A DNA stretch of 41,056 nt from a virus. Made by a program: the position numbers and the translations under genes. Below are positions 1 to 41,056 of this stretch, one piece after another. Numbering within the stretch: position 1 is the stretch's first letter; each line of letters begins with the position of its first letter. The stretch lies in UHGV virus genome UHGV-1383708. One strand, written 5' to 3'. The notes under the pieces were generated by a model. The model worked only from the letters and a program-made list of their open reading frames with translations, was not told the origin of the DNA and did not search any database.

Positions 1-6
1 AGATAA

Positions 7-33
7 AAAACCCTCTGTAGTAACAGAGGGTTT
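7..33 (-). terminator. Displaced original guaA intrinsic terminator (host side of attL)
   Basis: Hairpin CCCTCTG-N6-CAGAGGG followed by U-tract on minus strand; near-duplicate at 40933-40958. Confidence 0.5.
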
Positions 34-58
34 TGTTCATTCATAGTGCAGGGATCAA

Positions 59-75
59 AATCATTCCCACTCAAT
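59..75. repeat. attL core (left copy of 17-bp direct repeat AATCATTCCCACTCAAT)
   Basis: Exact 17-bp match to 41002-41018; flanking bases differ. Confidence 0.8.
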
Positions 76-185
76 TATTTACGGACACCATAACCAATTG
101 AGTGATAACATTTTTCCAAAGCTCAATTTTCCTCGTACCGTTTTATATACCGTCACCGGAAATCAGTACCATGAAAAATGCCATG

Positions 186-668
186 CTATCTGGTCAGGGT
201 GTCGTACTGTTTTTCACAGACTCTTCCGGCTTCGGCTGCCCGGTCAGCATACTCTGCCAGTTGTCTGTTTCTCTCGAGAGATTTACTGAGCACGTCGGCA
301 AGCAAAACTCCGGTGTCTGCGGCTGACGTCCCAGCGCCGACAATGGCGTTATAGTGCCTGAGCTGCTCACGGATGGCAACGAGCTGTTGCTGCAACCGGC
401 CAGCGCGAGCGGCAGCATCAAGAGCATCATTGCGCGCCTGGTCGATCCTCTGCTGCGCTTCACGTTCATTGATCGATTTCTCCTGTTCGTAGTGCTGACG
501 AACTTTGTCTTCTTCGGCTTTGCGGTCTTCTTCCGCCTGAGCATACCCGGCATCGTACTGGCGACTGCCGTGTGCATTCCAGGCGACAACTCCTGATATG
601 ACCAGAACAGCAAGCATCGCCATGATAACCAACTGTTTCCAGTATGCTTTTGCGAATGCCCAGATCAT
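186..668 (-). CDS. Rz-like inner-membrane spanin
   Basis: 160 aa; N-terminal [18 protein letters not shown] then charged coiled-coil; follows endolysin. Confidence 0.6.
194..430 (-). CDS. Rz1-like outer-membrane lipoprotein spanin, embedded in Rz in another frame
   Basis: [13 protein letters not shown] lipobox then Pro/Ser-rich sequence; fully inside the Rz gene. Confidence 0.5.
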   Translation of the reverse strand: MMLLMLPLALAGCSNSSLPSVSSSGTITPLSALGRQPQTPEFCLPTCSVNLSRETDNWQSMLTGQPKPEESVKNSTTP

Positions 669-1294
669 ACCGCCAGCACCTTACTGGCAGTGATGTATCG
701 CGCGCGCCGGTCGTCGATGCCGTTCCTGCCACCATTGATAATCAGAGTTACACGTACAATATCTCCGGTATACTTCATGCAGCCTTTGCTGGAGAAGAAC
801 CAGGCCGCGCTACGAGCCGCGTATTCGTCCTGTGCCAGCAGTTCAGGATTCTCCAGCAGGTCAACTTTCAGACCGTTTCCGCAGTCACGATAGTTATTCA
901 AACCGGTAATCTGGATAAGCCCGCGCCCACGGTAATTCCAGCCATCGCCGGGAGCATTGTTACCCATGCGTTTGCTGTATACCAGATTTGCGATCGCGCG
1001 CTGGCGCTCAAGTGGCAATGGTGGTTCACCAACGCGGCGCCCCAGTGCATTAGCCTGTCCCTGGGTGAGGCGTCCAGTCCGGACAAAGCTCACCAGTCCG
1101 GTAACGCTGTAGTTGAAATTCTCCTGCAACCTGGTGAACCCCCCAGACTCATGCCCAACTTGAGCAATAAACATTGCCTGATCTTCTGCCTTGCTGATAC
1201 CAAACTCTTTCATCGCAGAAGTTATATGCGAGAACCAGCGAGCGGCCAGCGCCTCGCTAATACCAGCAGCTCGCTGGAATTGTTTAATCTCCAT
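665..1294 (-). CDS. Endolysin, glycoside hydrolase family 19-like
   Basis: 209 aa from MEIKQF; motifs QVGHESGGF and [22 protein letters not shown]. Confidence 0.75.
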
Positions 1295-1592
1295 GTTTAG
1301 ACCTCGATATTTTGAAAATCTGAACAACGTTACCGCGTGTTTTAATAACCGCGGCAAGCATGACAGCGTTGATAATGACCTCAGATAAATCCACAGCCAT
1401 TGGCGTGCGTAACCAGATTGCATAGACGACACGAACAGGAATACTGGCCGCAGCAACAATAAGGAAATAAGCAAGCCACCCTCCCCATCTTCGATGTTGA
1501 GAGCCGTTACGCCGGAATGTGACAACGCGAATTGCTATGCCAGTACAAATAACTGCATTGGTGATAAGCAAAAAAAACTCATGCGTTACCAT
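1284..1592 (-). CDS. Putative second lysis membrane protein (holin/antiholin-like)
   Basis: 102 aa; hydrophobic helices; overlaps both neighbours. Confidence 0.45.
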
Positions 1593-1983
1593 CGTCTTTT
1601 CTCCCCGGAATTAACTCGCGTGGATTATCGGAACGGTGATAGAGCCATATACCAATACGCACAGCAACAATTGCTGACACGAATGCGCCAGCTGAGAAAA
1701 CAATCCCTTTTTCAAAAGAGTCCTGCGTGATGGTAGGGATCAGGCTGGCTATGCCGATAAGAATTGATGCTGCTGGTTTATAAAAAAGAAGGCCGCAGAG
1801 AAAGCTAAGCATCGACAAGAGTACACGACGACGAATAGGATACTCTACCGCAGAGGTAACAAAAATTACCGCCCCAGCCAAAGCCCCCAAAGCAACCTCA
1901 GGAGGAACTCCTGCTATCACCGCCGCCAGAGAACTCATGCTAAGCCACTGATTTAAAGTTTCACTGGTTAGTTGAGCTGACAT
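1579..1983 (-). CDS. Putative holin (multi-TM membrane protein)
   Basis: About 134 aa from MSAQLTSE; several hydrophobic helices; first gene of lysis cassette. Confidence 0.5.
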   Translation of the reverse strand: MSAQLTSETLNQWLSMSSLAAVIAGVPPEVALGALAGAVIFVTSAVEYPIRRRVLLSMLSFLCGLLFYKPAASILIGIASLIPTITQDSFEKGIVFSAGAFVSAIVAVRIGIWLYHRSDNPRELIPGRKDDGNA

Positions 1984-2205
1984 GTTTTCCACCGTTTATA
2001 TGCATAACTACCTCCTGAATAGTAAAGGCATTACGCATGATAAACCATTTATGGTTTTTTGTTACCCATGCATTGTCAATCCCCTTCCTTTCATGTCGAT
2101 AATAAGGCTTGCCTTTTACATAACTCTGAAGAGATTGCAGTACAGAAATGATTTAAAATATAGAGGCTTAGTTGAATTCCGCGCCATTTGATGGCGCGGT
2201 AGCAG

Positions 2206-2520
2206 TCAAATATAGAAATAAACACCAAAACAAACAGTAACAGGAACAACAAAGTCAAACAGGCTTCCAACATCCCATACGCGCGGATCAAAACCGCCCC
2301 ACCACGGCATATTCATACGCTTGCCATGCCCGAACATTTCAATCCAGCGATATTCTGCCTGGGTGTGTTCACGCGCAATGAAGAACGTACAACCAGCTAT
2401 CGCTCCGTAAGCCCAGTTTCCGGTAAAAAGGCCAATCAGTATCTGTGCGGCCACAGCACAAAGCGCATGAAGGAAAGGTGTTATATCCATTGCAATAAAA
2501 TGTCCGGTTCTATATTCCAT
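2206..2520 (-). CDS. Small polytopic membrane protein (104 aa), function unknown
   Basis: Two or three predicted TM segments; between tailspike and lysis genes. Confidence 0.5.
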   Translation of the reverse strand: MEYRTGHFIAMDITPFLHALCAVAAQILIGLFTGNWAYGAIAGCTFFIAREHTQAEYRWIEMFGHGKRMNMPWWGGFDPRVWDVGSLFDFVVPVTVCFGVYFYI

Positions 2521-2530
2521 GCATTTAATC

Positions 2531-4831
2531 CTACTTCGTTAATATTTTAATCAAATCAATATTGCTTCCTTCTGATATTTCAGAAGGAACACTACCTGAT
2601 AACTTTATTGCATTAGATGAAATTCCTGAAACATCAGAAATCATATTTTTTGCCCCGCTAGTATATGCAACCTTAAAGTCATCATAAGGACCAGAATATG
2701 AAATTTCATCCTGGTTACGCACATATATAGTATTCCCGGACACCGATTTAACAACGTATCTATTTCTTAATATATTAACCTTAACATCAGATGCATCTTT
2801 TACATAACAGGTAACACCTGATGCTATATTTTCCATTTTGACATCAAGTGATGAATTAAACATCACAGCACCAGACCTGTGGATATTATGATCATCCATA
2901 TTTCTTCGAGGATACGCAGAACTATCCTTATAATATCTTCCGGTAAATCTGATATATTTGAAGGTAATTCCAGATGTATTACCACCCGACAGAATGACAA
3001 CCCTTATTGATTTTACTCCTCCTTTGTCGGTTATCCTAAACTTTGCATTACCGATGTTAGACTGGGTAGTAAAACGACTGTTTTCATCATCCCATGAAGC
3101 CCCTGGAAAACCAATCCCTTCAGGCTCATTTGTAATAACACTGCCATTCTCATCAATTCCATAAACCCTTATGCGGAATGCGCTGACATCAGAAGTAAAT
3201 GCAAACACATCGCCATTCCTGACGCTTATATCACCTGATTCCCAAATTGTCCTGAAGTTACGTCCAATAGCAAAACTACCATTAACAAGATGAATTAAAT
3301 TTCGCACACTTTTTACATCTGTAACATAATCAGGTGTATCTGAACTTCCCATATTAACGCTTGATAAAAATGGCGTTTTCTCACTCACTGAAAAAAGCGA
3401 CACTTCATTAGTTAGTTCTTCCTGAATATGATATACAGCATTTCCATTACCATTATCAGTGACAGTTACAAGATTGTTTGGGTTATATGGTTCATTGGTA
3501 TATGCAGAAAAGCTAAGCCATGATGCCTGAACAGAATTATTCCACGTATAACTACCAAAATTAATTCTTTGTGTGTCATCTGGGTTGTCTGGTCTGCGCT
3601 CAAAACGGAGTCCGTAAAAATGATTATTATTACCACGCTGAATGTCAATAACCCCAGTATTCTCCATCGTTCCACCAAAAAACTTGTTGTGATTATGTGA
3701 ATACGGATTATCAGCAATAATCACATTATTTGTCCTGTTTAGGTAAAACTTGTTTTCGTTTATCCAACCTCTAACTACACCAAGAAAATGAATTGTATCG
3801 ACCTTTTTCAGGTTAAAGGTTGAGTAGGCTATAGAATAATCTGTTTCATATACTGAATCATCAGAGTTTGCATATAACTGTAAGTAGTCGCAACGCTCAA
3901 TGTTAATATGCTGCCCTTTTGCCCCGATAATACGAATATCCGGTGTCGTTTCAGATGAAATACCAGAATTTCTGATAATCGTTCCGAAGTTTTGTCTTGG
4001 GTTGTTAGGGTTTGATGCATTCCCGCCAAGCAATACCCCTATCCCTGAGTGGGATATGGTAAAAACAGCATTGGTCATTTCGAGGCTGACATTACGAAGA
4101 TTTAATGTCTCCGTAATAATAAAATTACCTTCCGCTCGTAATGTTCTGGATGATTCTCGTGCATATTCTGCAGCCAGAATCAATGCAGATGTATCATCTG
4201 TTATACCATCGCCTTTTGCCCCAAAATCGCGAACACTAACGGTGTCTCTCATCTTATCCTGGAACGTTCGGTATACTGCTCCAGAACCATACTGAATAAA
4301 CCAACCAAAACCACCAATAACTCCGGCGATTGCAGCATCGACATAATTACGCATTGAGCGATTATTTACAGCGTCCTGCTCAAGTGATGGATCGGCAAGG
4401 TTAGATATTCTGTTTTGCTTTGCATCGTAATATTTTGCAAGCAAAGATGGTTTCATCAATGCACGTCTGAACCACCCAAAACATCGCTGGATCAGCATCG
4501 TCAGGTAGTCAAATGCATCCTCATGAACTTCGGGGAAAAATTTTCCCTGATTGCGAAGATCAGTCTCCTGCACCACATCAAGCACACGCTCTATCGTGAT
4601 TCGCCAGCCAGCAGCAAGCGGCGACGGAAGAACCACTGCACCGCCACTATAAGTTCCCGCCCCTGTTACCGTATAACCAGCATCCAGCACTAGTTTTGTA
4701 ACGTTACCGTTAAGGTCAGACACCTGAACAACCAGGTCGGATTTTTTGAAAATACGGAAGGTATACGGAAATGATGTCGTAACGCCGTTACCTGTGTATT
4801 CGTTGTGGTCAACTTCGGTTGAGACCGTCAT
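2531..4831 (-). CDS. Tailspike / receptor-binding protein
   Basis: 766 aa; N-terminus MTVSTEVDHNEYTGNGVTTSFPYTFRIFKKSDLVVQV recalled as conserved particle-binding domain; AT-rich Asn/Ser/Gly-rich C-terminal part; GGAGA RBS. Confidence 0.8.
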   Translation of the reverse strand: MTVSTEVDHNEYTGNGVTTSFPYTFRIFKKSDLVVQVSDLNGNVTKLVLDAGYTVTGAGTYSGGAVVLPSPLAAGWRITIERVLDVVQETDLRNQGKFFPEVHEDAFDYLTMLIQRCFGWFRRALMKPSLLAKYYDAKQNRISNLADPSLEQDAVNNRSMRNYVDAAIAGVIGGFGWFIQYGSGAVYRTFQDKMRDTVSVRDFGAKGDGITDDTSALILAAEYARESSRTLRAEGNFIITETLNLRNVSLEMTNAVFTISHSGIGVLLGGNASNPNNPRQNFGTIIRNSGISSETTPDIRIIGAKGQHINIERCDYLQLYANSDDSVYETDYSIAYSTFNLKKVDTIHFLGVVRGWINENKFYLNRTNNVIIADNPYSHNHNKFFGGTMENTGVIDIQRGNNNHFYGLRFERRPDNPDDTQRINFGSYTWNNSVQASWLSFSAYTNEPYNPNNLVTVTDNGNGNAVYHIQEELTNEVSLFSVSEKTPFLSSVNMGSSDTPDYVTDVKSVRNLIHLVNGSFAIGRNFRTIWESGDISVRNGDVFAFTSDVSAFRIRVYGIDENGSVITNEPEGIGFPGASWDDENSRFTTQSNIGNAKFRITDKGGVKSIRVVILSGGNTSGITFKYIRFTGRYYKDSSAYPRRNMDDHNIHRSGAVMFNSSLDVKMENIASGVTCYVKDASDVKVNILRNRYVVKSVSGNTIYVRNQDEISYSGPYDDFKVAYTSGAKNMISDVSGISSNAIKLSGSVPSEISEGSNIDLIKILTK

Positions 4832-4935
4832 GTTAAATCTCCAGATAGTCGCAGCACCCGTTGCGCCGCATATCTGGTTATTCTATTACCCAAAAAACCA
4901 TATATGGATAGAAAGACTGTGAATATGAATAGATA

Positions 4936-4950
4936 TTACCTTTCAGGTAA
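4936..4950. promoter_or_regulatory. Operator palindrome TTACC-TTTCA-GGTAA
   Basis: Perfect palindrome between tailspike start (4831) and small gene (5028). Confidence 0.6.
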
Positions 4951-4987
4951 TTTGCAAAACGTGCTGGATAGCAAACAAATTATTTGC

Positions 4988-5007
4988 TACTGTATAAATA
5001 TACAGTT
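4988..5007. promoter_or_regulatory. LexA (SOS) box
   Basis: TACTGTATAAATATACAGTT, CTGT-N8-ACAG with AT-rich core, close to E. coli consensus. Confidence 0.65.
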
Positions 5008-5027
5008 ATTGCATGGAGAAGATTAAG

Positions 5028-5285
5028 ATGCAGCAGTATCACTATCCACTGGAAGAGGGATTTACCGAAAGGATTCACACGCCGGGAGGCGTCAGGTCAC
5101 TGGTGGAGGGATCGCACTTGATGAAATTACTCCGGGATCTCGATAAGGATGGATTTAATGTCGATGGCCCACTTGCCGAACTGACTGCACTGATTAACTA
5201 CGTCACCAGCTCACAGATGTCTATGCAGGATCTGCAAACACATCTCGACTATTGTGCCGAACAATTACGAAAACAAACCAGATAA
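5028..5285 (+). CDS. Small protein homologous to the antirepressor shared C-terminal domain; candidate SOS-inducible antirepressor
   Basis: 86 aa; GGAGA RBS; GGVRSLVEGSHLMKLLRDLDKDGFNVDGPLAELTAL parallels SGVLGLTENSLLMNLLNQLQEDGHDVSGAAAELTTM; LexA box 20 nt upstream. Confidence 0.55.
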   Translation: MQQYHYPLEEGFTERIHTPGGVRSLVEGSHLMKLLRDLDKDGFNVDGPLAELTALINYVTSSQMSMQDLQTHLDYCAEQLRKQTR

Positions 5286-5316
5286 GTTTTGAAATTACCA
5301 ATAGGAGTGCTTATAT

Positions 5317-5331
5317 TTACCTTTTCGGTAA
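5317..5331. promoter_or_regulatory. Operator palindrome TTACC-TTTTC-GGTAA
   Basis: Perfect palindrome right after TTGAAA-N17-TTATAT promoter-like hexamers; nested in larger inverted repeat AGGAGTGC/GCACTCCT. Confidence 0.6.
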
Positions 5332-5425
5332 ATTTACATTGCACTCCTCTTGTGCCATAGTAATCGGGCACTGGCAAAATCCAGTGCCGGGATTGGTCTC
5401 CCGGATTACTACAGAGGCACATATG

Positions 5426-5445
5426 CCGCATAAGCGGTTTTTTTA
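5426..5445 (+). terminator. Intrinsic terminator downstream of small LexA-box gene
   Basis: CCGC-ataa-GCGG hairpin followed by TTTTTTT. Confidence 0.5.
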
Positions 5446-5598
5446 TGTGTAAAGCGCACCTATTCTATGGTGGGCTGTGTGGGGGCACCGAAAGGTGCGC
5501 CGGGTTCCTTTGTAGCCGGTAAGACCAACTCTGCACAGTTCACCACCATCTGATTGGTCTCAGCGGTGGTGATTAACCTAACTACAAAGGTGATCGCT

Positions 5599-6291
5599 AT
5601 GAATACCAAACCTTCCATCTTTTCCTTTGAGTCATCCTGCCAGATCCGTATGTTCATGATTGACGGAGAACCTTGGTTTGTCACCAAAGATGTGTGCAAT
5701 GCTTTGAATATTGATGTTACACAAGCGAGAAAACTTGATAAAAAAGGCTGGAACAAAAAGGGGCTGTATTCAATACAGACCCCTGGTGGAATACAAGAAC
5801 TATCCATCGTTTCAGAATCAGGTCTCTACATCCTTATTCTGCGTTGCAAAGAGGCAATGACTGAGGGAACGAGAGCATTCAGATTTCTTGAATGGGTTAC
5901 AGGTGAGGTTCTTCCTCAGATCCGCCGCACCGGAAGTTACATTAAAAACTCGCTCCCGCAGGAAGAACGCATAAAGATGGTTGCCGACCAGGTAGCCAAC
6001 GCCACAGCATCAGCAGTGATGCAGGCAATGAAGGTAGAGAACAAAACCTACAGCGCCCCACTGAAGCCCGGCTACCGCAGCCTGATTCATTCGCCGTCTG
6101 GTGTTCTCGGCCTGACGGAGAACTCACTGCTGATGAATCTGCTGAACCAGTTACAGGAAGACGGGCACGATGTATCGGGCGCGGCGGCGGAGCTGACCAC
6201 CATGTTCTGCTACATCGTCGGTGTGAGCAAATGCCTGCGTGATATCCAGACGCACGCGGAGTACATCAACGACAAAGCAGGGTTCTTCTGA
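5599..6291 (+). CDS. Bro-N domain antirepressor with shared C-terminal domain
   Basis: 230 aa; N-terminus IRMFMIDGEPWFVTKDVCNALNI typical of Bro-N; last 77 aa near-identical to antirepressor 7543-8481. Confidence 0.7.
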   Translation: MNTKPSIFSFESSCQIRMFMIDGEPWFVTKDVCNALNIDVTQARKLDKKGWNKKGLYSIQTPGGIQELSIVSESGLYILILRCKEAMTEGTRAFRFLEWVTGEVLPQIRRTGSYIKNSLPQEERIKMVADQVANATASAVMQAMKVENKTYSAPLKPGYRSLIHSPSGVLGLTENSLLMNLLNQLQEDGHDVSGAAAELTTMFCYIVGVSKCLRDIQTHAEYINDKAGFF

Positions 6292-6376
6292 CGGGCGGCG
6301 GCACAGGGATGTGCCTACAATTATCAATAATTGTTTACACTCGTTGCAGTTAAAAGCATTATACTCATGTTTAAAA

Positions 6377-6391
6377 TTACCCGATTGGTAA
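6377..6391. promoter_or_regulatory. Operator palindrome TTACC-CGATT-GGTAA
   Basis: Perfect palindrome just downstream of a TATACT -10-like hexamer. Confidence 0.6.
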
Positions 6392-6412
6392 AGTCGATTG
6401 GTTGAGGTTCAT

Positions 6413-6739
6413 ATGAGCAGAAGATATGTCAAGGAGCTGGCTATAGAGTCTGGCACCCCTTTGGGTATCGTTCCTGGCTCCAACTATGCCAAGGCTTTAA
6501 ACCGAGACTCTGTCGTCAAAGTTATATCAAGAGACATGAATATGGTCGGAGACGATCTCAGACGGTCAGAAAATCGTGTTTATGCTGAATATATAGTAAA
6601 GAACGGAAAAAAAATTGCAGCGCCTGCTGGCGGAAAATGGGCAATAGTGACAGGGAAAAACTCAAATGCAAGAGGAAAACCAGAAGCTAAAGGAATGTCC
6701 TTCGACAAATATGCAAAAATCTATTGGGCAACCAAGTGA
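6413..6739 (+). CDS. Hypothetical basic protein (108 aa), first gene of cargo cassette
   Basis: GAGGT RBS; operator palindrome 22 nt upstream; overlaps next gene in another frame. Confidence 0.45.
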   Translation: MSRRYVKELAIESGTPLGIVPGSNYAKALNRDSVVKVISRDMNMVGDDLRRSENRVYAEYIVKNGKKIAAPAGGKWAIVTGKNSNARGKPEAKGMSFDKYAKIYWATK

Positions 6740-7214
6740 TAACGAAGAAACTGAGTTCGAGGAAGTTGAGGAAGGGCTAAGTAACGAGATCATTCAACAC
6801 CCAGATGCCTTCACAAGAGTTCTTGATCGCCCTGAAATTCAGGAGATAGTTGTCGCTCACCATGCGTTTCAGGGTCCGCTTCCTCCCCCCTATCTGCTTC
6901 GCGGGTATCAGGATATTTTACCTGATGCCCCCGAACGCATCTTCCAGCTGACGGAGAAGGAGTTTGCTCACCGCCAGAAAATGGAGGAAAAGGCACTTGA
7001 CGGGGCTATTAATAGAGATAAACGTGGGCAGTGGTTTGGCCTGAGTGCAACTATTTTTACAGTAGCTTGTGCAACATTATTAGGTTTAACAGGTCATGAA
7101 GTTCTAGCTGGCACAGTGATCGGTACAGTTGTTGCAGTGGCTGGTATTTTCGTTCTTAGACAAAAACCAAGCATCAAGAAGAAATCTGAAGACAACAAAC
7201 CTGAAGAAAAGTAA
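6711..7214 (+). CDS. Acidic N-terminal / two-TM C-terminal protein, DUF2335-like (tentative)
   Basis: LPPPYLLRGYQDILPDAPERIFQLTEKEFAHRQ then hydrophobic hairpin WFGLSATIFTVACATLLGL...VIGTVVAVAGIFVL; start may be 6666. Confidence 0.5.
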   Translation: MQKSIGQPSDNEETEFEEVEEGLSNEIIQHPDAFTRVLDRPEIQEIVVAHHAFQGPLPPPYLLRGYQDILPDAPERIFQLTEKEFAHRQKMEEKALDGAINRDKRGQWFGLSATIFTVACATLLGLTGHEVLAGTVIGTVVAVAGIFVLRQKPSIKKKSEDNKPEEK

Positions 7215-7236
7215 GCCCGCGCTGCGGGCTTTTTTG
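7214..7236 (+). terminator. Intrinsic terminator after cargo gene pair
   Basis: AGCCCGC-gct-GCGGGCT hairpin followed by TTTTT. Confidence 0.7.
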
Positions 7237-7307
7237 TGGACGAAACAAAAGTCAGTGCTACACTCATTGACGCCACATTGAGGTGGCTTATAGATGGAAA
7301 TTTCACA

Positions 7308-7469
7308 ATGAAAAAAGCATTTGCTGCACTGTTCGTTTTGTTGTCTCTGGTAGCTTCAACTCAGGCCTTTGCCGGTCGTTGTCAGCACGACAGCGATACT
7401 GCCGCTGACGGCTCCCGCTGCGGTGGGCGTTCTGCGGATTCCCGCCCTGGCGGCGGTGGCATTCGTTAA
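7308..7469 (+). CDS. Candidate secreted micro-protein (53 aa) with signal peptide
   Basis: MKKAFAALFVLLSLVASTQAFA then Gly/Arg/Asp-rich 31-aa tail with two Cys; no clear RBS. Confidence 0.35.
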   Translation: MKKAFAALFVLLSLVASTQAFAGRCQHDSDTAADGSRCGGRSADSRPGGGGIR

Positions 7470-7475
7470 AAACAA

Positions 7476-7519
7476 GGCCGCGAAAGCGGCCTGTGACATG
7501 TCACGCTAGTTTCGTTTTG
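7476..7519. terminator. Bidirectional intrinsic terminator between convergent units
   Basis: GGCCGC-GAAA-GCGGCC hairpin with T-rich tracts on both sides. Confidence 0.55.
7493..7504. repeat. Perfect 12-bp palindrome GTGACATGTCAC (copy 1)
   Basis: Exact; immediately beside hairpin GGCCGC-gaaa-GCGGCC. Confidence 0.8.
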
Positions 7520-7542
7520 CACGTCCCTGTGCCGCCGTTCTG

Positions 7543-8481
7543 TCAGAAGAACCCTGCCTTGTCGTTGATGTATTCCGCGTGCGTCTGGATATCACGCAGG
7601 CATTTGCTCACACCGACGATGTAGCAGAACATGGTGGTCAGCTCCGCCGCCGCGCCCGATACATCGTGCCCGTCTTCCTGTAACTGGTTCAGCAGATTCA
7701 TCAGCAGTGAGTTCTCCGTCAGGCCGAGAACACCAGACGGCGAATGAATCAGGCTACGGTAGCCGGGCTTCAGTGGATAACCATAACATTTTGTCTGTGT
7801 TTTAATTGCCTCACGAAGCGCATCTAACATCTTGACTGCCACTTCATCATTCTCTGATGCAGATCCAGCAGGGAGATACTCCCCTTCAAGCGGAACCCGA
7901 GCAACAAGAGACAACGCTTCGGCAAATTGATCTTCACCAATTTCTTTGTACGAACAGCCAAAATGAGATTTCAGTGACGACCACATGGTGATCATCGCCT
8001 TAGCCTGTTTTTCTTTTGGCAGAGACTGACCGCGACTCATGACGAGTTGTTTAATGGCTTCCTGCTGTTCAGTTGTTATTTTACCCGGCAACGCCTTTTT
8101 AGCTTTGCGTGGGTTAACCACATGGCCTTTAGTCCAGTACTCGTAGAGCACATCGTCACACTCTTCCTGATACTGGATTACCTTGTCGCGGATTTCAGGG
8201 CGGACTTTGTTAGGGCTGATGCTGTTCAACCAAGCTGCCAATTTTCGTAAAGCCATACAAATCATGGCTTGCACCCCACCGGCAGAAGGTATGGTGATTT
8301 CCACCATACCCTTCGAGAAGCGTTGAGAAATCTTCTTATGTTGAGATTTCCAGTCTAGCCCCATTCCCTCAACGATAGGTTTCATTGGGGTATACGGTTC
8401 GCCGTTGTGATTGACAACATAAAGCTCTGCGCCGTGGAATGGCACGTTGATAGTAGATACTGCTGTTGCTATACTCGTCAT
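7543..8481 (-). CDS. Antirepressor (Ant-type N-terminal region plus shared C-terminal domain)
   Basis: 312 aa; downstream of arc-like gene as in P22 immI; last 77 aa near-identical to C-terminus of gene 5599-6291. Confidence 0.7.
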   Translation of the reverse strand: MTSIATAVSTINVPFHGAELYVVNHNGEPYTPMKPIVEGMGLDWKSQHKKISQRFSKGMVEITIPSAGGVQAMICMALRKLAAWLNSISPNKVRPEIRDKVIQYQEECDDVLYEYWTKGHVVNPRKAKKALPGKITTEQQEAIKQLVMSRGQSLPKEKQAKAMITMWSSLKSHFGCSYKEIGEDQFAEALSLVARVPLEGEYLPAGSASENDEVAVKMLDALREAIKTQTKCYGYPLKPGYRSLIHSPSGVLGLTENSLLMNLLNQLQEDGHDVSGAAAELTTMFCYIVGVSKCLRDIQTHAEYINDKAGFF

Positions 8482-8553
8482 GTCGTTAATTCCTATACGT
8501 AGTTTTACGATACTGAAGCCCTGACGGTCTGGCCACCGTGGGGCTTCGCTGTT
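8482..8553 (+). ncRNA. Candidate sar-like antisense RNA covering the antirepressor translation start
   Basis: Plus-strand TTGATA-N17-TATACT promoter at 8447-8475 inside ant 5' end; hairpin GAAGCCC...GGGCTTC plus T-tract at 8515-8556. Confidence 0.4.
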
Positions 8554-8721
8554 TTATGCCACGCTATTCTTCTCACCAGTGAGTCCATACACTTTCCTCA
8601 GCTGATAGATAATCTCTGTATTGAACTTTCGGCATTCTTTTTCGCCATTTCTTTCAATAGCTAACTTCACATCGTCCGGAAAACGAACTCGTCGTTGACA
8701 CATCTCTTTTGCTTTTTGCAT
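8554..8721 (-). CDS. Arc-like ribbon-helix-helix repressor
   Basis: 55 aa; AAGGAG RBS; RRVRFPDDVKLAIERNGEKECRKFNTEIIYQL resembles P22 Arc; upstream of antirepressor. Confidence 0.7.
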   Translation of the reverse strand: MQKAKEMCQRRVRFPDDVKLAIERNGEKECRKFNTEIIYQLRKVYGLTGEKNSVA

Positions 8722-8841
8722 TTCATATCTCCTTAGCCCCACCGTGGGGCAAAATAATTGTCACACCGTGCGTCATTGATGTCAAGCACACGGTGAGGCA
8801 TACTTCAATCATTGCAAGTAACTCAATATTTGGTGAAGAAC

Positions 8842-9273
8842 ATGAGCAGAGAAGATCCACAACTAAGGATCAGACTTCCCGTCGAAGTAAAAGAAAAAAT
8901 AGAAATTTCTGCAAAAGCCAATAAGCGATCAATGAACGCTGAAATAGTACAACGTCTTGACACCAGTTTTCTGAAAGATATTCATGAAGATGACGTAATT
9001 TCTGCTTATGAAGCAAAAATCATTGCAAACAATGCACGACATGAAATATCAAATATTATTTTCAAAAGAACCTTTAATGAAATTAATAAGAAAATAACAC
9101 TTGGACATACAAGTTTTTATATAAACCTTAATGACCTTGAACTGGAATCACTTGCAGATAATGATTACCAGATCATCTTTGAAAAAACATTTAATAAGCT
9201 CAATGAACTAGGTTACATCATCTGTGAAAACTCATGGGATGCAGATGGTTTTGGAATTGAAATACCTGAATAG
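8842..9273 (+). CDS. Mnt-like ribbon-helix-helix repressor with ~100-aa C-terminal extension
   Basis: MSREDPQLRIRLPVEVKEKIEISAKANKRSMNAEIVQRL resembles P22 Mnt N-terminus; divergent from arc-like gene. Confidence 0.65.
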   Translation: MSREDPQLRIRLPVEVKEKIEISAKANKRSMNAEIVQRLDTSFLKDIHEDDVISAYEAKIIANNARHEISNIIFKRTFNEINKKITLGHTSFYINLNDLELESLADNDYQIIFEKTFNKLNELGYIICENSWDADGFGIEIPE

Positions 9274-9363
9274 GAAGAGCAAAAGGCGTGTACATATTAC
9301 ACGTCTTTAATACAATTGAAAAACGCCACATTACTGATGTATGTTACAACAAGGAGCGATATT

Positions 9364-9927
9364 TTGAAAACCATATCTATATTAAAGGTTGCATTAGGCG
9401 TCGCTATTATTTTGACTCTCTCAATATTGTTTTATTTTTACCACAAACAAACTGCTATTGCTCTTGATAGTCACGCGGCAAACTCATTTTTCTCAGAGTA
9501 CATAGTGCCGCTATCAGGAAGCGGTATAACAAATAAATATACTGACTATGACATCAAATATGGAATTGATGATGGGGAGACTATTGTATTACATGTAATC
9601 ATTAAAAACCTAATGACAGTAAATAAAAATACAGACTTCAACGATAAAAATACAATACATCACAACAACAGCAAAACATTAATTTCTTATAGTAGCAACA
9701 TCTATACGGATAAATACCTAAAATACATATCAGAAGATACAATAAAAGAAACCCGCGAAAAGTTAAAAAACATATATTGTGCATCCGGCAGTTTTCACAA
9801 ATTATCGCCGCAAGAGCGTTTATTCTACGAAGCAAGAAAACAACGTAAGTCAATAATATTACATTATTATGCTGATTCAGGGGAGACACTCATATTTAAT
9901 ATTGGGGTTTCCCCTGAATCATGCTAA
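9364..9927 (+). CDS. AT-rich membrane-anchored protein (about 188 aa), sieA-like position
   Basis: AAGGAG RBS 7 nt before TTG; N-terminal TM ILKVALGVAIILTLSILFYFY; markedly low GC; downstream of Mnt-like gene; start could instead be 9316 or 9337. Confidence 0.5.
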   Translation: MKTISILKVALGVAIILTLSILFYFYHKQTAIALDSHAANSFFSEYIVPLSGSGITNKYTDYDIKYGIDDGETIVLHVIIKNLMTVNKNTDFNDKNTIHHNNSKTLISYSSNIYTDKYLKYISEDTIKETREKLKNIYCASGSFHKLSPQERLFYEARKQRKSIILHYYADSGETLIFNIGVSPESC

Positions 9928-9938
9928 AGGTGTTTAAC

Positions 9939-12900
9939 TCACCGCATCACCGGATCCACCTGGTTTATTAGTGGCGCAATCCAGAACAGGTTATTGCCGG
10001 GTATCAGGGTTCGGACATTATGCACAATACGATCACCGGCATCACCATTCAACACTCCTGCGGTCACATCAATGATGCTATCCGCAAGACCAAATGACGG
10101 TCCGAATAGAGATCCTACGAATCCACGACTGGCATACCTAGACTGTGTGCCAGTGCCAAATAAAGCCCCCAGCCCAACAGCACCACCAGTAGCCTTTTCA
10201 GCCATATTGTTATATTCCATCAATGGCCCAAGAATACCGGATCTATCTATACCCTCAAGCACCAGCTTCTCTGGTGACCAGTCAACATTTTTCCCTTTCG
10301 ATGCTTCTTTAAGCGCATAGACCAGTGAGCCAAGAGCAATCTGAAATGCAGTGCCATAATAAAATTGCGCAGTTCCTTCCTGTAACCCACCAAGTAGCGC
10401 ACGGTTGTATGAAGCCGTTGTGAATGATTTAAACTGAAATATCGTTCGCCCCATTGGAGTACTCGCCCATAAAGGTGTGTCACCAATACCGGGGGTAATG
10501 ATAGTGTTATTAACGTCTTTCAGAACCGCTGACTGGAATACTCCGGCAACGTACTGATCGTCCCATTTATCAAAGTTACCAATGTGCCATCCATCAATTA
10601 CCTCACCATGTTTCTCGAACTCACTGCGAATACGCGCAGCCATATTGTCGTTGATACCGAGTTTTGCCATGCGACGTGCAGAAAACGCACCAGACAAAAT
10701 ACCGTCTGACGTGAGCATTCCGTTCATGGATTTGTTTATGTCATTAAATCGATCCATGAGTGTCAGCTTGCCGAAGGCATCAGTAATTCGCTCCATTCCT
10801 GCTTCGACTGCTGTTGTCCTGGAAGAACTGTCAACAAGATCACCAATTGCACGAGAACGTGAATGTAGTACAGTTTCCAATCCAATCCCCATCTTCAACA
10901 TCTCTTCTTTGCTGGCCTTAAATGCCGGTGATTGGGATATCTGAGAAGCATAGCCTTTCATGGAGTTACGGAAACCATTAACCATAACCCCTCTGGCCAG
11001 ATCTGGAATAGCTGATACTGTCATTCCACCGAGTTTTGTCGTGAAGTTCACATCCCGCAGAAAAGCGCCAGCACGAACAAAAAACGAAGACGGGTCATCA
11101 GGCATACCATATGTACCAACAAGACGATCGCGTAATGCTGTTATGTCTCTGAGATCATTTGCTCTTGATTTTGAAAGTCTGGACTGTTCTTTCCGTAATT
11201 CCTTTTCGTACTTTCGCATTAATGAATCGAGTTTACCCTGAGGAACAACTTCACCATTGCTCTCATAACGTGCTTTCAGATTTGCCACACTTTCGTCATA
11301 TTTTGCCTTTATTTTTTCAGGCACTTCCCGTAACAGACTGTCATATTCGTCCTCAATTAATTGCAGACGCTCTGTCATAGTTCGTTTGCCAAATGTTCTC
11401 GTCAACTCAATTTCTGCTGCCGCTTCACGGATATGACGTTGTAGAACGTAATTCACATCACTTTCGAGATAATCCCTGATAAGACTATCAGGCACATTTA
11501 ATGTTCTTTCTTTCGTACTACCTGCGGCTTTTACAGAAAATACGCTGACAAAATCCTGTGGAACCTTAGCACCAGTAATTTTATTAATTACGATATCCGC
11601 TGCAATTTCAGCATCCTCAGGATCCAGTGTTTTATTGCCTCTCGACCACCAGTCAACCAAAATACGTCGAAATTTATCGCGTTCACTGATTATTTTTCCA
11701 ACTTTATATATACGTGGGAAATAGCTTGCCTGGCCTAATGCTTTCAGTTCTTCATCTGGCGGCAATAAACCAAGCTTTTGCATTTCAACCTTCACCCGAT
11801 TTAATACAGTTCGCATCGCCTGCGCCGTTTCCTGAACAACAGGATTAGCATGCACATCACCGCTTCGCATAGCATTCCCAACCTGCTGACGAAATGAATC
11901 AAAACTCATGTCACCACCATCAGCTTTATACTTTGCGTATGCCTGTTTATTTCCGACAACAACAGCAGCTTCTTCACGCTGCCATCCACGTGTACGGGTT
12001 TCTACAGCTACCGGTGTTTCAATCCCCCTTTCATTTCCTTTAAGGGTGAAATTATTTTCGGCTAACTCCAGCGTTGTTTTTCGCACTGTCTTGGACGGAG
12101 ACTCCATTAACCTTGTCAAAGGAGTAAGATAGCTCCCTGCTTTCCATGCAGCCTTTCCAACCACCCCACCGGAAACAGGGGTTAAATCATCCAGAGTCGC
12201 TGTATCAATTTTCATAGCACCAACACTACCACCATCAGAAAGCGAAGCGGCAGCCCTGTCAGTCGCTGATGTAATGCTCATATTATCAAGAGCATCAGCA
12301 ACCTCACGCGTGGCTGCAGCCCGGACGGATGGCGAAAGCGCAACACCAGCACTGGCAAACACGCCGCTCATCATCGCACCCGCTGCAATGTGAGCGGCAC
12401 TTTCACCCCATGAGCGTGTTATTTGCTGATTATTCAGCACAACCTCGCTTAATGCTGTACCGGCTGCACCAATCGCAATCTGTGAGCCAATACGCGCCAG
12501 TGCCCCTCCTTGAGCACCGGGGATAAACATTGACGCAACAGTAACCGGATCCATTCCCGCAGCAATACTGGCAAGGGTTCCAACTACGCCAGCATCAGAC
12601 AATAAACGTCTGTCTTCATTTTCATCATCTATCTGCTGCTTAATCCACGCCGTTTCCTCTGGCGATCGGGAATCTGCAAATTTCGCCCCCCAGTATTCAT
12701 AACCGTGCAACTCATTTTTATCAGCATATGGGTTATAACCTTCGACCGGTTCAAACTGTCTGGCTGGTCGGAAAAAACCAGCCAGAATATTGTTCTGTCG
12801 CATTGCAGCCCCCCATACGGAAGGCTCCGGTGGCAATGGCTCAGGATTAGCCCCTTCCGGAAGGGCAACATCAAACCCAGTTTGTTCCGGCAAAACATTA

Positions 12901-12953
12901 CCTGACGGGATCAGTCCGTTATTAAGATCTTCAGCTTGTGCATAAACTGGCAT
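9939..12953 (-). CDS. Large internal virion/ejection protein (1004 aa)
   Basis: Last gene of structural block; start abuts upstream stop. Confidence 0.6.
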   Translation of the reverse strand: MPVYAQAEDLNNGLIPSGNVLPEQTGFDVALPEGANPEPLPPEPSVWGAAMRQNNILAGFFRPARQFEPVEGYNPYADKNELHGYEYWGAKFADSRSPEETAWIKQQIDDENEDRRLLSDAGVVGTLASIAAGMDPVTVASMFIPGAQGGALARIGSQIAIGAAGTALSEVVLNNQQITRSWGESAAHIAAGAMMSGVFASAGVALSPSVRAAATREVADALDNMSITSATDRAAASLSDGGSVGAMKIDTATLDDLTPVSGGVVGKAAWKAGSYLTPLTRLMESPSKTVRKTTLELAENNFTLKGNERGIETPVAVETRTRGWQREEAAVVVGNKQAYAKYKADGGDMSFDSFRQQVGNAMRSGDVHANPVVQETAQAMRTVLNRVKVEMQKLGLLPPDEELKALGQASYFPRIYKVGKIISERDKFRRILVDWWSRGNKTLDPEDAEIAADIVINKITGAKVPQDFVSVFSVKAAGSTKERTLNVPDSLIRDYLESDVNYVLQRHIREAAAEIELTRTFGKRTMTERLQLIEDEYDSLLREVPEKIKAKYDESVANLKARYESNGEVVPQGKLDSLMRKYEKELRKEQSRLSKSRANDLRDITALRDRLVGTYGMPDDPSSFFVRAGAFLRDVNFTTKLGGMTVSAIPDLARGVMVNGFRNSMKGYASQISQSPAFKASKEEMLKMGIGLETVLHSRSRAIGDLVDSSSRTTAVEAGMERITDAFGKLTLMDRFNDINKSMNGMLTSDGILSGAFSARRMAKLGINDNMAARIRSEFEKHGEVIDGWHIGNFDKWDDQYVAGVFQSAVLKDVNNTIITPGIGDTPLWASTPMGRTIFQFKSFTTASYNRALLGGLQEGTAQFYYGTAFQIALGSLVYALKEASKGKNVDWSPEKLVLEGIDRSGILGPLMEYNNMAEKATGGAVGLGALFGTGTQSRYASRGFVGSLFGPSFGLADSIIDVTAGVLNGDAGDRIVHNVRTLIPGNNLFWIAPLINQVDPVMR

Positions 12954-15670
12954 TATTTAGATCCCCACGAAAAGTAATCTTTAAATTTGTCCATACGTTC
13001 GTTATGCAGGCGCTGATACTGCTCATCCAGAGCGCGATGCTTGTCTTTGAAGTTTCGTATAGCCTGTCCACGCATAATTTCTTCCTGCTCGTACTGCTCC
13101 CGTTCCTGCTGCATTTTCTTATAAGGTTCCCAATCTTCTAGTGATGGTTCCCAACGCATAGGACGCCCATGTTTGTTATAAAACGGCTGGACCCGATCGA
13201 TGCCATTTTCATCCTTAGTTCTTACCATAATGGCGTAATCACCATTACGAGGTGTTAACACGTCAGGGGTTATGAATAATTCTCCATTAATACGACTCTC
13301 AGGGGTTTTTGTCTCAACTACAGGAGCATTACCTGACGTGATCCCAAGCAACGTCGGACTGGTTGTTATAATCTCTTTGCGCTCACCGTACATCAGCCGT
13401 TCTTTTTCAGCTTTCCACTGCGCCGCCTGCCAGCCTGACGGCCCATATTGATAAAGCGCCTCCGGTGCATATTTCATAAACTGCGCTTCTCCGTTAACCT
13501 CGCTGATACTCCAGGTGCGGGCTATCTGCTGGTTGGTCATTTGCTTCGCTACGTCAGCGTTACCACCAGCAACGCGGTAGTTAATGTCATACAGCGTCTG
13601 ATAGTCATTACGGAATCTAGCTGCTTCCGGCGTCTGGTCATCCGCAGACGGATCCCAACGGAACCACTGCGCCATATTGCTGACAGCAGAATTCATCGCC
13701 TTGCTGCGATTATTTTTGTACTCTTTTGAACTCTGCGTTGATGCCAATTGAGCTTTAAGAGCATCGGTCTGGTTGTACGTCAGGTTCTGCGCCTGCTCGA
13801 TAGCCGCATCAGCAGACATGCCAGAATCTGTTAGTTGCTTAACAGTCAGATAAAAACCCTGCATATCCTTCGGCATATTTCCAATAGATGCATTGTCTGT
13901 TTCATATAACCGACTAAACAAATTCGCTGCATTTTTAACCACTTCCTGATTGCTGGATCTGGATACTGCTGAAAGCTGCGTGATGACCTGCGAAGGCATG
14001 ATGCCAGTCTGAGCCACAAGCCGAACAACCCCATCATGAGTGGAGGCATCATTAATACGAAAGTTCTGCGCCATTTCTGTGTAATCAGCAGCTTTCTGCA
14101 TTGATTTGTTGCTTGGGTCTAATTTTTCACCTATTGTCAGCGCCTCATTGAATCTGCGTGAATCACGTTGCGCCTGAATTGCTTCATTTGATCGCTGAAG
14201 CAATGCAGACAATTTTCCGTAAGCATCGAGTTTTAACGCATAGTGAGGATCGTTAACCTCAGGCTTCACTTTCTGCATTTCTTCTTGCTGCTGAGAAGGA
14301 GGTAAATACTGAATTGCCTGGAATATTCTCGCGTTATCAATCGCTATATCCAGTTGATTGATTATTTTATCTGCATTTTTTCCATACCCCCTGATGATAG
14401 TCTCCTGAGCCGGTATATAATCTGGAACCTCACCGTTATATAGCTGGGCCATGGTGTTATTAATAGCTGGCTCAAGCTGTTCTAATATTAACTTCCTTTG
14501 CTTTTCTATCTGACTATTAGCAAGGTTATCTATTTGATAAATAGTCAGCGGATCCATTCCAGTTTTATTTTTTCTATATCGGGAAAGCCACCCTTGTGTT
14601 TCTGATGGAAGATTTCGGATAAATTCTTCTTCTGATATTTCACCTTTACGTGGATCACCGACTTTGGCGATCAGTTTATCCACGTTACCCATCCCCCAGT
14701 TATATGCTGCTCCGGTCAATATTTCGGAGCCGTACTTACCATACAGTTGATTTACATAGTCACTGGCGAGCATTTCATGCTGTTGTTCGTCCGTAGGGTT
14801 GTATTTAACGCCACGCTTGGCCGCCAGTTCTTTCCCTGTGCCCGGCATTAACTGGTATTTCCCCTGGGCTCTCTCTCCAGAAGATGTTATCGGTCCTTCA
14901 AGAAGACTACCATCAGGATTAAAATGTCGATCACCTGATTCAACAAGGCGTATGGCACGCATGTCCATGCCTCCAGAATCATTTTTCTGAAACAGACCAT
15001 TTAGCCATCCTTCTGGATTGGCAGCGGCATAATTCTTCGCCCGCATTTCTGTGGCACGGCGATCATCACTTTCTATTTCTTCCAGAATGCGTTCTTGTGA
15101 CCATCCCCTGGCAGCTCCATATCTGGCAATGGCTACCATTCTGGAATTTCTGGCTAAAGTGGCAGTTTGCGGGTCATTCCAGGCATCCGCTTCATTTTGT
15201 ATCCATAATTTTCTCGTTGCCTGATATTGCTCATCTTCATAGGCATTTGTCTGCCCTATCTCATGTCTGAGAACTCCAGTACTGAACTGAATTTTCTGTG
15301 TTCTGGCTTGTTGCAAAAACATATTTCTTGCTGCTTCATCAGTCAATGAAGCAGCTATTTCTTCCACATCCTGATCAAATCCAGATATGTACTCTTGCCC
15401 CTTACCAATCGCATTTTTGCCTTGTTGTGCATAAAAACCGGTTTGAGGGTTATAAAGACGTTCATTGCTGCGCTGATTAAGCTGAAGGATGGCATCCTGA
15501 GACAATGCAACATTCGCTTTCTGCCTGGCTTCACCATATGCCACCGCATACTGATCTGCGACATTCGCCAGCACCTGACCTGCTTGAGGAACATCGAAGG
15601 TCTGAAAACCACCGGTTTGCACACCACGACTTTGCACCTGGCGTCCGGATACTGTTGGTACGACTGGCAT
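12953..15670 (-). CDS. Internal virion/ejection protein with lytic transglycosylase (SLT) domain
   Basis: 905 aa from ATG 15670; motif ERAQGKYQLMPGTGKELAAKRGV ... AAYNWGMGNV typical of SLT domains. Confidence 0.75.
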   Translation of the reverse strand: MPVVPTVSGRQVQSRGVQTGGFQTFDVPQAGQVLANVADQYAVAYGEARQKANVALSQDAILQLNQRSNERLYNPQTGFYAQQGKNAIGKGQEYISGFDQDVEEIAASLTDEAARNMFLQQARTQKIQFSTGVLRHEIGQTNAYEDEQYQATRKLWIQNEADAWNDPQTATLARNSRMVAIARYGAARGWSQERILEEIESDDRRATEMRAKNYAAANPEGWLNGLFQKNDSGGMDMRAIRLVESGDRHFNPDGSLLEGPITSSGERAQGKYQLMPGTGKELAAKRGVKYNPTDEQQHEMLASDYVNQLYGKYGSEILTGAAYNWGMGNVDKLIAKVGDPRKGEISEEEFIRNLPSETQGWLSRYRKNKTGMDPLTIYQIDNLANSQIEKQRKLILEQLEPAINNTMAQLYNGEVPDYIPAQETIIRGYGKNADKIINQLDIAIDNARIFQAIQYLPPSQQQEEMQKVKPEVNDPHYALKLDAYGKLSALLQRSNEAIQAQRDSRRFNEALTIGEKLDPSNKSMQKAADYTEMAQNFRINDASTHDGVVRLVAQTGIMPSQVITQLSAVSRSSNQEVVKNAANLFSRLYETDNASIGNMPKDMQGFYLTVKQLTDSGMSADAAIEQAQNLTYNQTDALKAQLASTQSSKEYKNNRSKAMNSAVSNMAQWFRWDPSADDQTPEAARFRNDYQTLYDINYRVAGGNADVAKQMTNQQIARTWSISEVNGEAQFMKYAPEALYQYGPSGWQAAQWKAEKERLMYGERKEIITTSPTLLGITSGNAPVVETKTPESRINGELFITPDVLTPRNGDYAIMVRTKDENGIDRVQPFYNKHGRPMRWEPSLEDWEPYKKMQQEREQYEQEEIMRGQAIRNFKDKHRALDEQYQRLHNERMDKFKDYFSWGSK

Positions 15671-16215
15671 TATAATCCTCCGGGTAATCTGGTTCCTGCT
15701 GCTGCCCCGATTGGCGCAGGGGTGCTTTGAGTAAACGGACTCCACGTCCCACCAAACATCTGGTACGCACCGTATGCCTTCAGAGGCGCAGTGAGCAATG
15801 TTGTTGCTGATCCCACATTCCCCTGTTTACGGGCTGAACTGGCTTCTGCTTTATAGTTGGCAGCCTGAACCTGATAACCGTAAGCCTCGCGTTGCGCGTT
15901 ATTCACCGTCGTCAGAGAATCAAGAGCGCCAAACTGGGCAGTGTCGCCAAATATATCCAGCGCGTTACCTGTAGATAAATCAGCGCCGGTAGCCCCCATT
16001 GTCGCCGCCTGTGTACCAAGCCGCTGTCGGGTCTCTCTGCGCCGTTGCTCAGCTTCAGCGTTACCTCTGTTTATTGCATCATTTGCCTGAGCAGTGGCTA
16101 TATCTGCGTTCGCTTCTGCAACCTTCGAGGCATACTTTCCCTGTTGGTACTGGGTGTATGCCTGAATGCCACTCATGGCGAGCATTGCGCCACCAGCAAT
16201 AACCGGATCGCACAT
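15670..16215 (-). CDS. Internal virion protein (181 aa)
   Basis: Ala/Gln-rich; stop overlaps next start. Confidence 0.5.
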   Translation of the reverse strand: MCDPVIAGGAMLAMSGIQAYTQYQQGKYASKVAEANADIATAQANDAINRGNAEAEQRRRETRQRLGTQAATMGATGADLSTGNALDIFGDTAQFGALDSLTTVNNAQREAYGYQVQAANYKAEASSARKQGNVGSATTLLTAPLKAYGAYQMFGGTWSPFTQSTPAPIGAAAGTRLPGGL

Positions 16216-16679
16216 TATTTTCTCTCCATGTGAAATCTGTGGAAATTAAGACCAAGAGCACCATAAGGCGCGGCTTCTTCAAGCCTGAATCCAAGCCAGT
16301 GCAGCCATGCTTTGGCAACATGGTTTCGCTCGTCGACATAGTTTTCCAGGCGCGGATAAACTGCCAGCATCTGCTGCAATACAGGTCGGCAGTGGCGAAG
16401 AAATGTCCTCTGATATTTTTCAATACGGCTGGTTCCGACCAGCCAGGGCGTACCATTGCCACCGATCATTGACGCCGGAGATACGCCAAACATGGTTACC
16501 AGTTCTCCGTTCGCGAACCCTGACCAGGCCATAGTCGCAGTGCGCAGACCAACACGCAGCGCATCTTTGGTAGTCATCAGCGATACCGCATACAGTTCGT
16601 CAATATCAGCCTGACGAACATCCGGCAAAATCATCTGAAGATGCTCTTCGGTAGCGGGAATAATTTGAACATCGATCAT
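16215..16679 (-). CDS. Virion or assembly protein (154 aa)
   Basis: Start/stop abut neighbours. Confidence 0.5.
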   Translation of the reverse strand: MIDVQIIPATEEHLQMILPDVRQADIDELYAVSLMTTKDALRVGLRTATMAWSGFANGELVTMFGVSPASMIGGNGTPWLVGTSRIEKYQRTFLRHCRPVLQQMLAVYPRLENYVDERNHVAKAWLHWLGFRLEEAAPYGALGLNFHRFHMERK

Positions 16680-19150
16680 CAGAATCCCCCAACAGTAAGG
16701 CGAGGAATAACGGCAAGAACAGACAGCGGCAACGGATCAAGCTGACGGATTTTTACACGTCCGTTTTTGCCCCAGTTACTGTCCAGTTTCACTTCTACTT
16801 TTCCGGTAGCATCATCAACAGGATCATCGTAGAACTCGAATTCACGCTGTGGATATTCGTACCATTTACCGCCGGGCGTAGTCGCCCAGATGCCGCGACT
16901 GGCATTCACAACCAGAGTAACGGACGGGATCACCTGTTTTTTGTCCAGCAGCGTTTCCTGTCCGTTAATGTTGATATCCAGTGTTTCGAATTCAGCAGTT
17001 ATTGGCAGGCCGATGTGCACAACAGCTCCCGGTGATTCCAGCGTGACGGCACCTCCGGAAACCACTTTCTGTGGCTCCACGTTCGCATCAGAGAGAATGT
17101 TTACGGTCTGGCCTTCAAGATGAGACAGGCCTCCAAATGTCCGGCGCGCCATCTGCCAGTTCGTGGTGGCCACATTCCTGAGGGATGGCGGGACGTTCCT
17201 GTTAGCGCGAACCACTACAGCGGTATTGCTGGTTACAGAAATAATGTCGCAACGTAATTCTTTTGACACTTCATCGCCAGTATCAGGATCAGTTCCGACA
17301 TAAGGGAACTGTAGTTGCGCGCCGACATCACTACTGGTGAAGTACGCACCACCAGAAACACTGATTGTATATTCCGCGCGATAATCCCATTCGCCAGAAC
17401 CACCAGTGATGGTCATCGTTCTGTCAGACGTATTTCTTCCATCATAGCTAAGGCCAGAATCAACAAAGAAAGCATCTTCATCGCTGGTAAATAAACGGCT
17501 GGACAGTCGCTCGATGTATCTCACTGTTTGCCCGTTAACGGTTCGGTTAACGACGAAATACACCGCATCTTCATTTCCTTCGCTGATACTGCATGTGCTT
17601 TCATATTTTCCGGTACTGGATTGTGGTGCCCATGCAAAAACCTGCTGATCACGCAAATAGGTCATCACCAGTAATTTACCGTCATCACGAATGCAGAAGG
17701 CGCTGGAGTAAGGGACAATAGAGAAGCACCAGTCAACAATGCTGTGCTTCTGAAAAAGATGATTGGCAAGGATGGTCAGGTCGTTCCCCTGATAGCCGTC
17801 AACATCGAATGAGTAGGCCAGATCACGGACAACACTGCCTTTCTCCTGGACGAACAGAGCAATATTCGCCACGGCAATTGGTGGGACATTGCTCGAGCCA
17901 TTTGATCCCTGAGAGCTGAATGCAAATGATGATGGGGTTAACACTTTGTTCTGGTCGCCGGTGATGACGTACTCACCTCCGGAAGTCAGTGCCACCAGCG
18001 AACCGACATCAATCAGGTGGCGGATCTCATTAACCTGACGCCCGGCATAGGTGTAGATAATTCTGTCGTTATCCTGCGTAGGATTGCTTTTGCCAAAATC
18101 CTTATAATCCCCGGTACGGCTGGCCCAGATAGTCTGAGGAAACGCAGTCGATGCGGCGAAGTAAAGACGTTGTTGATAATAAACAACAGTGCCAGGATAA
18201 CCATTAACACTGTTCCAGGCATATTTAGCCCATTTATAGCTGGCATTATCCTCGCCAACGACCTGCGAAGGGATATAGGAAATCACCTCGGCAGTTGCAG
18301 TAGTGCCGTTTACAGCAGTGATACGGGCAATGCCAAACCCACTGTGCAGATACTCCCACTCAATGCCAGTATCATCATCACCGGATCCGCCCCAGCCATC
18401 CCATGATGTGCCTTCTGTATGCGAAGGGCGCAAAGTACCAGTTTTGCCTGCTGTAACGGCGCGATAGTAGTTACTGTCTGCACGGCGAATATCGCCAATC
18501 GACGTACTCTTACTGGTTTCCCATACCGGCACTGAATCCACTGCTGGCTGTTCCAGATAGAACAATTTGCCTACCTGCTCCGCGCCAAAAATAGAGGCGC
18601 TTGCCGTTAACGTAATTGTCCCGGTGCTGGCGCTGGCATAAACCGTCACTGACTCGTCAATATTGATATCTTCAAATGGCCCGTTCTTCGTTACCACATC
18701 AACCAGTTGCCAGTTGTCATGCGCATAGCGACGCAACTCTTTCGGCGGGTATGCCGGGTGAACCAGCGTAAGCACGTCGGCGCTTTGCGTGAATTTAATT
18801 CGGAACAGATCGGCTTCAGTATATGGCGTGGCAATTTCATAAATAACATTGCTGCTGTTCAGCACCAACGCACCATCTTTGATAACGCGCATGTACTGGT
18901 GTCCGAACTCCAGAGCATAAGTCTGAACCGTCGAGAACTGGAACGGGATCAGGCGGCATTTCCGATTTGGGTATTTGGCGGCACCGACAAAACGCGTACC
19001 AGGTCGATTCTCAACGCCGCCATACTGCCGCACGATAAAGTTATCGCACTTGCGCAATGCCACCTGGTACTTCGCCATGTCGATACGACCGTACAACGAC
19101 GGTCCAATCTCACCACCGGCAAAGCTGGGCTGGATCCAACTGATAGCCAT
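16679..19150 (-). CDS. Large tail structural protein (823 aa)
   Basis: Size and position between adaptor-like and internal virion protein genes. Confidence 0.6.
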   Translation of the reverse strand: MAISWIQPSFAGGEIGPSLYGRIDMAKYQVALRKCDNFIVRQYGGVENRPGTRFVGAAKYPNRKCRLIPFQFSTVQTYALEFGHQYMRVIKDGALVLNSSNVIYEIATPYTEADLFRIKFTQSADVLTLVHPAYPPKELRRYAHDNWQLVDVVTKNGPFEDINIDESVTVYASASTGTITLTASASIFGAEQVGKLFYLEQPAVDSVPVWETSKSTSIGDIRRADSNYYRAVTAGKTGTLRPSHTEGTSWDGWGGSGDDDTGIEWEYLHSGFGIARITAVNGTTATAEVISYIPSQVVGEDNASYKWAKYAWNSVNGYPGTVVYYQQRLYFAASTAFPQTIWASRTGDYKDFGKSNPTQDNDRIIYTYAGRQVNEIRHLIDVGSLVALTSGGEYVITGDQNKVLTPSSFAFSSQGSNGSSNVPPIAVANIALFVQEKGSVVRDLAYSFDVDGYQGNDLTILANHLFQKHSIVDWCFSIVPYSSAFCIRDDGKLLVMTYLRDQQVFAWAPQSSTGKYESTCSISEGNEDAVYFVVNRTVNGQTVRYIERLSSRLFTSDEDAFFVDSGLSYDGRNTSDRTMTITGGSGEWDYRAEYTISVSGGAYFTSSDVGAQLQFPYVGTDPDTGDEVSKELRCDIISVTSNTAVVVRANRNVPPSLRNVATTNWQMARRTFGGLSHLEGQTVNILSDANVEPQKVVSGGAVTLESPGAVVHIGLPITAEFETLDININGQETLLDKKQVIPSVTLVVNASRGIWATTPGGKWYEYPQREFEFYDDPVDDATGKVEVKLDSNWGKNGRVKIRQLDPLPLSVLAVIPRLTVGGF

Positions 19151-19755
19151 CAGGACAACCTCGCAATGGTAAACTCGTCAACCGGTGGCAGTGGTTCCTG
19201 TGATTCATTCTGGCTATGCGAGCCAGCACTAAGAATCACGCGATTGTACATATTGAGGGCAAACGTACCGAGGTCTGCATTCCCAGTCAGCGCCATGTTA
19301 ATAGCTGCCGCAAGACGCCAGGCCAACGCCTCCATAAAAATGGCATCAAACATGTTCACATCTGTAACGCGAGATACATACTTGAGCCATGCCTGCGGCT
19401 GGTCTGTGTAGATCAACTTTCCTGTTCCGTTGGTGTCTGCACCAACTTCGTACTGAACGCGCATTGCTGCTGTTGGATTGCGTACACCAGGAAGCATAAT
19501 TTCAGTAATGCGCAGACAATCGGACGGGTACTGGTACGCATATTCCCAGTCAGGCGGTGGATTGTTCGTATCTGCAAGCGCCACGCGTTTGGTAGCAAAG
19601 TTCCAGTCAAAATCAGAAAGCACAGCATCACGGCAGGCCTCAAAGTGCAGCGAACATTCCCCCGCTTCCTTGCTGGCTTCCGTCAGGCTGTTAATGCTGC
19701 GGCTATTGCCAATATTGGACAGCGCACGATTGCAGATCTCTACTACAGAGGCCAT
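19150..19755 (-). CDS. Virion structural protein (201 aa), possible head-tail adaptor
   Basis: Start/stop abut neighbours. Confidence 0.5.
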   Translation of the reverse strand: MASVVEICNRALSNIGNSRSINSLTEASKEAGECSLHFEACRDAVLSDFDWNFATKRVALADTNNPPPDWEYAYQYPSDCLRITEIMLPGVRNPTAAMRVQYEVGADTNGTGKLIYTDQPQAWLKYVSRVTDVNMFDAIFMEALAWRLAAAINMALTGNADLGTFALNMYNRVILSAGSHSQNESQEPLPPVDEFTIARLS

Positions 19756-20084
19756 TACTCACCCCCATTGCCGTACAGGGTTTCAGCCGCTGATTTTTCT
19801 ACATCCCCGGAAACAGGAGCGATCGCCATATCAGTGATCTGCAGATCGGCGCTGCGATTAACACCATCGTCAGTTTCTCTGGCAGACAGGCCTCGAATAA
19901 CAGCCTTTGCAGTTATCATCACTTCTGTTCCGACGCCCTGAGGTTGCGCCTTCAGCTTATTCAATGTGTCGTTATTAAGAGTGATGCACAGCCCCCACGG
20001 GTATTCATCGCGAGTTCTGGTTTCTCCGCTCTCATCCTGGTAGCTGTCAGTGCCGGTTTTGAGGTTTACGAGTTCCATATACAC
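19755..20084 (-). CDS. Hypothetical virion protein (109 aa)
   Basis: Start abuts downstream gene. Confidence 0.45.
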   Translation of the reverse strand: MYMELVNLKTGTDSYQDESGETRTRDEYPWGLCITLNNDTLNKLKAQPQGVGTEVMITAKAVIRGLSARETDDGVNRSADLQITDMAIAPVSGDVEKSAAETLYGNGGE

Positions 20085-20128
20085 TCCTGCAATAAAGGGG
20101 CCGAAGCCCCTTGTCTGATCCGCGAGGC

Positions 20129-20473
20129 TTACACGCCCAGTTCTTTACGCTTATCTGCGATCTTCTCGCGGAGCGTTTCGGCTTTGGCGTTATGGTGTGG
20201 CTTCTCGTTAAAGAGCAATTCGTACTCTTCACGGAGCTTATCCAGTTCACCATCATCTGACACATCGTTGATGATTTTGGTGCTGGTTGCTGCCATTGAC
20301 ACCTTTCCTGCAATTTTTGCTTTTGCCTGTCTGGCTGCATCGTTAACAGGTTCCAGTGCGCTACCGGGCTCACCTTCGTATTCGATTTCTGCCCCCTCCG
20401 GCCACAGAGTGTTATGGATATGAGAGAGGCGCAGAACGCGGTATCTTGGTTTCTCACCTGACATCGATATCAC
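20129..20473 (-). CDS. Hypothetical virion protein (114 aa)
   Basis: Tightly packed in structural operon. Confidence 0.45.
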   Translation of the reverse strand: MISMSGEKPRYRVLRLSHIHNTLWPEGAEIEYEGEPGSALEPVNDAARQAKAKIAGKVSMAATSTKIINDVSDDGELDKLREEYELLFNEKPHHNAKAETLREKIADKRKELGV

Positions 20474-20474
20474 C

Positions 20475-20912
20475 TTAACCAGTTACTTTTGAGCGGATCG
20501 GATACGGCGTATTGGCATCAACATCAAGACTGATACCAGCAGTGAATTCGCCAGCCGTTAGTGGGCCAGTTGCGACGGAGTAGTTAACACGCAGATATCG
20601 CTGAACACCGGCAGGCACCTTTGCAGAAACAACTCGTTTACCTGCTGTCAGGGCGGTCTTTGCCAGTGCGCCACTATCATAAATAGTGGTCCATGAGCTG
20701 TTATTCTCACTCGTCTGCAACTGGATGTTTACAGTTGCATCACCGCTTGCCGCGGCGGCTGTGTTAACCAGCGCCCAAAACTCAAGCGGGTAACCCACGC
20801 CGATATCACGACGTTTTCCGTCAATTGGACCGAGATCGATTACGTCAGTAGAAGCCGCGGTATTCGTAACCGCCTGAGCTTCGGAGAACATCAACAGTTT
20901 GTCGGTGATCAT
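20475..20912 (-). CDS. Virion structural protein (145 aa), possible capsid accessory
   Basis: Position after capsid gene. Confidence 0.5.
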   Translation of the reverse strand: MITDKLLMFSEAQAVTNTAASTDVIDLGPIDGKRRDIGVGYPLEFWALVNTAAAASGDATVNIQLQTSENNSSWTTIYDSGALAKTALTAGKRVVSAKVPAGVQRYLRVNYSVATGPLTAGEFTAGISLDVDANTPYPIRSKVTG

Positions 20913-20963
20913 CTTCTTTCTCCATTAGTGGGTCTGTTACGACCCACAGGTTAATAACAGGCG

Positions 20964-21956
20964 TTACACCACGCGGGCTTCTGTTTCCAGAAGCGCATCA
21001 GTTTCACGGATTGGTACACCACGGAATGAAGTCCACCACTCGCCTTCTGTCTCTTTTACGCTGATCGCCAGAGATGTTTTCTCCAGAGATTGCAGATCAA
21101 GAGCCTGGCCTACAGTGCGGTTCATGTAGAACACCGGGCGACCCATGCCACGATTTGGAATGCGATGCAGTGCTTTAACCATCAACTTCGCAATATTTGC
21201 GGCAGAGGAAGGTTCTGAAAGATTGCTGACATCGATGTTTGCAATGCGAACAACATAACGCCAGTCACGCAGAGCAAGTCCGTTGTCCCATTTGTAATGG
21301 GTACGGTAGCCTTCGTACTTGCCGCCATTCGCATCTTCCAGTGTCACCTGGCCTTTATCTTCCATCTGGATGCCAGCCTTCTGCCCTTTCGGGAAGATGC
21401 CATGCACGGTGTTTTCGCCCCACACCACTAACCAGATTGAGGTGTTATCTGTACCCGTGCCACCAGCATCAATGATGTTCTGAGCATTACCCGCAGACAG
21501 GCTGGAATAGCGGGAGGACAGTCCCATAAACTGCTGAGGGTTAACGCTGGAATCACCATAAAACAGCGTCTGCGCCATCTGCTGATTCATCGCTTCAATA
21601 AATGCGCGGTCTTCAGACAGGCGGAATTCAGCGGTATTGCCGTTCAGATCAGCCAGTGACTTATCGACTTCAGCATAGGTTTCCAGCATGCCAACGGAAT
21701 CGGTTACCTGCACTGTGGTTGATTTGCTTGGCTGTACGCCATAGTTCAGCAAACGCCAGGTAGCTGAAGGTAAACCAGAACGAATGGTGGTTCGGTGTCC
21801 GGTAGGAAGGTTCCCTTCGACAAAAGGCATATCCTGAAGGATCGGGTTAGTTTGACCGAGAAGCTCGATAATCTTATCGACTTTCCCGTTTGGATCGACG
21901 CGCTTACCCCAGTCAGCCAGCGTTAGCGCAGTTAAGCCTTTAACAGCCATTGTCAT
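20964..21956 (-). CDS. Major capsid protein
   Basis: 330 aa; follows scaffold candidate; AAGGAAATGACAATGGCT-type start context. Confidence 0.75.
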   Translation of the reverse strand: MTMAVKGLTALTLADWGKRVDPNGKVDKIIELLGQTNPILQDMPFVEGNLPTGHRTTIRSGLPSATWRLLNYGVQPSKSTTVQVTDSVGMLETYAEVDKSLADLNGNTAEFRLSEDRAFIEAMNQQMAQTLFYGDSSVNPQQFMGLSSRYSSLSAGNAQNIIDAGGTGTDNTSIWLVVWGENTVHGIFPKGQKAGIQMEDKGQVTLEDANGGKYEGYRTHYKWDNGLALRDWRYVVRIANIDVSNLSEPSSAANIAKLMVKALHRIPNRGMGRPVFYMNRTVGQALDLQSLEKTSLAISVKETEGEWWTSFRGVPIRETDALLETEARVV

Positions 21957-21964
21957 TTCCTCTC

Positions 21965-22666
21965 TTATTTGCCATAGAGCACTTCGGCCGCACTACGCTG
22001 GCCTTCATTACCACCGGTGACCATGCCATCTTCAGACATCGCCTTTCCGATTTTCACGAACGTTTTGACCAGATCAGGGTGATTACCCAGCCCGGTGGTG
22101 TTCAGATATTCTTTGAGTTCAGGTGTCCCGAACTGGTCAAGCGCACGCTGTGCGGCGCTAAGGTTAGAAATCAACTTGTCGCCACCGATTTCTTTGTCAG
22201 CTTTTACATCCGCAGCCCACTGCTCGGTTGTTTTCTGCCAGGCTTCTGCCTGGCGCTGCTGAACACCTGCCAGAATCTTCGGATAAGCATCAACCAGCTT
22301 TTGCGCTTGCTCGTTGGTCAGGTTAAGTTCTCGCGCCACAGGCTCGAATTCCTTCAACGCTTCTGTATCCAGCTCTACGCCTTCGGCAGCCTGAAACTCG
22401 TACTTCTCAGGCGCACCCTCTGGTTTATTGCCGTCCTTTTTTTCATCCTGCTTATCGTTTTCAGGCTTTTTGTCATCAGCAGGTTTATCGCCATCAGCAA
22501 CAGGTTGTGGCTTATCACCTTCCTGTTGTGATGGATCACCAACTGGAGCAGGGTTATCACCTGCAGGCGCTGACGGTTCTGACGCAGCCGGAGCTGCTCC
22601 ACCATCGACTGGTTGCTCATTGCAAAGACGGCGATACAGCAAACGCTCAAATAAATTCATGATCAC
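21965..22666 (-). CDS. Scaffolding protein candidate
   Basis: 233 aa; acidic Pro/Asp/Lys-rich low-complexity N-terminal half; immediately upstream of capsid gene. Confidence 0.55.
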   Translation of the reverse strand: MIMNLFERLLYRRLCNEQPVDGGAAPAASEPSAPAGDNPAPVGDPSQQEGDKPQPVADGDKPADDKKPENDKQDEKKDGNKPEGAPEKYEFQAAEGVELDTEALKEFEPVARELNLTNEQAQKLVDAYPKILAGVQQRQAEAWQKTTEQWAADVKADKEIGGDKLISNLSAAQRALDQFGTPELKEYLNTTGLGNHPDLVKTFVKIGKAMSEDGMVTGGNEGQRSAAEVLYGK

Positions 22667-22959
22667 TCCTGTTCACTGGCCTCTTTGGCCATCTTCAAAT
22701 ACTGTTCAGGGCAATGCGCCATAACGCGCTGAAACAGTTCCAGCGCCAGATTGCGTTGCCCCTCATTAAATGCCATTGCCATAGCGTCCATCGGTGAGAT
22801 AGCGGAAAACACACGGCCTTTCTCCAGCACCGACCAGACAACGCGACGCCCCTGTTCACTGCTCATGACAAAGCGAATGTCATCAATTTCACGCTGCGCC
22901 ATGTCACGTTGCTTACGGGCGTTTTCTTCTTTCAGTTGATCGTCTTCGTAATCTGTCAT
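22663..22959 (-). CDS. Hypothetical head-morphogenesis protein (98 aa)
   Basis: Start overlaps portal stop. Confidence 0.45.
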   Translation of the reverse strand: MTDYEDDQLKEENARKQRDMAQREIDDIRFVMSSEQGRRVVWSVLEKGRVFSAISPMDAMAMAFNEGQRNLALELFQRVMAHCPEQYLKMAKEASEQE

Positions 22960-24635
22960 TGTGATTGCCCACCCTGACCACTAACTGCATTCGCCATAGC
23001 TGACAAAACACTCGGATCCGAAGTTTTAGCTTCGCTTAGCGTCTTGGCACCCTGTGCCGCCGCCATTCCCATCGCCATCATTTGTTGCTGCTGTTGCTGC
23101 TGTGCCCGTTGCTGGCGAGCCTGCTCAACCTGTTCCTGCGGAACAATGACGGTTGGAGACACTCCGGACATATCAGCGAATGCATCGATCGCCTGATCAA
23201 CATTGAGTTTGTCGAGAGCTTCTGGTTTCGCTTGCGCAAGTTGACCAATGAAGTTGACCGTAGACGCCAGACTGGACAGGCCGATAGACTTCTGCGCCTG
23301 AGCCATGACGGAAATGTATTCGACCTTCAGGGGCATACCTTCCATCGCGTCAGGCGGTGGCGGCAGCATGTTTTTACGCACCATCATCGAGAAAGAGCGG
23401 TCAATGAGAGGATTAAGACATTCGTCGTTCAGACGCTCCAGAACCGGCCCCAACATCAGAAGTTTTTCTTCTTTCATTTCGATCACCGCTTCAACAGGCA
23501 TCGAGCGGGTATTGATGTTCTGCAACATCATGAACAGATCGACAAAGTAGGCGCTGTTAATGATTTGACGGGTGTCCTGAATGTCTGCCACCAAATCTGC
23601 TGTACTGGGGTTAACCAGATAAGCAGGCCTGAAACCATCCTGACCAGTAATCTGATCGATATACGTGATGTCGCCAGGAAGAAGGGAGGCACGCTGATTC
23701 TTGAGGGAAGTCGGAGCAACCATCGGCGGATTGGTGGCTTTATCAATCAACTCCGACTTGCGCTTCTGGAGAAGCTGCAATGCCTTAACAGGTCCAAGCG
23801 CCAGCATACCCGGGCATGATGATCCATAAACATCTTCACCGTTAACTTCCCAGCGCGGAGCCATAATTGGAAACTCATCGAATCCGGACTCACGCAACAA
23901 CTTGTCGTTATCGCCACCAACCTCGTAATAAACCGATTTGAATGGCTTGTTCTTGCTATCCAGCTTCGATGTATCGCGGTCAATGTTCGGGTAAACCGAA
24001 TGCATCACTTCAATCCACTTCTCGTAGGTGCCGCTTTCCCACATGCTTTTTACGGATTCGCTGACGTTATTTAGCCCGAACTCCTGAACAAGCTGACGAA
24101 CAGTCATAGAGAACTTGCGAAAACAGGTGTCCACACTGCCACGAGGTGAGTTAGCCAGGTAGTAACTGCCTATCGGGAATGGCATTGTGCGAATGATGTC
24201 CTCGTCATCCTCCAGCACTGCCATTGCACCAGTGCTGTATGTGCCGAGGCTTCCGTATAACTGCGGCAGCGACTGATAGAGATTCGACTTATTGAACATA
24301 TCGTTCATACGGTTCTGCACCGCCTCAAGCCACAACTTAACAGGGCCATAATCCATCATTTCAGGATCTGGCGTAGCCAGGCGAAACCACGGACGCGCGG
24401 GGCTTGTGATGCCTGACATCATGCCGCTGGCGAGAGTGCGCGCCGCCATAGTCCCGGTCGAATCAATAATGCGTGTATTGCGTCGATCGTTACGGTTGAC
24501 CTCAGAAGTCAGAAAGCGGGAACCACGCGGGTTGATGTAATCACTCAACTCGCGCCAGTGCGGCTCGAACGACTGACGCTCGCTTTCAAGTTGTGCGAAC
24601 TGTTTGTTCAATCGCTCTTTAGTTGTTTCCGCCAT
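22956..24635 (-). CDS. Portal protein
   Basis: 559 aa; position directly after terminase large subunit; acidic glutamine-rich C-terminus. Confidence 0.8.
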   Translation of the reverse strand: MAETTKERLNKQFAQLESERQSFEPHWRELSDYINPRGSRFLTSEVNRNDRRNTRIIDSTGTMAARTLASGMMSGITSPARPWFRLATPDPEMMDYGPVKLWLEAVQNRMNDMFNKSNLYQSLPQLYGSLGTYSTGAMAVLEDDEDIIRTMPFPIGSYYLANSPRGSVDTCFRKFSMTVRQLVQEFGLNNVSESVKSMWESGTYEKWIEVMHSVYPNIDRDTSKLDSKNKPFKSVYYEVGGDNDKLLRESGFDEFPIMAPRWEVNGEDVYGSSCPGMLALGPVKALQLLQKRKSELIDKATNPPMVAPTSLKNQRASLLPGDITYIDQITGQDGFRPAYLVNPSTADLVADIQDTRQIINSAYFVDLFMMLQNINTRSMPVEAVIEMKEEKLLMLGPVLERLNDECLNPLIDRSFSMMVRKNMLPPPPDAMEGMPLKVEYISVMAQAQKSIGLSSLASTVNFIGQLAQAKPEALDKLNVDQAIDAFADMSGVSPTVIVPQEQVEQARQQRAQQQQQQQMMAMGMAAAQGAKTLSEAKTSDPSVLSAMANAVSGQGGQSQ

Positions 24636-24649
24636 TTCAATGACTCCGG

Positions 24650-24856
24650 TTACTGACCAAGCAGCGTTTTACCGCTGGTATTAGCGGTTGATGTGTCGCC
24701 CTGAGAACCGGTAAGCAGCGTAGAACTACGACCAGCAGCAGCGCGACGGCGACGAGTTTCTTCGTCGCGGGCATCAACAACGGCGGCATCCTGCTCCTGT
24801 GGTGCTGCCTGAACTTCTGGTGTTGCAGGCACTGATGGTGAGCTACCCATGCACAT
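24650..24856 (-). CDS. Hypothetical small protein (68 aa) between terminase and portal
   Basis: GGAG RBS; ends 15 nt before portal start. Confidence 0.4.
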   Translation of the reverse strand: MCMGSSPSVPATPEVQAAPQEQDAAVVDARDEETRRRRAAAGRSSTLLTGSQGDTSTANTSGKTLLGQ

Positions 24857-24946
24857 ATCAATGACTCCGTACGCAATTAAATTATTACCAATTTAACCAC
24901 ATATGATTTATTTATCGTAGATGGTTGACATTTAATGCACGAATTA

Positions 24947-24961
24947 TTACCCTTCAGGTAA
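24947..24961. promoter_or_regulatory. Operator palindrome TTACC-CTTCA-GGTAA
   Basis: Perfect palindrome 17 nt downstream of a TTGACA hexamer (24925-24930). Confidence 0.55.
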
Positions 24962-25282
24962 GTAAATAGTTCATTCCGGTTATTAACCTGACTGGCTTGT
25001 CGTTAAATTGAACAGGTGGAGTGAGCTTTTATTTTGAGCAGTACGGCGTATGGCACATGCGCCGATAGCGGTCTGGATACGTTTAAGGGGCACCCTCCCT
25101 TGCTCGGGCAAACGAACCAGGTAGCCGGAATGTGCAAGTCGAGCGGTTTTATTCCGCGCACGGGGATTCACCATCCCGGCGATTCGGTGTGACGCCTCGG
25201 AAGAGACGAGGGTGCAACGATGAGAGCATTTATGGAGCCGCGACAAAGTGTGGCGCCTTAACAGGCTAAGTGCTCTCAGCGT

Positions 25283-25359
25283 TGTGGCATTAGCTCAGTT
25301 GGACAGAGCAACCGCCTTCTAAGCGGTTGGTCGCAGGTTCGAATCCTGCATGCCACGCC
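25283..25359 (+). tRNA. tRNA-Arg (anticodon UCU), argU-like
   Basis: 77 nt; 7-bp acceptor stem GTGGCAT/ATGCCAC; anticodon stem ACCGC/GCGGT with loop CTTCTAA; T-loop TTCGAAT; encoded 3' CCA. Confidence 0.85.
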
Positions 25360-25403
25360 AGAATCACGCCTAAGGACCGTGATGCCAGAAGTTCCAGGGG
25401 CTT

Positions 25404-25446
25404 GGCGGTGATGGTTTCCCTTGAAGGACTATCACCGCCCTTTTTA
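25404..25446 (+). terminator. Intrinsic terminator downstream of tRNA-Arg
   Basis: GGCGGTGAT ... ATCACCGCC long hairpin followed by CTTTTT. Confidence 0.55.
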
Positions 25447-25522
25447 CAGCAGGACGCCATTGCGATGACTTCATGCTGTAAACCAGTACAGCCACGGAAG
25501 GCATAACTCATTGCTTCCAGTT

Positions 25523-25546
25523 CGCCCGGTTCGCCGGGCATTTTTT
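25523..25546 (+). terminator. Intrinsic terminator immediately upstream of gene 25564
   Basis: GCCCGG-ttcg-CCGGGC hairpin followed by ATTTTTTT. Confidence 0.6.
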
Positions 25547-25563
25547 TAAGGTGAGATTAGACT

Positions 25564-25935
25564 ATGAGTGACAAAGACATTGAATCTGAAATTCAGGCTA
25601 AAGGTTTAGCCGCGCCGCGCGTTACGCCAGACCATATCGAGAGCATTATTGCTCAGGAGGCATATTTCACAGCAGAAGATGGTGTCTTTGGCGTAGCCAT
25701 AAAAGCGAAACATACTGGCGGAGAGGTAAACTACCAGCCGCACGAATCACTTTCTCTGCTGACGTTCTGCGTTCTGGTGCTGCGCAACGGCTTCACCGTC
25801 ACCGGAGAGAGCGCCTGTGCAAGCCCGGAAAACTTTGATGCGGAAATTGGTCGGAAGATTGCCCGGCAGAATGCTGTAAACAAAATCTGGATGCTTGAAG
25901 GTTACTTGCTGAAGCAGAAGTTAAGCGAGCAATAA
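25564..25935 (+). CDS. Hypothetical protein (123 aa), opposite-strand insert in the late region
   Basis: AAGGTGAG RBS; flanked by terminators on both sides; opposite to surrounding late genes. Confidence 0.55.
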   Translation: MSDKDIESEIQAKGLAAPRVTPDHIESIIAQEAYFTAEDGVFGVAIKAKHTGGEVNYQPHESLSLLTFCVLVLRNGFTVTGESACASPENFDAEIGRKIARQNAVNKIWMLEGYLLKQKLSEQ

Positions 25936-25939
25936 CACC

Positions 25940-25951
25940 GTGACATGTCAC
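25940..25951. repeat. Perfect 12-bp palindrome GTGACATGTCAC (copy 2)
   Basis: Exact; 4 nt upstream of terminator hairpin. Confidence 0.8.
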
Positions 25952-25955
25952 AAAC

Positions 25956-25982
25956 AGCCAGCCGATGAGCTGGCTTTGTTTT
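25956..25982 (+). terminator. Intrinsic terminator after gene 25564-25935
   Basis: AGCCAGC-cgatga-GCTGGCT hairpin then TTGTTTT. Confidence 0.6.
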
Positions 25983-26025
25983 ATCCTCACCAGAGGATAT
26001 CTCCGTCATTATCCCCGCTAACGGA

Positions 26026-27501
26026 TTAAGCATAGGGATCGTAATCTGTAATGGCCTTGCCTTGCTGGTTCTGCTGCCCGGGAATTCGCAGACGCTTAGA
26101 CACAGGGAACGCAAACGTCAGCAGTAGCGCATCGCCTTTACCCGGCGAACGCCCAAGCCGCTCCTTGATATCTTCCTTCGGTTCGATAACGATTTTACCG
26201 TCCACTCGAACTTTGTACTCTGCCGCCGACAGGTCGTCTGCTGTTTCCTGGTCATCCAGCATCCCGCCCAGCCTCAGCCATGTCTTGCATGAGTTGAACA
26301 TCTCCCCACGCTTGTTGAGCATCTGCGGGTCAGTAGACGCGCCACCGAACGGAACAAGTTGCCATGTACGACCCCAGCCGTCACCGATTGACTTCAGACC
26401 AGTTCCGTAACCGAAGTCGATGAACACTGCGTCAGCCTGGTACTGGTCTTCAAAGTCAGCGATACGCTTCGCCATTATCAGATCGTCAGTGGTCTTGTTG
26501 CCAGTCCACAGCACCTTACTGTGCAGCCCCTGCCGCAGGTATATCACAGCGTCATCAACTCCGGAGTATGCCGGGTCAACGCCGATTATCACCGGAGCAT
26601 GTGCAACCTGCGCAGCGGTTACCACCCGTTTCATTGCCTCATCAGTAAGACCGGTAGGGATAAACTGCAATTCAGATGCATCAGGGAATATGCCGCGCAC
26701 ACGGATTTTAACGAAGTCGCTGTCTTCCCCGTAGTCATCAACCCATTTCTGCAACTGCTGTTTGTTAGTACCTTCCACCGTCCGGCTGTCAATCTGCGCA
26801 GTTTTCCAGCGGTGTTTGTATTTGCGGAAACATTCGCGAAAACGCCCGGTATTACGTGTAGGGTTTCCGAACGCCACCCAGATAATCTCAGTGTCTTCGT
26901 CCGTAAGCGCACCCTCAGCAACTTCCCACACCAGATCCGCAATGTTCGACGCTTCATCGAATACCACGATGATGCGTTTGCGCTCGTTGTGTAGTCCGGC
27001 GAATGCCTCAGTGTTGTGCTCAGACCAGGGGATTGCGTCAGCTCGCCACCGCTTGTCGTGCCCAGGATCATTGCTGTACATCGCAGTAGCGGTACAGGTA
27101 AACCAGTCTTTCGTGATAGCAAGGTTCGACCACTTGATAATTTCCGGCCAGGTCTTCGTTCGTAGCTGGTTGTCGGTGTTGGCGGTCACCACGACCTTAC
27201 AATCCTCGCAAGTGGACATGCCCCAGTTGATCAGCATTGAGATGAATGCGGATTTACCAATACCGTGACCAGAAGCGCGTGCCAGCATAAGCGGCTGATA
27301 GCGCGTCTCTGGATTCTGCAGGTGATCACGTATCTCTCGGAACGCATCAGCCTGCCACTGACGTGGGCCGGTAGCATGTGCCAGTTCAGTCCCCTCTTCC
27401 CCCCACGGGAACGCATAGAGGGCATAGCCAAGCGGATCGTGAGTGAACCCTGCAATATCCTCGATCAACTGCTCTTCAGGAGATAACGCTGTATCTGTCA
27501 C
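26026..27501 (-). CDS. Terminase large subunit
   Basis: 491 aa; ATPase region then nuclease region (VIIGVDPAYSG...); follows terS. Confidence 0.85.
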   Translation of the reverse strand: MTDTALSPEEQLIEDIAGFTHDPLGYALYAFPWGEEGTELAHATGPRQWQADAFREIRDHLQNPETRYQPLMLARASGHGIGKSAFISMLINWGMSTCEDCKVVVTANTDNQLRTKTWPEIIKWSNLAITKDWFTCTATAMYSNDPGHDKRWRADAIPWSEHNTEAFAGLHNERKRIIVVFDEASNIADLVWEVAEGALTDEDTEIIWVAFGNPTRNTGRFRECFRKYKHRWKTAQIDSRTVEGTNKQQLQKWVDDYGEDSDFVKIRVRGIFPDASELQFIPTGLTDEAMKRVVTAAQVAHAPVIIGVDPAYSGVDDAVIYLRQGLHSKVLWTGNKTTDDLIMAKRIADFEDQYQADAVFIDFGYGTGLKSIGDGWGRTWQLVPFGGASTDPQMLNKRGEMFNSCKTWLRLGGMLDDQETADDLSAAEYKVRVDGKIVIEPKEDIKERLGRSPGKGDALLLTFAFPVSKRLRIPGQQNQQGKAITDYDPYA

Positions 27502-28094
27502 TGATTACCATCCTGACGTTCTTTGAGTCGCTTCCTGGCTGCCGCTATGCGATCAGCAATTGTCACATTCACATTAACATCCAGGCGTTCTTTGAATGCA
27601 TTGACGTCGACGTGCTTACCAATCAGTTCGAGGTTCTTCACCTTGTCAGGCCATTTAATTTTTTTGAGAATTGTCTCTATCGAATCCTCGTTCATGTTCA
27701 TGATGGTCGATGACAGATCAAAGCCACTAAGCGTAGTGCGCCAGATTTTCGGCCACTCGCGGATTGGCTTAAGGCTCCCATCGTCATTGAGGATATCAAT
27801 CACGTCCATCTGGTCGATCTCCACCAGGCGCATGAGAACGTAATCGGCACTGACGCGCATTCGTTTGTTGCGCTCCTCCATCAACTCGGCAATCCGTTTT
27901 TGAATGCGTTCATCGCGCATCATGACACTGGCTTTAACTGCCGCTGTATTTGGGGAGAATCCTGCGTTAATCGCTGCCTGAGTCTGGTTTTCAGGCGTTT
28001 TGATGTATGACTGGCAATAAGCCTCCTGCATTGCGGTTAGTGGCTTAAATTGCGTTGATTTGCGTTTATAGGTTTTAGGTTCAGCAGGCATCAT
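27498..28094 (-). CDS. Terminase small subunit
   Basis: MQEAYCQSYIKTPENQTQAAINAGFSPNTAAVKASVMMRDERIQKRIAEL typical of Terminase_2-type small subunits; overlaps terL start. Confidence 0.75.
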   Translation of the reverse strand: MMPAEPKTYKRKSTQFKPLTAMQEAYCQSYIKTPENQTQAAINAGFSPNTAAVKASVMMRDERIQKRIAELMEERNKRMRVSADYVLMRLVEIDQMDVIDILNDDGSLKPIREWPKIWRTTLSGFDLSSTIMNMNEDSIETILKKIKWPDKVKNLELIGKHVDVNAFKERLDVNVNVTIADRIAAARKRLKERQDGNQ

Positions 28095-28134
28095 AACCAC
28101 CGTGGTAATAGTTACCGTTGTGGTAATAGTACCA

Positions 28135-28163
28135 TGCAAAATAAAGCCGCCATAGTTGGCGGC
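28135..28163 (-). terminator. Intrinsic terminator upstream of terminase small subunit gene
   Basis: GCCGCC-N6-GGCGGC hairpin followed by UUUAUUUU on minus strand. Confidence 0.55.
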
Positions 28164-28204
28164 AGTATTCAAAACCCATCAAATTCATCATGCATAATCT
28201 ACTC

Positions 28205-28216
28205 GTGACATGTCAC
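28205..28216. repeat. Perfect 12-bp palindrome GTGACATGTCAC (copy 3)
   Basis: Exact; overlaps stop of gene 28213-28560; ~42 nt from minus-strand terminator. Confidence 0.8.
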
Positions 28217-28560
28217 ACTATTAATTTCGTTTCATGCCAGCCTTTAGTCACCCAGCATTGCGAGTCACCATTACACGGGCATGAATTAACGGGAACTCTC
28301 TCGCCGCACTTACCGCAAAGTTTTCTGCTGATCGATTTTATACGCCCGCGCACACGTGCATCATCCTGGCGGATCAGCAGCGCGATGTACTCGGCCATTT
28401 CATAGGGATCGCGACCAGGGCGCCGGGCGGCGCAGTTCCGCGCCAGCATTTCCTGCTCCTGCTTATCCAGCACCAGTTCAATTTTGCGCTCACCGGCGGC
28501 GGACTGCCGAGCGCGCTGCGCGGCTTTGCGTTCTGCGGGGGATTTAGCCACGAATCGCAC
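28213..28560 (-). CDS. Hypothetical basic protein with C-terminal Cys cluster (Zn-ribbon-like)
   Basis: 115 aa; CGKCGERVPVNSCPCNGDSQCW; last gene before the terminase operon. Confidence 0.5.
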   Translation of the reverse strand: MRFVAKSPAERKAAQRARQSAAGERKIELVLDKQEQEMLARNCAARRPGRDPYEMAEYIALLIRQDDARVRGRIKSISRKLCGKCGERVPVNSCPCNGDSQCWVTKGWHETKLIV

Positions 28561-28666
28561 TCCACGCCAGATTGATTAATGACTCCCAGGTAATATAAAC
28601 CCGGATACCAGCAACCAGGCCGAAACCAATCACCATGGCATAAAGCAGAGCGTTGCACTTGTTCAT
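28544..28666 (-). CDS. Small hydrophobic peptide (40 aa), single TM
   Basis: AGGAGGTGA RBS; MNKCNALLYAMVIGFGLVAGIRVYITWESLINLAWSAIRG; overlaps both neighbours. Confidence 0.35.
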   Translation of the reverse strand: MNKCNALLYAMVIGFGLVAGIRVYITWESLINLAWSAIRG

Positions 28667-29595
28667 CACTTCACCTCCTGCGGCGGTTCTGGTAGCGGCA
28701 TCCAGTGGGTTACTTTCGATGCCGGTTCTTCCCCATCGTCAGTAACTGCCCACCATTTGTTTCTCGACCAATCGTAATACCCTTCGAAGGTATCGCACTC
28801 AGTCCAGCCGTAAGACTTACCCCAACACCAAACATACTGTTTATCGTTCGGCATTCGCTCACTACAGCTTATCCAACCATCCGGAGTTGCCGGAGTTGGT
28901 CCATCGAATTCGGGCATGTCAGGACCTTTTCTGATAGCTTTAGCCAGCTCCAGCGGGTCATCGTAAAGCCAGTCGCCAGTTTGTGGGTGATTTGCTTCTG
29001 CAAGCTGCGCAGCCCATTCAAGACCATCTTTTTGACCTTGGAGATAATCAAGCGGCAACTCTTCATGATTACTTGCAGGTTCGGCACTATGAAGCATGGC
29101 AGCGTGGCAGGCATCCTCTACGCCTTTAACTGCATCTGCGCAGTAGTTATAGCGATTGCATTCCACTAACTTCTGCTTGAGATTTTCAATTGCTTGCGCG
29201 ACATCATCCTGTATTTCCGGAACTGGCGGAACGGCTGTCTGCTGCTCTCGAACGTCATTAGTCGCTATCGGTTCTGCTGCCAACTGACTGGCATATTTGT
29301 TAATGGTAACGATAAGCTCTTGCTCGGCCTCATCCAGACAATCACCGATACCTCGCCTGTCACCGTCAAAATCATCGAAATCGGCACGAATCTTGGCAAC
29401 CTCCCGGATTGCGGACAACACTTCACCAGGAATAAGCCGAGAGTTGCCAGATAGTGCATTCTGCTCCAGCGATGCCAGAGCAATTCGTGCCAGTTCTTCC
29501 GCTTCTTCTGCTGGCAGTACAACGTTGCTACCAGGTCCGTATGTTTCGCGCCACTGCTGGATTGTCAGCAGGCGTTCTTTGGTAATAGTGATCAT
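28666..29595 (-). CDS. DUF551-domain protein with Ead-like N-terminal region
   Basis: C-terminus WISCSERMP...KVTHWMPLPEPP characteristic of DUF551. Confidence 0.6.
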   Translation of the reverse strand: MITITKERLLTIQQWRETYGPGSNVVLPAEEAEELARIALASLEQNALSGNSRLIPGEVLSAIREVAKIRADFDDFDGDRRGIGDCLDEAEQELIVTINKYASQLAAEPIATNDVREQQTAVPPVPEIQDDVAQAIENLKQKLVECNRYNYCADAVKGVEDACHAAMLHSAEPASNHEELPLDYLQGQKDGLEWAAQLAEANHPQTGDWLYDDPLELAKAIRKGPDMPEFDGPTPATPDGWISCSERMPNDKQYVWCWGKSYGWTECDTFEGYYDWSRNKWWAVTDDGEEPASKVTHWMPLPEPPQEVK

Positions 29596-30107
29596 GCTGC
29601 GTTTCCTTCTTTCTTATTAACAATTACACCGTCATATATTTCATTAAGGTGCCCTCTCAACTCCATGCGCCTTAATGCAGATAACATGTAATCGCATTCA
29701 ACCTGCTTATTTCCAGTAAATGGCTTATCGTCAGGATTACCCCAACAGCAATTACCCTTGGGCCACCCATGTACTTTCCGTACTCTTCCGTTAACAACGT
29801 GAAGTAATCCCCAGCCAGGTGGTAAATCCTCAATTGAAATAATTCCTGGCTCACTAATAAAGAATCGCCAGTCGCCCATTCCAAGAGACGGATTTTTACG
29901 AAAACGCTTTTTTCTATCTGCCAACAAGTCAGCACGAGAACACTTCGCCTCTATCAGGCATGATGCTGAATTTCTGAATCCCATAGCATCTGGCTGTTCT
30001 CCGGTACTGGTTACAGCTATAAAGCGGTCATGAAAACAAACCTTGAACCCGTTGCGCTTAAGGAACTTGTACGCAATCTGACAGAGTTCGCGGTGTGTTA
30101 ACGCCAT
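29592..30107 (-). CDS. Putative PD-(D/E)XK-fold nuclease
   Basis: GEQPDAMGF...CLIEAK resembles a PD...(E)xK motif; assignment is inference. Confidence 0.4.
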   Translation of the reverse strand: MALTHRELCQIAYKFLKRNGFKVCFHDRFIAVTSTGEQPDAMGFRNSASCLIEAKCSRADLLADRKKRFRKNPSLGMGDWRFFISEPGIISIEDLPPGWGLLHVVNGRVRKVHGWPKGNCCWGNPDDKPFTGNKQVECDYMLSALRRMELRGHLNEIYDGVIVNKKEGNAA

Positions 30108-30108
30108 A

Positions 30109-30873
30109 TCACTCTCCTTTGATGCCAATGTTTACAGCCTGGCAAGCCTCTTTGAGCACCCAGTCAACAGCGTCTTTCCATGCTCCGGTTTCGACTGGCG
30201 GGTTCTCACGTTTTACCTGCTCATAAAAACGCACCGCTTTAATCAGTCCTTCAGGTACTACTGGCGATGGCTGTTTAGCTTCTAAATCAGCAATTCTGTC
30301 AACTACGGCATCTACTGCATCTGAAAAACCGAACCAGTTACTCCACTCAGGCCTATCCCCGGTTGCTGCAAAATACATATCAGCTAAAGCAGACTCAGCA
30401 TGGTCACGCTCGTTAATGAGTTGCTCTTCGCTTTTCTCCAGTTCAGCAATACGCTTACTTCCATCCGAGATAACACCTTCGTAATACTCGCGTTGCTCGT
30501 TGAGTTTTGATTTTGCTTCCTCAAGCTCAACACGCAGCTTCCCTACCGTTAGCGCAATATCCTCGTTCTCCTGGTCACGGTGTTTGATGTATTGCTGGTT
30601 TCTTTCCCGTTCATCCAGCAGTGCCAGCACGGTAGATGGACTGGCTGCGGCGATGAATTCAGCATTGGCCTGCTGTTCCATTTGGAAATCTTCATCGAAA
30701 CCGCTTTCTGGATGCGCTCCTTCAATTCTGCAAATAGGAATATATCCAGCAACTTCACGATGAATTAGCGCATCATCACCATCAAATCGGCTCTCTCCAT
30801 ATTCGAGCGACCATACACCACACGTTGCTTTTTCTGCCTTGGCACGCAGTGCCTGATAGTCAATCTTGCTCAT
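30109..30873 (-). CDS. Ead/Ea22-like coiled-coil protein
   Basis: 254 aa; acidic coiled-coil middle region; position in early accessory block. Confidence 0.5.
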   Translation of the reverse strand: MSKIDYQALRAKAEKATCGVWSLEYGESRFDGDDALIHREVAGYIPICRIEGAHPESGFDEDFQMEQQANAEFIAAASPSTVLALLDERERNQQYIKHRDQENEDIALTVGKLRVELEEAKSKLNEQREYYEGVISDGSKRIAELEKSEEQLINERDHAESALADMYFAATGDRPEWSNWFGFSDAVDAVVDRIADLEAKQPSPVVPEGLIKAVRFYEQVKRENPPVETGAWKDAVDWVLKEACQAVNIGIKGE

Positions 30874-30874
30874 G

Positions 30875-31174
30875 TCACATCACCCTGAATCCGTTGCATT
30901 TACGTAAAAAATCGCAGATATAGCCCTTCATTTTTTCATGCCAATCCCGATCATTCCCATTGCACCAACCATCAGGTGGAGTCCAGTTTTCTATCAGAGC
31001 AGCCATTTTCTTTGCTTTCGCCGGAGTAGCTGTTGCGGTATCGCAGTAATGACGAGTGTCAACAAACTTATCCATGCCATCGATATCAAGTACGCAAAAC
31101 CATGTGTGATTCGGCATTTCAACAGATGGTATTTGTTGCCCACGTCGACGTTTATCAATAAGACATACAGTCAT
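30875..31174 (-). CDS. Hypothetical protein (99 aa)
   Basis: ORF with overlapping start/stop to neighbours. Confidence 0.45.
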   Translation of the reverse strand: MTVCLIDKRRRGQQIPSVEMPNHTWFCVLDIDGMDKFVDTRHYCDTATATPAKAKKMAALIENWTPPDGWCNGNDRDWHEKMKGYICDFLRKCNGFRVM

Positions 31175-31716
31175 GGTTCCACCTTCTCTATTTGCTTAAG
31201 ACCGTCTCTCACTGCATTAAGTACGCGTTCCAGATACTGGTATTTCGGGTTTGGTATCGTTGGCCAGTTGGCATACCACGGCTCATCACCAAAGAGATTC
31301 AGTAGTTTGTTACCGACGCCGAAACAGCAGCAGCTTTCTTTTACGTCATCGGCGTTTTCCGCCTCGTACCACATTTCGCGAGCCAGTACGGCGTCGATTT
31401 CTCTCTCTCTTCGTAACTTTATGATTTCTGACTTCACGAAAAGCAGATTTGCATCGTTGTCATCGTCGACCGTGCTTCGCAGTTGAGGGTCGAAATTGTC
31501 GATTAGATAGTCGTTGCTGACTCGCTTAATGAACGTCTGCACATCATCACCGCCCATAGCAAACCAAGCCGCAGTCCACGCTTTTCCGTAGCAGGTGATG
31601 GTGATTCTTCCCTTTCCAGGTTCATAGTTTTCAATCATCACTCGAACCGGATCTAGTCTCTCTGCACCGGTTATAACGAATGACAACACATCAATCTTTT
31701 CAACCGTTACACTCAC
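31171..31716 (-). CDS. Hypothetical protein (181 aa), GTG start
   Basis: AAGGAGG RBS 6 nt before GTG; start overlaps upstream stop. Confidence 0.5.
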   Translation of the reverse strand: MSVTVEKIDVLSFVITGAERLDPVRVMIENYEPGKGRITITCYGKAWTAAWFAMGGDDVQTFIKRVSNDYLIDNFDPQLRSTVDDDNDANLLFVKSEIIKLRREREIDAVLAREMWYEAENADDVKESCCCFGVGNKLLNLFGDEPWYANWPTIPNPKYQYLERVLNAVRDGLKQIEKVEP

Positions 31717-32192
31717 TGGTTGCCTCCTTTGCGAAGCTGTTCCGCACAATGCAGCAGGGCGTCCGTCGCATATTTAAGCCTCACTAGCTCACCATCATCC
31801 ATTCCCGCGAGATTCGCGTGTTTAACGAACGCCGAGCAAAGGTCATTAAACGCCTGCGCACGTACTTCAGCCAGGAAAGCATCGGTGGCTGGAGTTTCGA
31901 TATCGTTAATTTCAGGAAGAATCTCTTCCCATGTAGCGATATCGCCATTCAAATGCCATCCGGCAATTCCACTGGAGTTATCCGCAACACTCCGAACGGC
32001 TTCAATAGTTTCATGCATTGCCGCACTCTCCGCCGCCAGCGCATTAGCACGCACCAGTTGCACTTCCAGTTGCGTTGCCAAATCGCTGATCAGCTTTGCC
32101 ACACTGCGCATATCAACGGCACCACATTCTGCTTTCAGTTCCGAAGCCATCTCATGCCCGGCGGCAACTAACCCTTTGATATTACTTTCCAT
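31713..32192 (-). CDS. Hypothetical protein (159 aa)
   Basis: ORF in leftward operon. Confidence 0.5.
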   Translation of the reverse strand: MESNIKGLVAAGHEMASELKAECGAVDMRSVAKLISDLATQLEVQLVRANALAAESAAMHETIEAVRSVADNSSGIAGWHLNGDIATWEEILPEINDIETPATDAFLAEVRAQAFNDLCSAFVKHANLAGMDDGELVRLKYATDALLHCAEQLRKGGNQ

Positions 32193-32253
32193 CTTTACCC
32201 TCGCTTATCCACATAACTTATTGATTACATTGATAACTAAATAGATCGTCGAT

Positions 32254-32601
32254 TCAGAACTCTTCGATGTTCCAGCCACCACCTGCTTTCTTTGGTTTAA
32301 CCGTTACCCCGATGATTCGGAACGGATACTGATCTGCGGCGACTTTGGTTTTCACTCTGGCGTCATCGGTCCAGAATCCCCCTTTCACTTCGTGCAGCTC
32401 CATCTCGCCGGTGGCGAGCATCACAGCGAAATCGGGCGTATAGAACGTGTTATTAGCTAACCGCAGCTTGATACCCTCGAATCGATACCAGGCGATTTCC
32501 CCTGCACGTTTACGCAGCTCAAGGTGCTGGCAATACGCAGATTCTGTTTTGTTCATCTGGCCTGTTTTGAGTCGACCAAGAGCCTGTATCTGTTTTCTCA
32601 T
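32254..32601 (-). CDS. DUF1064-like phage protein
   Basis: 115 aa; pattern YTPDFAV...ELHEVKG recalled as DUF1064. Confidence 0.5.
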   Translation of the reverse strand: MRKQIQALGRLKTGQMNKTESAYCQHLELRKRAGEIAWYRFEGIKLRLANNTFYTPDFAVMLATGEMELHEVKGGFWTDDARVKTKVAADQYPFRIIGVTVKPKKAGGGWNIEEF

Positions 32602-32604
32602 GAT

Positions 32605-32619
32605 TTACCCCTGAGGTAA
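32605..32619. promoter_or_regulatory. Operator palindrome TTACC-CCTGA-GGTAA abutting start of DUF1064-like gene
   Basis: Perfect palindrome 4 nt from ATG at 32601; putative minus-strand TTGATT-N17-TTTAAT promoter just upstream. Confidence 0.6.
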
Positions 32620-32666
32620 TTAAAAACCACATAAGACACGAAATCAATAGATTTTAGAATATTTTA

Positions 32667-32681
32667 TTACCCAGCAGGTAA
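32667..32681. promoter_or_regulatory. Operator palindrome TTACC-CAGCA-GGTAA
   Basis: Perfect palindrome upstream of putative middle promoter. Confidence 0.6.
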
Positions 32682-32692
32682 TCATCGAGACG

Positions 32693-32714
32693 TAAAAAAA
32701 TGCGCTATCGCGCT
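32693..32714 (-). terminator. Weak intrinsic terminator just after P-like gene
   Basis: Short GCGC-N4-GCGC hairpin followed by U7 on minus strand. Confidence 0.35.
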
Positions 32715-32718
32715 GGTA

Positions 32719-33519
32719 TTACTTGATAAATCCTGCCGCCTTTCCCCGCCTGTATTCCTCCATCAGCCACTGCGCCGGTGTTATTCCCCCCAGGGTGGCG
32801 GCGTTAGGCATACACCCGAAACTTCGCCCTGGTGGATGGTAAACGTCTCTCCCTGTGTCCGGAGGCGTACTCATGGGCTCTGGCTTTGCCTGTATGCTGA
32901 TCACCGGATCGGGTATCTGCTGTCCGGAAGCCACCTTTTTCGCCCAATCATCGAGCAGCCTGCGCGCGTGTTTCTCAACCTCAATCTCGCTAAGCTGGCG
33001 CTGATACATTGCACGGCGGGTATCACATACGACCCAGTACATAACCGGATGTCGCCACGGGAATCTTTCGGGACCACCAGGATATAAACTTTTTTCCTTG
33101 CTGTACCGGTGAAACTCCGCCATCACATCGTCAATGGTGACGCCAAGAACCATCTTGCTGTCTTTACACCACTTGATGAATTGCCCTGGCGACGGCCAGA
33201 ACGGGGACTCACTGGCGCGGGCGTGGCGCATACCAGCAGAAACCTGTTCACGGGTTCGGATCCCCCCTTCGGCAAACGCAGCAATCCACTGCTGTTTTGC
33301 AGCAACTTCCTGCTCTGGCGTCTTCAGGTTGGTTACCACTGCCGCCGGAAACAGTTGTTTCAGCTGTTTAAAAAGGGCATCAACAAGCCTCTCTGCTGAC
33401 ATGTTCACCACATTGTCATTGTTGACGTACTGATGCTCATAACCTGACATGCGAGAAAGGGCTTCTCCGTCACGGTTTTGTATCGCGGTAAAAACGTTGT
33501 TCACAAGAAATCCTCCCAT
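32719..33519 (-). CDS. Replication protein P-like helicase loader
   Basis: EQVSAGMRHARASESPFWPSPGQFIKWCK aligns with lambda P NGITTMEQVNAGMRVARRQNRPFLPSPGQFVAWCRE. Confidence 0.8.
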   Translation of the reverse strand: MGGFLVNNVFTAIQNRDGEALSRMSGYEHQYVNNDNVVNMSAERLVDALFKQLKQLFPAAVVTNLKTPEQEVAAKQQWIAAFAEGGIRTREQVSAGMRHARASESPFWPSPGQFIKWCKDSKMVLGVTIDDVMAEFHRYSKEKSLYPGGPERFPWRHPVMYWVVCDTRRAMYQRQLSEIEVEKHARRLLDDWAKKVASGQQIPDPVISIQAKPEPMSTPPDTGRDVYHPPGRSFGCMPNAATLGGITPAQWLMEEYRRGKAAGFIK

Positions 33520-34316
33520 GCTTCAGGGCTGTTCCAGTGCGGAACGTTGTTATCAGGTAATGTTGATTGCTTCTGTCTGCTAATCTGCAGCCGCCTTGCC
33601 AGCTTCTGCTCCCACTGTGCCTGATGGTATGCCTTACCCTCAGCCATCCAGTAAATTCTGAACTCTGCAAGTTCCTGTGCCGTTGGCAGACTGTCCAGGT
33701 AGATCCCCTGCAATGAGCTTTTCCGAAGAAAGTCATCTGATGGCTGCCATTGTTCATGCATGACAAATTTGCCTAATTGCCCTGGCCCACCAGGAGGAAC
33801 AAAGTTATTCATCACGGCGTTGTTTGCTCCGGGGTCATGAGGCACAGAATCCCCGCTTTTTGTCCTGCTCTCCCTCTCTTGGTTAAATGACTGGTTATAT
33901 GACTGGTTCTGGATCCCGTTTTTGGGATCATTCAACATCCCGTTTTTGGGATCATTCAACATCCCGTTTTTGGGTATATTCCCGTTTTCGGTAACATTAC
34001 CGTTTTCGGGTTCATTGCCCCCCTCCCGGTTGCCTTTAATGTTCCCGTTTTTGGTTATATTAAGAGAGAAAACCCGCACTCTTTTTGTCGCTCCCTTTCT
34101 CTCTCCGGTATCTGAAATAAGCCCCATTTTCATGAGCGATATAAGCCCGGCCTGCACGGTTTTTTTATTCAGGCAAGTGTCTTTAACGAGGCGTTCTATG
34201 CTGGGGTAGCAGAGGTTATATTCATCGGCTCTGTCAGCCATCGAGAGCAGTATGAGCTTTAATGATGAGCTACCTGGATCTGTCTCCCAGGCCCAATCTG
34301 TTGCATGTCTGCTCAT
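33501..34316 (-). CDS. Replication initiator, lambda O-like, with internal iteron-encoded peptide repeats
   Basis: 271 aa; N-terminal HTH-like region; repeated PKNGMLND peptides encoded by DNA iterons; directly upstream of P-like gene. Confidence 0.7.
   Translation of the reverse strand: MSRHATDWAWETDPGSSSLKLILLSMADRADEYNLCYPSIERLVKDTCLNKKTVQAGLISLMKMGLISDTGERKGATKRVRVFSLNITKNGNIKGNREGGNEPENGNVTENGNIPKNGMLNDPKNGMLNDPKNGIQNQSYNQSFNQERESRTKSGDSVPHDPGANNAVMNNFVPPGGPGQLGKFVMHEQWQPSDDFLRKSSLQGIYLDSLPTAQELAEFRIYWMAEGKAYHQAQWEQKLARRLQISRQKQSTLPDNNVPHWNSPEAWEDFL
33911..34060. repeat. Iteron array (candidate origin) inside O-like gene
   Basis: About six copies of CCCGTTTT(T/C)GG at 18-24 bp spacing, including two exact 24-bp tandem units. 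Confidence 0.7.
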
Positions 34317-34331
34317 GATTAATCTCCGCTA

Positions 34332-34532
34332 TCAGCTTGAATGTTGTGGGGAGGAATTAATCATGATCTGCTTAATCTCTGCCCTGATACGACGGTTTGA
34401 TTCCATGGTGCACTCAACACAGTGTCCGTTGTAAACCCAGCGTTCACTGTCATGTCCGTGCTTACATGTTTTTCCGGTGTAGTAGCGTTTAAGTCCGCGC
34501 TTTGCGGCATCAATACGTGTAATGATTTCCAT
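34332..34532 (-). CDS. Small Zn-binding protein (66 aa) in cII-like position
   Basis: C-x-H-x-H ... H-C-x2-C cluster; between cro-like and O-like genes. Confidence 0.45.
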   Translation of the reverse strand: MEIITRIDAAKRGLKRYYTGKTCKHGHDSERWVYNGHCVECTMESNRRIRAEIKQIMINSSPQHSS

Positions 34533-34682
34533 GGTAAGCCCTGTTATTAGTATTGGGATTACGGTCATTTTGTGCTGACACAAAAAAAATATCAACCATA
34601 TTTGGTTTTTTATTACCTTTGAGGTACGAATAGATATGAAAAGACCGCCGGGTGGCGGTCTACAGAGGGTTGTAGCTGGATA

Positions 34683-34913
34683 TCATGAGTAGAAGAAGTA
34701 TGCCAGTTCTGCTTTTGAGCGCAGCCATTGTCTTGTTTTACAGGCTTTAAAAAGCCCATTCATCAATACTTTACCTGGCATTTTGCGCTTACCTGTTAAG
34801 TGAGTCTGGATATAGTGACTCGTCGTTCCGGCTTCCTGTGCGAAGGCTTCACGCTCATCCGGAGTAAGTGCAAGCCAGTGCTTTTTGAAATCGAAATGTC
34901 CGTTATCGCTCAT
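34683..34913 (-). CDS. Cro/YdaS-like small HTH protein
   Basis: 76 aa; first gene of leftward operon; HWLALTPDEREAFAQEAGTTSHYIQTHLTGKRKMP. Confidence 0.55.
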   Translation of the reverse strand: MSDNGHFDFKKHWLALTPDEREAFAQEAGTTSHYIQTHLTGKRKMPGKVLMNGLFKACKTRQWLRSKAELAYFFYS

Positions 34914-34948
34914 AGCTATTGCCTGATATTTATTTCAGATAATAAATA

Positions 34949-41056: not shown

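Follow-up and report, generated by a model that had tools for sequence, protein, structure and literature searches.

An uncatalogued RNA family shared by epsilon15-like, SfV-like lambdoid and P1/P7 phages, seen beside a phage tRNA-Arg(UCU) gene

The non-coding stretch that precedes the tRNA-Arg(UCU) gene of a phiV10-like phage holds, as its alignments and covariation show, a member of an uncatalogued RNA family common to epsilon15-like, SfV-like lambdoid and P1/P7 phages. This member, a conserved core of approximately 170 nt, lies in UHGV virus genome UHGV-1383708, whose whole length of 41,056 nt is referred to here as the window. We regard the core as a new RNA family, though of a broad kind already known, that of the phage leader or cargo RNAs. 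The favoured reading of its function, with a rough probability of 0.4, is that of a cargo RNA, which would be made early and act in trans.

The window belongs to a phiV10/epsilon15-like temperate podophage or prophage (genus Uetakevirus), and 1.1 kb around the region of interest shares 99.2% identity with Escherichia phage phiV10 as well as with the O157 typing phages 9 and 10. As a preliminary description of this DNA had stated, a plus-strand unit interrupts a minus-strand operon here: it is located inside the block of head genes, between the terminase gene (26026–27501) and the portal gene (22956–24635), both on the minus strand, with a small minus-strand gene (24650–24856) on its portal side. 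The stretch from 24925 to 25982 appears to be a repressor-controlled accessory transcription unit, and it would be expressed early, since its promoter is under repressor control. Its first ~490 nt are non-coding and modular, and consist of a variable 5' hairpin, the core (helices P1 to P5), helix P6, the tRNA-Arg(UCU), an sRNA-like trailer and the terminator T1, in this order. Beyond T1 come a second terminator, T2, and a gene of the gp49/66 family (Table 1).

Table 1. Features of the plus-strand unit, with positions counted along the window.
Feature	Position	Strand	Basis or remarks
-35 hexamer TTGACA	24925–24930	+	Read from the sequence; in 33 distinct relatives, TTGAC(A/C) stands 15 nt ahead of ATTACC
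Operator ATTACCCTTCAGGTAAG	24946–24962	.	Palindrome TTACC-N5-GGTAA at 24947–24961; overlaps the presumed -10 and transcript start
Variable 5' leader, predicted long hairpin, optional	24960–25042	+	MFE fold; operator-to-core distance of 28–224 nt among relatives
Conserved mobile RNA core, ~170 nt (P1–P5)	25043–25213	+	Alignments, pair counts, nhmmer profile
P1 hairpin	25044–25064	+	CGGCRUAU-GGCAC-AUGYGCCG
P2	25072–25076 paired with 25117–25121	+	
Near-invariant 19-mer GGUAGCCGGAAUGUGCAAG	25120–25138	+	
Variable hairpin P3	within the core	+	
P4 hairpin	25163–25177	+	
Pseudoknot	P4 loop CACC (25169–25172) with GGUG (25186–25189)	+	
P5 hairpin	25195–25211	+	GGAAGAG loop
P6 helix enclosing a variable insert	25214–25228 with 25271–25285	+	Last 2 nt overlap the tRNA
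tRNA-Arg(UCU), encoded CCA	25284–25360	+	ARAGORN; Rfam RF00005; annotated in related phage records
Trailer hairpin AUCACG...CGUGAU	25363–25383	+	Homologous to the hairpin after P8 in tRNA-less members, e.g. L060 and L009
Intrinsic terminator T1, 3' end of the sRNA-like trailer	25404–25445	+	14 pairs, 7 of them GC, then CTTTTT
Intrinsic terminator T2	25524–25547	+	6 GC pairs, then ATTTTTTT; kept in the epsilon15-type deletion variant
Accessory ORF, 123 aa, Phage_gp49_66	25564–25935	+	Pfam PF13876, E 2.4e-35; Shine-Dalgarno GGTGAG
Terminator-like hairpin ending the plus-strand unit	25956–25982	+	Scan; annotated as a terminator in phiV10

The TTGACA hexamer and the operator named in the preliminary description are both present. 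A strict scan of 24000–26200 returned no full sigma-70 promoter and no canonical -10, so the -10 is taken to be the weak TACCCT that lies inside the operator at a 17-nt spacer and agrees with the consensus at three of six positions. The palindrome itself reads TTACCCTTCAGGTAA. Its pattern TTACC-N5-GGTAA occurs at 18 sites in the window (10 exact and 8 with one mismatch), compared to 0.72 expected from shuffled sequences, none of 100 of which reached 18, so the pattern marks a genuine operator-type site dispersed over the window. Thirty-three distinct relatives share the layout GTAG-N4-TTGAC(A/C)-N15-ATTACC-N5-GGTAA, with drift in the 15-nt spacer, and the operator is found at the equivalent place in epsilon15-like phages (including a Salmonella phage), SPN1S-like phages, Tyrion and Klebsiella phages. 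The palindrome is probably the operator to which the repressor of the epsilon15-like phages would bind, and it agrees with a 17-bp inverted repeat reported for epsilon15.

The leader, between the operator and the tRNA, reaches a folding z-score of -2.9 on the plus strand; the gap between the operator and the core shrinks to 28 nt in SPN1S-type phages. The leader had been described as GC-rich, non-coding and bearing hairpins, of which the structure and the lack of a conserved ORF stand, whereas its GC content is only mildly raised (0.53–0.59). The fold within it, comprising the five helices P1, P2, P4, P5 and P6 and a pseudoknot, was placed by hand on an alignment of 28 diverse members. Standard pairs occupy 94.8% of the cells of this model, versus 26–47% when the 3' partners are slid by one to three columns, and compensatory changes on both sides are seen in 18 of the 41 pairs (six of 13 covary in P6). 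None of 500 shuffles reached the observed pairing, covariation score or number of compensated pairs. Mutual information over all column pairs was dominated by phylogeny and helped only in spotting the pseudoknot pair. Because of the conserved G-U pairs, only the plus strand, which also encodes the tRNA, can adopt the fold. The earlier guess that this leader could be a second structured RNA or a processing substrate was right.

The distribution of the core extends far beyond phiV10. A blastn search with the leader only matched ~25043–25287 to unannotated DNA, at 70–84% identity, in phages otherwise unlike phiV10. These include the SfV-like lambdoids mEp460, cdtI, twelve Stx2c-converting phages, Ayreon and 2H10; P1, P7 and other P1-like phages; phages of Klebsiella, Enterobacter and Salmonella; and one listed under Stenotrophomonas. 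The core is present in 89 phage records (70–100% identity) and in 1840 of 5426 complete E. coli genomes, around a third, where it occupies 1920 chromosomal and 554 plasmid places at which PGAP annotates nothing except the tRNA. From host to host the flanks differ, while the core remains 70–85% identical. Its 19-mer (GGTAGCCGGAATGTGCAAG) retrieves at least 120 IMG/VR contigs, as well as prophages in many genera of Enterobacteriaceae; the invariance of this segment is not a sampling artefact, since a scan anchored on a different block showed that it varies by rare single bases only. An nhmmer profile of the core finds one copy in the window (25042–25218, E 8e-37) and no second copy elsewhere in it or after PR (window and mEp460 24–44.5 kb), and a tandem pair is seen only in one locus (L028).

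The scan of the region against Rfam that had been proposed earlier matched only the tRNA. Among the 4227 models of Rfam 15, which include GOLLD, ROOL, riboswitches, T-box, tmRNA, RNase P and 6S, none matched 25043–25283 at E ≤ 10, nor did any match the cores of mEp460, P1, BUCT708 or a Klebsiella phage at E ≤ 1. Keyword and literal-sequence searches of the searchable literature found no description of the core. The svsR RNA, 77 nt long and located at the 3' end of cI (PMC12803456), and HnrS, a prophage sRNA of 66 nt (PMC13502914), are different molecules.

The tRNA and the terminators, on the other hand, are ordinary and already annotated in sister phages. ARAGORN reports a single tRNA gene in the window, with the anticodon TCT, and RF00005 matches it with 73.3 bits (E 2.5e-14) versus a gathering score of 29, bearing out the tRNA-Arg(UCU) and the anticodon of the preliminary description. 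Like E. coli argU and the phage tRNA-Arg(UCU) genes annotated in sister phages, it has this anticodon, in a 7-nt loop, and a standard cloverleaf. In contrast to argU-type genes, the acceptor stem of this one (GUGGCAU/AUGCCAC) is joined in register with the conserved GUUGUGG of the leader, and the tRNA replaces a non-tRNA domain of the relatives. In a rough set of ORFs from the window, AGA and AGG make up 8.6 and 5.5 per 1000 codons, respectively; AGA is concentrated in the tail and early genes and falls to zero in the head and terminase genes. The proposed decoding of AGA codons agrees with their frequency in tail and early genes, and this usage is compatible with the usual rare-codon rationale. 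It is also compatible with a newer idea, in which phage tRNAs offset tRNA-targeting defences.

Several comparisons indicate how these modules were put together. The conserved GUUGUGG(UG) has a reverse complement, (CA)CCACAAC, 60–180 nt downstream, with which it would form a helix designated P8. This partner is found in 48 of 75 tRNA-less variants versus 9.5% for shuffled targets, with covariation in one lineage (GUGU/ACAC). The two possible partners of GUUGUGG, the ACAAC of the P6 5' strand and the downstream CCACAAC, exclude each other. In the tRNA-bearing members, the acceptor stem stands exactly in place of P8, and Tyrion, which belongs to the same genus and has the same locus, carries the core with a non-tRNA domain instead of the tRNA. 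A degenerate tRNA was considered for this domain and rejected, as ARAGORN found nothing in it (default and -ps) or only noise (-ps80), and the Rfam tRNA model did not match. The tRNA is a passenger that joined the unit later, at the slot of the helix-closed, non-tRNA domain of the relatives.

The stretch after the tRNA (hairpin, single-stranded stretch and T1) is homologous to the sequence that follows P8 elsewhere, and T1 is homologous to the terminators that follow an RprA-like segment in relatives. Such an RprA-like trailer, composed of UGCUGUGUGUAGUCUUGGC and a terminator, occurs in 18 of 157 related loci; the one in L009 reaches 50.2 bits over the whole RprA model (RF00034), below the Rfam threshold of 70 bits, and the window has no RprA match at E ≤ 10. 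The likeness to RprA, an Hfq-dependent sRNA, concerns the trailer and not the core: the hairpin and T1 of the window are homologous to the RprA-like module of the relatives, but the single-stranded stretch differs from that of RprA-like trailers.

Natural variants define the boundaries of the core. Among 80 IMG/VR loci, each with a 100%-identical copy of mEp460 gp35, the core is present in 44 and absent from 36, and 33–34 of these 36 keep the same P8 strands and terminator. In the coreless loci, PL runs straight into GUUGUGGUGAAUGCG, or a 5' hairpin immediately abuts the P6 strand, and the P6 strands persist in relatives without the core. Conversely, P1, P7 and one further locus (L163) hold only P1–P5. 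In two epsilon15-type records, a deletion bounded by short repeats (TTCCCTTGA) has taken out most of the core together with the tRNA and half of T1, and has spared T2 and the downstream gene. From these patterns of presence, absence and deletion, the mobile unit is therefore P1–P5, of ~170 nt, the portion that phage P1 carries. Core and tRNA are independent, optional inserts in an older sRNA-like leader ending at the terminator, and P6 is part of this older leader, not of the mobile core.

The placement of the core is also informative. In all 11 lambdoid loci examined, a CI-type repressor gene is followed by its own intrinsic terminator, by operators shared with the cI–cro region together with TTGAC(A/C), and by the core. 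The repressors combine HTH_3 and Peptidase_S24 domains and fall into several unrelated sequence types (at least four). Given this gene order, the core is the first element transcribed from PL, in the slot of nutL/N or of HK022 putL, and lambdoid cores appear to be transcribed from this early promoter and not from PRM. In P1 and P7, the core forms part of the ban operon, which is controlled by C1, with trnI ending 14 nt before it and ban starting ~100 nt after it; in epsilon15-like phages it lies downstream of the operator-promoter. The genes downstream of the core are always co-oriented with it, and 67 of 82 variants have terminator-like sites within 400 nt downstream, often two strong ones, versus 111 of 261 random controls. 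Regarding tRNAs, 30 of 132 loci have a tRNA-Arg that starts inside P6, 18 have a tRNA-Ile2 that ends ~14 nt upstream of the core, and 84 have no adjacent tRNA. Other accessory neighbours are PF13876 and Tad2-like genes (a Tad2-like gene fills the equivalent slot in a Klebsiella phage), tciABC together with tRNAs in P1, and the RprA-like trailer.

In the window, the PF13876 gene lies behind two terminators, and the scan found no promoter-like site between T1 and this gene. The strong terminator described after the tRNA is confirmed by the 14-pair stem and T run of T1. The unit is probably transcribed beyond 25446, where it had been assumed to end.

These features are compatible with more than one function. 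There is a little better than an even chance that the core is a new functional class of phage RNA, serving either as an RNA-only substitute for N/nut in the lambdoid branch, P1 and epsilon15-like phages, or as an early decoy against a host machine or defence. According to the favoured reading of a cargo RNA, the core would, like the tRNA, exploit an early, strongly expressed non-coding unit for its own expression. In the phage of the window, an RNase P cut at the tRNA 5' end (25283/25284) would release a discrete RNA of ~325 nt, and the released core would act in trans, its folded, doubly knotted body presenting the 19-mer and the GGAAGAG loop in single-stranded form to a conserved host partner early in infection. 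The binding of such a partner is suggested by the near-invariance of these unpaired segments. Moreover, the neighbours of the core (rare-codon tRNAs, Tad2-like and gp49/66 genes, tciABC and the RprA-like sRNA) point to a role in host takeover, translation or counter-defence rather than in an essential phage step.

The proposal of a cargo RNA is favoured by the behaviour of the core as an optional, horizontally exchanged module with sharp boundaries, like the tRNA genes that accompany it. It is missing from 36 of the 80 loci with an identical downstream gene, nearly all of which keep P8 and the terminator, and it has been cleanly deleted with the tRNA in epsilon15-type phages; P1-type phages and L163 carry P1–P5 alone, and the core holds its identity between hosts with different flanks. 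It adjoins RNase P and tRNA-processing signals in the loci with tRNA-Arg or tRNA-Ile2, keeps accessory company, begins 28 nt after the operator in SPN1S-type phages, and is placed for early transcription in the 11 lambdoid loci. However, the core never has its own terminator directly behind it, the P1 core is merely the 5' UTR of ban, and lambdoid phages lack a tRNA to release it. In addition, its constant position upstream of, and on the same strand as, genes, the nearby terminators and the alternative pairing of GUUGUGG, which looks like a switch, would also fit a leader acting in cis.

The main rival, which is somewhat less probable, is that the core controls termination in cis, the nascent RNA letting the polymerase pass T1 and T2, or tL in lambdoid phages. 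This control could be constitutive, as for HK022 put, or conditional, through a ligand- or factor-sensing switch between the P6 and P8 pairings. Such a role would account for the nutL/N or putL slot directly after OL/PL under at least four repressor types, for the excess of terminator-like sites ahead of always co-oriented genes, for the real gene located behind T1 and T2, and for the exclusive, covarying partners of GUUGUGG; invariant junctions and a pseudoknot are, furthermore, typical of aptamers. It is also in line with the apparent lack of an N gene, as none is annotated in mEp460 and the few first downstream ORFs scanned have no Pfam match. On the contrary, the occurrence of the same terminator and gene without the core in 36 of the 80 loci makes it less probable that the core is required for terminator read-through, and the epsilon15-type phages that lost the core kept T2 and the gene. 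There is no strong terminator after the core in P1, each phage has a single copy of the core, and the downstream genes are functionally unrelated (helicase, recombination, anti-defence). The core is aptamer-like and has alternative P6/P8 pairings. Its terminators lie at a distance of 70–180 nt, with no overlap with the conserved part, an arrangement that does not look like a classical riboswitch platform.

A precedent for cis control is HK022, a lambdoid phage without N, whose putL and putR are RNA-only processive antiterminators, one in each early operon (PL and PR). The put RNA, of ~70 nt with two stem-loops, binds the zinc-binding domain of the β' subunit and suppresses termination in cis. 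Like put, the core is non-coding and structured, is located just after PL in lambdoids showing no N gene, and has terminators downstream. Unlike put, it measures ~170–245 nt, contains a pseudoknot, is present in a single copy per phage, with none after PR, and is optional among otherwise identical phages; moreover, neither blastn-short nor the nhmmer core profile detected any similarity to it in the HK022 genome, putL and putR included.

Similarly, the core resembles lambda nutL in its position at the head of the PL transcript, in the likeness of the P6 3' strand UGCUCU(UU) to boxA, and in the hairpin with a conserved GGCUGA loop that many members then carry. However, whereas boxA has the single-stranded consensus (C/U)GCUCUU(U)A, the corresponding strand reads UGCUCUCAG in the window and UGCGCUUCC or UGCCCUUUC in other members, is variable (UGCGCU, UGCCCU), and is base-paired with covariation in P6. 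No N-like gene was found by annotation or in the Pfam scans of a few ORFs, and no second nut-like copy was seen after PR. A boxA/boxB/N arrangement was rejected for this paired, variable strand and because a small Arg-rich ORF over the GGCUGA hairpin is unconserved; a candidate 25-codon ORF (MRRLMR) is not conserved among the tails compared. As for an ops element for RfaH, the GGTAGC of the 19-mer resembles GGCGGTAGnnTG over a 6-mer only, with an extra base between.

Other phage RNAs offer precedents for a cargo. GOLLD and ROOL, whose function is unknown, are large and structured, and are found clustered with tRNA genes in phages that infect Gram-positive bacteria. Like them, the core is phage-borne, ornate, non-coding and optional, and is often found beside tRNA genes (48 of 132 loci). 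Unlike them, it is much smaller, has no Rfam match, occurs in Enterobacterales and always heads an early operon. The core is also leader-derived, with one end that RNase P would define, like the C4 RNA of P1/P7 and the CI RNA of P4, which RNase P excises from phage leaders, but it is unrelated to both in sequence and fold, and no complementary target sites were identified for it. C4 modules co-occur with the core in the window, mEp460 and P1. By its context, then, the core resembles put/nut leaders and GOLLD/ROOL, and by its sequence and fold it belongs to neither.

The remaining readings fare far worse. It is very unlikely that the core is a leftover without present function, selfish or decaying, for instance from a tRNA array or an att site, or that it acts at the DNA level, as a single-strand origin or a protein-binding site. 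The module is indeed mobile and optional, and some variable inserts hold T-arm-like hairpins, but compensatory changes keep the five helices and the pseudoknot across lineages at 70–85% identity, the 19-mer is near-invariant, and the orientation relative to transcription is constant; besides, no single-stranded DNA stage is known in these phages.

Even less probable is a role as a plain 5' leader or processing substrate of the tRNA, with a structure that serves only the maturation or expression of tRNA-Arg. The preliminary description had framed the structured part as the leader of the tRNA, and the overlap of P6 with its first 2 nt and the loci where the tRNA directly follows would suit this role. 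The distribution of the core contradicts it: tRNA-Arg follows in only 30 of the 132 loci and 84 have no adjacent tRNA, Tyrion has a non-tRNA domain in its place, and in P1 the core comes after a tRNA, not before. The core is instead an independent, widespread RNA module. Both this role and that of a remnant or DNA element are effectively excluded.

Finally, there is next to no chance that a small protein is encoded here, despite annotations to this effect in some records: ORFs of 45–87 codons exist on both strands, and spurious ones have been annotated over the core (hypothetical proteins in phiV10, gp37 in mEp460 and gp54 in Tyrion), but no frame is open across the 28 representatives, the variable columns are not three-periodic (55, 55 and 57 over the codon positions), 144 of 235 gap runs in the core have lengths not divisible by three, and RefSeq has dropped phiV10p05. 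The ORFs over the leader, on both strands, are unlike proteins, unconserved and without any Hok-like peptide. A coding region is effectively excluded, in agreement with the earlier view that the leader lacks coding capacity.

The core seems to have gone unnoticed despite being carried by P1, by Stx2c phages and by a third of the sequenced E. coli. P1, the Stx-converting phages and the epsilon15-like phages are among the best-studied temperate phages, yet the core has neither an Rfam model nor an annotation. It is of high interest because it is prevalent and conserved, and because nature provides ready-made controls with and without it; as these variants have identical flanks, either reading, cargo RNA or cis control of termination, is directly testable. 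Were the core to act on RNA polymerase, early antitermination would have a second RNA solution, structurally unrelated to the first, HK022 put. An action in trans would instead make it an enterobacterial counterpart of the enigmatic phage RNAs linked to tRNAs, as well as a candidate for a takeover or counter-defence factor made of RNA, in hosts that are tractable.

The closing helix P6 is formed 3' of the pseudoknotted RNA core and encloses a variable insert. In SPN1S (L007) and Stx2a_1447 (L011), this insert holds two T-arm-like hairpins, CUGGUUCAAUUCCAG and GUCAGUUCGAUUCGGAC, and such inserts are exchanged between lineages, as exemplified by L143, where a Klebsiella-type core is combined with an insert of the type found in the window. 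Directly 5' of the core, the epsilon15-like phages carry the sequence GGAGUG(C/A)GCUUUCAGGUGUG (window 24996-25042, and upstream of the P1 helix of the core in L008, L010, and L014). This is a second occurrence of the P6 3' strand motif known from the 3' end, and the 5' strand of P6 therefore has two potential partners.

A deletion between two TTCCCTTGA repeats in epsilon15-type phages (L158, 1755-1830; L168) eliminates the tRNA along with the greater part of the core, and also the 5' half of the terminator T1. L028 is the only contig seen with tandem copies, which lie on the same strand (3997-4153 and 4799-4958), approximately 650 nt apart. L026 and L099, which differ in immunity type, share an extra conserved non-coding block of ~290 nt (CATCAACAGCGAACAGGCAGGACGCCCACGAAG...) between the early leftward promoter PL and the core, and a stretch related to this block is found in L184.

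In some lineages, the trailer 3' of the core resembles the host sRNA RprA, comprising UGCUGUGUGUAGUCUUGGC followed by a terminator; the motif is present in 18 of the 157 loci. In L009, the region 1631-1750 scores 50 bits across the full RprA model (RF00034), for which the Rfam threshold is 70 bits. These trailers may be phage-borne mimics of the host sRNA.

Regarding the neighboring genes, the slot downstream of RNA, tRNA, and terminators is occupied in the window by a gene of the gp49/66 family, and in the Klebsiella relative L008 by a gene (2011-2532) for a protein with a Tad2-like (Thoeris anti-defence) domain. Several hypothetical proteins in public records—such as phiV10p04, gp37 of mEp460, and gp54 of Tyrion—are drawn across the antisense strand of the tRNA and across the RNA core, and these annotations are very probably spurious. 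With respect to codon use, the genes for head, portal, and terminase (window 20475-28172) contain no AGA, and the large tail and injection genes (window 2531-4831 and 9939-15745) are rich in this codon, with 10-14 occurrences per gene. The megablast matches to the 1.1-kb query, most of which lie at 80-90% identity, include 64 Synechococcus phage records, whose matches presumably fall over the tRNA (window 25284-25360).

Regulatory RNAs, operators, and annotated hypothetical proteins in the window and related loci
Feature	Sequence	Position	Strand	Basis
isrK-like RNA	window	5368-5444		Rfam match
C4 antisense RNA	window	5463-5550		Rfam match
sar RNA	window	8483-8550		Rfam match
Operator palindrome TTACC-N5-GGTAA	window	4936, 5317, 6377, 24947, 28112 (and 28094), 32605, 32667, 34998, 35710, 35772		
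Hypothetical protein	window	25290-25541	-	public record
Hypothetical protein	window	24983-25246	-	public record
Hypothetical protein	L003	2443-2811		public record
Hypothetical protein	L010	1601-1762		public record

Elsewhere in the window, the isrK-like, C4, and sar RNAs, the last of which barely exceeds its Rfam threshold, together indicate an immI-type antirepressor control module. The C4 and isrK pair is also found in the lambdoid phage mEp460, and C4 in P1, so that C4 modules occur in all three phage groups bearing the core. The operator palindromes, for their part, are spread across the genome, with sites in the immunity regions and also where the block of terminase and late genes begins. 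Such genome-wide scatter suggests, by analogy with P1, a scheme in which many dispersed operators would be under the control of one repressor.

Follow-up and report, generated by a model that had tools for sequence, protein, structure and literature searches.

A predicted Acb4-family cyclic-dinucleotide sponge gene in a terminator-bounded cargo slot of a phiV10-like prophage

The virus genome UHGV-1383708, analysed here as a single stretch of 41,056 nucleotides (the window), is a prophage of the phiV10/epsilon15-like type (Uetakevirus). Between its terminase and portal genes lies a plus-strand gene for a 123-aa protein, with an ATG start, here called acb4, which is antisense to its neighbours (Table 1). 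A sequence-only reading had drawn attention to this gene amid opposite-strand late genes, an observation that is borne out by the open reading frame itself and by the orientation of TerS, TerL and portal. That reading went on to propose a moron-like unit under attenuator-type and possibly LexA control; taken as a whole, its observations have been partly confirmed and its interpretation partly supported.

Table 1. Features at and around the acb4 locus (coordinates in the window)
Feature	Coordinates	Strand	Basis and details
Portal gene	24635-22956	- (opposite to acb4)	PF12236, E 4e-187
Small gene	24856-24650	- (opposite to acb4)	
Candidate early promoter P(+)	24925-24953	+	PWM 11.1; TTGACA 24925-24930, 17-nt spacer, TACCCT 24948-24953
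Predicted phage-repressor operator ATTACCCTTCAGGTAAG	24946-24962		epsilon15 homology, motif count; lies over the -10 hexamer and predicted start of P(+)
Conserved structured leader RNA, ~180 nt	25037-25218	+	consensus structure; no Rfam family
tRNA-Arg, anticodon UCU	25284-25360	+	ARAGORN; Rfam RF00005, 73.3 bits
T1, intrinsic terminator after tRNA-Arg	25404-25447	+	14-bp stem 25404-25439, then CUUUUUAC
CTGT-N8-ACAG palindrome CTGTAAACCAGTACAG, 'LexA-like'	25476-25491		core pattern present, weak score
Small conserved hairpin GGAAGGCA...UGCUUCC, between T1 and T2	25496-25518	+	centroid fold; compensation in ZX5
T2, intrinsic terminator	25524-25547	+ only	6-bp all-GC stem, UUCG loop, A + U7
Shine-Dalgarno (SD) AAGGTGAG, 8 nt 5' of ATG	25548-25555	+	read from sequence
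acb4-family gene (phiV10p03 orthologue), predicted cyclic-dinucleotide sponge	25564-25935	+	PF13876, fold, homologues
Perfect palindrome GTGACATGTCAC, right border of cargo slot	25940-25951		conserved beyond different cargos
T3, terminator between convergent acb4 (+) and TerL (-)	25956-25985	both (probably)	hairpin 25956-25975, tail UUGUUUUAUC
TerL gene	27501-26026	- (opposite to acb4)	
TerS gene	28172-27498	- (opposite to acb4)	

The sequence-only reading could assign the product to no family; the 123-aa protein nevertheless matches the full length of PF13876 (Phage_gp49_66; profile positions 1-82 of 82) at 121.3 bits (E 2.4e-35), the curated threshold being 27. Chang et al. (bioRxiv 10.1101/2024.12.30.630793) defined Acb4 as the PF13876 family, and Table S3 of the same study lists the phiV10 orthologue Q287B5 (phiV10p03) among the Acb4 homologues, together with those of epsilon15, Sf6 and N4. 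Q287B5 is one residue apart from the window protein, identical copies of which are named 'Gp49 family protein' by PGAP. The Pfam entry also carries the alternative name 'N4 Gp49 / Sf6 gene 66'. PADLOC and NCBIfam scans of the 123-aa protein gave no match.

Structural comparison, suggested as a check in the earlier reading, leads to the same family. The AlphaFold2 (AF2) monomer model (pLDDT 84, pTM 0.74) places strands at residues 29-36, 66-73 and 78-84 and a helix at 93-122, and shows the arrangement of an Acb4 monomer, namely N-terminal helices, three antiparallel β-strands and long C-terminal helices. [quoted passage not shown] The same protein was matched by phmmer against the PDB (E 0.0068) and by hhalign at a probability of 95.1% (E 3e-8; 43 columns, 40% of them identical), and N4 Acb4 shares 46% identity with the window protein over 107 residues (E 6e-30). 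Together, these results place the 123-aa protein in the Acb4 family by both sequence and fold.

The window protein and SPO1 Acb4 have in common a core of three β-strands followed by long C-terminal helices, and a ligand loop of the form ENF(N/D)xEIGR, present here as ENFDxEIGR. They differ in length (123 against 96 aa), share only ~22% identity over the structure alignment, as opposed to 40% over the 43-residue core, and are further set apart by an extra N-terminal helix in the window protein and by a mostly hypervariable insertion of ~29 residues between β1 and β2, where SPO1 Acb4 has a tight turn bearing K36; the hypervariable segment itself spans approximately residues 41-63 in alignment A2. 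Of the 11 SPO1 ligand contacts compared (K36, F48, E49, V56, Y57, F62, N63, I66, T70, K81 and L89), three stacking or hydrophobic ones are identical, F48, F62 and I66 corresponding to F77, F91 and I95. The polar contacts E49, Y57 and T70 are replaced by T78, A86 and I99, while C85 and D92 differ from V56 and N63. The aligned block does not extend to K36, K81 and L89, with L65 and M110 standing in place of the first two. Since only three contacts are identical and several polar ones are replaced, ligand specificity is not readable from the sequence. The coliphage N4 protein (gp49, the namesake of the Pfam entry; grouped with Bas69) comes from an E. coli phage and is, among the homologues assayed, the one nearest to the window protein. 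It differs in its central segment and in ending with a Cys-rich C-terminal tail, which the window protein lacks, and N4 is a virulent schitovirus in which the genomic setting and regulation of the gene are unrelated.

Among characterised homologues, 3'3'-cGAMP was bound by all eight assayed, and all eight that were modelled folded as tetramers, specificity varying from one homologue to another (Chang et al., bioRxiv 10.1101/2024.12.30.630793). Those of Gram-negative phages bind cGAMP and c-di-AMP. For N4 Acb4, binding of 3'3'-c-di-AMP was measured at 111 nM, and the protein is a trigger of the PanDA system (bioRxiv 10.64898/2026.08.10.743972). By analogy with the SPO1 and N4 proteins, the 123-aa protein is most likely a homotetramer, whose subunit-interface pockets, four per tetramer, would sequester cyclic dinucleotides such as 3'3'-cGAMP and, as in other Gram-negative phages, also 3'3'-c-di-AMP. 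Sequestration of these signals would keep CBASS effectors inactive during phage replication. The product of acb4 is thus predicted, from its relatives, to be a counter-defence sponge that serves the phage, rather than the lysogen fitness or defence factor previously suggested; as a gene it is recognisable and fairly ordinary, its family having already been described.

A different role, as a non-sponge protein that either binds RNA in the manner of a dsRBD or acts as a virion or assembly accessory, and that sits between terminase and portal on account of a function in packaging, is extremely improbable. The gene is missing or replaced in phiv142-3, PAS61, TL-2011b and SPN1S, the structural modules of which are otherwise collinear, and is therefore dispensable for assembly. 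It also lies on the strand opposite to the late genes, its homologues in Sf6 and N4 occupy unrelated genome positions, and its only significant structural matches are the Acb4 chains. The earlier reading had named strong similarity to a conserved virion or assembly protein as evidence against its own view; no such homology was found.

The homologues also provide insight into the movement of the gene. The 3' part of acb4 (25757-25928) has 92-94% nucleotide identity to Sf6 gene 66 and to its counterparts in P22-like and lambdoid Stx phages, from which it follows that the gene has been exchanged among these temperate phages. In phage Huey the homologue closely follows a Tad2-like gene, a single small ORF separating the two, and both are labelled anti-defence. 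The label 'anti-CRISPR protein' on the Huey homologue was considered as evidence for an Acr and rejected: by Pfam the pair is Tad2-like and Acb4-family, and the label is a generic anti-defence tag. The Sf6-type homologues differ from acb4 in their setting, lying in the late operon, past the lysis cassette, in the same orientation as their neighbours and with no plus-strand terminators on either side.

At the locus studied here, terminators lie on both sides of the gene, as had been noticed, but the picture was incomplete, as a further upstream terminator, T1, directly follows the tRNA. T1 folds with an energy of -22.8 kcal/mol (z -2.5), and its minus strand has no U-tract. T2 consists of the hairpin GCCCGG-UUCG-CCGGGC (25524-25539; -12.7 kcal/mol) followed by A and U7 (25540-25547), and is annotated as a rho-independent terminator in the epsilon15 record; in epsilon15, SPN1S and VB_ST_E15 its stem pairing is preserved through two double changes (GCCCAC...GTGGGC). 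The strong upstream terminator of the earlier reading is hence real, although not at the ~20 nt from the ribosome-binding site that had been given: the U-tract of T2 adjoins the SD, ending 1-2 nt 5' of it and 16 nt 5' of the ATG. The terminator reported just downstream of the gene is also present, though shared with the convergent terminase operon, T3 having energies of -13.5 kcal/mol on the plus strand and -15.0 kcal/mol, with the tail GUUUGUG, on the minus strand. The phiV10 record annotates T3 on the other strand, as the terminator of the terminase operon, and it is probably bidirectional. Between T1 and T2, the small hairpin varies in ZX5 to GGGAGGCA...UGCCUCC by a compensating pair of changes; in PAS61 the hairpin is missing together with its immediate flanks (4 nt on the 5' side, 5 nt on the 3' side), a stretch that matches window positions 25492-25523, and T2 is intact. 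The segment 25448-25547, with its three hairpins and U7 tail ending at T2, was also considered as an independent sRNA gene, which was rejected for want of a promoter in or after T1.

Comparison with related phages indicates that these elements outlast the gene they enclose. acb4 is absent from phiv142-3, gives way to other genes in PAS61, TL-2011b and SPN1S, and is present as a variant allele in ZX5, making it an accessory gene, housed in a cargo slot that recurs across the Uetakeviruses. T2, its U-tract, the SD and the ATG form the left border of the slot, and the palindrome GTGACATGTCAC and T3 its right border. T2 is kept in relatives carrying different cargo or none, and is therefore part of the slot and not of acb4. 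The SD is likewise kept regardless of cargo; the palindrome is found with at most one change downstream of different cargos in PAS61, SPN1S, phiv142-3 and VB_ST_E15; and T3 is conserved with other cargos. That the Sf6 and Huey homologues sit in a late operon without flanking plus-strand terminators similarly marks the terminators as features of the slot rather than of acb4. The alternative cargos include phrog_4846 and phrog_3163, both of no known function (the best match of phrog_3163 being a bactofilin at E 0.29), and in SPN1S a lipoprotein annotated 'protease'; none of the alternative cargos examined is a known anti-defence protein. Among 5,426 complete E. coli genomes, 775 carry part of a 587-bp query running from T1 to T3, and 143 carry at least 80% of it.

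A moron, as defined by Juhala and Hendrix, is a gene added between conserved genes together with a promoter and a terminator of its own. acb4 resembles the lambdoid morons in being an extra gene between conserved genes, variably present among collinear genomes and followed by a terminator (T3), and to that extent the moron-like layout previously proposed stands, along with the bracketing terminators and the placing of the product in the defence conflict between phage and host. It departs from them in having no detectable promoter of its own, in that T2, SD, ATG and T3 are conserved parts of the slot, and in that its expression in the prophage is predicted to be off.

This prediction arises from the distribution of promoters. 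A position weight matrix (PWM) scan found no sigma-70-like promoter above 5.8 between T1 and the ATG, and a consensus promoter scan of 24600-26400 found none. P(+), about 640 nt upstream of acb4 and with a predicted start at ~24960, has the top plus-strand PWM score in 24600-26100, and scores of at least 10 occur at only 12 positions window-wide; epsilon15-type phages keep it as TTGACA-17-TACCTT. On the minus strand, a promoter candidate at 25584-25556 (TTCAAT-17-TCTAAT; score 8.2) falls partly within cargo-specific DNA. The palindrome homologous to the predicted operator in epsilon15, ATTACCTTTTAGGTAAT, is annotated 'repressor, lysogeny' in that record and adjoins an IHF site, and the motif ATTACC-N5-GGTAAT, with up to two mismatches, was counted 16 times in the window where 1.4 would be expected, a count reached by none of 100 shuffles. 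The repressor itself is assigned to the ORF at 35068-35652. The overlap of P(+) with this operator argues against expression of acb4 in the lysogen.

Given the lack of a promoter between T1 and the ATG, and a sole strong plus-strand promoter placed over an operator, lytic read-through expression and silence in the lysogen may be inferred. The slot would have no promoter of its own; P(+) would transcribe the leader RNA and tRNA-Arg and then meet T1 and T2; acb4 would be silent in the lysogen; and, after infection or induction, it would be expressed from transcripts that read through both terminators, whether by leakage or by an antitermination mechanism. The combined reading, of an Acb4-family sponge in a terminator-bounded slot, expressed lytically by read-through and silent in the lysogen, is considered probable. 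The high abundance needed for a sponge fits poorly with two upstream terminators and no promoter of its own. A literature search for Uetakevirus transcript data returned only the ZX5 paper, in which the acb4 locus does not feature.

The model put forward in the sequence-only reading is of an autonomous moron expressed from the prophage, with T2 as an attenuator, LexA control at 25476-25491 and a product acting in lysogen fitness or defence. The presence or absence of the gene among collinear relatives, the terminator on either side and the occurrence of the CTGT-N8-ACAG pattern all speak for such a model. Attenuation, however, would require an alternative structure, and no antiterminator pairing that competes with T2 appears in the fold of the 127-nt leader 25440-25566 or of its epsilon15 equivalent, T2 being present in the minimum-energy fold as well as the centroid fold of each; neither a leader ORF nor an Rfam riboswitch was found upstream of acb4, and attenuation specific to this gene is further undercut by the retention of T2 with other cargo or none. 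As for LexA, the pattern at 25476-25491 is present as described, and occurs three times against 0.43 expected, but does not hold up as a LexA box. Motif scoring, also suggested as a check, gave it 10.5 bits on a matrix compiled from SOS boxes of the literature, lower than the weakest box of that set (minimum 13.0 bits, median 20.7). In epsilon15, SPN1S and VB_ST_E15 its flanks are conserved but its right half-site is gone, and the PWM scan found no promoter beside it; it is probably no more than a chance match or a small hairpin. On the same matrix, positions 4988-5007 reach 27.8 bits and represent the real SOS box of the phage. With a best promoter score of 5.8 between T1 and the ATG against 11.1 for P(+), a sole strong upstream promoter that overlaps a repressor operator, and a family consisting of phage counter-defence sponges, the autonomous moron is very unlikely.

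A second alternative retains the same protein and supposes an unrecognised promoter, activator-dependent or not of the sigma-70 type, within 25440-25523 or over T2, with T1 and T2 serving mainly to insulate the slot from the tRNA transcript. Such a promoter would suit a sponge expected to need high expression; positions 25448-25491 are conserved even in Salmonella epsilon15-type phages, in which sequence further upstream has diverged; and the phage has putative regulators (PerC-like, AlpA-like and the p55 regulator). No -10/-35 combination in the region exceeds 5.8, however, and the geometry is unfavourable, as the T2 U-tract adjoins the SD, such that transcripts starting upstream still meet T2 and there is no space for a start downstream. 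PAS61, moreover, lacks the spacer matching 25492-25523 and yet has T2, the SD and a cargo gene. A hidden promoter is accordingly judged unlikely, and read-through from P(+) remains the preferred source of acb4 transcripts.

The leader RNA that P(+) would transcribe is conserved in structure: 96.7% of cells are paired in its consensus, against 33-38% in slid controls, with changes on both sides at seven pairs. It is common to P1, in the ban operon, and to lambdoid phages (cdtI, Ayreon and Stx2c), where it is promoter-proximal in early operons, and a strong promoter lies at a fixed distance upstream of it in 102 distinct contexts. An Rfam search returned nothing at E<=1 or E<=10, and no second copy was found in the window. 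In epsilon15 the tRNA and the greater part of the leader RNA are gone, with T2 and acb4 retained, which means that the leader RNA is not strictly required for acb4 expression.

In position, the leader RNA is reminiscent of the put RNA of HK022 and the putL-like RNA of HK639, which likewise lie just past repressor-controlled early promoters and before terminators; in cdtI- and Ayreon-type lambdoid phages it occupies the PL-proximal position, as does putL in HK022 and HK639. It is longer, at ~180 nt, than put (~70 nt) or the HK639 RNA (126 nt), and is present in one copy per genome. The action of put is blocked by mutants of the rpoC zinc-binding domain. No similarity of the leader RNA to either RNA was found by blastn, and its covariance model R1, run on the HK639 genome and on the early region of HK022, gave no match at E<=10, so that the resemblance is one of position and not of family membership. 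After the leader RNA in Ayreon and cdtI, Pfam recognised no N-like antiterminator gene, which is a weak negative. A tentative and rather doubtful proposal is that Uetakeviruses possess a fixed 'expression dock' for swapped cargo, counter-defence or other accessory genes, which would be expressed only lytically from a repressor-controlled early promoter. On this view the leader RNA might be a cis-acting processive antiterminator of a new class, or else a leader or processing element of another kind, and allow transcription past T1 and T2.

These findings amount to a correction of annotation: in phiV10-type prophages, the 'hypothetical protein' encoded between the terminase and portal genes becomes a predicted cyclic-dinucleotide sponge. 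Such a sponge could allow these phages to escape CBASS, and could also expose them to sponge-sensing systems such as PanDA, with a bearing on the host range of O157 typing phages and of phiV10-derived tools. The regulatory layout points to lytic growth, as opposed to lysogeny, as the phase in which the slot would express its cargo. The widespread leader RNA, having no Rfam family, is the sole part of the locus able to open a new question.

The acb4 ORF proposed in the sequence-only reading is real and has a good Shine-Dalgarno (SD) sequence, and its product, there left without a family, matches PF13876 (Phage_gp49_66) over the full profile (E 2.4e-35; 121 bits, cut-off 27), and also PHROG 322. 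PF13876 is the Acb4 (anti-CBASS 4) family, whose 96-aa SPO1 member forms a tetramer that sequesters four 3'3'-cGAMP molecules; all eight further purified homologues bound cGAMP, none bound c-di-GMP, and 3'3'-c-di-AMP was also bound by those whose phages infect Gram-negative hosts (Chang et al., bioRxiv 10.1101/2024.12.30.630793). Table S3 of the same work includes the proteins of phiV10 (Q287B5), epsilon15, Sf6 (gene 66) and N4 (gp49), and the window protein differs from Q287B5 at one residue (A105 against V105). Judged by sequence, acb4 belongs to a recognised, published family of phage counter-defence genes, whose published list already has a near-identical orthologue, instead of being the lysogen fitness or defence factor that had been suggested.

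Homology and structure prediction both point to SPO1 Acb4. A phmmer search of PDB sequences returned 9e4w (Acb4) as its sole match (E 0.0068), and a 35-homologue profile aligned with SPO1 Acb4 in hhalign at 95% probability (E 3e-8), with 40% identity over the beta2-beta3-loop-alpha4 core. The AlphaFold2 model (pLDDT 84, pTM 0.74) has as its only significant PDB neighbours 13 chains of 9e4w (probability 1.0, target-normalised TM 0.62-0.71), the next structural match having an E of 0.047. Of the relatives with characterised biochemistry, N4 Acb4 is the closest (46% identity, E 6e-30); it binds c-di-AMP at 111 nM, and its expression alone triggers PanDA, a sponge-sensing system (bioRxiv 10.64898/2026.08.10.743972). 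The phmmer, profile, AlphaFold2 and N4 tests agree with the Acb4 assignment. When the published SPO1 contact residues (bioRxiv 10.1101/2024.12.30.630793) were placed in the hhalign register, F48, F62 and I66 were identical (F77, F91 and I95 here), and the polar contacts E49, Y57 and T70 were replaced by T78, A86 and I99, so that ligand specificity is not inferable.

Among enterobacterial homologues, residues 1-40 and 64-123 are conserved, and residues ~41-63 (25684-25752), between beta1 and beta2, are hypervariable in sequence and length. The equivalent position in SPO1 is a tight turn with K36, a guanine-base contact (bioRxiv 10.1101/2024.12.30.630793); the segment may be a ligand specificity determinant or an arms-race-selected surface. 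The acb4 DNA is itself mosaic among Uetakeviruses, P22-like and Stx phages: Sf6, Huey and IME10 have only 25757-25928 in common (92-94% identity), similarity to Stx and ASO78B phages runs from ~25612-25643 onward, and the ZX5 gene is identical at both ends and different in the middle.

Features of the acb4 region, with copies of the leader RNA and cargos of the slot in related phages (L numbers denote loci with their own numbering)
Feature	Phage	Position	Strand	Details
TerS	window	28172-27498	-	PF03592
TerL	window	27501-26026	-	
Terminator T3	window	25956-25975 plus UUGUUUUAUC	+	-13.5 kcal/mol
acb4 ORF	window	25564-25935	+	123 aa
acb4 SD	window	25548-25555	+	AAGGTGAG; good match, 8 nt 5' of ATG
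Terminator T2	window	25524-25539	+	GCCCGG-UUCG-CCGGGC then A and U7; -12.7 kcal/mol
Terminator T1	window	25404-25439 plus CUUUUUAC	+	-22.8 kcal/mol
tRNA-Arg(UCU)	window	25284-25360	+	Rfam 73 bits
Small conserved gene	window	24856-24650	-	
Portal	window	24635-22956	-	PF12236, E 4e-187
Leader RNA copy	P1	L010 1495-1682		P1 and P7: 8 nt after trnI, before ban
Leader RNA copy	cdtI	L011 1495-1675		
Leader RNA copy	Ayreon	L017 2495-2675		
Leader RNA copy	SPN1S	L012 924-1093		
Leader RNA copy	Kp4865-1	L013 861-1024		
Slot cargo	phiV10, epsilon15, ZX5, Kp4865-1			acb4
Slot cargo	PAS61			140-aa phrog_4846 protein
Slot cargo	TL-2011b			115-aa phrog_3163 protein
Slot cargo	SPN1S			lipoprotein, annotated 'protease'
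Slot cargo	phiv142-3	L004 about 1830-1860		8-codon ORF (MKYEFDGF) alone

Escherichia phage phiV10, an epsilon15-like Uetakevirus, and the O157 typing phages 9 and 10 share 99.7% identity with the window over 25200-26100, and a prophage of E. coli YZLc1-3 is 100% identical over 25404-25990. All relevant plus-strand features sit in the 1.17 kb that separates TerL from the small conserved gene. The annotated minus-strand ORF phiV10p04 (25290-25541), which overlaps tRNA-Arg, T1 and T2 and whose product has no family match, is almost certainly spurious, as probably are its equivalents in TL-2011b and ZX5. The tRNA feature is missing from the original phiV10 record, and in the phiv142-3 record (L004 1591-1659) its strand is wrong, since both ARAGORN and Rfam put it on plus. 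A promoter-like minus-strand match of moderate score (TTCAAT-17-TCTAAT, 25584-25556, 8.2) lies within the acb4 5' end, partly in cargo-specific DNA, directed antisense to the tRNA and portal.

The terminators described on both sides of the gene were confirmed, and from the terminator survey this core observation holds with a further upstream terminator (T1) added and the downstream one (T3) shared. The T2 hairpin of epsilon15, SPN1S and VB_ST_E15 reads GCCCAC-UUCG-GUGGGC, and T2 is backed by covariation, since these two double changes retain the stem; in the epsilon15 record it already carries a rho-independent terminator annotation. The U-tract of T2 runs to 25547, abutting the acb4 SD. On the opposite strand a U-tract is absent at T1 and T2 and present at T3 (GUUUGUG), which lies between convergent acb4 and TerL and is placed on the terminase strand in the phiV10 record.

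Alignment of the TerL-to-portal gaps of relatives, together with reading of individual loci, revealed a slot with conserved borders and varying content. The left border comprises T2, U-tract, SD and ATG, and the right the palindrome GTGACATGTCAC (25940-25951) followed by T3. TL-2011b is 99.7% identical as far as the final U of T2 (25547) and unrelated beyond it; the terminators are therefore a property of the slot, not of acb4. Consistently, the homologues in Sf6 and Huey lie in the late operon, 3' of the lysis genes, without flanking plus-strand terminators. As no function was assignable to the alternative cargos, the label of a dedicated anti-defence slot is withheld.

The perfect 12-bp palindrome GTGACATGTCAC forms the same border whichever cargo is present, and could be a recombination or protein-binding site. 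In an epsilon15-type phage, acb4 is followed by an 8-codon mini-ORF, MK(D/Y)EFD(R/G)F, with an ATGA stop/start overlap; it is deleted in the window (25933-25940), and in VB_ST_E15 (L006 about 2015-2040) a 1-nt insertion joins it to the acb4 end. In the P22-like Huey (L002 1564-2679), a Tad2-like gene (PF11195) lies close to one of the Acb4 family, with one small ORF in between, 3' of the lysis cassette; the record tags both 'anti-CRISPR', which is a generic anti-defence tag.

A consensus scan found no promoter in 24600-26400, and no sigma-70-like promoter was detected between T1 and the acb4 ATG, where the highest PWM score was 5.8. Among plus-strand candidates P(+), TTGACA (24925) - 17 nt - TACCCT (24948-24953), leads by a clear margin with 11.1; only 12 positions in the window reach 10 or more, and epsilon15-type phages keep P(+) as TTGACA-17-TACCTT. 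Its -10 hexamer and predicted start are overlapped by the palindrome ATTACCCTTCAGGTAAG (24946-24962), whose epsilon15 homologue ATTACCTTTTAGGTAAT is recorded as a site for repressor binding and has an IHF site alongside. Operator-like sites of the form ATTACC-N5-GGTAAT (up to 2 mismatches) number 16 in the window against 1.4 expected, some of them clustered about the HTH repressor gene 35068-35652. They are spread across the whole prophage (e.g. 4935, 6376, 24946, 28093, 28111, 32604, 32666, 34997, 35709 and 35771), two within the TerS gene 5' end, an arrangement similar to the dispersed C1 operators of P1.

The unit would run from P(+) with its operator through leader RNA, tRNA-Arg, T1, T2 and acb4 to T3. 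Attenuator-type control at T2 had been proposed; across the 127 nt before the ATG, T2 is intact in both minimum-energy and centroid folds, no competing pairing was found in the window or epsilon15, and no attenuator was seen. The best reading from sequence is that cargo would be silent in the lysogen and, after derepression, made from transcripts passing T1 and T2. This read-through reading is weakened by the abundance that a stoichiometric sponge would be expected to need. The moron label suits a variable cargo with a terminator, and fails in that no promoter of its own was detected.

The window has three CTGT-N8-ACAG matches (0.43 expected). The proposed LexA-like site at 25476-25491 was rejected: on a matrix built from known E. 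coli SOS boxes (weakest training box 13.0, median 20.7 bits), 25474-25493 scores 10.5 bits, its right half-site is lost in epsilon15, SPN1S and VB_ST_E15, where the flanks are conserved, and a promoter PWM scan found no promoter nearby. The near-consensus box at 4988-5007 (TACTGTATAAATATACAGTT, 27.8 bits) is the real SOS input of the prophage. It sits ~37 nt beyond a perfect operator for the repressor (4935-4951), just 5' of ORF 5013-5285 and of an ORF for a Bro-N antirepressor (5554-6291), and 4935-6291 looks like an antirepressor module under joint LexA and repressor control.

Directly 5' of tRNA-Arg lies the leader RNA, a conserved, structured plus-strand element of ~180 nt (25037-25218), non-coding and GC-rich, which recurs at ~80% identity in several phage groups; epsilon15 retains only its first hairpin. 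In Uetakeviruses and lambdoid phages it comes shortly after strong early promoters under repressor control. The stretch 24958-25283 folds better than 100 of 100 shuffles (z -2.9), and the 45-pair consensus structure is 96.7% paired against 33-38% in slid controls. Changes on both sides, seen at seven pairs, fall mostly in two hairpins, which show covariation; being invariant, the long-range helices carry no information. An invariant 22-mer occurs in at least 120 IMG/VR contigs, and in 102 distinct contexts a strong promoter (TTGACA-17-TACCYT, TTGACA-16-CATAAT or TTGCAT-17-TATCTT) precedes the element at a fixed distance. In cdtI, Ayreon and Stx2c lambdoids the element directly follows the cI terminator and an annotated promoter, a PL-proximal position similar to that of put antiterminator RNAs, which prompted comparison. 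Blastn and a covariance model gave no relation to HK639 putL or the HK022 early region, and a Pfam search downstream of the element in Ayreon and cdtI recognised no N-like protein. Rfam gave no match even at E<=10, which says little on put-type elements because the annotated HK639 putL-like RNA is also unmatched. The element may act as a leader, in RNA processing or as an antiterminator.

The sequence features first noticed are real, and neither the LexA nor the attenuator idea is supported. With Acb4 family membership already published, only two points go beyond what was known: the cargo dock, and a leader RNA that is uncatalogued.

Follow-up and report, generated by a model that had tools for sequence, protein, structure and literature searches.

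The window, by which the whole stretch of 41,056 nucleotides from UHGV-1383708 is meant, is an epsilon15/phiV10-like E. coli prophage. The DUF551 gene, the 40-aa peptide gene, the gene for a basic 112-aa protein, terS and terL are all encoded on its minus strand. The 112-aa gene is located directly upstream of terS and terL and ends about 120 nt short of terS. It is the final gene of the early-right operon in epsilon15-like phages, and is followed by a terminator and then by terS. The features of the locus are as follows.

28666-29595, minus strand: upstream early gene, 309 aa, with a C-terminal DUF551 domain (PF04448, E 2.4e-17)
28672-28678, minus strand: RBS of the peptide gene, GGAGGTG, 5 nt upstream of the ATG (read from the sequence)
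28544-28666, minus strand: gene for a 40-aa single-pass hydrophobic peptide (phrog_5525, profile match), TAA stop included
28560-28563, minus strand: RBS of the 112-aa gene, GGAG, 8 nt upstream of GTG 28551 and within the end of the peptide ORF (read from the sequence)
28213-28551, minus strand: gene for the 112-aa basic protein (phrog_536), start GTG 28551, stop TGA 28213-28215
28205-28216, no strand assigned: palindrome copy 3, GTGACATGTCAC, an exact copy containing the TGA stop of the 112-aa gene; proposed operator
28138-28163, minus strand: intrinsic terminator, GCCGCCAACTATGGCGGC + TTTATTTT, between the early operon and terS (about -17 kcal/mol, 55-nt stretch folded)
28102-28112 and 28120-28130, minus strand: two direct repeats, ACTATTACCAC, between the terminator and the terS start (read from the sequence)
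27498-28091, minus strand: terS, small terminase subunit and first gene of the late operon (Terminase_2, E 1.4e-29; ATG 28091)

The first-pass annotation had described a 40-aa hydrophobic ORF with a strong RBS, overlapping the stop of the upstream gene and the start of the downstream one, and next to it a basic protein of 115 aa with a C-terminal cysteine cluster, the pair lying just upstream of the terminase operon. The layout is borne out, and the length of the second protein is corrected to 112 aa. The DUF551 gene, annotated as an ea22 protein in phage EC.W1-9, ends in ...AAG TGA, and this TGA shares one base with the peptide start (TGATG; the A of the ATG at 28666-28664). At the other end, the start of the 112-aa gene overlaps the peptide stop (TAA, 28544-28546) by 8 nt (GTGGCTAA). 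Annotations of both genes exist in related phages and RefSeq E. coli genomes; at least 80% of 28100-28700 is present in 161 of the 5426 complete E. coli genomes, and related prophages are also present in Salmonella and Klebsiella.

The peptide (MNKCNALLYAMVIGFGLVAGIRVYITWESLINLAWSAIRG) has a GRAVY of 0.93 and a hydrophobic core at about residues 5-26. Its match to phrog_5525 is full-length (E 3.3e-29, profile positions 1-40 of 40 covered) and is the sole one obtained, the defence (PADLOC), Pfam and NCBIfam libraries giving none. The relatives fall into 28 clusters at 90% identity and are 39-41 aa long among the members without N- or C-terminal extensions. Residues K3, L7, G14, I25, I31, N32 and W35 are invariant in the family, and diverged homologues are also preceded by AGGAGG-type sites. 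The pN/pS of 0.58 comes from 7 distinct sequences, too small a sample to decide. As judged from this conservation, the peptide gene is a real one. It is also an optional, replaceable accessory gene: in sister phages the slot is filled by unrelated genes, DUF2591 in TL-2011b and ASCH in phiV10. The peptide would be a small protein of the inner membrane, translated from the early transcript that also yields the 112-aa protein and translationally coupled on both sides, to the DUF551 gene upstream and the 112-aa gene downstream.

The overlapping pair could be regarded as a toxin-antitoxin-like or lysis/exclusion module, in which the peptide is the effector and the DNA-binding protein its antidote or regulator. 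The tight translational coupling and the hydrophobic, single-pass nature of the peptide agree with such an arrangement, and ribbon-helix-helix (RHH) domains, the fold predicted for the downstream protein (see below), are common in antitoxins. Moreover, the RHH/Cys gene is found directly downstream of the peptide in 10 of 11 loci, diverged ones (61% and 62-70% identity) included. The exception, P1-like phage SJ46, has a peptide relative that stands alone, which argues against a module, as does the fact that upstream of most homologues of the DNA-binding gene the peptide is replaced by DUF2591, ASCH or other ORFs, the neighbours in distant lineages being unrelated. The lack of matches in PADLOC, Pfam and NCBIfam also speaks against it. 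No antisense RNA and no adjoining lysis gene was found for the peptide, and Rfam gave no RNA in the region of the two genes. The lysis cassette (holin, endolysin and spanin) was placed by aligning the window to TL-2011b and using the annotation of that phage. It corresponds to minus-strand ORFs at about 186-1992, at a distance of some 26 kb; the peptide sits in the early operon and is neither in nor beside this cassette. The pair is thus very improbable as a module of this kind.

The Cys-rich ORF is readable from GTG 28560 as 115 aa. All the relatives, however, are 112 aa long and have an ATG at the position matching GTG 28551 (ATGGCTAAATC vs GTGGCTAAATC), and the true gene is therefore 28213-28551. 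The protein is basic (pI 9.6; 23 K+R vs 14 D+E), with C-terminal cysteines at 79, 82, 91, 93 and 99 (CGKC...CPC...C). It matches phrog_536, a family labelled 'transcriptional regulator', over the full length (E 1.2e-53; residues 5-114 of the 115-aa ORF vs profile positions 3-114 of 115), and is the equivalent of epsilon15 gp49, phiV10 gp55 and N15 gp46. Since the matches of both ORFs to their phage families are strong, neither the peptide ORF nor the Cys-rich ORF is, on sequence grounds, a chance ORF.

The phrog_536 relatives number 728 at E<=1e-3, are typically of 112 aa and form 145 clusters at 50% identity. Across 50 aligned full-length members, R7, C78 and C81 never change and R12, P86, G94 and C98 reach a conservation of at least 90%, while the position of the third cysteine of the module varies. 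The window protein keeps all the conserved positions, including a basic N-terminal motif, R-K-x2-Q-R-x-R, and the cysteine pattern CxxCGxxLPxxCxGxxxGDxxCW. No significant match came from sequence searches against Pfam, NCBIfam, PADLOC and PDB. In the phage isolate EC.W1-9 and one IMG/VR contig, a 1-nt deletion causes a frameshift which removes the Cys module (in EC.W1-9 the A-run concerned is near window position 28327); either the module is dispensable for growth or the deletion is a homopolymer sequencing error. An HNH endonuclease, encoded beside the terminase as is HK97 gp74, was also considered and rejected: the protein has no HNH motif and one His only, and the HNH matches in BFVD were at E>1.

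In the monomer model, the 112-aa protein consists of a basic N-terminal helix, an RHH domain and a C-terminal Cys4 module. The strand, helix, helix order of the RHH (CopG/Arc/MetJ) superfamily is seen in the model, and the protein is accordingly described here as a predicted DNA-binding protein. The RHH domain should dimerise, and the Cys4 module presumably binds zinc. RHH proteins act as obligate dimers whose two-stranded ribbon enters the major groove of a (pseudo)symmetric site; for such a mode of binding here, the conserved palindrome near the gene is indirect support. With the Pfam RHH models, no match to the window protein was obtained at E<=1, and weak matches appeared in only 1-2 of the 50 family members (RHH_5, 0.013; RepB-RCR_reg, 0.028; RHH_1, 0.071). 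Foldseek against PDB returned only the RHH part (E 1.3), and no solved structure shares the four-Cys module. A likeness to the TraR/DksA zinc finger is seen in the second helix taken together with the Cys module (profile vs PDB, E 0.04; hhalign probability 75%). This resemblance is a weak lead: the structure searches gave no support, and neither did Pfam, where PF01258 was not reported for any of the 50 members scanned. Membership of the DksA/TraR C4 family itself, defined by CxxC-N17-CxxC and a coiled coil or helix with an acidic tip, was rejected, since the cysteine spacing differs, the N-terminus is basic and there is no structural match.

The stop codon of the 112-aa gene lies within an exact copy of the palindrome GTGAC-NN-GTCAC. 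Exactly three exact copies are present in the window, at 7493, 25940 and 28205; besides copy 3 listed above, these are the following.

25940-25951, no strand assigned: palindrome copy 2, exact
7493-7504, no strand assigned: palindrome copy 1, exact, abutting a terminator at 7468-7492 (minus strand)

On the plus strand, copy 2 is placed between the stop of a 123-aa ORF (25564-25935, plus) and a terminator at 25956-25982. Read on the minus strand, the same copy comes just past the terL stop. Salmonella phage 65FD has GTGACCTGTCAC at the same place, beside a terminator of different sequence. Copy 1 immediately follows a 312-aa ORF (7543-8481, minus), taken as the anti-repressor gene ant by its correspondence to TL-2011b, and sites equivalent to it are present in TL-2011b and 65FD.

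The linkage of site and gene was followed in 27 genomes picked by protein similarity alone (related-locus search, 10-sequence alignment). An exact palindrome lies within -6 to +10 nt of the stop of the homologue in 20 of the 27; among the rest, the site is at +11 in one, and a copy with one mismatch occupies the same place in two loci. The chance expectation for such stop-adjacent sites in this set is about 4e-4 loci. Of 18 independent lineages, phages or contigs with a protein identity of 31-100%, 10 have the site at the stop, 2 have it at the start codon and 2 at another place in the locus; in the remaining 4 none was detected. The half-sites are fixed and the central dinucleotide varies (AT, GC, TG, AC, CT, AG, GT), and the DNA 3' of the palindrome is unrelated between lineages. 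In Xenorhabdus, ZF40 and other loci the site is outside the ORF, so it does not reflect a coding constraint. The window, 65FD (at the same three places), ZF40, N15 and Vibrio K253 have 3 copies each, TL-2011b has 2 and one degenerate copy, and the Yersinia P2-like phage has 1. About 0.04 palindromes per genome are expected vs about 3 in the carriers. An exact 14-mer scan of IMG/VR served only as a source of loci, about half of the matches listed being in unrelated contexts and possibly due to chance. A role of the palindrome at the RNA level is judged unlikely, because it is the half-site sequence and not the pairing potential that is conserved and the centre varies; the best hairpin has 5 bp and a 4-nt loop (-2.9 kcal/mol), and Rfam gave no match.

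The association of gene and palindrome, as read from the genome sequences, is thus kept in many unrelated temperate phages, and the palindrome is probably the operator of the 112-aa protein. It could instead be the site of a host factor or another phage protein, or a 3'-end structure, that travels with the gene by linkage, the protein regulating something else. That the protein binds the palindrome is something we infer; no covariation of its DNA-facing residues with the type or presence of the site was seen, four lineages have the gene without a detectable site in the DNA covered, and all the hosts are Gammaproteobacteria, so that a shared host factor is conceivable. Linkage alone is nevertheless insufficient to account for a 10-base motif that stays exact while the protein falls to 31% identity and the downstream DNA is unrelated. 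Two lineages, moreover, have the motif at the start codon of this gene, and lambda, which does not have the gene, has 0 copies. Further, to our knowledge the palindrome resembles no site of an E. coli factor. A different binder is therefore decidedly improbable.

All the three palindromes of the window stand between a stop codon and an intrinsic terminator. The first-pass annotation had placed palindrome copy 3 next to the Cys-rich gene and a terminator at 28135-28163, and both are found there, the terminator starting 41 nt after the palindrome and ending 47 nt from terS. It is conserved in 65FD, where the gap to the palindrome is 22 nt; the segment between the two is not conserved between the E. 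coli and the Salmonella phages. The order stop, palindrome, terminator holds for 6 of 6 sites in the window and 65FD, with the palindrome kept and the terminator sequences differing. In the wider set, a canonical terminator follows within 60 nt of only about one third of the gene-adjacent sites, and some sites in ZF40, N15 and K253 are inside genes or right before the next RBS, with no terminator nearby. With respect to late transcription, copy 2 shows the reversed order, hairpin first and then palindrome. No conserved late promoter was found between the palindrome and terS; the only match is a weak promoter-like one, with a palindrome half as -35 (GTGACA), an 18-nt spacer and CATGAT (9 of 12), in a segment that differs between the E. 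coli and Salmonella phages. Repeats akin to ACTATTACCAC were seen in 65FD and in one further locus (L112), whose homologue is 53% identical.

These observations could be explained if the 112-aa protein is a site-specific regulator acting at operon junctions, in this phage including the early-to-late junction, a reading to which we assign a probability of about 0.45. A dimer carrying the zinc module would bind GTGAC-NN-GTCAC, one copy of which is on the stop codon of its own gene and about two elsewhere, and the bound protein would decide the fate of RNA polymerase at the three junctions. At 28205-28216 it would control whether transcription of the early operon continues past the terminator at 28138-28163 into terS, terL and the late genes. 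The effect on transcription and the binding of zinc, like that of the palindrome, are what we infer for this protein.

The first-pass annotation had also pointed to the position of the gene as one where late regulators are usually encoded. This part stands to the extent that a DNA-binding fold is predicted for the product of the last early gene, and that neither the TL-2011b annotation nor a Pfam scan of ten window ORFs from the early region revealed a protein of the Q, N or Ogr type. The protein is therefore a reasonable candidate for the control of entry into the late operon, and a candidate for the early-to-late switch of epsilon15-like phages. The suggestion does not extend to the family as a whole. 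N15 (gp40), phiKO2 (gp38) and ZF40 (gp25) each have an annotated Q-like protein besides the homologue, and in a P2-like Yersinia phage the homologue, gp13, follows gpA, while a separate regulator, gp51, is in the ogr position after gpD. In these four phages the homologue gene and its site are not at a late promoter. Thus, the family is neither a universal late switch nor a dedicated class of late regulators, and the view of it as a single late-gene switch of the Q type was dropped on account of the Q-like proteins of N15, phiKO2 and ZF40. Membership of the lambdoid Q proteins was rejected on both sequence and fold. The P2 Ogr/P4 Delta family was rejected likewise, as there is no Pfam match and the Yersinia carrier has its own regulator in the ogr position.

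The diversity of the carriers bears on another explanation, according to which the protein and the palindrome serve a DNA transaction other than transcription, such as recombination at module boundaries, packaging, replication or phage-plasmid partition, the few sites being its cis-elements. The carriers, however, differ widely in replication, packaging and maintenance, and include integrating podoviruses, P2-like phages, cos and pac phages and telomere phages. No conserved partner enzyme adjoins the gene, and the positions of the sites relative to ori, pac and terS are not conserved. A DNA transaction is consequently improbable.

With regulation at junctions as the preferred reading, the direction of the effect has to be considered. 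A positive role, by read-through in an antitermination-like manner, is slightly favoured, because no late activator can be recognised in epsilon15-like phages and no conserved space is left for a promoter from the terminator to terS; a negative role is almost as likely. Characterised RHH proteins are mostly repressors or accessory factors in DNA processing, which counts against a positive role, and we know of no RHH protein acting as an antiterminator. As a negative regulator (roadblock, insulator or autorepressor), the dimer on the palindromes would block or slow RNA polymerase, limit its own synthesis, and mark off transcription units, early genes from late ones and accessory units on the opposite strand from the late operon. 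The arrangement would be like that of LacI on its O3 operator. A block at 28205 would, however, oppose terS and all the late genes, which are downstream on the same strand, and no alternative promoter is recognisable, none being conserved between the palindrome and terS. A roadblock also appears redundant, since a strong intrinsic terminator is already present at the place. Taken as a complete explanation, negative regulation is possible, if somewhat unlikely.

In its most specific form, regulation at junctions would be exerted by a site-loaded elongation regulator, which waits at palindromes before terminators, engages RNA polymerase through a TraR-like zinc module and brings about read-through. 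The protein would then be the missing early-to-late switch of epsilon15/phiV10-like phages, and the portable cassette of gene and operator would do the same at other junctions elsewhere, for example at the anti-repressor operons of N15-like, P2-like, ZF40-like and Vibrio phages. We consider this form unlikely.

Epsilon15/phiV10-like prophages are common, and the hypothesis comes down to a single protein of 112 aa and a single 12-bp site; the site has about three copies per genome, of which one is at the junction of early and late genes. A regulator with a putative operator in its own stop codon, kept through mosaic recombination across podoviruses, myoviruses, siphoviruses and phage-plasmids, would be an unusual portable cassette, and its pairing of an RHH domain with a Cys4 module is without a solved structure. 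Even if the protein is an ordinary repressor, a binding site and a small regulon would be given to a widespread family labelled 'hypothetical' or 'transcriptional regulator'. The literature searched contained no experimental paper on the 112-aa family, the palindrome motif or epsilon15 late control, and none on the palindrome in a phage context. The paper on vB_EcoP_ZX5 covers the repressor, the anti-repressor and the integrase only (PMC9782041), and a 2023 paper on small protein modules and polylysogeny deals with different modules (PMC10432266).

Among known systems, the peptide is akin to type I toxins (Hok, TisB), holin modulators and exclusion peptides in its 40 aa, one hydrophobic span, basic N-terminus and strong RBS, and differs from them in having no sequence match to any named family. 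RHH regulators of temperate phages and plasmids such as P22 Arc, Mnt, CopG, AmrZ, TraM and omega/ParG differ from the 112-aa protein, which has an extra C-terminal four-Cys module and no Pfam RHH match. Its putative operator is on the stop codon of its own gene and not at the promoter, and the other putative sites are at 3' ends and terminators and not at identifiable promoters.

The Q antiterminators (lambda Q, 82 Q, 21 Q, P22 gp23) provide a parallel in gene order, the 112-aa gene being in the Q position: last early gene, DNA site, terminator, late genes. Lambda Q has a zinc finger, and the 112-aa protein is likewise predicted to be DNA-binding and has a cysteine cluster. It is, however, about half the size, without similarity in sequence or fold; no promoter with a sigma-dependent pause element was identified at the palindrome, and several palindromes per genome are not at late promoters. 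With DksA/TraR proteins (F-plasmid TraR, lambda Orf73, YbiI) it shares a long helix followed by CxxCGxx(I/L)P...G...C, with profile matches in PDB to TraR and YbiI at E 0.04-0.05 (hhalign 75%), and both are small proteins of phage or plasmid early regions. The LacI O3 operator lies at the 3' end of lacI. By analogy, the operator of the 112-aa protein would overlap the end of its own coding sequence, where binding could truncate its own transcript and affect the downstream unit; the family is unrelated to LacI, and the likeness is one of layout alone.

The organization of the region examined, in which the minus strand is the coding strand of most genes, is as follows:

33501-34316, minus strand, DnaT/HTH_36 replication gene
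32719-33519, minus strand, lambda-P-like replication gene
28544-28666, minus strand, gene of a 40-aa peptide
28213-28551, minus strand, gene of a 112-aa basic protein
28138-28163, minus strand, intrinsic terminator
27498-28091, minus strand, terS
near 186-1992, lysis cassette, placed by alignment with TL-2011b

The window is an E. coli prophage of the epsilon15/phiV10/TL-2011b type (genus Uetakevirus), and EC.W1-9, TL-2011b, phiv142-3 and phiV10 show 96–99% alignment to the peptide-protein pair and most of the window. Replication genes are followed on the minus strand by ea22/DUF551-type accessory genes, the pair, the terminator, terS, terL and the structural genes. The early-left region has a 99-aa ORF (38424-38723, plus strand) that matched PF06069, the family of PerC transcriptional activators (E 6e-7). 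Between the replication gene and the cro-like gene, a small ORF (34332-34595, minus strand) encodes a Cys/His-rich motif, RYYTGKTCKHGHDSERWVYNGHCVEC, which suggests another small zinc-binding early protein.

The first-pass annotation had described the pair as overlapping, and its structural description held throughout. The 40-aa ORF, preceded by a strong ribosome-binding site, shares one base with the stop codon of the upstream gene. The downstream protein, given as 115 aa, can be read at that length from GTG 28560, but its real start is GTG 28551, because all relatives are 112 aa long with ATG at exactly that position; the two genes therefore overlap by 8 nt. The GTG is unusual to the window, ATG being used elsewhere. 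The 8-nt overlap is kept in TL-2011b, phiV10 and Salmonella phage 65FD despite unrelated upstream genes (DUF2591 in TL-2011b, ASCH in phiV10). The start context, (A/G)TGGCTAAATC, overlaps the stop of whichever gene lies upstream (window 28549-28563 compared with TL-2011b, phiV10, 65FD and a Klebsiella phage).

The 40-aa peptide is judged to be a real small membrane protein, an optional product of the early operon, and lies outside the lysis cassette. It matched the 40-position profile phrog_5525 (E 3.3e-29), with no match in Pfam, NCBIfam or PADLOC. A 5.8-billion-protein collection contained 28 clusters of it (90% identity), with E. coli, Klebsiella aerogenes and Citrobacter as sources; members that have no terminal extension are 39–41 aa long, K3, L7, G14, I25, I31, N32 and W35 are invariant, and substitutions are conservative. 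The pN/pS of 0.58, from seven distinct sequences, is weak evidence. A relative of the same length, 45–50% identical, occurs in the P1-like phage SJ46. Where the peptide has diverged (61% identity), the gene immediately after it is again the 112-aa gene, in a likewise diverged form (62–70% identity). Most homologues of that gene have no peptide beside them, so the peptide slot is exchangeable.

The element that accompanies the 112-aa gene across lineages is a 12-bp palindrome, GTGAC-NN-GTCAC. The window holds exactly three copies of the sequence GTGACATGTCAC, and copy 3 is, as had been noted, next to the gene, whose TGA stop falls inside it. DNA following homologue stops was extracted from annotated phages and searched for the motif. 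Among epsilon15-like phages, those of E. coli, Klebsiella and Salmonella had it on or beside the stop. So did a P2-like Yersinia phage (45% identity; GTGACGCGTCAC) and the telomere phage phiKO2 (39% identity; GTGACTGGTCAC); in Pectobacterium myovirus ZF40 (67% identity) it lies 2 nt past the TAA stop, and N15 gp46 likewise carries it. Eleven further lineages (30–43% identity) were picked by protein similarity alone. Of these homologous loci, four have the motif across the stop (L139, L140, L152, L153) and two, L135 and L145, across the start codon. In L150 three copies lie just past a Bro-N gene, 2.1 kb downstream of the homologue, and in four loci (L138, L141, L143, L144) no motif was found. 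In place of the palindrome, L143 has after its homologue an inverted repeat with widely spaced arms (1323-1375; GCGTGACCGG, 28 nt, CCGGTCACGC), in which both half-sites, GTGAC and GTCAC, are present at a distance from one another.

An unbiased scan covering one genome for each GTDB species yielded 27 loci, of which 20 had the exact motif at -6 to +10 nt from the stop; it lay at +11 in one more, and two had a one-mismatch copy at the same place. By chance, about 4e-4 loci would be expected to have the motif at the stop. Its conservation is not a coding constraint, since in Xenorhabdus it lies 5 nt beyond the stop. The half-sites are fixed while the central dinucleotide varies, which argues for a protein-recognised DNA site rather than an RNA stem. 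DNA past the palindrome is unrelated between lineages, comprising a terminator and terS, a umuD-like gene behind a LexA-box promoter, the ribosome-binding site of another gene, or small hairpins. Thus gene and site travel as a cassette, in which the protein sequence varies more than the site does. The LexA-type loci, from Klebsiella, Citrobacter and related prophages (L011, L012, L016, L017, L020, L034, L126, L132, L156, L158), have a TTGACT-type -35 element (5–6 nt from the palindrome in Klebsiella-type loci) and a perfect LexA box (TACTGT-N8-ACAGTA) a few nt past the palindrome. This promoter drives an inserted accessory gene, umuD-like or other, that separates terS from the regulator gene.

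About 0.04 copies of the palindrome are expected per 40-kb genome, and lambda, which has no homologue of the gene, has none.

Copies and places of the palindrome
Window: 3 exact, at 7493, 25940 and 28205 (copies 1, 2 and 3)
Salmonella phage 65FD: 3 exact, places as in the window; centre CT in the terL-side copy
TL-2011b: 2 exact, after gp20 and after ant; 1 degenerate, between gp23 and gp24
ZF40: 3 exact, within gp08, within cII-like gp12 and after gp22
N15 (L154): 3 exact, at 28550, 33237 and 39269
Vibrio phage K253: 3 exact, one of them 20 nt before terS
Yersinia P2-like phage: 1 exact and 1 imperfect; gp13 stop

The N15 sites are at the gp46 stop just before the gp47 ribosome-binding site; upstream of the anti-repressor (immA) operon, genes 32-30, about 25 nt ahead of a promoter-like element and terminator that precede it; and inside repA. 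Anti-repressor units have a site beside them in three lineages: epsilon15-like phages (after ant), N15 (upstream of the immA operon) and L150 (after Bro-N). In the two epsilon15-like genomes examined in full (window and 65FD), stop codon, palindrome and intrinsic terminator follow one another at all six sites, with palindrome-terminator gaps of 0–4 nt at copies 1 and 2 and 22–41 nt at copy 3; terminator stems differ between the two genomes while the palindrome is conserved. Across the 27-genome set, a canonical terminator lies within 60 nt of about one third of gene-adjacent sites, against 5% of random positions.

RNA genes of the window found with Rfam
5368-5444, plus strand, isrK (74.7 bits)
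5463-5550, plus strand, C4 antisense RNA (78.6 bits)
8483-8550, plus strand, sar RNA (44.8 bits)
25284-25357, plus strand, tRNA (73.3 bits)

Copy 1 is the meeting point of a P22-like minus-strand unit, marked by sar RNA and ant, and a P1/N15-like plus-strand unit of isrK and C4 RNA with downstream ORFs. From this gene content, the prophage appears to carry both P22-type (sar/ant) and P1/N15-type (C4) anti-repressor control units, converging on copy 1. The tRNA and a 123-aa ORF (25564-25935, plus strand) end at copy 2. Between the terminator and the terS start codon lie two direct repeats, ACTATTACCAC (28102-28112 and 28120-28130, minus strand), with related repeats in 65FD and in L112 (homologue 53% identical). 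Possible roles are as the leader of terS, as an element related to pac, or in regulation. The phiV10 annotation has a longer terS ORF spanning repeats and terminator, which is probably wrong.

The 112-aa protein is basic with a Cys cluster, as first described (pI 9.6; C79, C82, C91, C93, C99). It matched phrog_536 ('transcriptional regulator', E 1.2e-53), with phiV10 gp55 and epsilon15 gp49 as counterparts; RefSeq records carry the same label, and PGAP calls it hypothetical in E. coli genomes. No significant match was found in Pfam or NCBIfam, nor a sequence match in PDB. With 145 clusters at 50% identity among 1.84 billion representatives, the family is a small one. In an alignment of 50 full-length members the CxxC is invariant, the last Cys nearly so, the third Cys position variable and a basic N-terminal motif conserved. 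With this alignment as input, AlphaFold2 gave a confident model (mean pLDDT 94) with helix 4-17, extended segment 18-28, helix 29-41, long helix 51-73, a Cys knuckle and helix 99-106. Foldseek matched only the ribbon-helix-helix part and BFVD only a fragment from the same family; thus no solved structure joins this domain to this Cys4 module. Tests for membership of the Q, Ogr or DksA/TraR families came out against it. The second helix and Cys module resembled TraR and YbiI weakly in a profile search of PDB sequences (E 0.04–0.05), with an hhalign probability of 75%; Pfam and fold searches did not support this likeness and the Cys spacing differs, so that a TraR-like module is only a lead from sequence profiles. 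In phiv142-3 (L005) a recombination breakpoint lies in the middle of the gene (window 28213-28551): the 5′ half, encoding the ribbon-helix-helix part, is much more diverged from the window than the 3′ half, and the Cys module, palindrome and downstream DNA are nearly identical. In the sewage isolate EC.W1-9 (L001, ~4200-4230) and the IMG/VR contig L055, an A-run is 1 nt shorter (AGAAAAC to AGAAAC; window equivalent ~28327), which shifts the frame just before the Cys cluster, with loss of the Cys module; this is either a natural truncation that leaves the phage viable or a sequencing error in the homopolymer.

The predicted fold, the palindrome rigidly attached to the gene and the few extra copies at operon junctions suggest, as the simplest inference, that a dimer of the 112-aa protein binds the palindrome (probability about 0.7). 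Its role here may be control of transcription across the palindrome-terminator junctions, where the bound protein would control passage of RNA polymerase; we place this slightly below even odds. The role is favoured because the late operon follows immediately on the early one, on the same strand and with a strong terminator in front of it, the terminator-terS gap is only 47 nt, the palindrome-terminator stretch is not conserved between E. coli and Salmonella phages, and no Q-, N- or Ogr-like protein was detected in the TL-2011b annotation or by Pfam among ten early-region ORFs of the window. By the same four facts something must allow read-through, for which the 112-aa gene, as the final early gene and with a suitably placed site, would be the candidate. 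Against a positive role stand several points: ribbon-helix-helix proteins act mostly as repressors, Q-like or Ogr-position regulators occur alongside the family in N15, phiKO2, ZF40 and the P2-like phage, several palindromes lie directly before ribosome-binding sites or within genes, the order at copy 2 is reversed relative to late transcription, and the deletion in EC.W1-9 and the IMG/VR contig removes the Cys module. A roadblock, insulator or autorepressor, with its operator at the 3′ end of the regulator gene like the LacI operator O3, is a model nearly as likely as a positive role. We give read-through a low probability, and a roadblock by itself the same or slightly more.

The family is already catalogued in PHROG and RefSeq, by name only, and a literature search found no paper on it or its palindrome. 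On the modelled fold, which the Pfam sequence comparison did not recover, the protein would work like ribbon-helix-helix phage regulators. What appears to be new is the predicted fusion of this domain to a Cys4 module, a putative regulon of about three sites, and a candidate operator that takes in the stop codon of the gene itself and persists in phages of very different kinds.

Follow-up and report, generated by a model that had tools for sequence, protein, structure and literature searches.

The stretch of DNA that we analysed (UHGV virus genome UHGV-1383708, 41,056 nucleotides; the window) is a complete genome of the phiV10/epsilon15 type (Uetakevirus). Phages of this type are frequent prophages in E. 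coli O157, Salmonella and other enterobacteria. The proteins that the window shares with phiV10 (NC_007804) are mostly 97-100% identical to their phiV10 counterparts, and the window is essentially a variant of that phage.

The junction described here lies between two blocks of genes. The upstream replication block contains p42, a DnaT-like gene and a P-like gene, whose stop codon (TAA, 32721-32719, read on the minus strand) ends the block. The downstream block begins with a gene for a DUF1064 protein and reaches p55. The 117 bp from the P-like gene to the DUF1064 gene contain a weak terminator, followed by a promoter-like pair that is flanked by two operators (Table 1). When we read the minus strand, all of the parts that the original prediction had listed after the P-like gene (terminator, two operators and promoter-like pair) were present, and both operators were exact matches to the motif.

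Table 1. Elements of the junction and related elements elsewhere in the window
Feature	Position	Strand	Remarks
P-like replication gene	32719..33519	-	99.6% identity to phiV10 p44, 'putative replication protein p'; ends upstream replication block
Hairpin GCGC-GATA-GCGC, then A and T7	32694..32713	-	weak intrinsic terminator or pause site; GCGC 32713-32710, loop GATA, GCGC 32705-32702, T7 32700-32694
Operator O1, TTACCTGCTGGGTAA	32667..32681	.	exact motif match; centre ~-62 relative to predicted transcription start
-35-like TTGATT	32642..32647	-	inside conserved ATCTATTGA, a 9-mer common to the PL-type module at the same position
-10-like TTTAAT	32619..32624	-	17 nt past -35; final T is first T of O2
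Operator O2, TTACCTCAGGGGTAA	32605..32619	.	exact motif match; spans predicted start (~32612) and ribosome-binding site
Shine-Dalgarno-like AGGGG	32608..32612	-	within O2 spacer, 6 nt ahead of ATG
DUF1064 gene	32254..32601	-	Pfam DUF1064; PHROG 190 'Holliday junction resolvase'; opens downstream block reaching p55
Paralogous module beside rep	35673..35786	+	strong terminator, O1 35710-35724, TTGACA-17-AATTAT, O2 35772-35786; leads into early-left operon
Second similar junction	34567..34661	-	terminator 34661-34642, one-mismatch operator 34627-34613, TTGATA-17-CAAAAT; precedes replication genes
Three operator-type sites, cro-like/rep gap	34950..35012	.	34950-64, 34981-95, 34998-35012
Two adjoining operator-type sites	28094..28126	.	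directly upstream of probable terS ATG, behind terminator
Rep repressor, presumed operator binder	35068..35652	+	SPC32H Rep (PDB 5D50 chain A), E = 4e-42, residues 1-190
Ant antirepressor	5028..5282	+	anti-repressor chain of 5D50 (5D50_E), E = 1.6e-47
p55, small Arg-rich zinc-finger-like regulator	28216-28551		just upstream of a terminator and terS

Operators, promoter-like pair and terminator hairpin

The two operators are 15-bp palindromes (TTACC-N5-GGTAA) spaced 62 bp, with a 46-nt gap between them. O2 is followed by ATC and then by the ATG at 32601; that is, 3 nt separate the operator from the start codon, and not 4 nt as initially described. The window contains 10 exact copies of TTACC-N5-GGTAA and 8 copies with one mismatch, compared to 0.72 expected; a count this high was not seen in any of 100 shuffles. 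Copies are present in the gap between the repressor gene and cro and at almost all transcription-unit starts, and operator-type sites were found ahead of late genes. One of the three sites between the cro-like gene and rep (34950-64) is within the spacer of a leftward promoter, TTGTTA-17-TATTAT. Based on sequence, O1 and O2 are predicted Rep operators of the Uetakevirus type (epsilon15/phiV10/SPC32H).

The promoter-like pair TTGATT-17-TTTAAT has a consensus score of 9/12, with T in place of A as the second base of the -10. Our promoter scanner skipped this pair because its rule (a spacer of 16-18 nt, and a -10 with A second and T sixth) does not allow that T. Promoter-like hits across the region were at chance level (6 found compared to 6.3 expected), and what supports this candidate promoter is not the match to the consensus but where it lies, how well it is conserved and that it has a paralogue in another module. 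The predicted start (~32612, minus strand) would give a leader of only ~11 nt. We found that the register in which a -10 abuts an operator, its last T doubling as the first T of the operator, with a sigma-70 match of at least 9/12, occurred in 4 of 20 operator orientations (binomial 2e-6 versus local background), and that all four of these promoter-like matches face the adjacent gene.

The hairpin has a stem of 4 bp, all G-C, and is below the threshold of the scanner (5-pair rule). Its folding energy, ~-6.5 to -8.7 kcal/mol, is marginal relative to shuffled sequence. The phiV10 record has a rho-independent terminator (35038-35057) at the orthologous place, directly after the P-like gene, and no operator or promoter annotated there.

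We found that the junction and the module beside rep have a common order: terminator, O1, 19 nt, ATCTATTGA (containing the -35), 17 nt, -10, O2. The two align without gaps over 80 positions, 52 of which are identical, and their operators have the same 62-bp spacing. Between the operators, 23 of 46 positions are identical, and these identities come from the shared ATCTATTGA (shuffle p = 0.006).

Several other candidate elements were examined and set aside. O2 does not appear to be an RNA hairpin that masks the ribosome-binding site; its folding energy, -4.2 kcal/mol, does not improve on that of shuffled sequence. By eye, AATCAATAGATTT between O1 and O2 is a near-match to an IHF site in the E. 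coli type of junction, and is not conserved in the epsilon15 type. A plus-strand promoter (AAGACA-16-TAGAAT, 32633-32660) has its -10 in a variable segment and is likewise not conserved in epsilon15-type junctions. There was no match to an Rfam family at the junction.

Conservation of the junction in related phages

Neither the half-sites nor the 46-nt gap changed in any of more than 130 natural variants, and the neighbouring bases are hypervariable. In junctions that were retrieved independently of the motif, the core half-sites were intact in 47 of 47 for O1 and 46 of 47 for O2, and the gap between the operators was identical in every junction retrieved. Nucleotide diversity was 0.01 in the half-sites compared to 0.48 in the spacer. 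The N5 spacer of O1 is hypervariable. That of O2 is partly constrained (TNAGR), purine-rich and conserved across variants, consistent with the presence of the putative Shine-Dalgarno sequence. In the segment between the operators, TTGA, the 17-nt spacing and TTWAAT are likewise present in every variant; the -10 in relatives, in the same register, is TTTAAT or TTAAAT. Position 2 is T in nearly all of them, so that the key A at -11 is absent, and this T predicts a promoter that is weak or that needs an activator.

Among 206 distinct modules (pooled), the arms of the hairpin were GCGC in the junction variants with only two single-base exceptions, and the loop varied (GATA, AGTA, GGCA, GGGA, AGCA, GACA and others). 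Diversity of the terminator loops and of operator bases outside the half-sites was ~20 times as high as at synonymous sites nearby.

On either side of the conserved module, the genes are swapped. Upstream is a P-like or a DnaT-like gene, and downstream is a DUF1064 gene or, in some relatives, a RuvC-type gene that starts MAAVLGID. It is very improbable, in our estimate, that this block is mainly a recombination joint (a linker for module exchange) with regulation secondary: the same 117-bp module does occur with at least three kinds of upstream gene ends and two kinds of downstream genes, joined exactly at the stop codon and the ATG, but if the block were no more than a linker, the half-sites, TTGA, the -10 and the exact spacing would not be the only parts preserved amid hypervariable bases, and a role in recombination would be compatible with one in regulation.

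The same arrangement is found in epsilon15 (NC_004775), with the same palindrome core (ATTACC-N5-GGTAAT) and the same locations of sites: the rep/cro gap, the early-left promoter, upstream of terS and the head genes, and the junction. The epsilon15 module contains the terminator, O1, 46 nt, O2 and ATCATG, and its flanks differ from those of the window in being a DnaT-like gene and a RuvC-like gene. The site orthologous to O1 (35906-35922) is annotated as 'protein_bind: repressor'; only this site is marked at the junction, and neither O2 nor a promoter is. A second repressor site in that record (12-27) is at the place equivalent to the pair upstream of terS in the window. Because the repressor site in the epsilon15 record and the terminator in the phiV10 record are existing annotations in close relatives, we consider the junction real but ordinary. 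A literature search for the operator motif in Uetakevirus gave nothing useful, and the paper on vB_EcoP_ZX5 has no operator mapping.

SPC32H also carries the junction. In a Serratia prophage, whose Rep is 55% identical, the top palindrome was again TTACC-N5-GGTAA, at equivalent places. The equivalent junction of the Serratia relative has two adjacent sites 18 bp apart, and therefore the 62-bp geometry is not universal.

Repressor, antirepressor and comparison with other phages

The window encodes homologues of both the repressor and the antirepressor of SPC32H (PDB 5D50). A LexA-box-like sequence, TACTGTATAAATATACAGT, is immediately upstream of the Ant gene. Rep is reported to bind palindromic sites in tetrameric form; the tetramer has two pairs of DNA-binding domains, and each pair is made up of domains from different dimers (PMC9638917). 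The N-terminal recognition region of Rep reads NLVNRW in homologues with as little as 52% identity, and neither the recognition helix nor the operator half-site varied among the homologues examined, which extended to 52-55% protein identity.

We found no Pfam match to a Q- or N-family antiterminator among the 20 non-structural proteins tested, in agreement with the earlier statement that no lambda Q-like antiterminator is recognisable. p55, which was tested as a cryptic Q, had no match in Pfam and no sequence match in the PDB, and its AlphaFold model (pLDDT 61) was too poor for a fold search. Because p55 is just upstream of a terminator and terS, the late genes may involve a step of antitermination or activation.

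The contrast that had been drawn with classic Q antitermination was misplaced. Lambda has tR2 after P, a terminator that N overcomes, and Q acts on the late genes at PR'; the counterpart of the junction is therefore tR2 with N. In lambda, as in the window, a terminator separates the replication genes from genes of the recombination or 'nin' type. Unlike the window, which has a promoter-like element flanked by repressor sites, lambda is not known to have a promoter or operator at this position, and N-modified polymerase reads through.

In phage P1, one repressor, C1, acts at many operators dispersed over the genome and directly gates separate operons. The window is similar in that a single repressor would gate many scattered operons, and not two promoters and a cascade. 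P1 differs from the window in its asymmetric 17-mer operators, a C1 unrelated to Rep, a plasmid prophage and a different antirepressor circuit (Coi, Ant).

The stoperators bound by gp71 of mycobacteriophage L5 are asymmetric, act in an orientation-dependent manner and block elongation. L5 is like the window in having many repressor sites outside the immunity region, some in transcribed DNA. The sites in the window are instead perfect hyphenated palindromes at promoter-like elements and gene starts, and in this they do not fit the L5 type of stoperator. PMC1934351 mentions multiple asymmetric operators.

Possible functions of the junction

The most likely function, judged from sequence, is that of an internal promoter gated directly by Rep. 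That is, the junction is probably one of several terminator-insulated, repressor-gated operon starts in a phiV10-like prophage. We infer that the small GC hairpin and T7 would partly stop transcription of the replication block, and that the DUF1064-to-p55 block would have its own sigma-70-type promoter, the TTGATT-17-TTTAAT pair. In a lysogen, Rep would occupy O1 and O2 (the latter centred at ~+1), and on O2 it would cover the final base of the -10 together with the predicted start and the ribosome-binding site. Because 62 bp is about six helical turns, both operators would be on the same face of the DNA, and a single Rep tetramer could hold them together, thereby locking the promoter. Following DNA damage and inactivation of LexA, the Ant gene would be expressed and Ant would dismantle Rep tetramers. 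The junction promoter would then fire alongside the other Rep-gated promoters, and N-type antitermination would therefore be unneeded to reach the downstream genes.

The core of the original prediction, that the downstream genes are driven from a repressor-controlled internal promoter, has good computational support: the layout copies that of the rep-side module, the register recurs, the half-sites and spacing are invariant, and Rep and Ant are both encoded. As a whole, the interpretation is supported in part. Given the missing A at -11 of the promoter and the weakness of the terminator, read-through from upstream may contribute or even dominate.

Alternatively, the junction could lack a working promoter; transcription of the downstream genes would come from upstream promoters and pass the leaky hairpin, and the operators would be roadblocks or anchors at which Rep halts stray transcription in the lysogen. 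We consider this unlikely. It would fit the missing A, the weak hairpin and the chance frequency of consensus promoter hits in the region, and O2 would then be within transcribed DNA just before a start codon. It does not account for the retention of TTGA, the 17-nt spacer and TTWAAT in every variant, or for the recurrence of the -10-abuts-operator register at three other gene starts. In addition, the junction matches the rep-side module, which must be a promoter because it is behind a strong terminator.

There is also a small chance that the palindromes mainly serve the cro-like protein or p55 in lytic growth (in activation from O1 or in later shut-off) and not Rep. The centre of O1, at ~-62, is the classical position for a class I activator, and the core promoter looks weak. 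The cro-like protein (76 aa) matches PHROG 35, 'transcriptional repressor', p55 is DNA-binding-like, and there are operator-type sites ahead of late genes. Against this, the three copies between rep and the cro-like gene overlap the leftward promoter, as would be expected of repressor operators, and the authors of the epsilon15 record assigned the sites to the repressor. Since proteins of the Cro type usually share the sites of the repressor, such a role would also be compatible with binding by Rep.

Direct control by Rep of a promoter for each block would explain how phages of the epsilon15/phiV10 type could have an early programme without lambda-style antiterminators. The conserved 62-bp pair would also be a simple natural test case for engagement of two sites by the unusual tetrameric Rep of SPC32H. 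As to annotation, the records of phiV10-type genomes lack operators and promoters as features, which the epsilon15 record has in part.

A broader version of direct control by Rep is possible, and we propose it only tentatively. There would be at least five to six short terminator-insulated operons, each gated by the same Rep tetramer, with 62-bp pairs clamped at two paralogous promoters. Each clamped pair would enclose the entire promoter in a very short repression loop, and one antirepressor would free the whole early programme at once, without an antitermination cascade. The operator bases that are not contacted by Rep and the terminator loops would be mutational hot spots, and their diversity could result from hairpin extrusion or from Rep, permanently bound, shielding the DNA from repair.

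The junction downstream of the P-like gene

We found that all of the elements predicted for the 117 bp that separate the P-like replication gene from the DUF1064 gene (the junction) are present on the minus strand: a terminator-like hairpin, two TTACC-N5-GGTAA palindromes (O1 and O2, candidate operators for the predicted repressor, Rep), and TTGATT-N17-TTTAAT. One distance had to be corrected; O2 is separated from the ATG by 3 nt, not 4 nt. The Shine-Dalgarno AGGGG is within the O2 span. Two of these parts, the terminator and O1, carry annotations in the closest reference genomes. The phiV10 record has a terminator right after the P-like gene, and the epsilon15 GenBank record has seven sites labelled 'protein_bind: repressor', one of which (35906-35922) is O1 of the orthologous junction. 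Direct repression of several operons by one repressor is itself an established arrangement.

Features of the junction and related sites in the window
Feature	Position	Strand	Remark
P-like replication gene	32719-33519	minus
Its stop codon, TAA	32721-32719	minus
Hairpin GCGC-GATA-GCGC	32713-32702	minus	then A and T7 to 32694
O1 TTACCTGCTGGGTAA	32681-32667		12 nt after T7
-35-like TTGATT	32647-32642	minus	19 nt after O1
-10-like TTTAAT	32624-32619	minus	17 nt after TTGATT
O2 TTACCTCAGGGGTAA	32619-32605		first base is last T of TTTAAT
DUF1064 gene	32254-32601	minus	ATC, then ATG at 32601; Pfam DUF1064, PHROG 190
Early-left module	35673-35786	plus	terminator, O1, 19 nt, ATCTATTGACA, 17 nt, AATTAT, O2
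Exact motif sites	4936, 5317, 6377, 24947, 28112, 32605, 32667, 34998, 35710, 35772
Candidate promoters in fixed register	5317+, 35772+, 6377+, 32605-		TTGAAA-17-TATATT (5317+); TTGACA-17-AATTAT (35772+); junction (32605-)
Single site	4936		near tail-fibre/Ant divergent region
Single site	5317		before Bro-type gene
Single site	6377		before gene of unknown type
Single site	24947		upstream of head genes
Sites between cro-like and repressor genes	34950-64, 34981-95, 34998-35012
Strong terminator between cro-like and replication genes	34661-34642	minus
One-mismatch operator GTACCTCAAAGGTAA	34627-34613	minus	after the cro-like gene's terminator
DUF2335 membrane protein	6666-7214		extra relative to phiV10
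P22_AR_N antirepressor-type gene	7543-8481		extra relative to phiV10

Taken alone, the hairpin and the promoter are each weak. The hairpin has four base pairs (-6.5 to -8.7 kcal/mol; z-scores of -0.5 to -2.1 by folding against shuffles) and is below the terminator scanner's rule. TTGATT-17-TTTAAT scores 9/12, but position 2 of its -10, a critical one, is T, and promoter-like matches across 31500-36500 are no more frequent than chance predicts (6 observed, 6.3 expected). The weak -10 and the weak hairpin would suit a junction that has no promoter, with only read-through and Rep roadblocks. We consider this unlikely based on the paralogy with a second module, a recurrent promoter register, and conservation. 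The feature itself is real, and the original prediction of an internal promoter under direct repressor control appears to be largely right.

Paralogy, register, and conservation

The early-left module, beside the repressor gene, is the paralogue of the junction. Its terminator is strong (-16 kcal/mol by folding), and the last T of its AATTAT is the first base of O2. From O1 to O2 the two modules align without gaps (52 of 80 positions identical), and their 46-nt inter-operator segments have 23 matches (shuffle p = 0.006), concentrated on ATCTATTGA. With a strong terminator in front of it and the recombination operon behind it, the early-left module has to include a promoter. It is therefore very probable that the junction holds one too.

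We took the 10 exact operators, each read both ways, and scored sigma-70 matches with the last -10 base fixed on the first operator T. Four of these 20 orientations scored at least 9/12 (binomial 2e-6 against a local background of p = 0.0047 per position), and all four face the adjacent gene. Within the window, this recurrent register is the best argument for a genuine promoter at TTGATT-17-TTTAAT, poor though the -11 base is.

TTACC-N5-GGTAA is found in 10 exact and 8 one-mismatch copies (0.72 expected; no shuffle as high), and in their sequence context the exact sites mark almost every transcription-unit start. Site 34950-64 is inside the spacer of a leftward promoter, TTGTTA-17-TATTAT; an operator pair brackets the promoter 3' of the repressor gene; and TTGATA-17-CAAAAT follows GTACCTCAAAGGTAA, ahead of the replication genes. 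It seems improbable that the cro-like protein or p55, a small regulator-like protein, is the main binder at the junction, and such binding would be compatible with that of Rep. Together with the strong terminator at 34661-34642, GTACCTCAAAGGTAA and TTGATA-17-CAAAAT make up a second terminator-operator-promoter junction (34567-34661, minus strand), located between the cro-like gene and the replication genes. Separately, an 8-bp inverted repeat, AGGAGTGC...GCACTCCT (within 5290-5345), has operator 5317-5331 in its loop; this operator abuts the near-consensus TTGAAA-17-TATATT, directed at the Bro-N gene.

Every one of the more than 120 loci returned by a motif-based scan of viral contigs, which permitted 40-48 nt between operators, has a gap of 46 nt. 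A second scan, anchored only on the T-run and TTGA...TGG, found 47 distinct junctions that the first had not returned; O1 was intact in all 47 and O2 in 46. In the pooled set of 206 distinct modules of both types, junction-type modules have TTGATT, TTGAAA or TTGAAT as the -35 and TTTAAT or TTAAAT as the -10, and early-left-type modules have TTGACA and AATTAT. The hairpin arms of junction-type modules are GCGC/GCGC, with two single-base exceptions and a variable loop. In relatives, the gene ending upstream is P-like, DnaT-like or other, the downstream gene encodes DUF1064 (MRKQ.../MKRQ...) or a RuvC-type resolvase (MAAVLGID...), and the breakpoints are the stop codon and the ATG. The module is very unlikely to serve mainly as a recombination joint; such a role would be compatible with regulation but does not explain the conservation of functional positions only.

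The same module is present in epsilon15 and SPC32H. In a Serratia prophage (L176) with a 55%-identical repressor, TTACC-N5-GGTAA is the commonest palindrome (7 copies versus 2 for the next), with copies at equivalent places. In contrast, its two adjacent operators at the junction after the replication genes are 18 bp apart and its early-left pair 75 bp apart (L176 7721-7753, 10923-11012), indicating that the 62-bp spacing is specific to the E. coli/Salmonella lineage.

Repressor, antirepressor, and late genes

Directly upstream of the gene for an 85-aa protein (5028-5282) is TACTGTATAAATATACAGT (in window 5000-5282), which we take to be LexA-box-like. The 85-aa protein matches the SPC32H antirepressor chain, Ant (PDB 5D50_E, E = 1.6e-47), and a 194-aa protein (35068-35652) matches SPC32H Rep (PDB 5D50, E = 4e-42). 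Based on the LexA-box-like sequence and the Ant match, induction is probably via antirepression and not repressor cleavage. SPC32H Rep is a tetramer on palindromic sites, with pairs of DNA-binding domains coming from different dimers, and Ant breaks this tetramer (PMC9638917). The N-terminal recognition region of Rep, NLVNRW, is invariant among homologues down to 52% identity, which fits the invariant half-site; since both are fixed, a co-variation comparison is ruled out.

We propose that in a lysogen Rep would occupy O1 (about -62) and O2 (about +1), at O2 covering the -10 end, the start site, and AGGGG. One tetramer could hold both, as 62 bp is approximately six helical turns. Upon SOS induction, Ant would remove Rep, and the junction promoter would become active at the same time as its Rep-gated counterparts elsewhere in the genome. 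The weak upstream hairpin would uncouple the downstream block from the replication operon.

The statement that no Q-like antiterminator is recognisable holds at the Pfam level: there is no Q or N family among 20 non-structural proteins. The contrast drawn with Q was misplaced, as the lambda element at the equivalent position is tR2, which is overcome by N. Lambda Q acts on late genes. A candidate late regulator here is p55 (112 aa, 28216-28551, minus strand), which has an Arg-rich N-terminus (AERKAAQRARQ), a Cys-rich C-terminus, and no Pfam or PDB sequence match. Judged by sequence, a segment of p55 is possibly a ribbon-helix-helix; the structure model of p55, of poor quality, has helices only. 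In the stretch 28090-28551, p55, the last gene of the downstream block, leads into a terminator, a pair of operator-type sites (18 bp apart), and the probable terS start. The true terS ATG is probably near 28092; the TTG start that follows from the phiV10 annotation is farther upstream. The two sites, after the terminator, directly precede this ATG. A -10-like TACTAT without a -35 abuts the operator there, which suggests an activator-dependent late promoter.

Variable spacers and genome layout

Among 105 near-identical E. coli-type junctions, nucleotide diversity was 0.48 in the O1 spacer, 0.29 in the 9 nt immediately preceding O1, and 0.24 in the O2 spacer, compared to 0.06 in the inter-operator 46 nt, 0.01 in the O1 half-sites, and 0.018 and 0.064 in upstream and downstream coding DNA. 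Some 100 sequences hold over 30 distinct O1 spacers. The early-left module has a similar pattern, with the terminator loop variable too. The hypervariable segments (32662-32692 and 35696-35724) comprise operator spacers, the 6-9 nt before O1, and terminator loops, as seen over ~186 related loci (105 junction, 81 early-left) among those retrieved (L003-L175). Diversity there is 0.3-0.5, compared to ~0.02 in flanking coding DNA and 0.01 in the half-sites. Spacer diversity exceeds that expected from relaxed constraint, suggesting that these positions either mutate at a locally raised rate or are under diversifying selection for operator strength.

Judged from sequence matches, the window holds an entire phiV10/epsilon15-like (Uetakevirus) genome, reversed in orientation. 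phiV10-type phages match 31000-35500 at 97-99.5% identity by DNA search, and most proteins shared with phiV10 are 97-100% identical when mapped onto the window. At 40990-41020, beside the integrase gene and near the right end, the window has a sequence reverse-complementary to the attP core published in PMC9782041, attgagtgggaatgatt; the window therefore seems to have been cut at the attachment site or close to it. Two inverted copies of segments resembling phiV10 p22, p24 and Bro (6049-6288 and 7546-7848) flank extra genes absent from phiV10.
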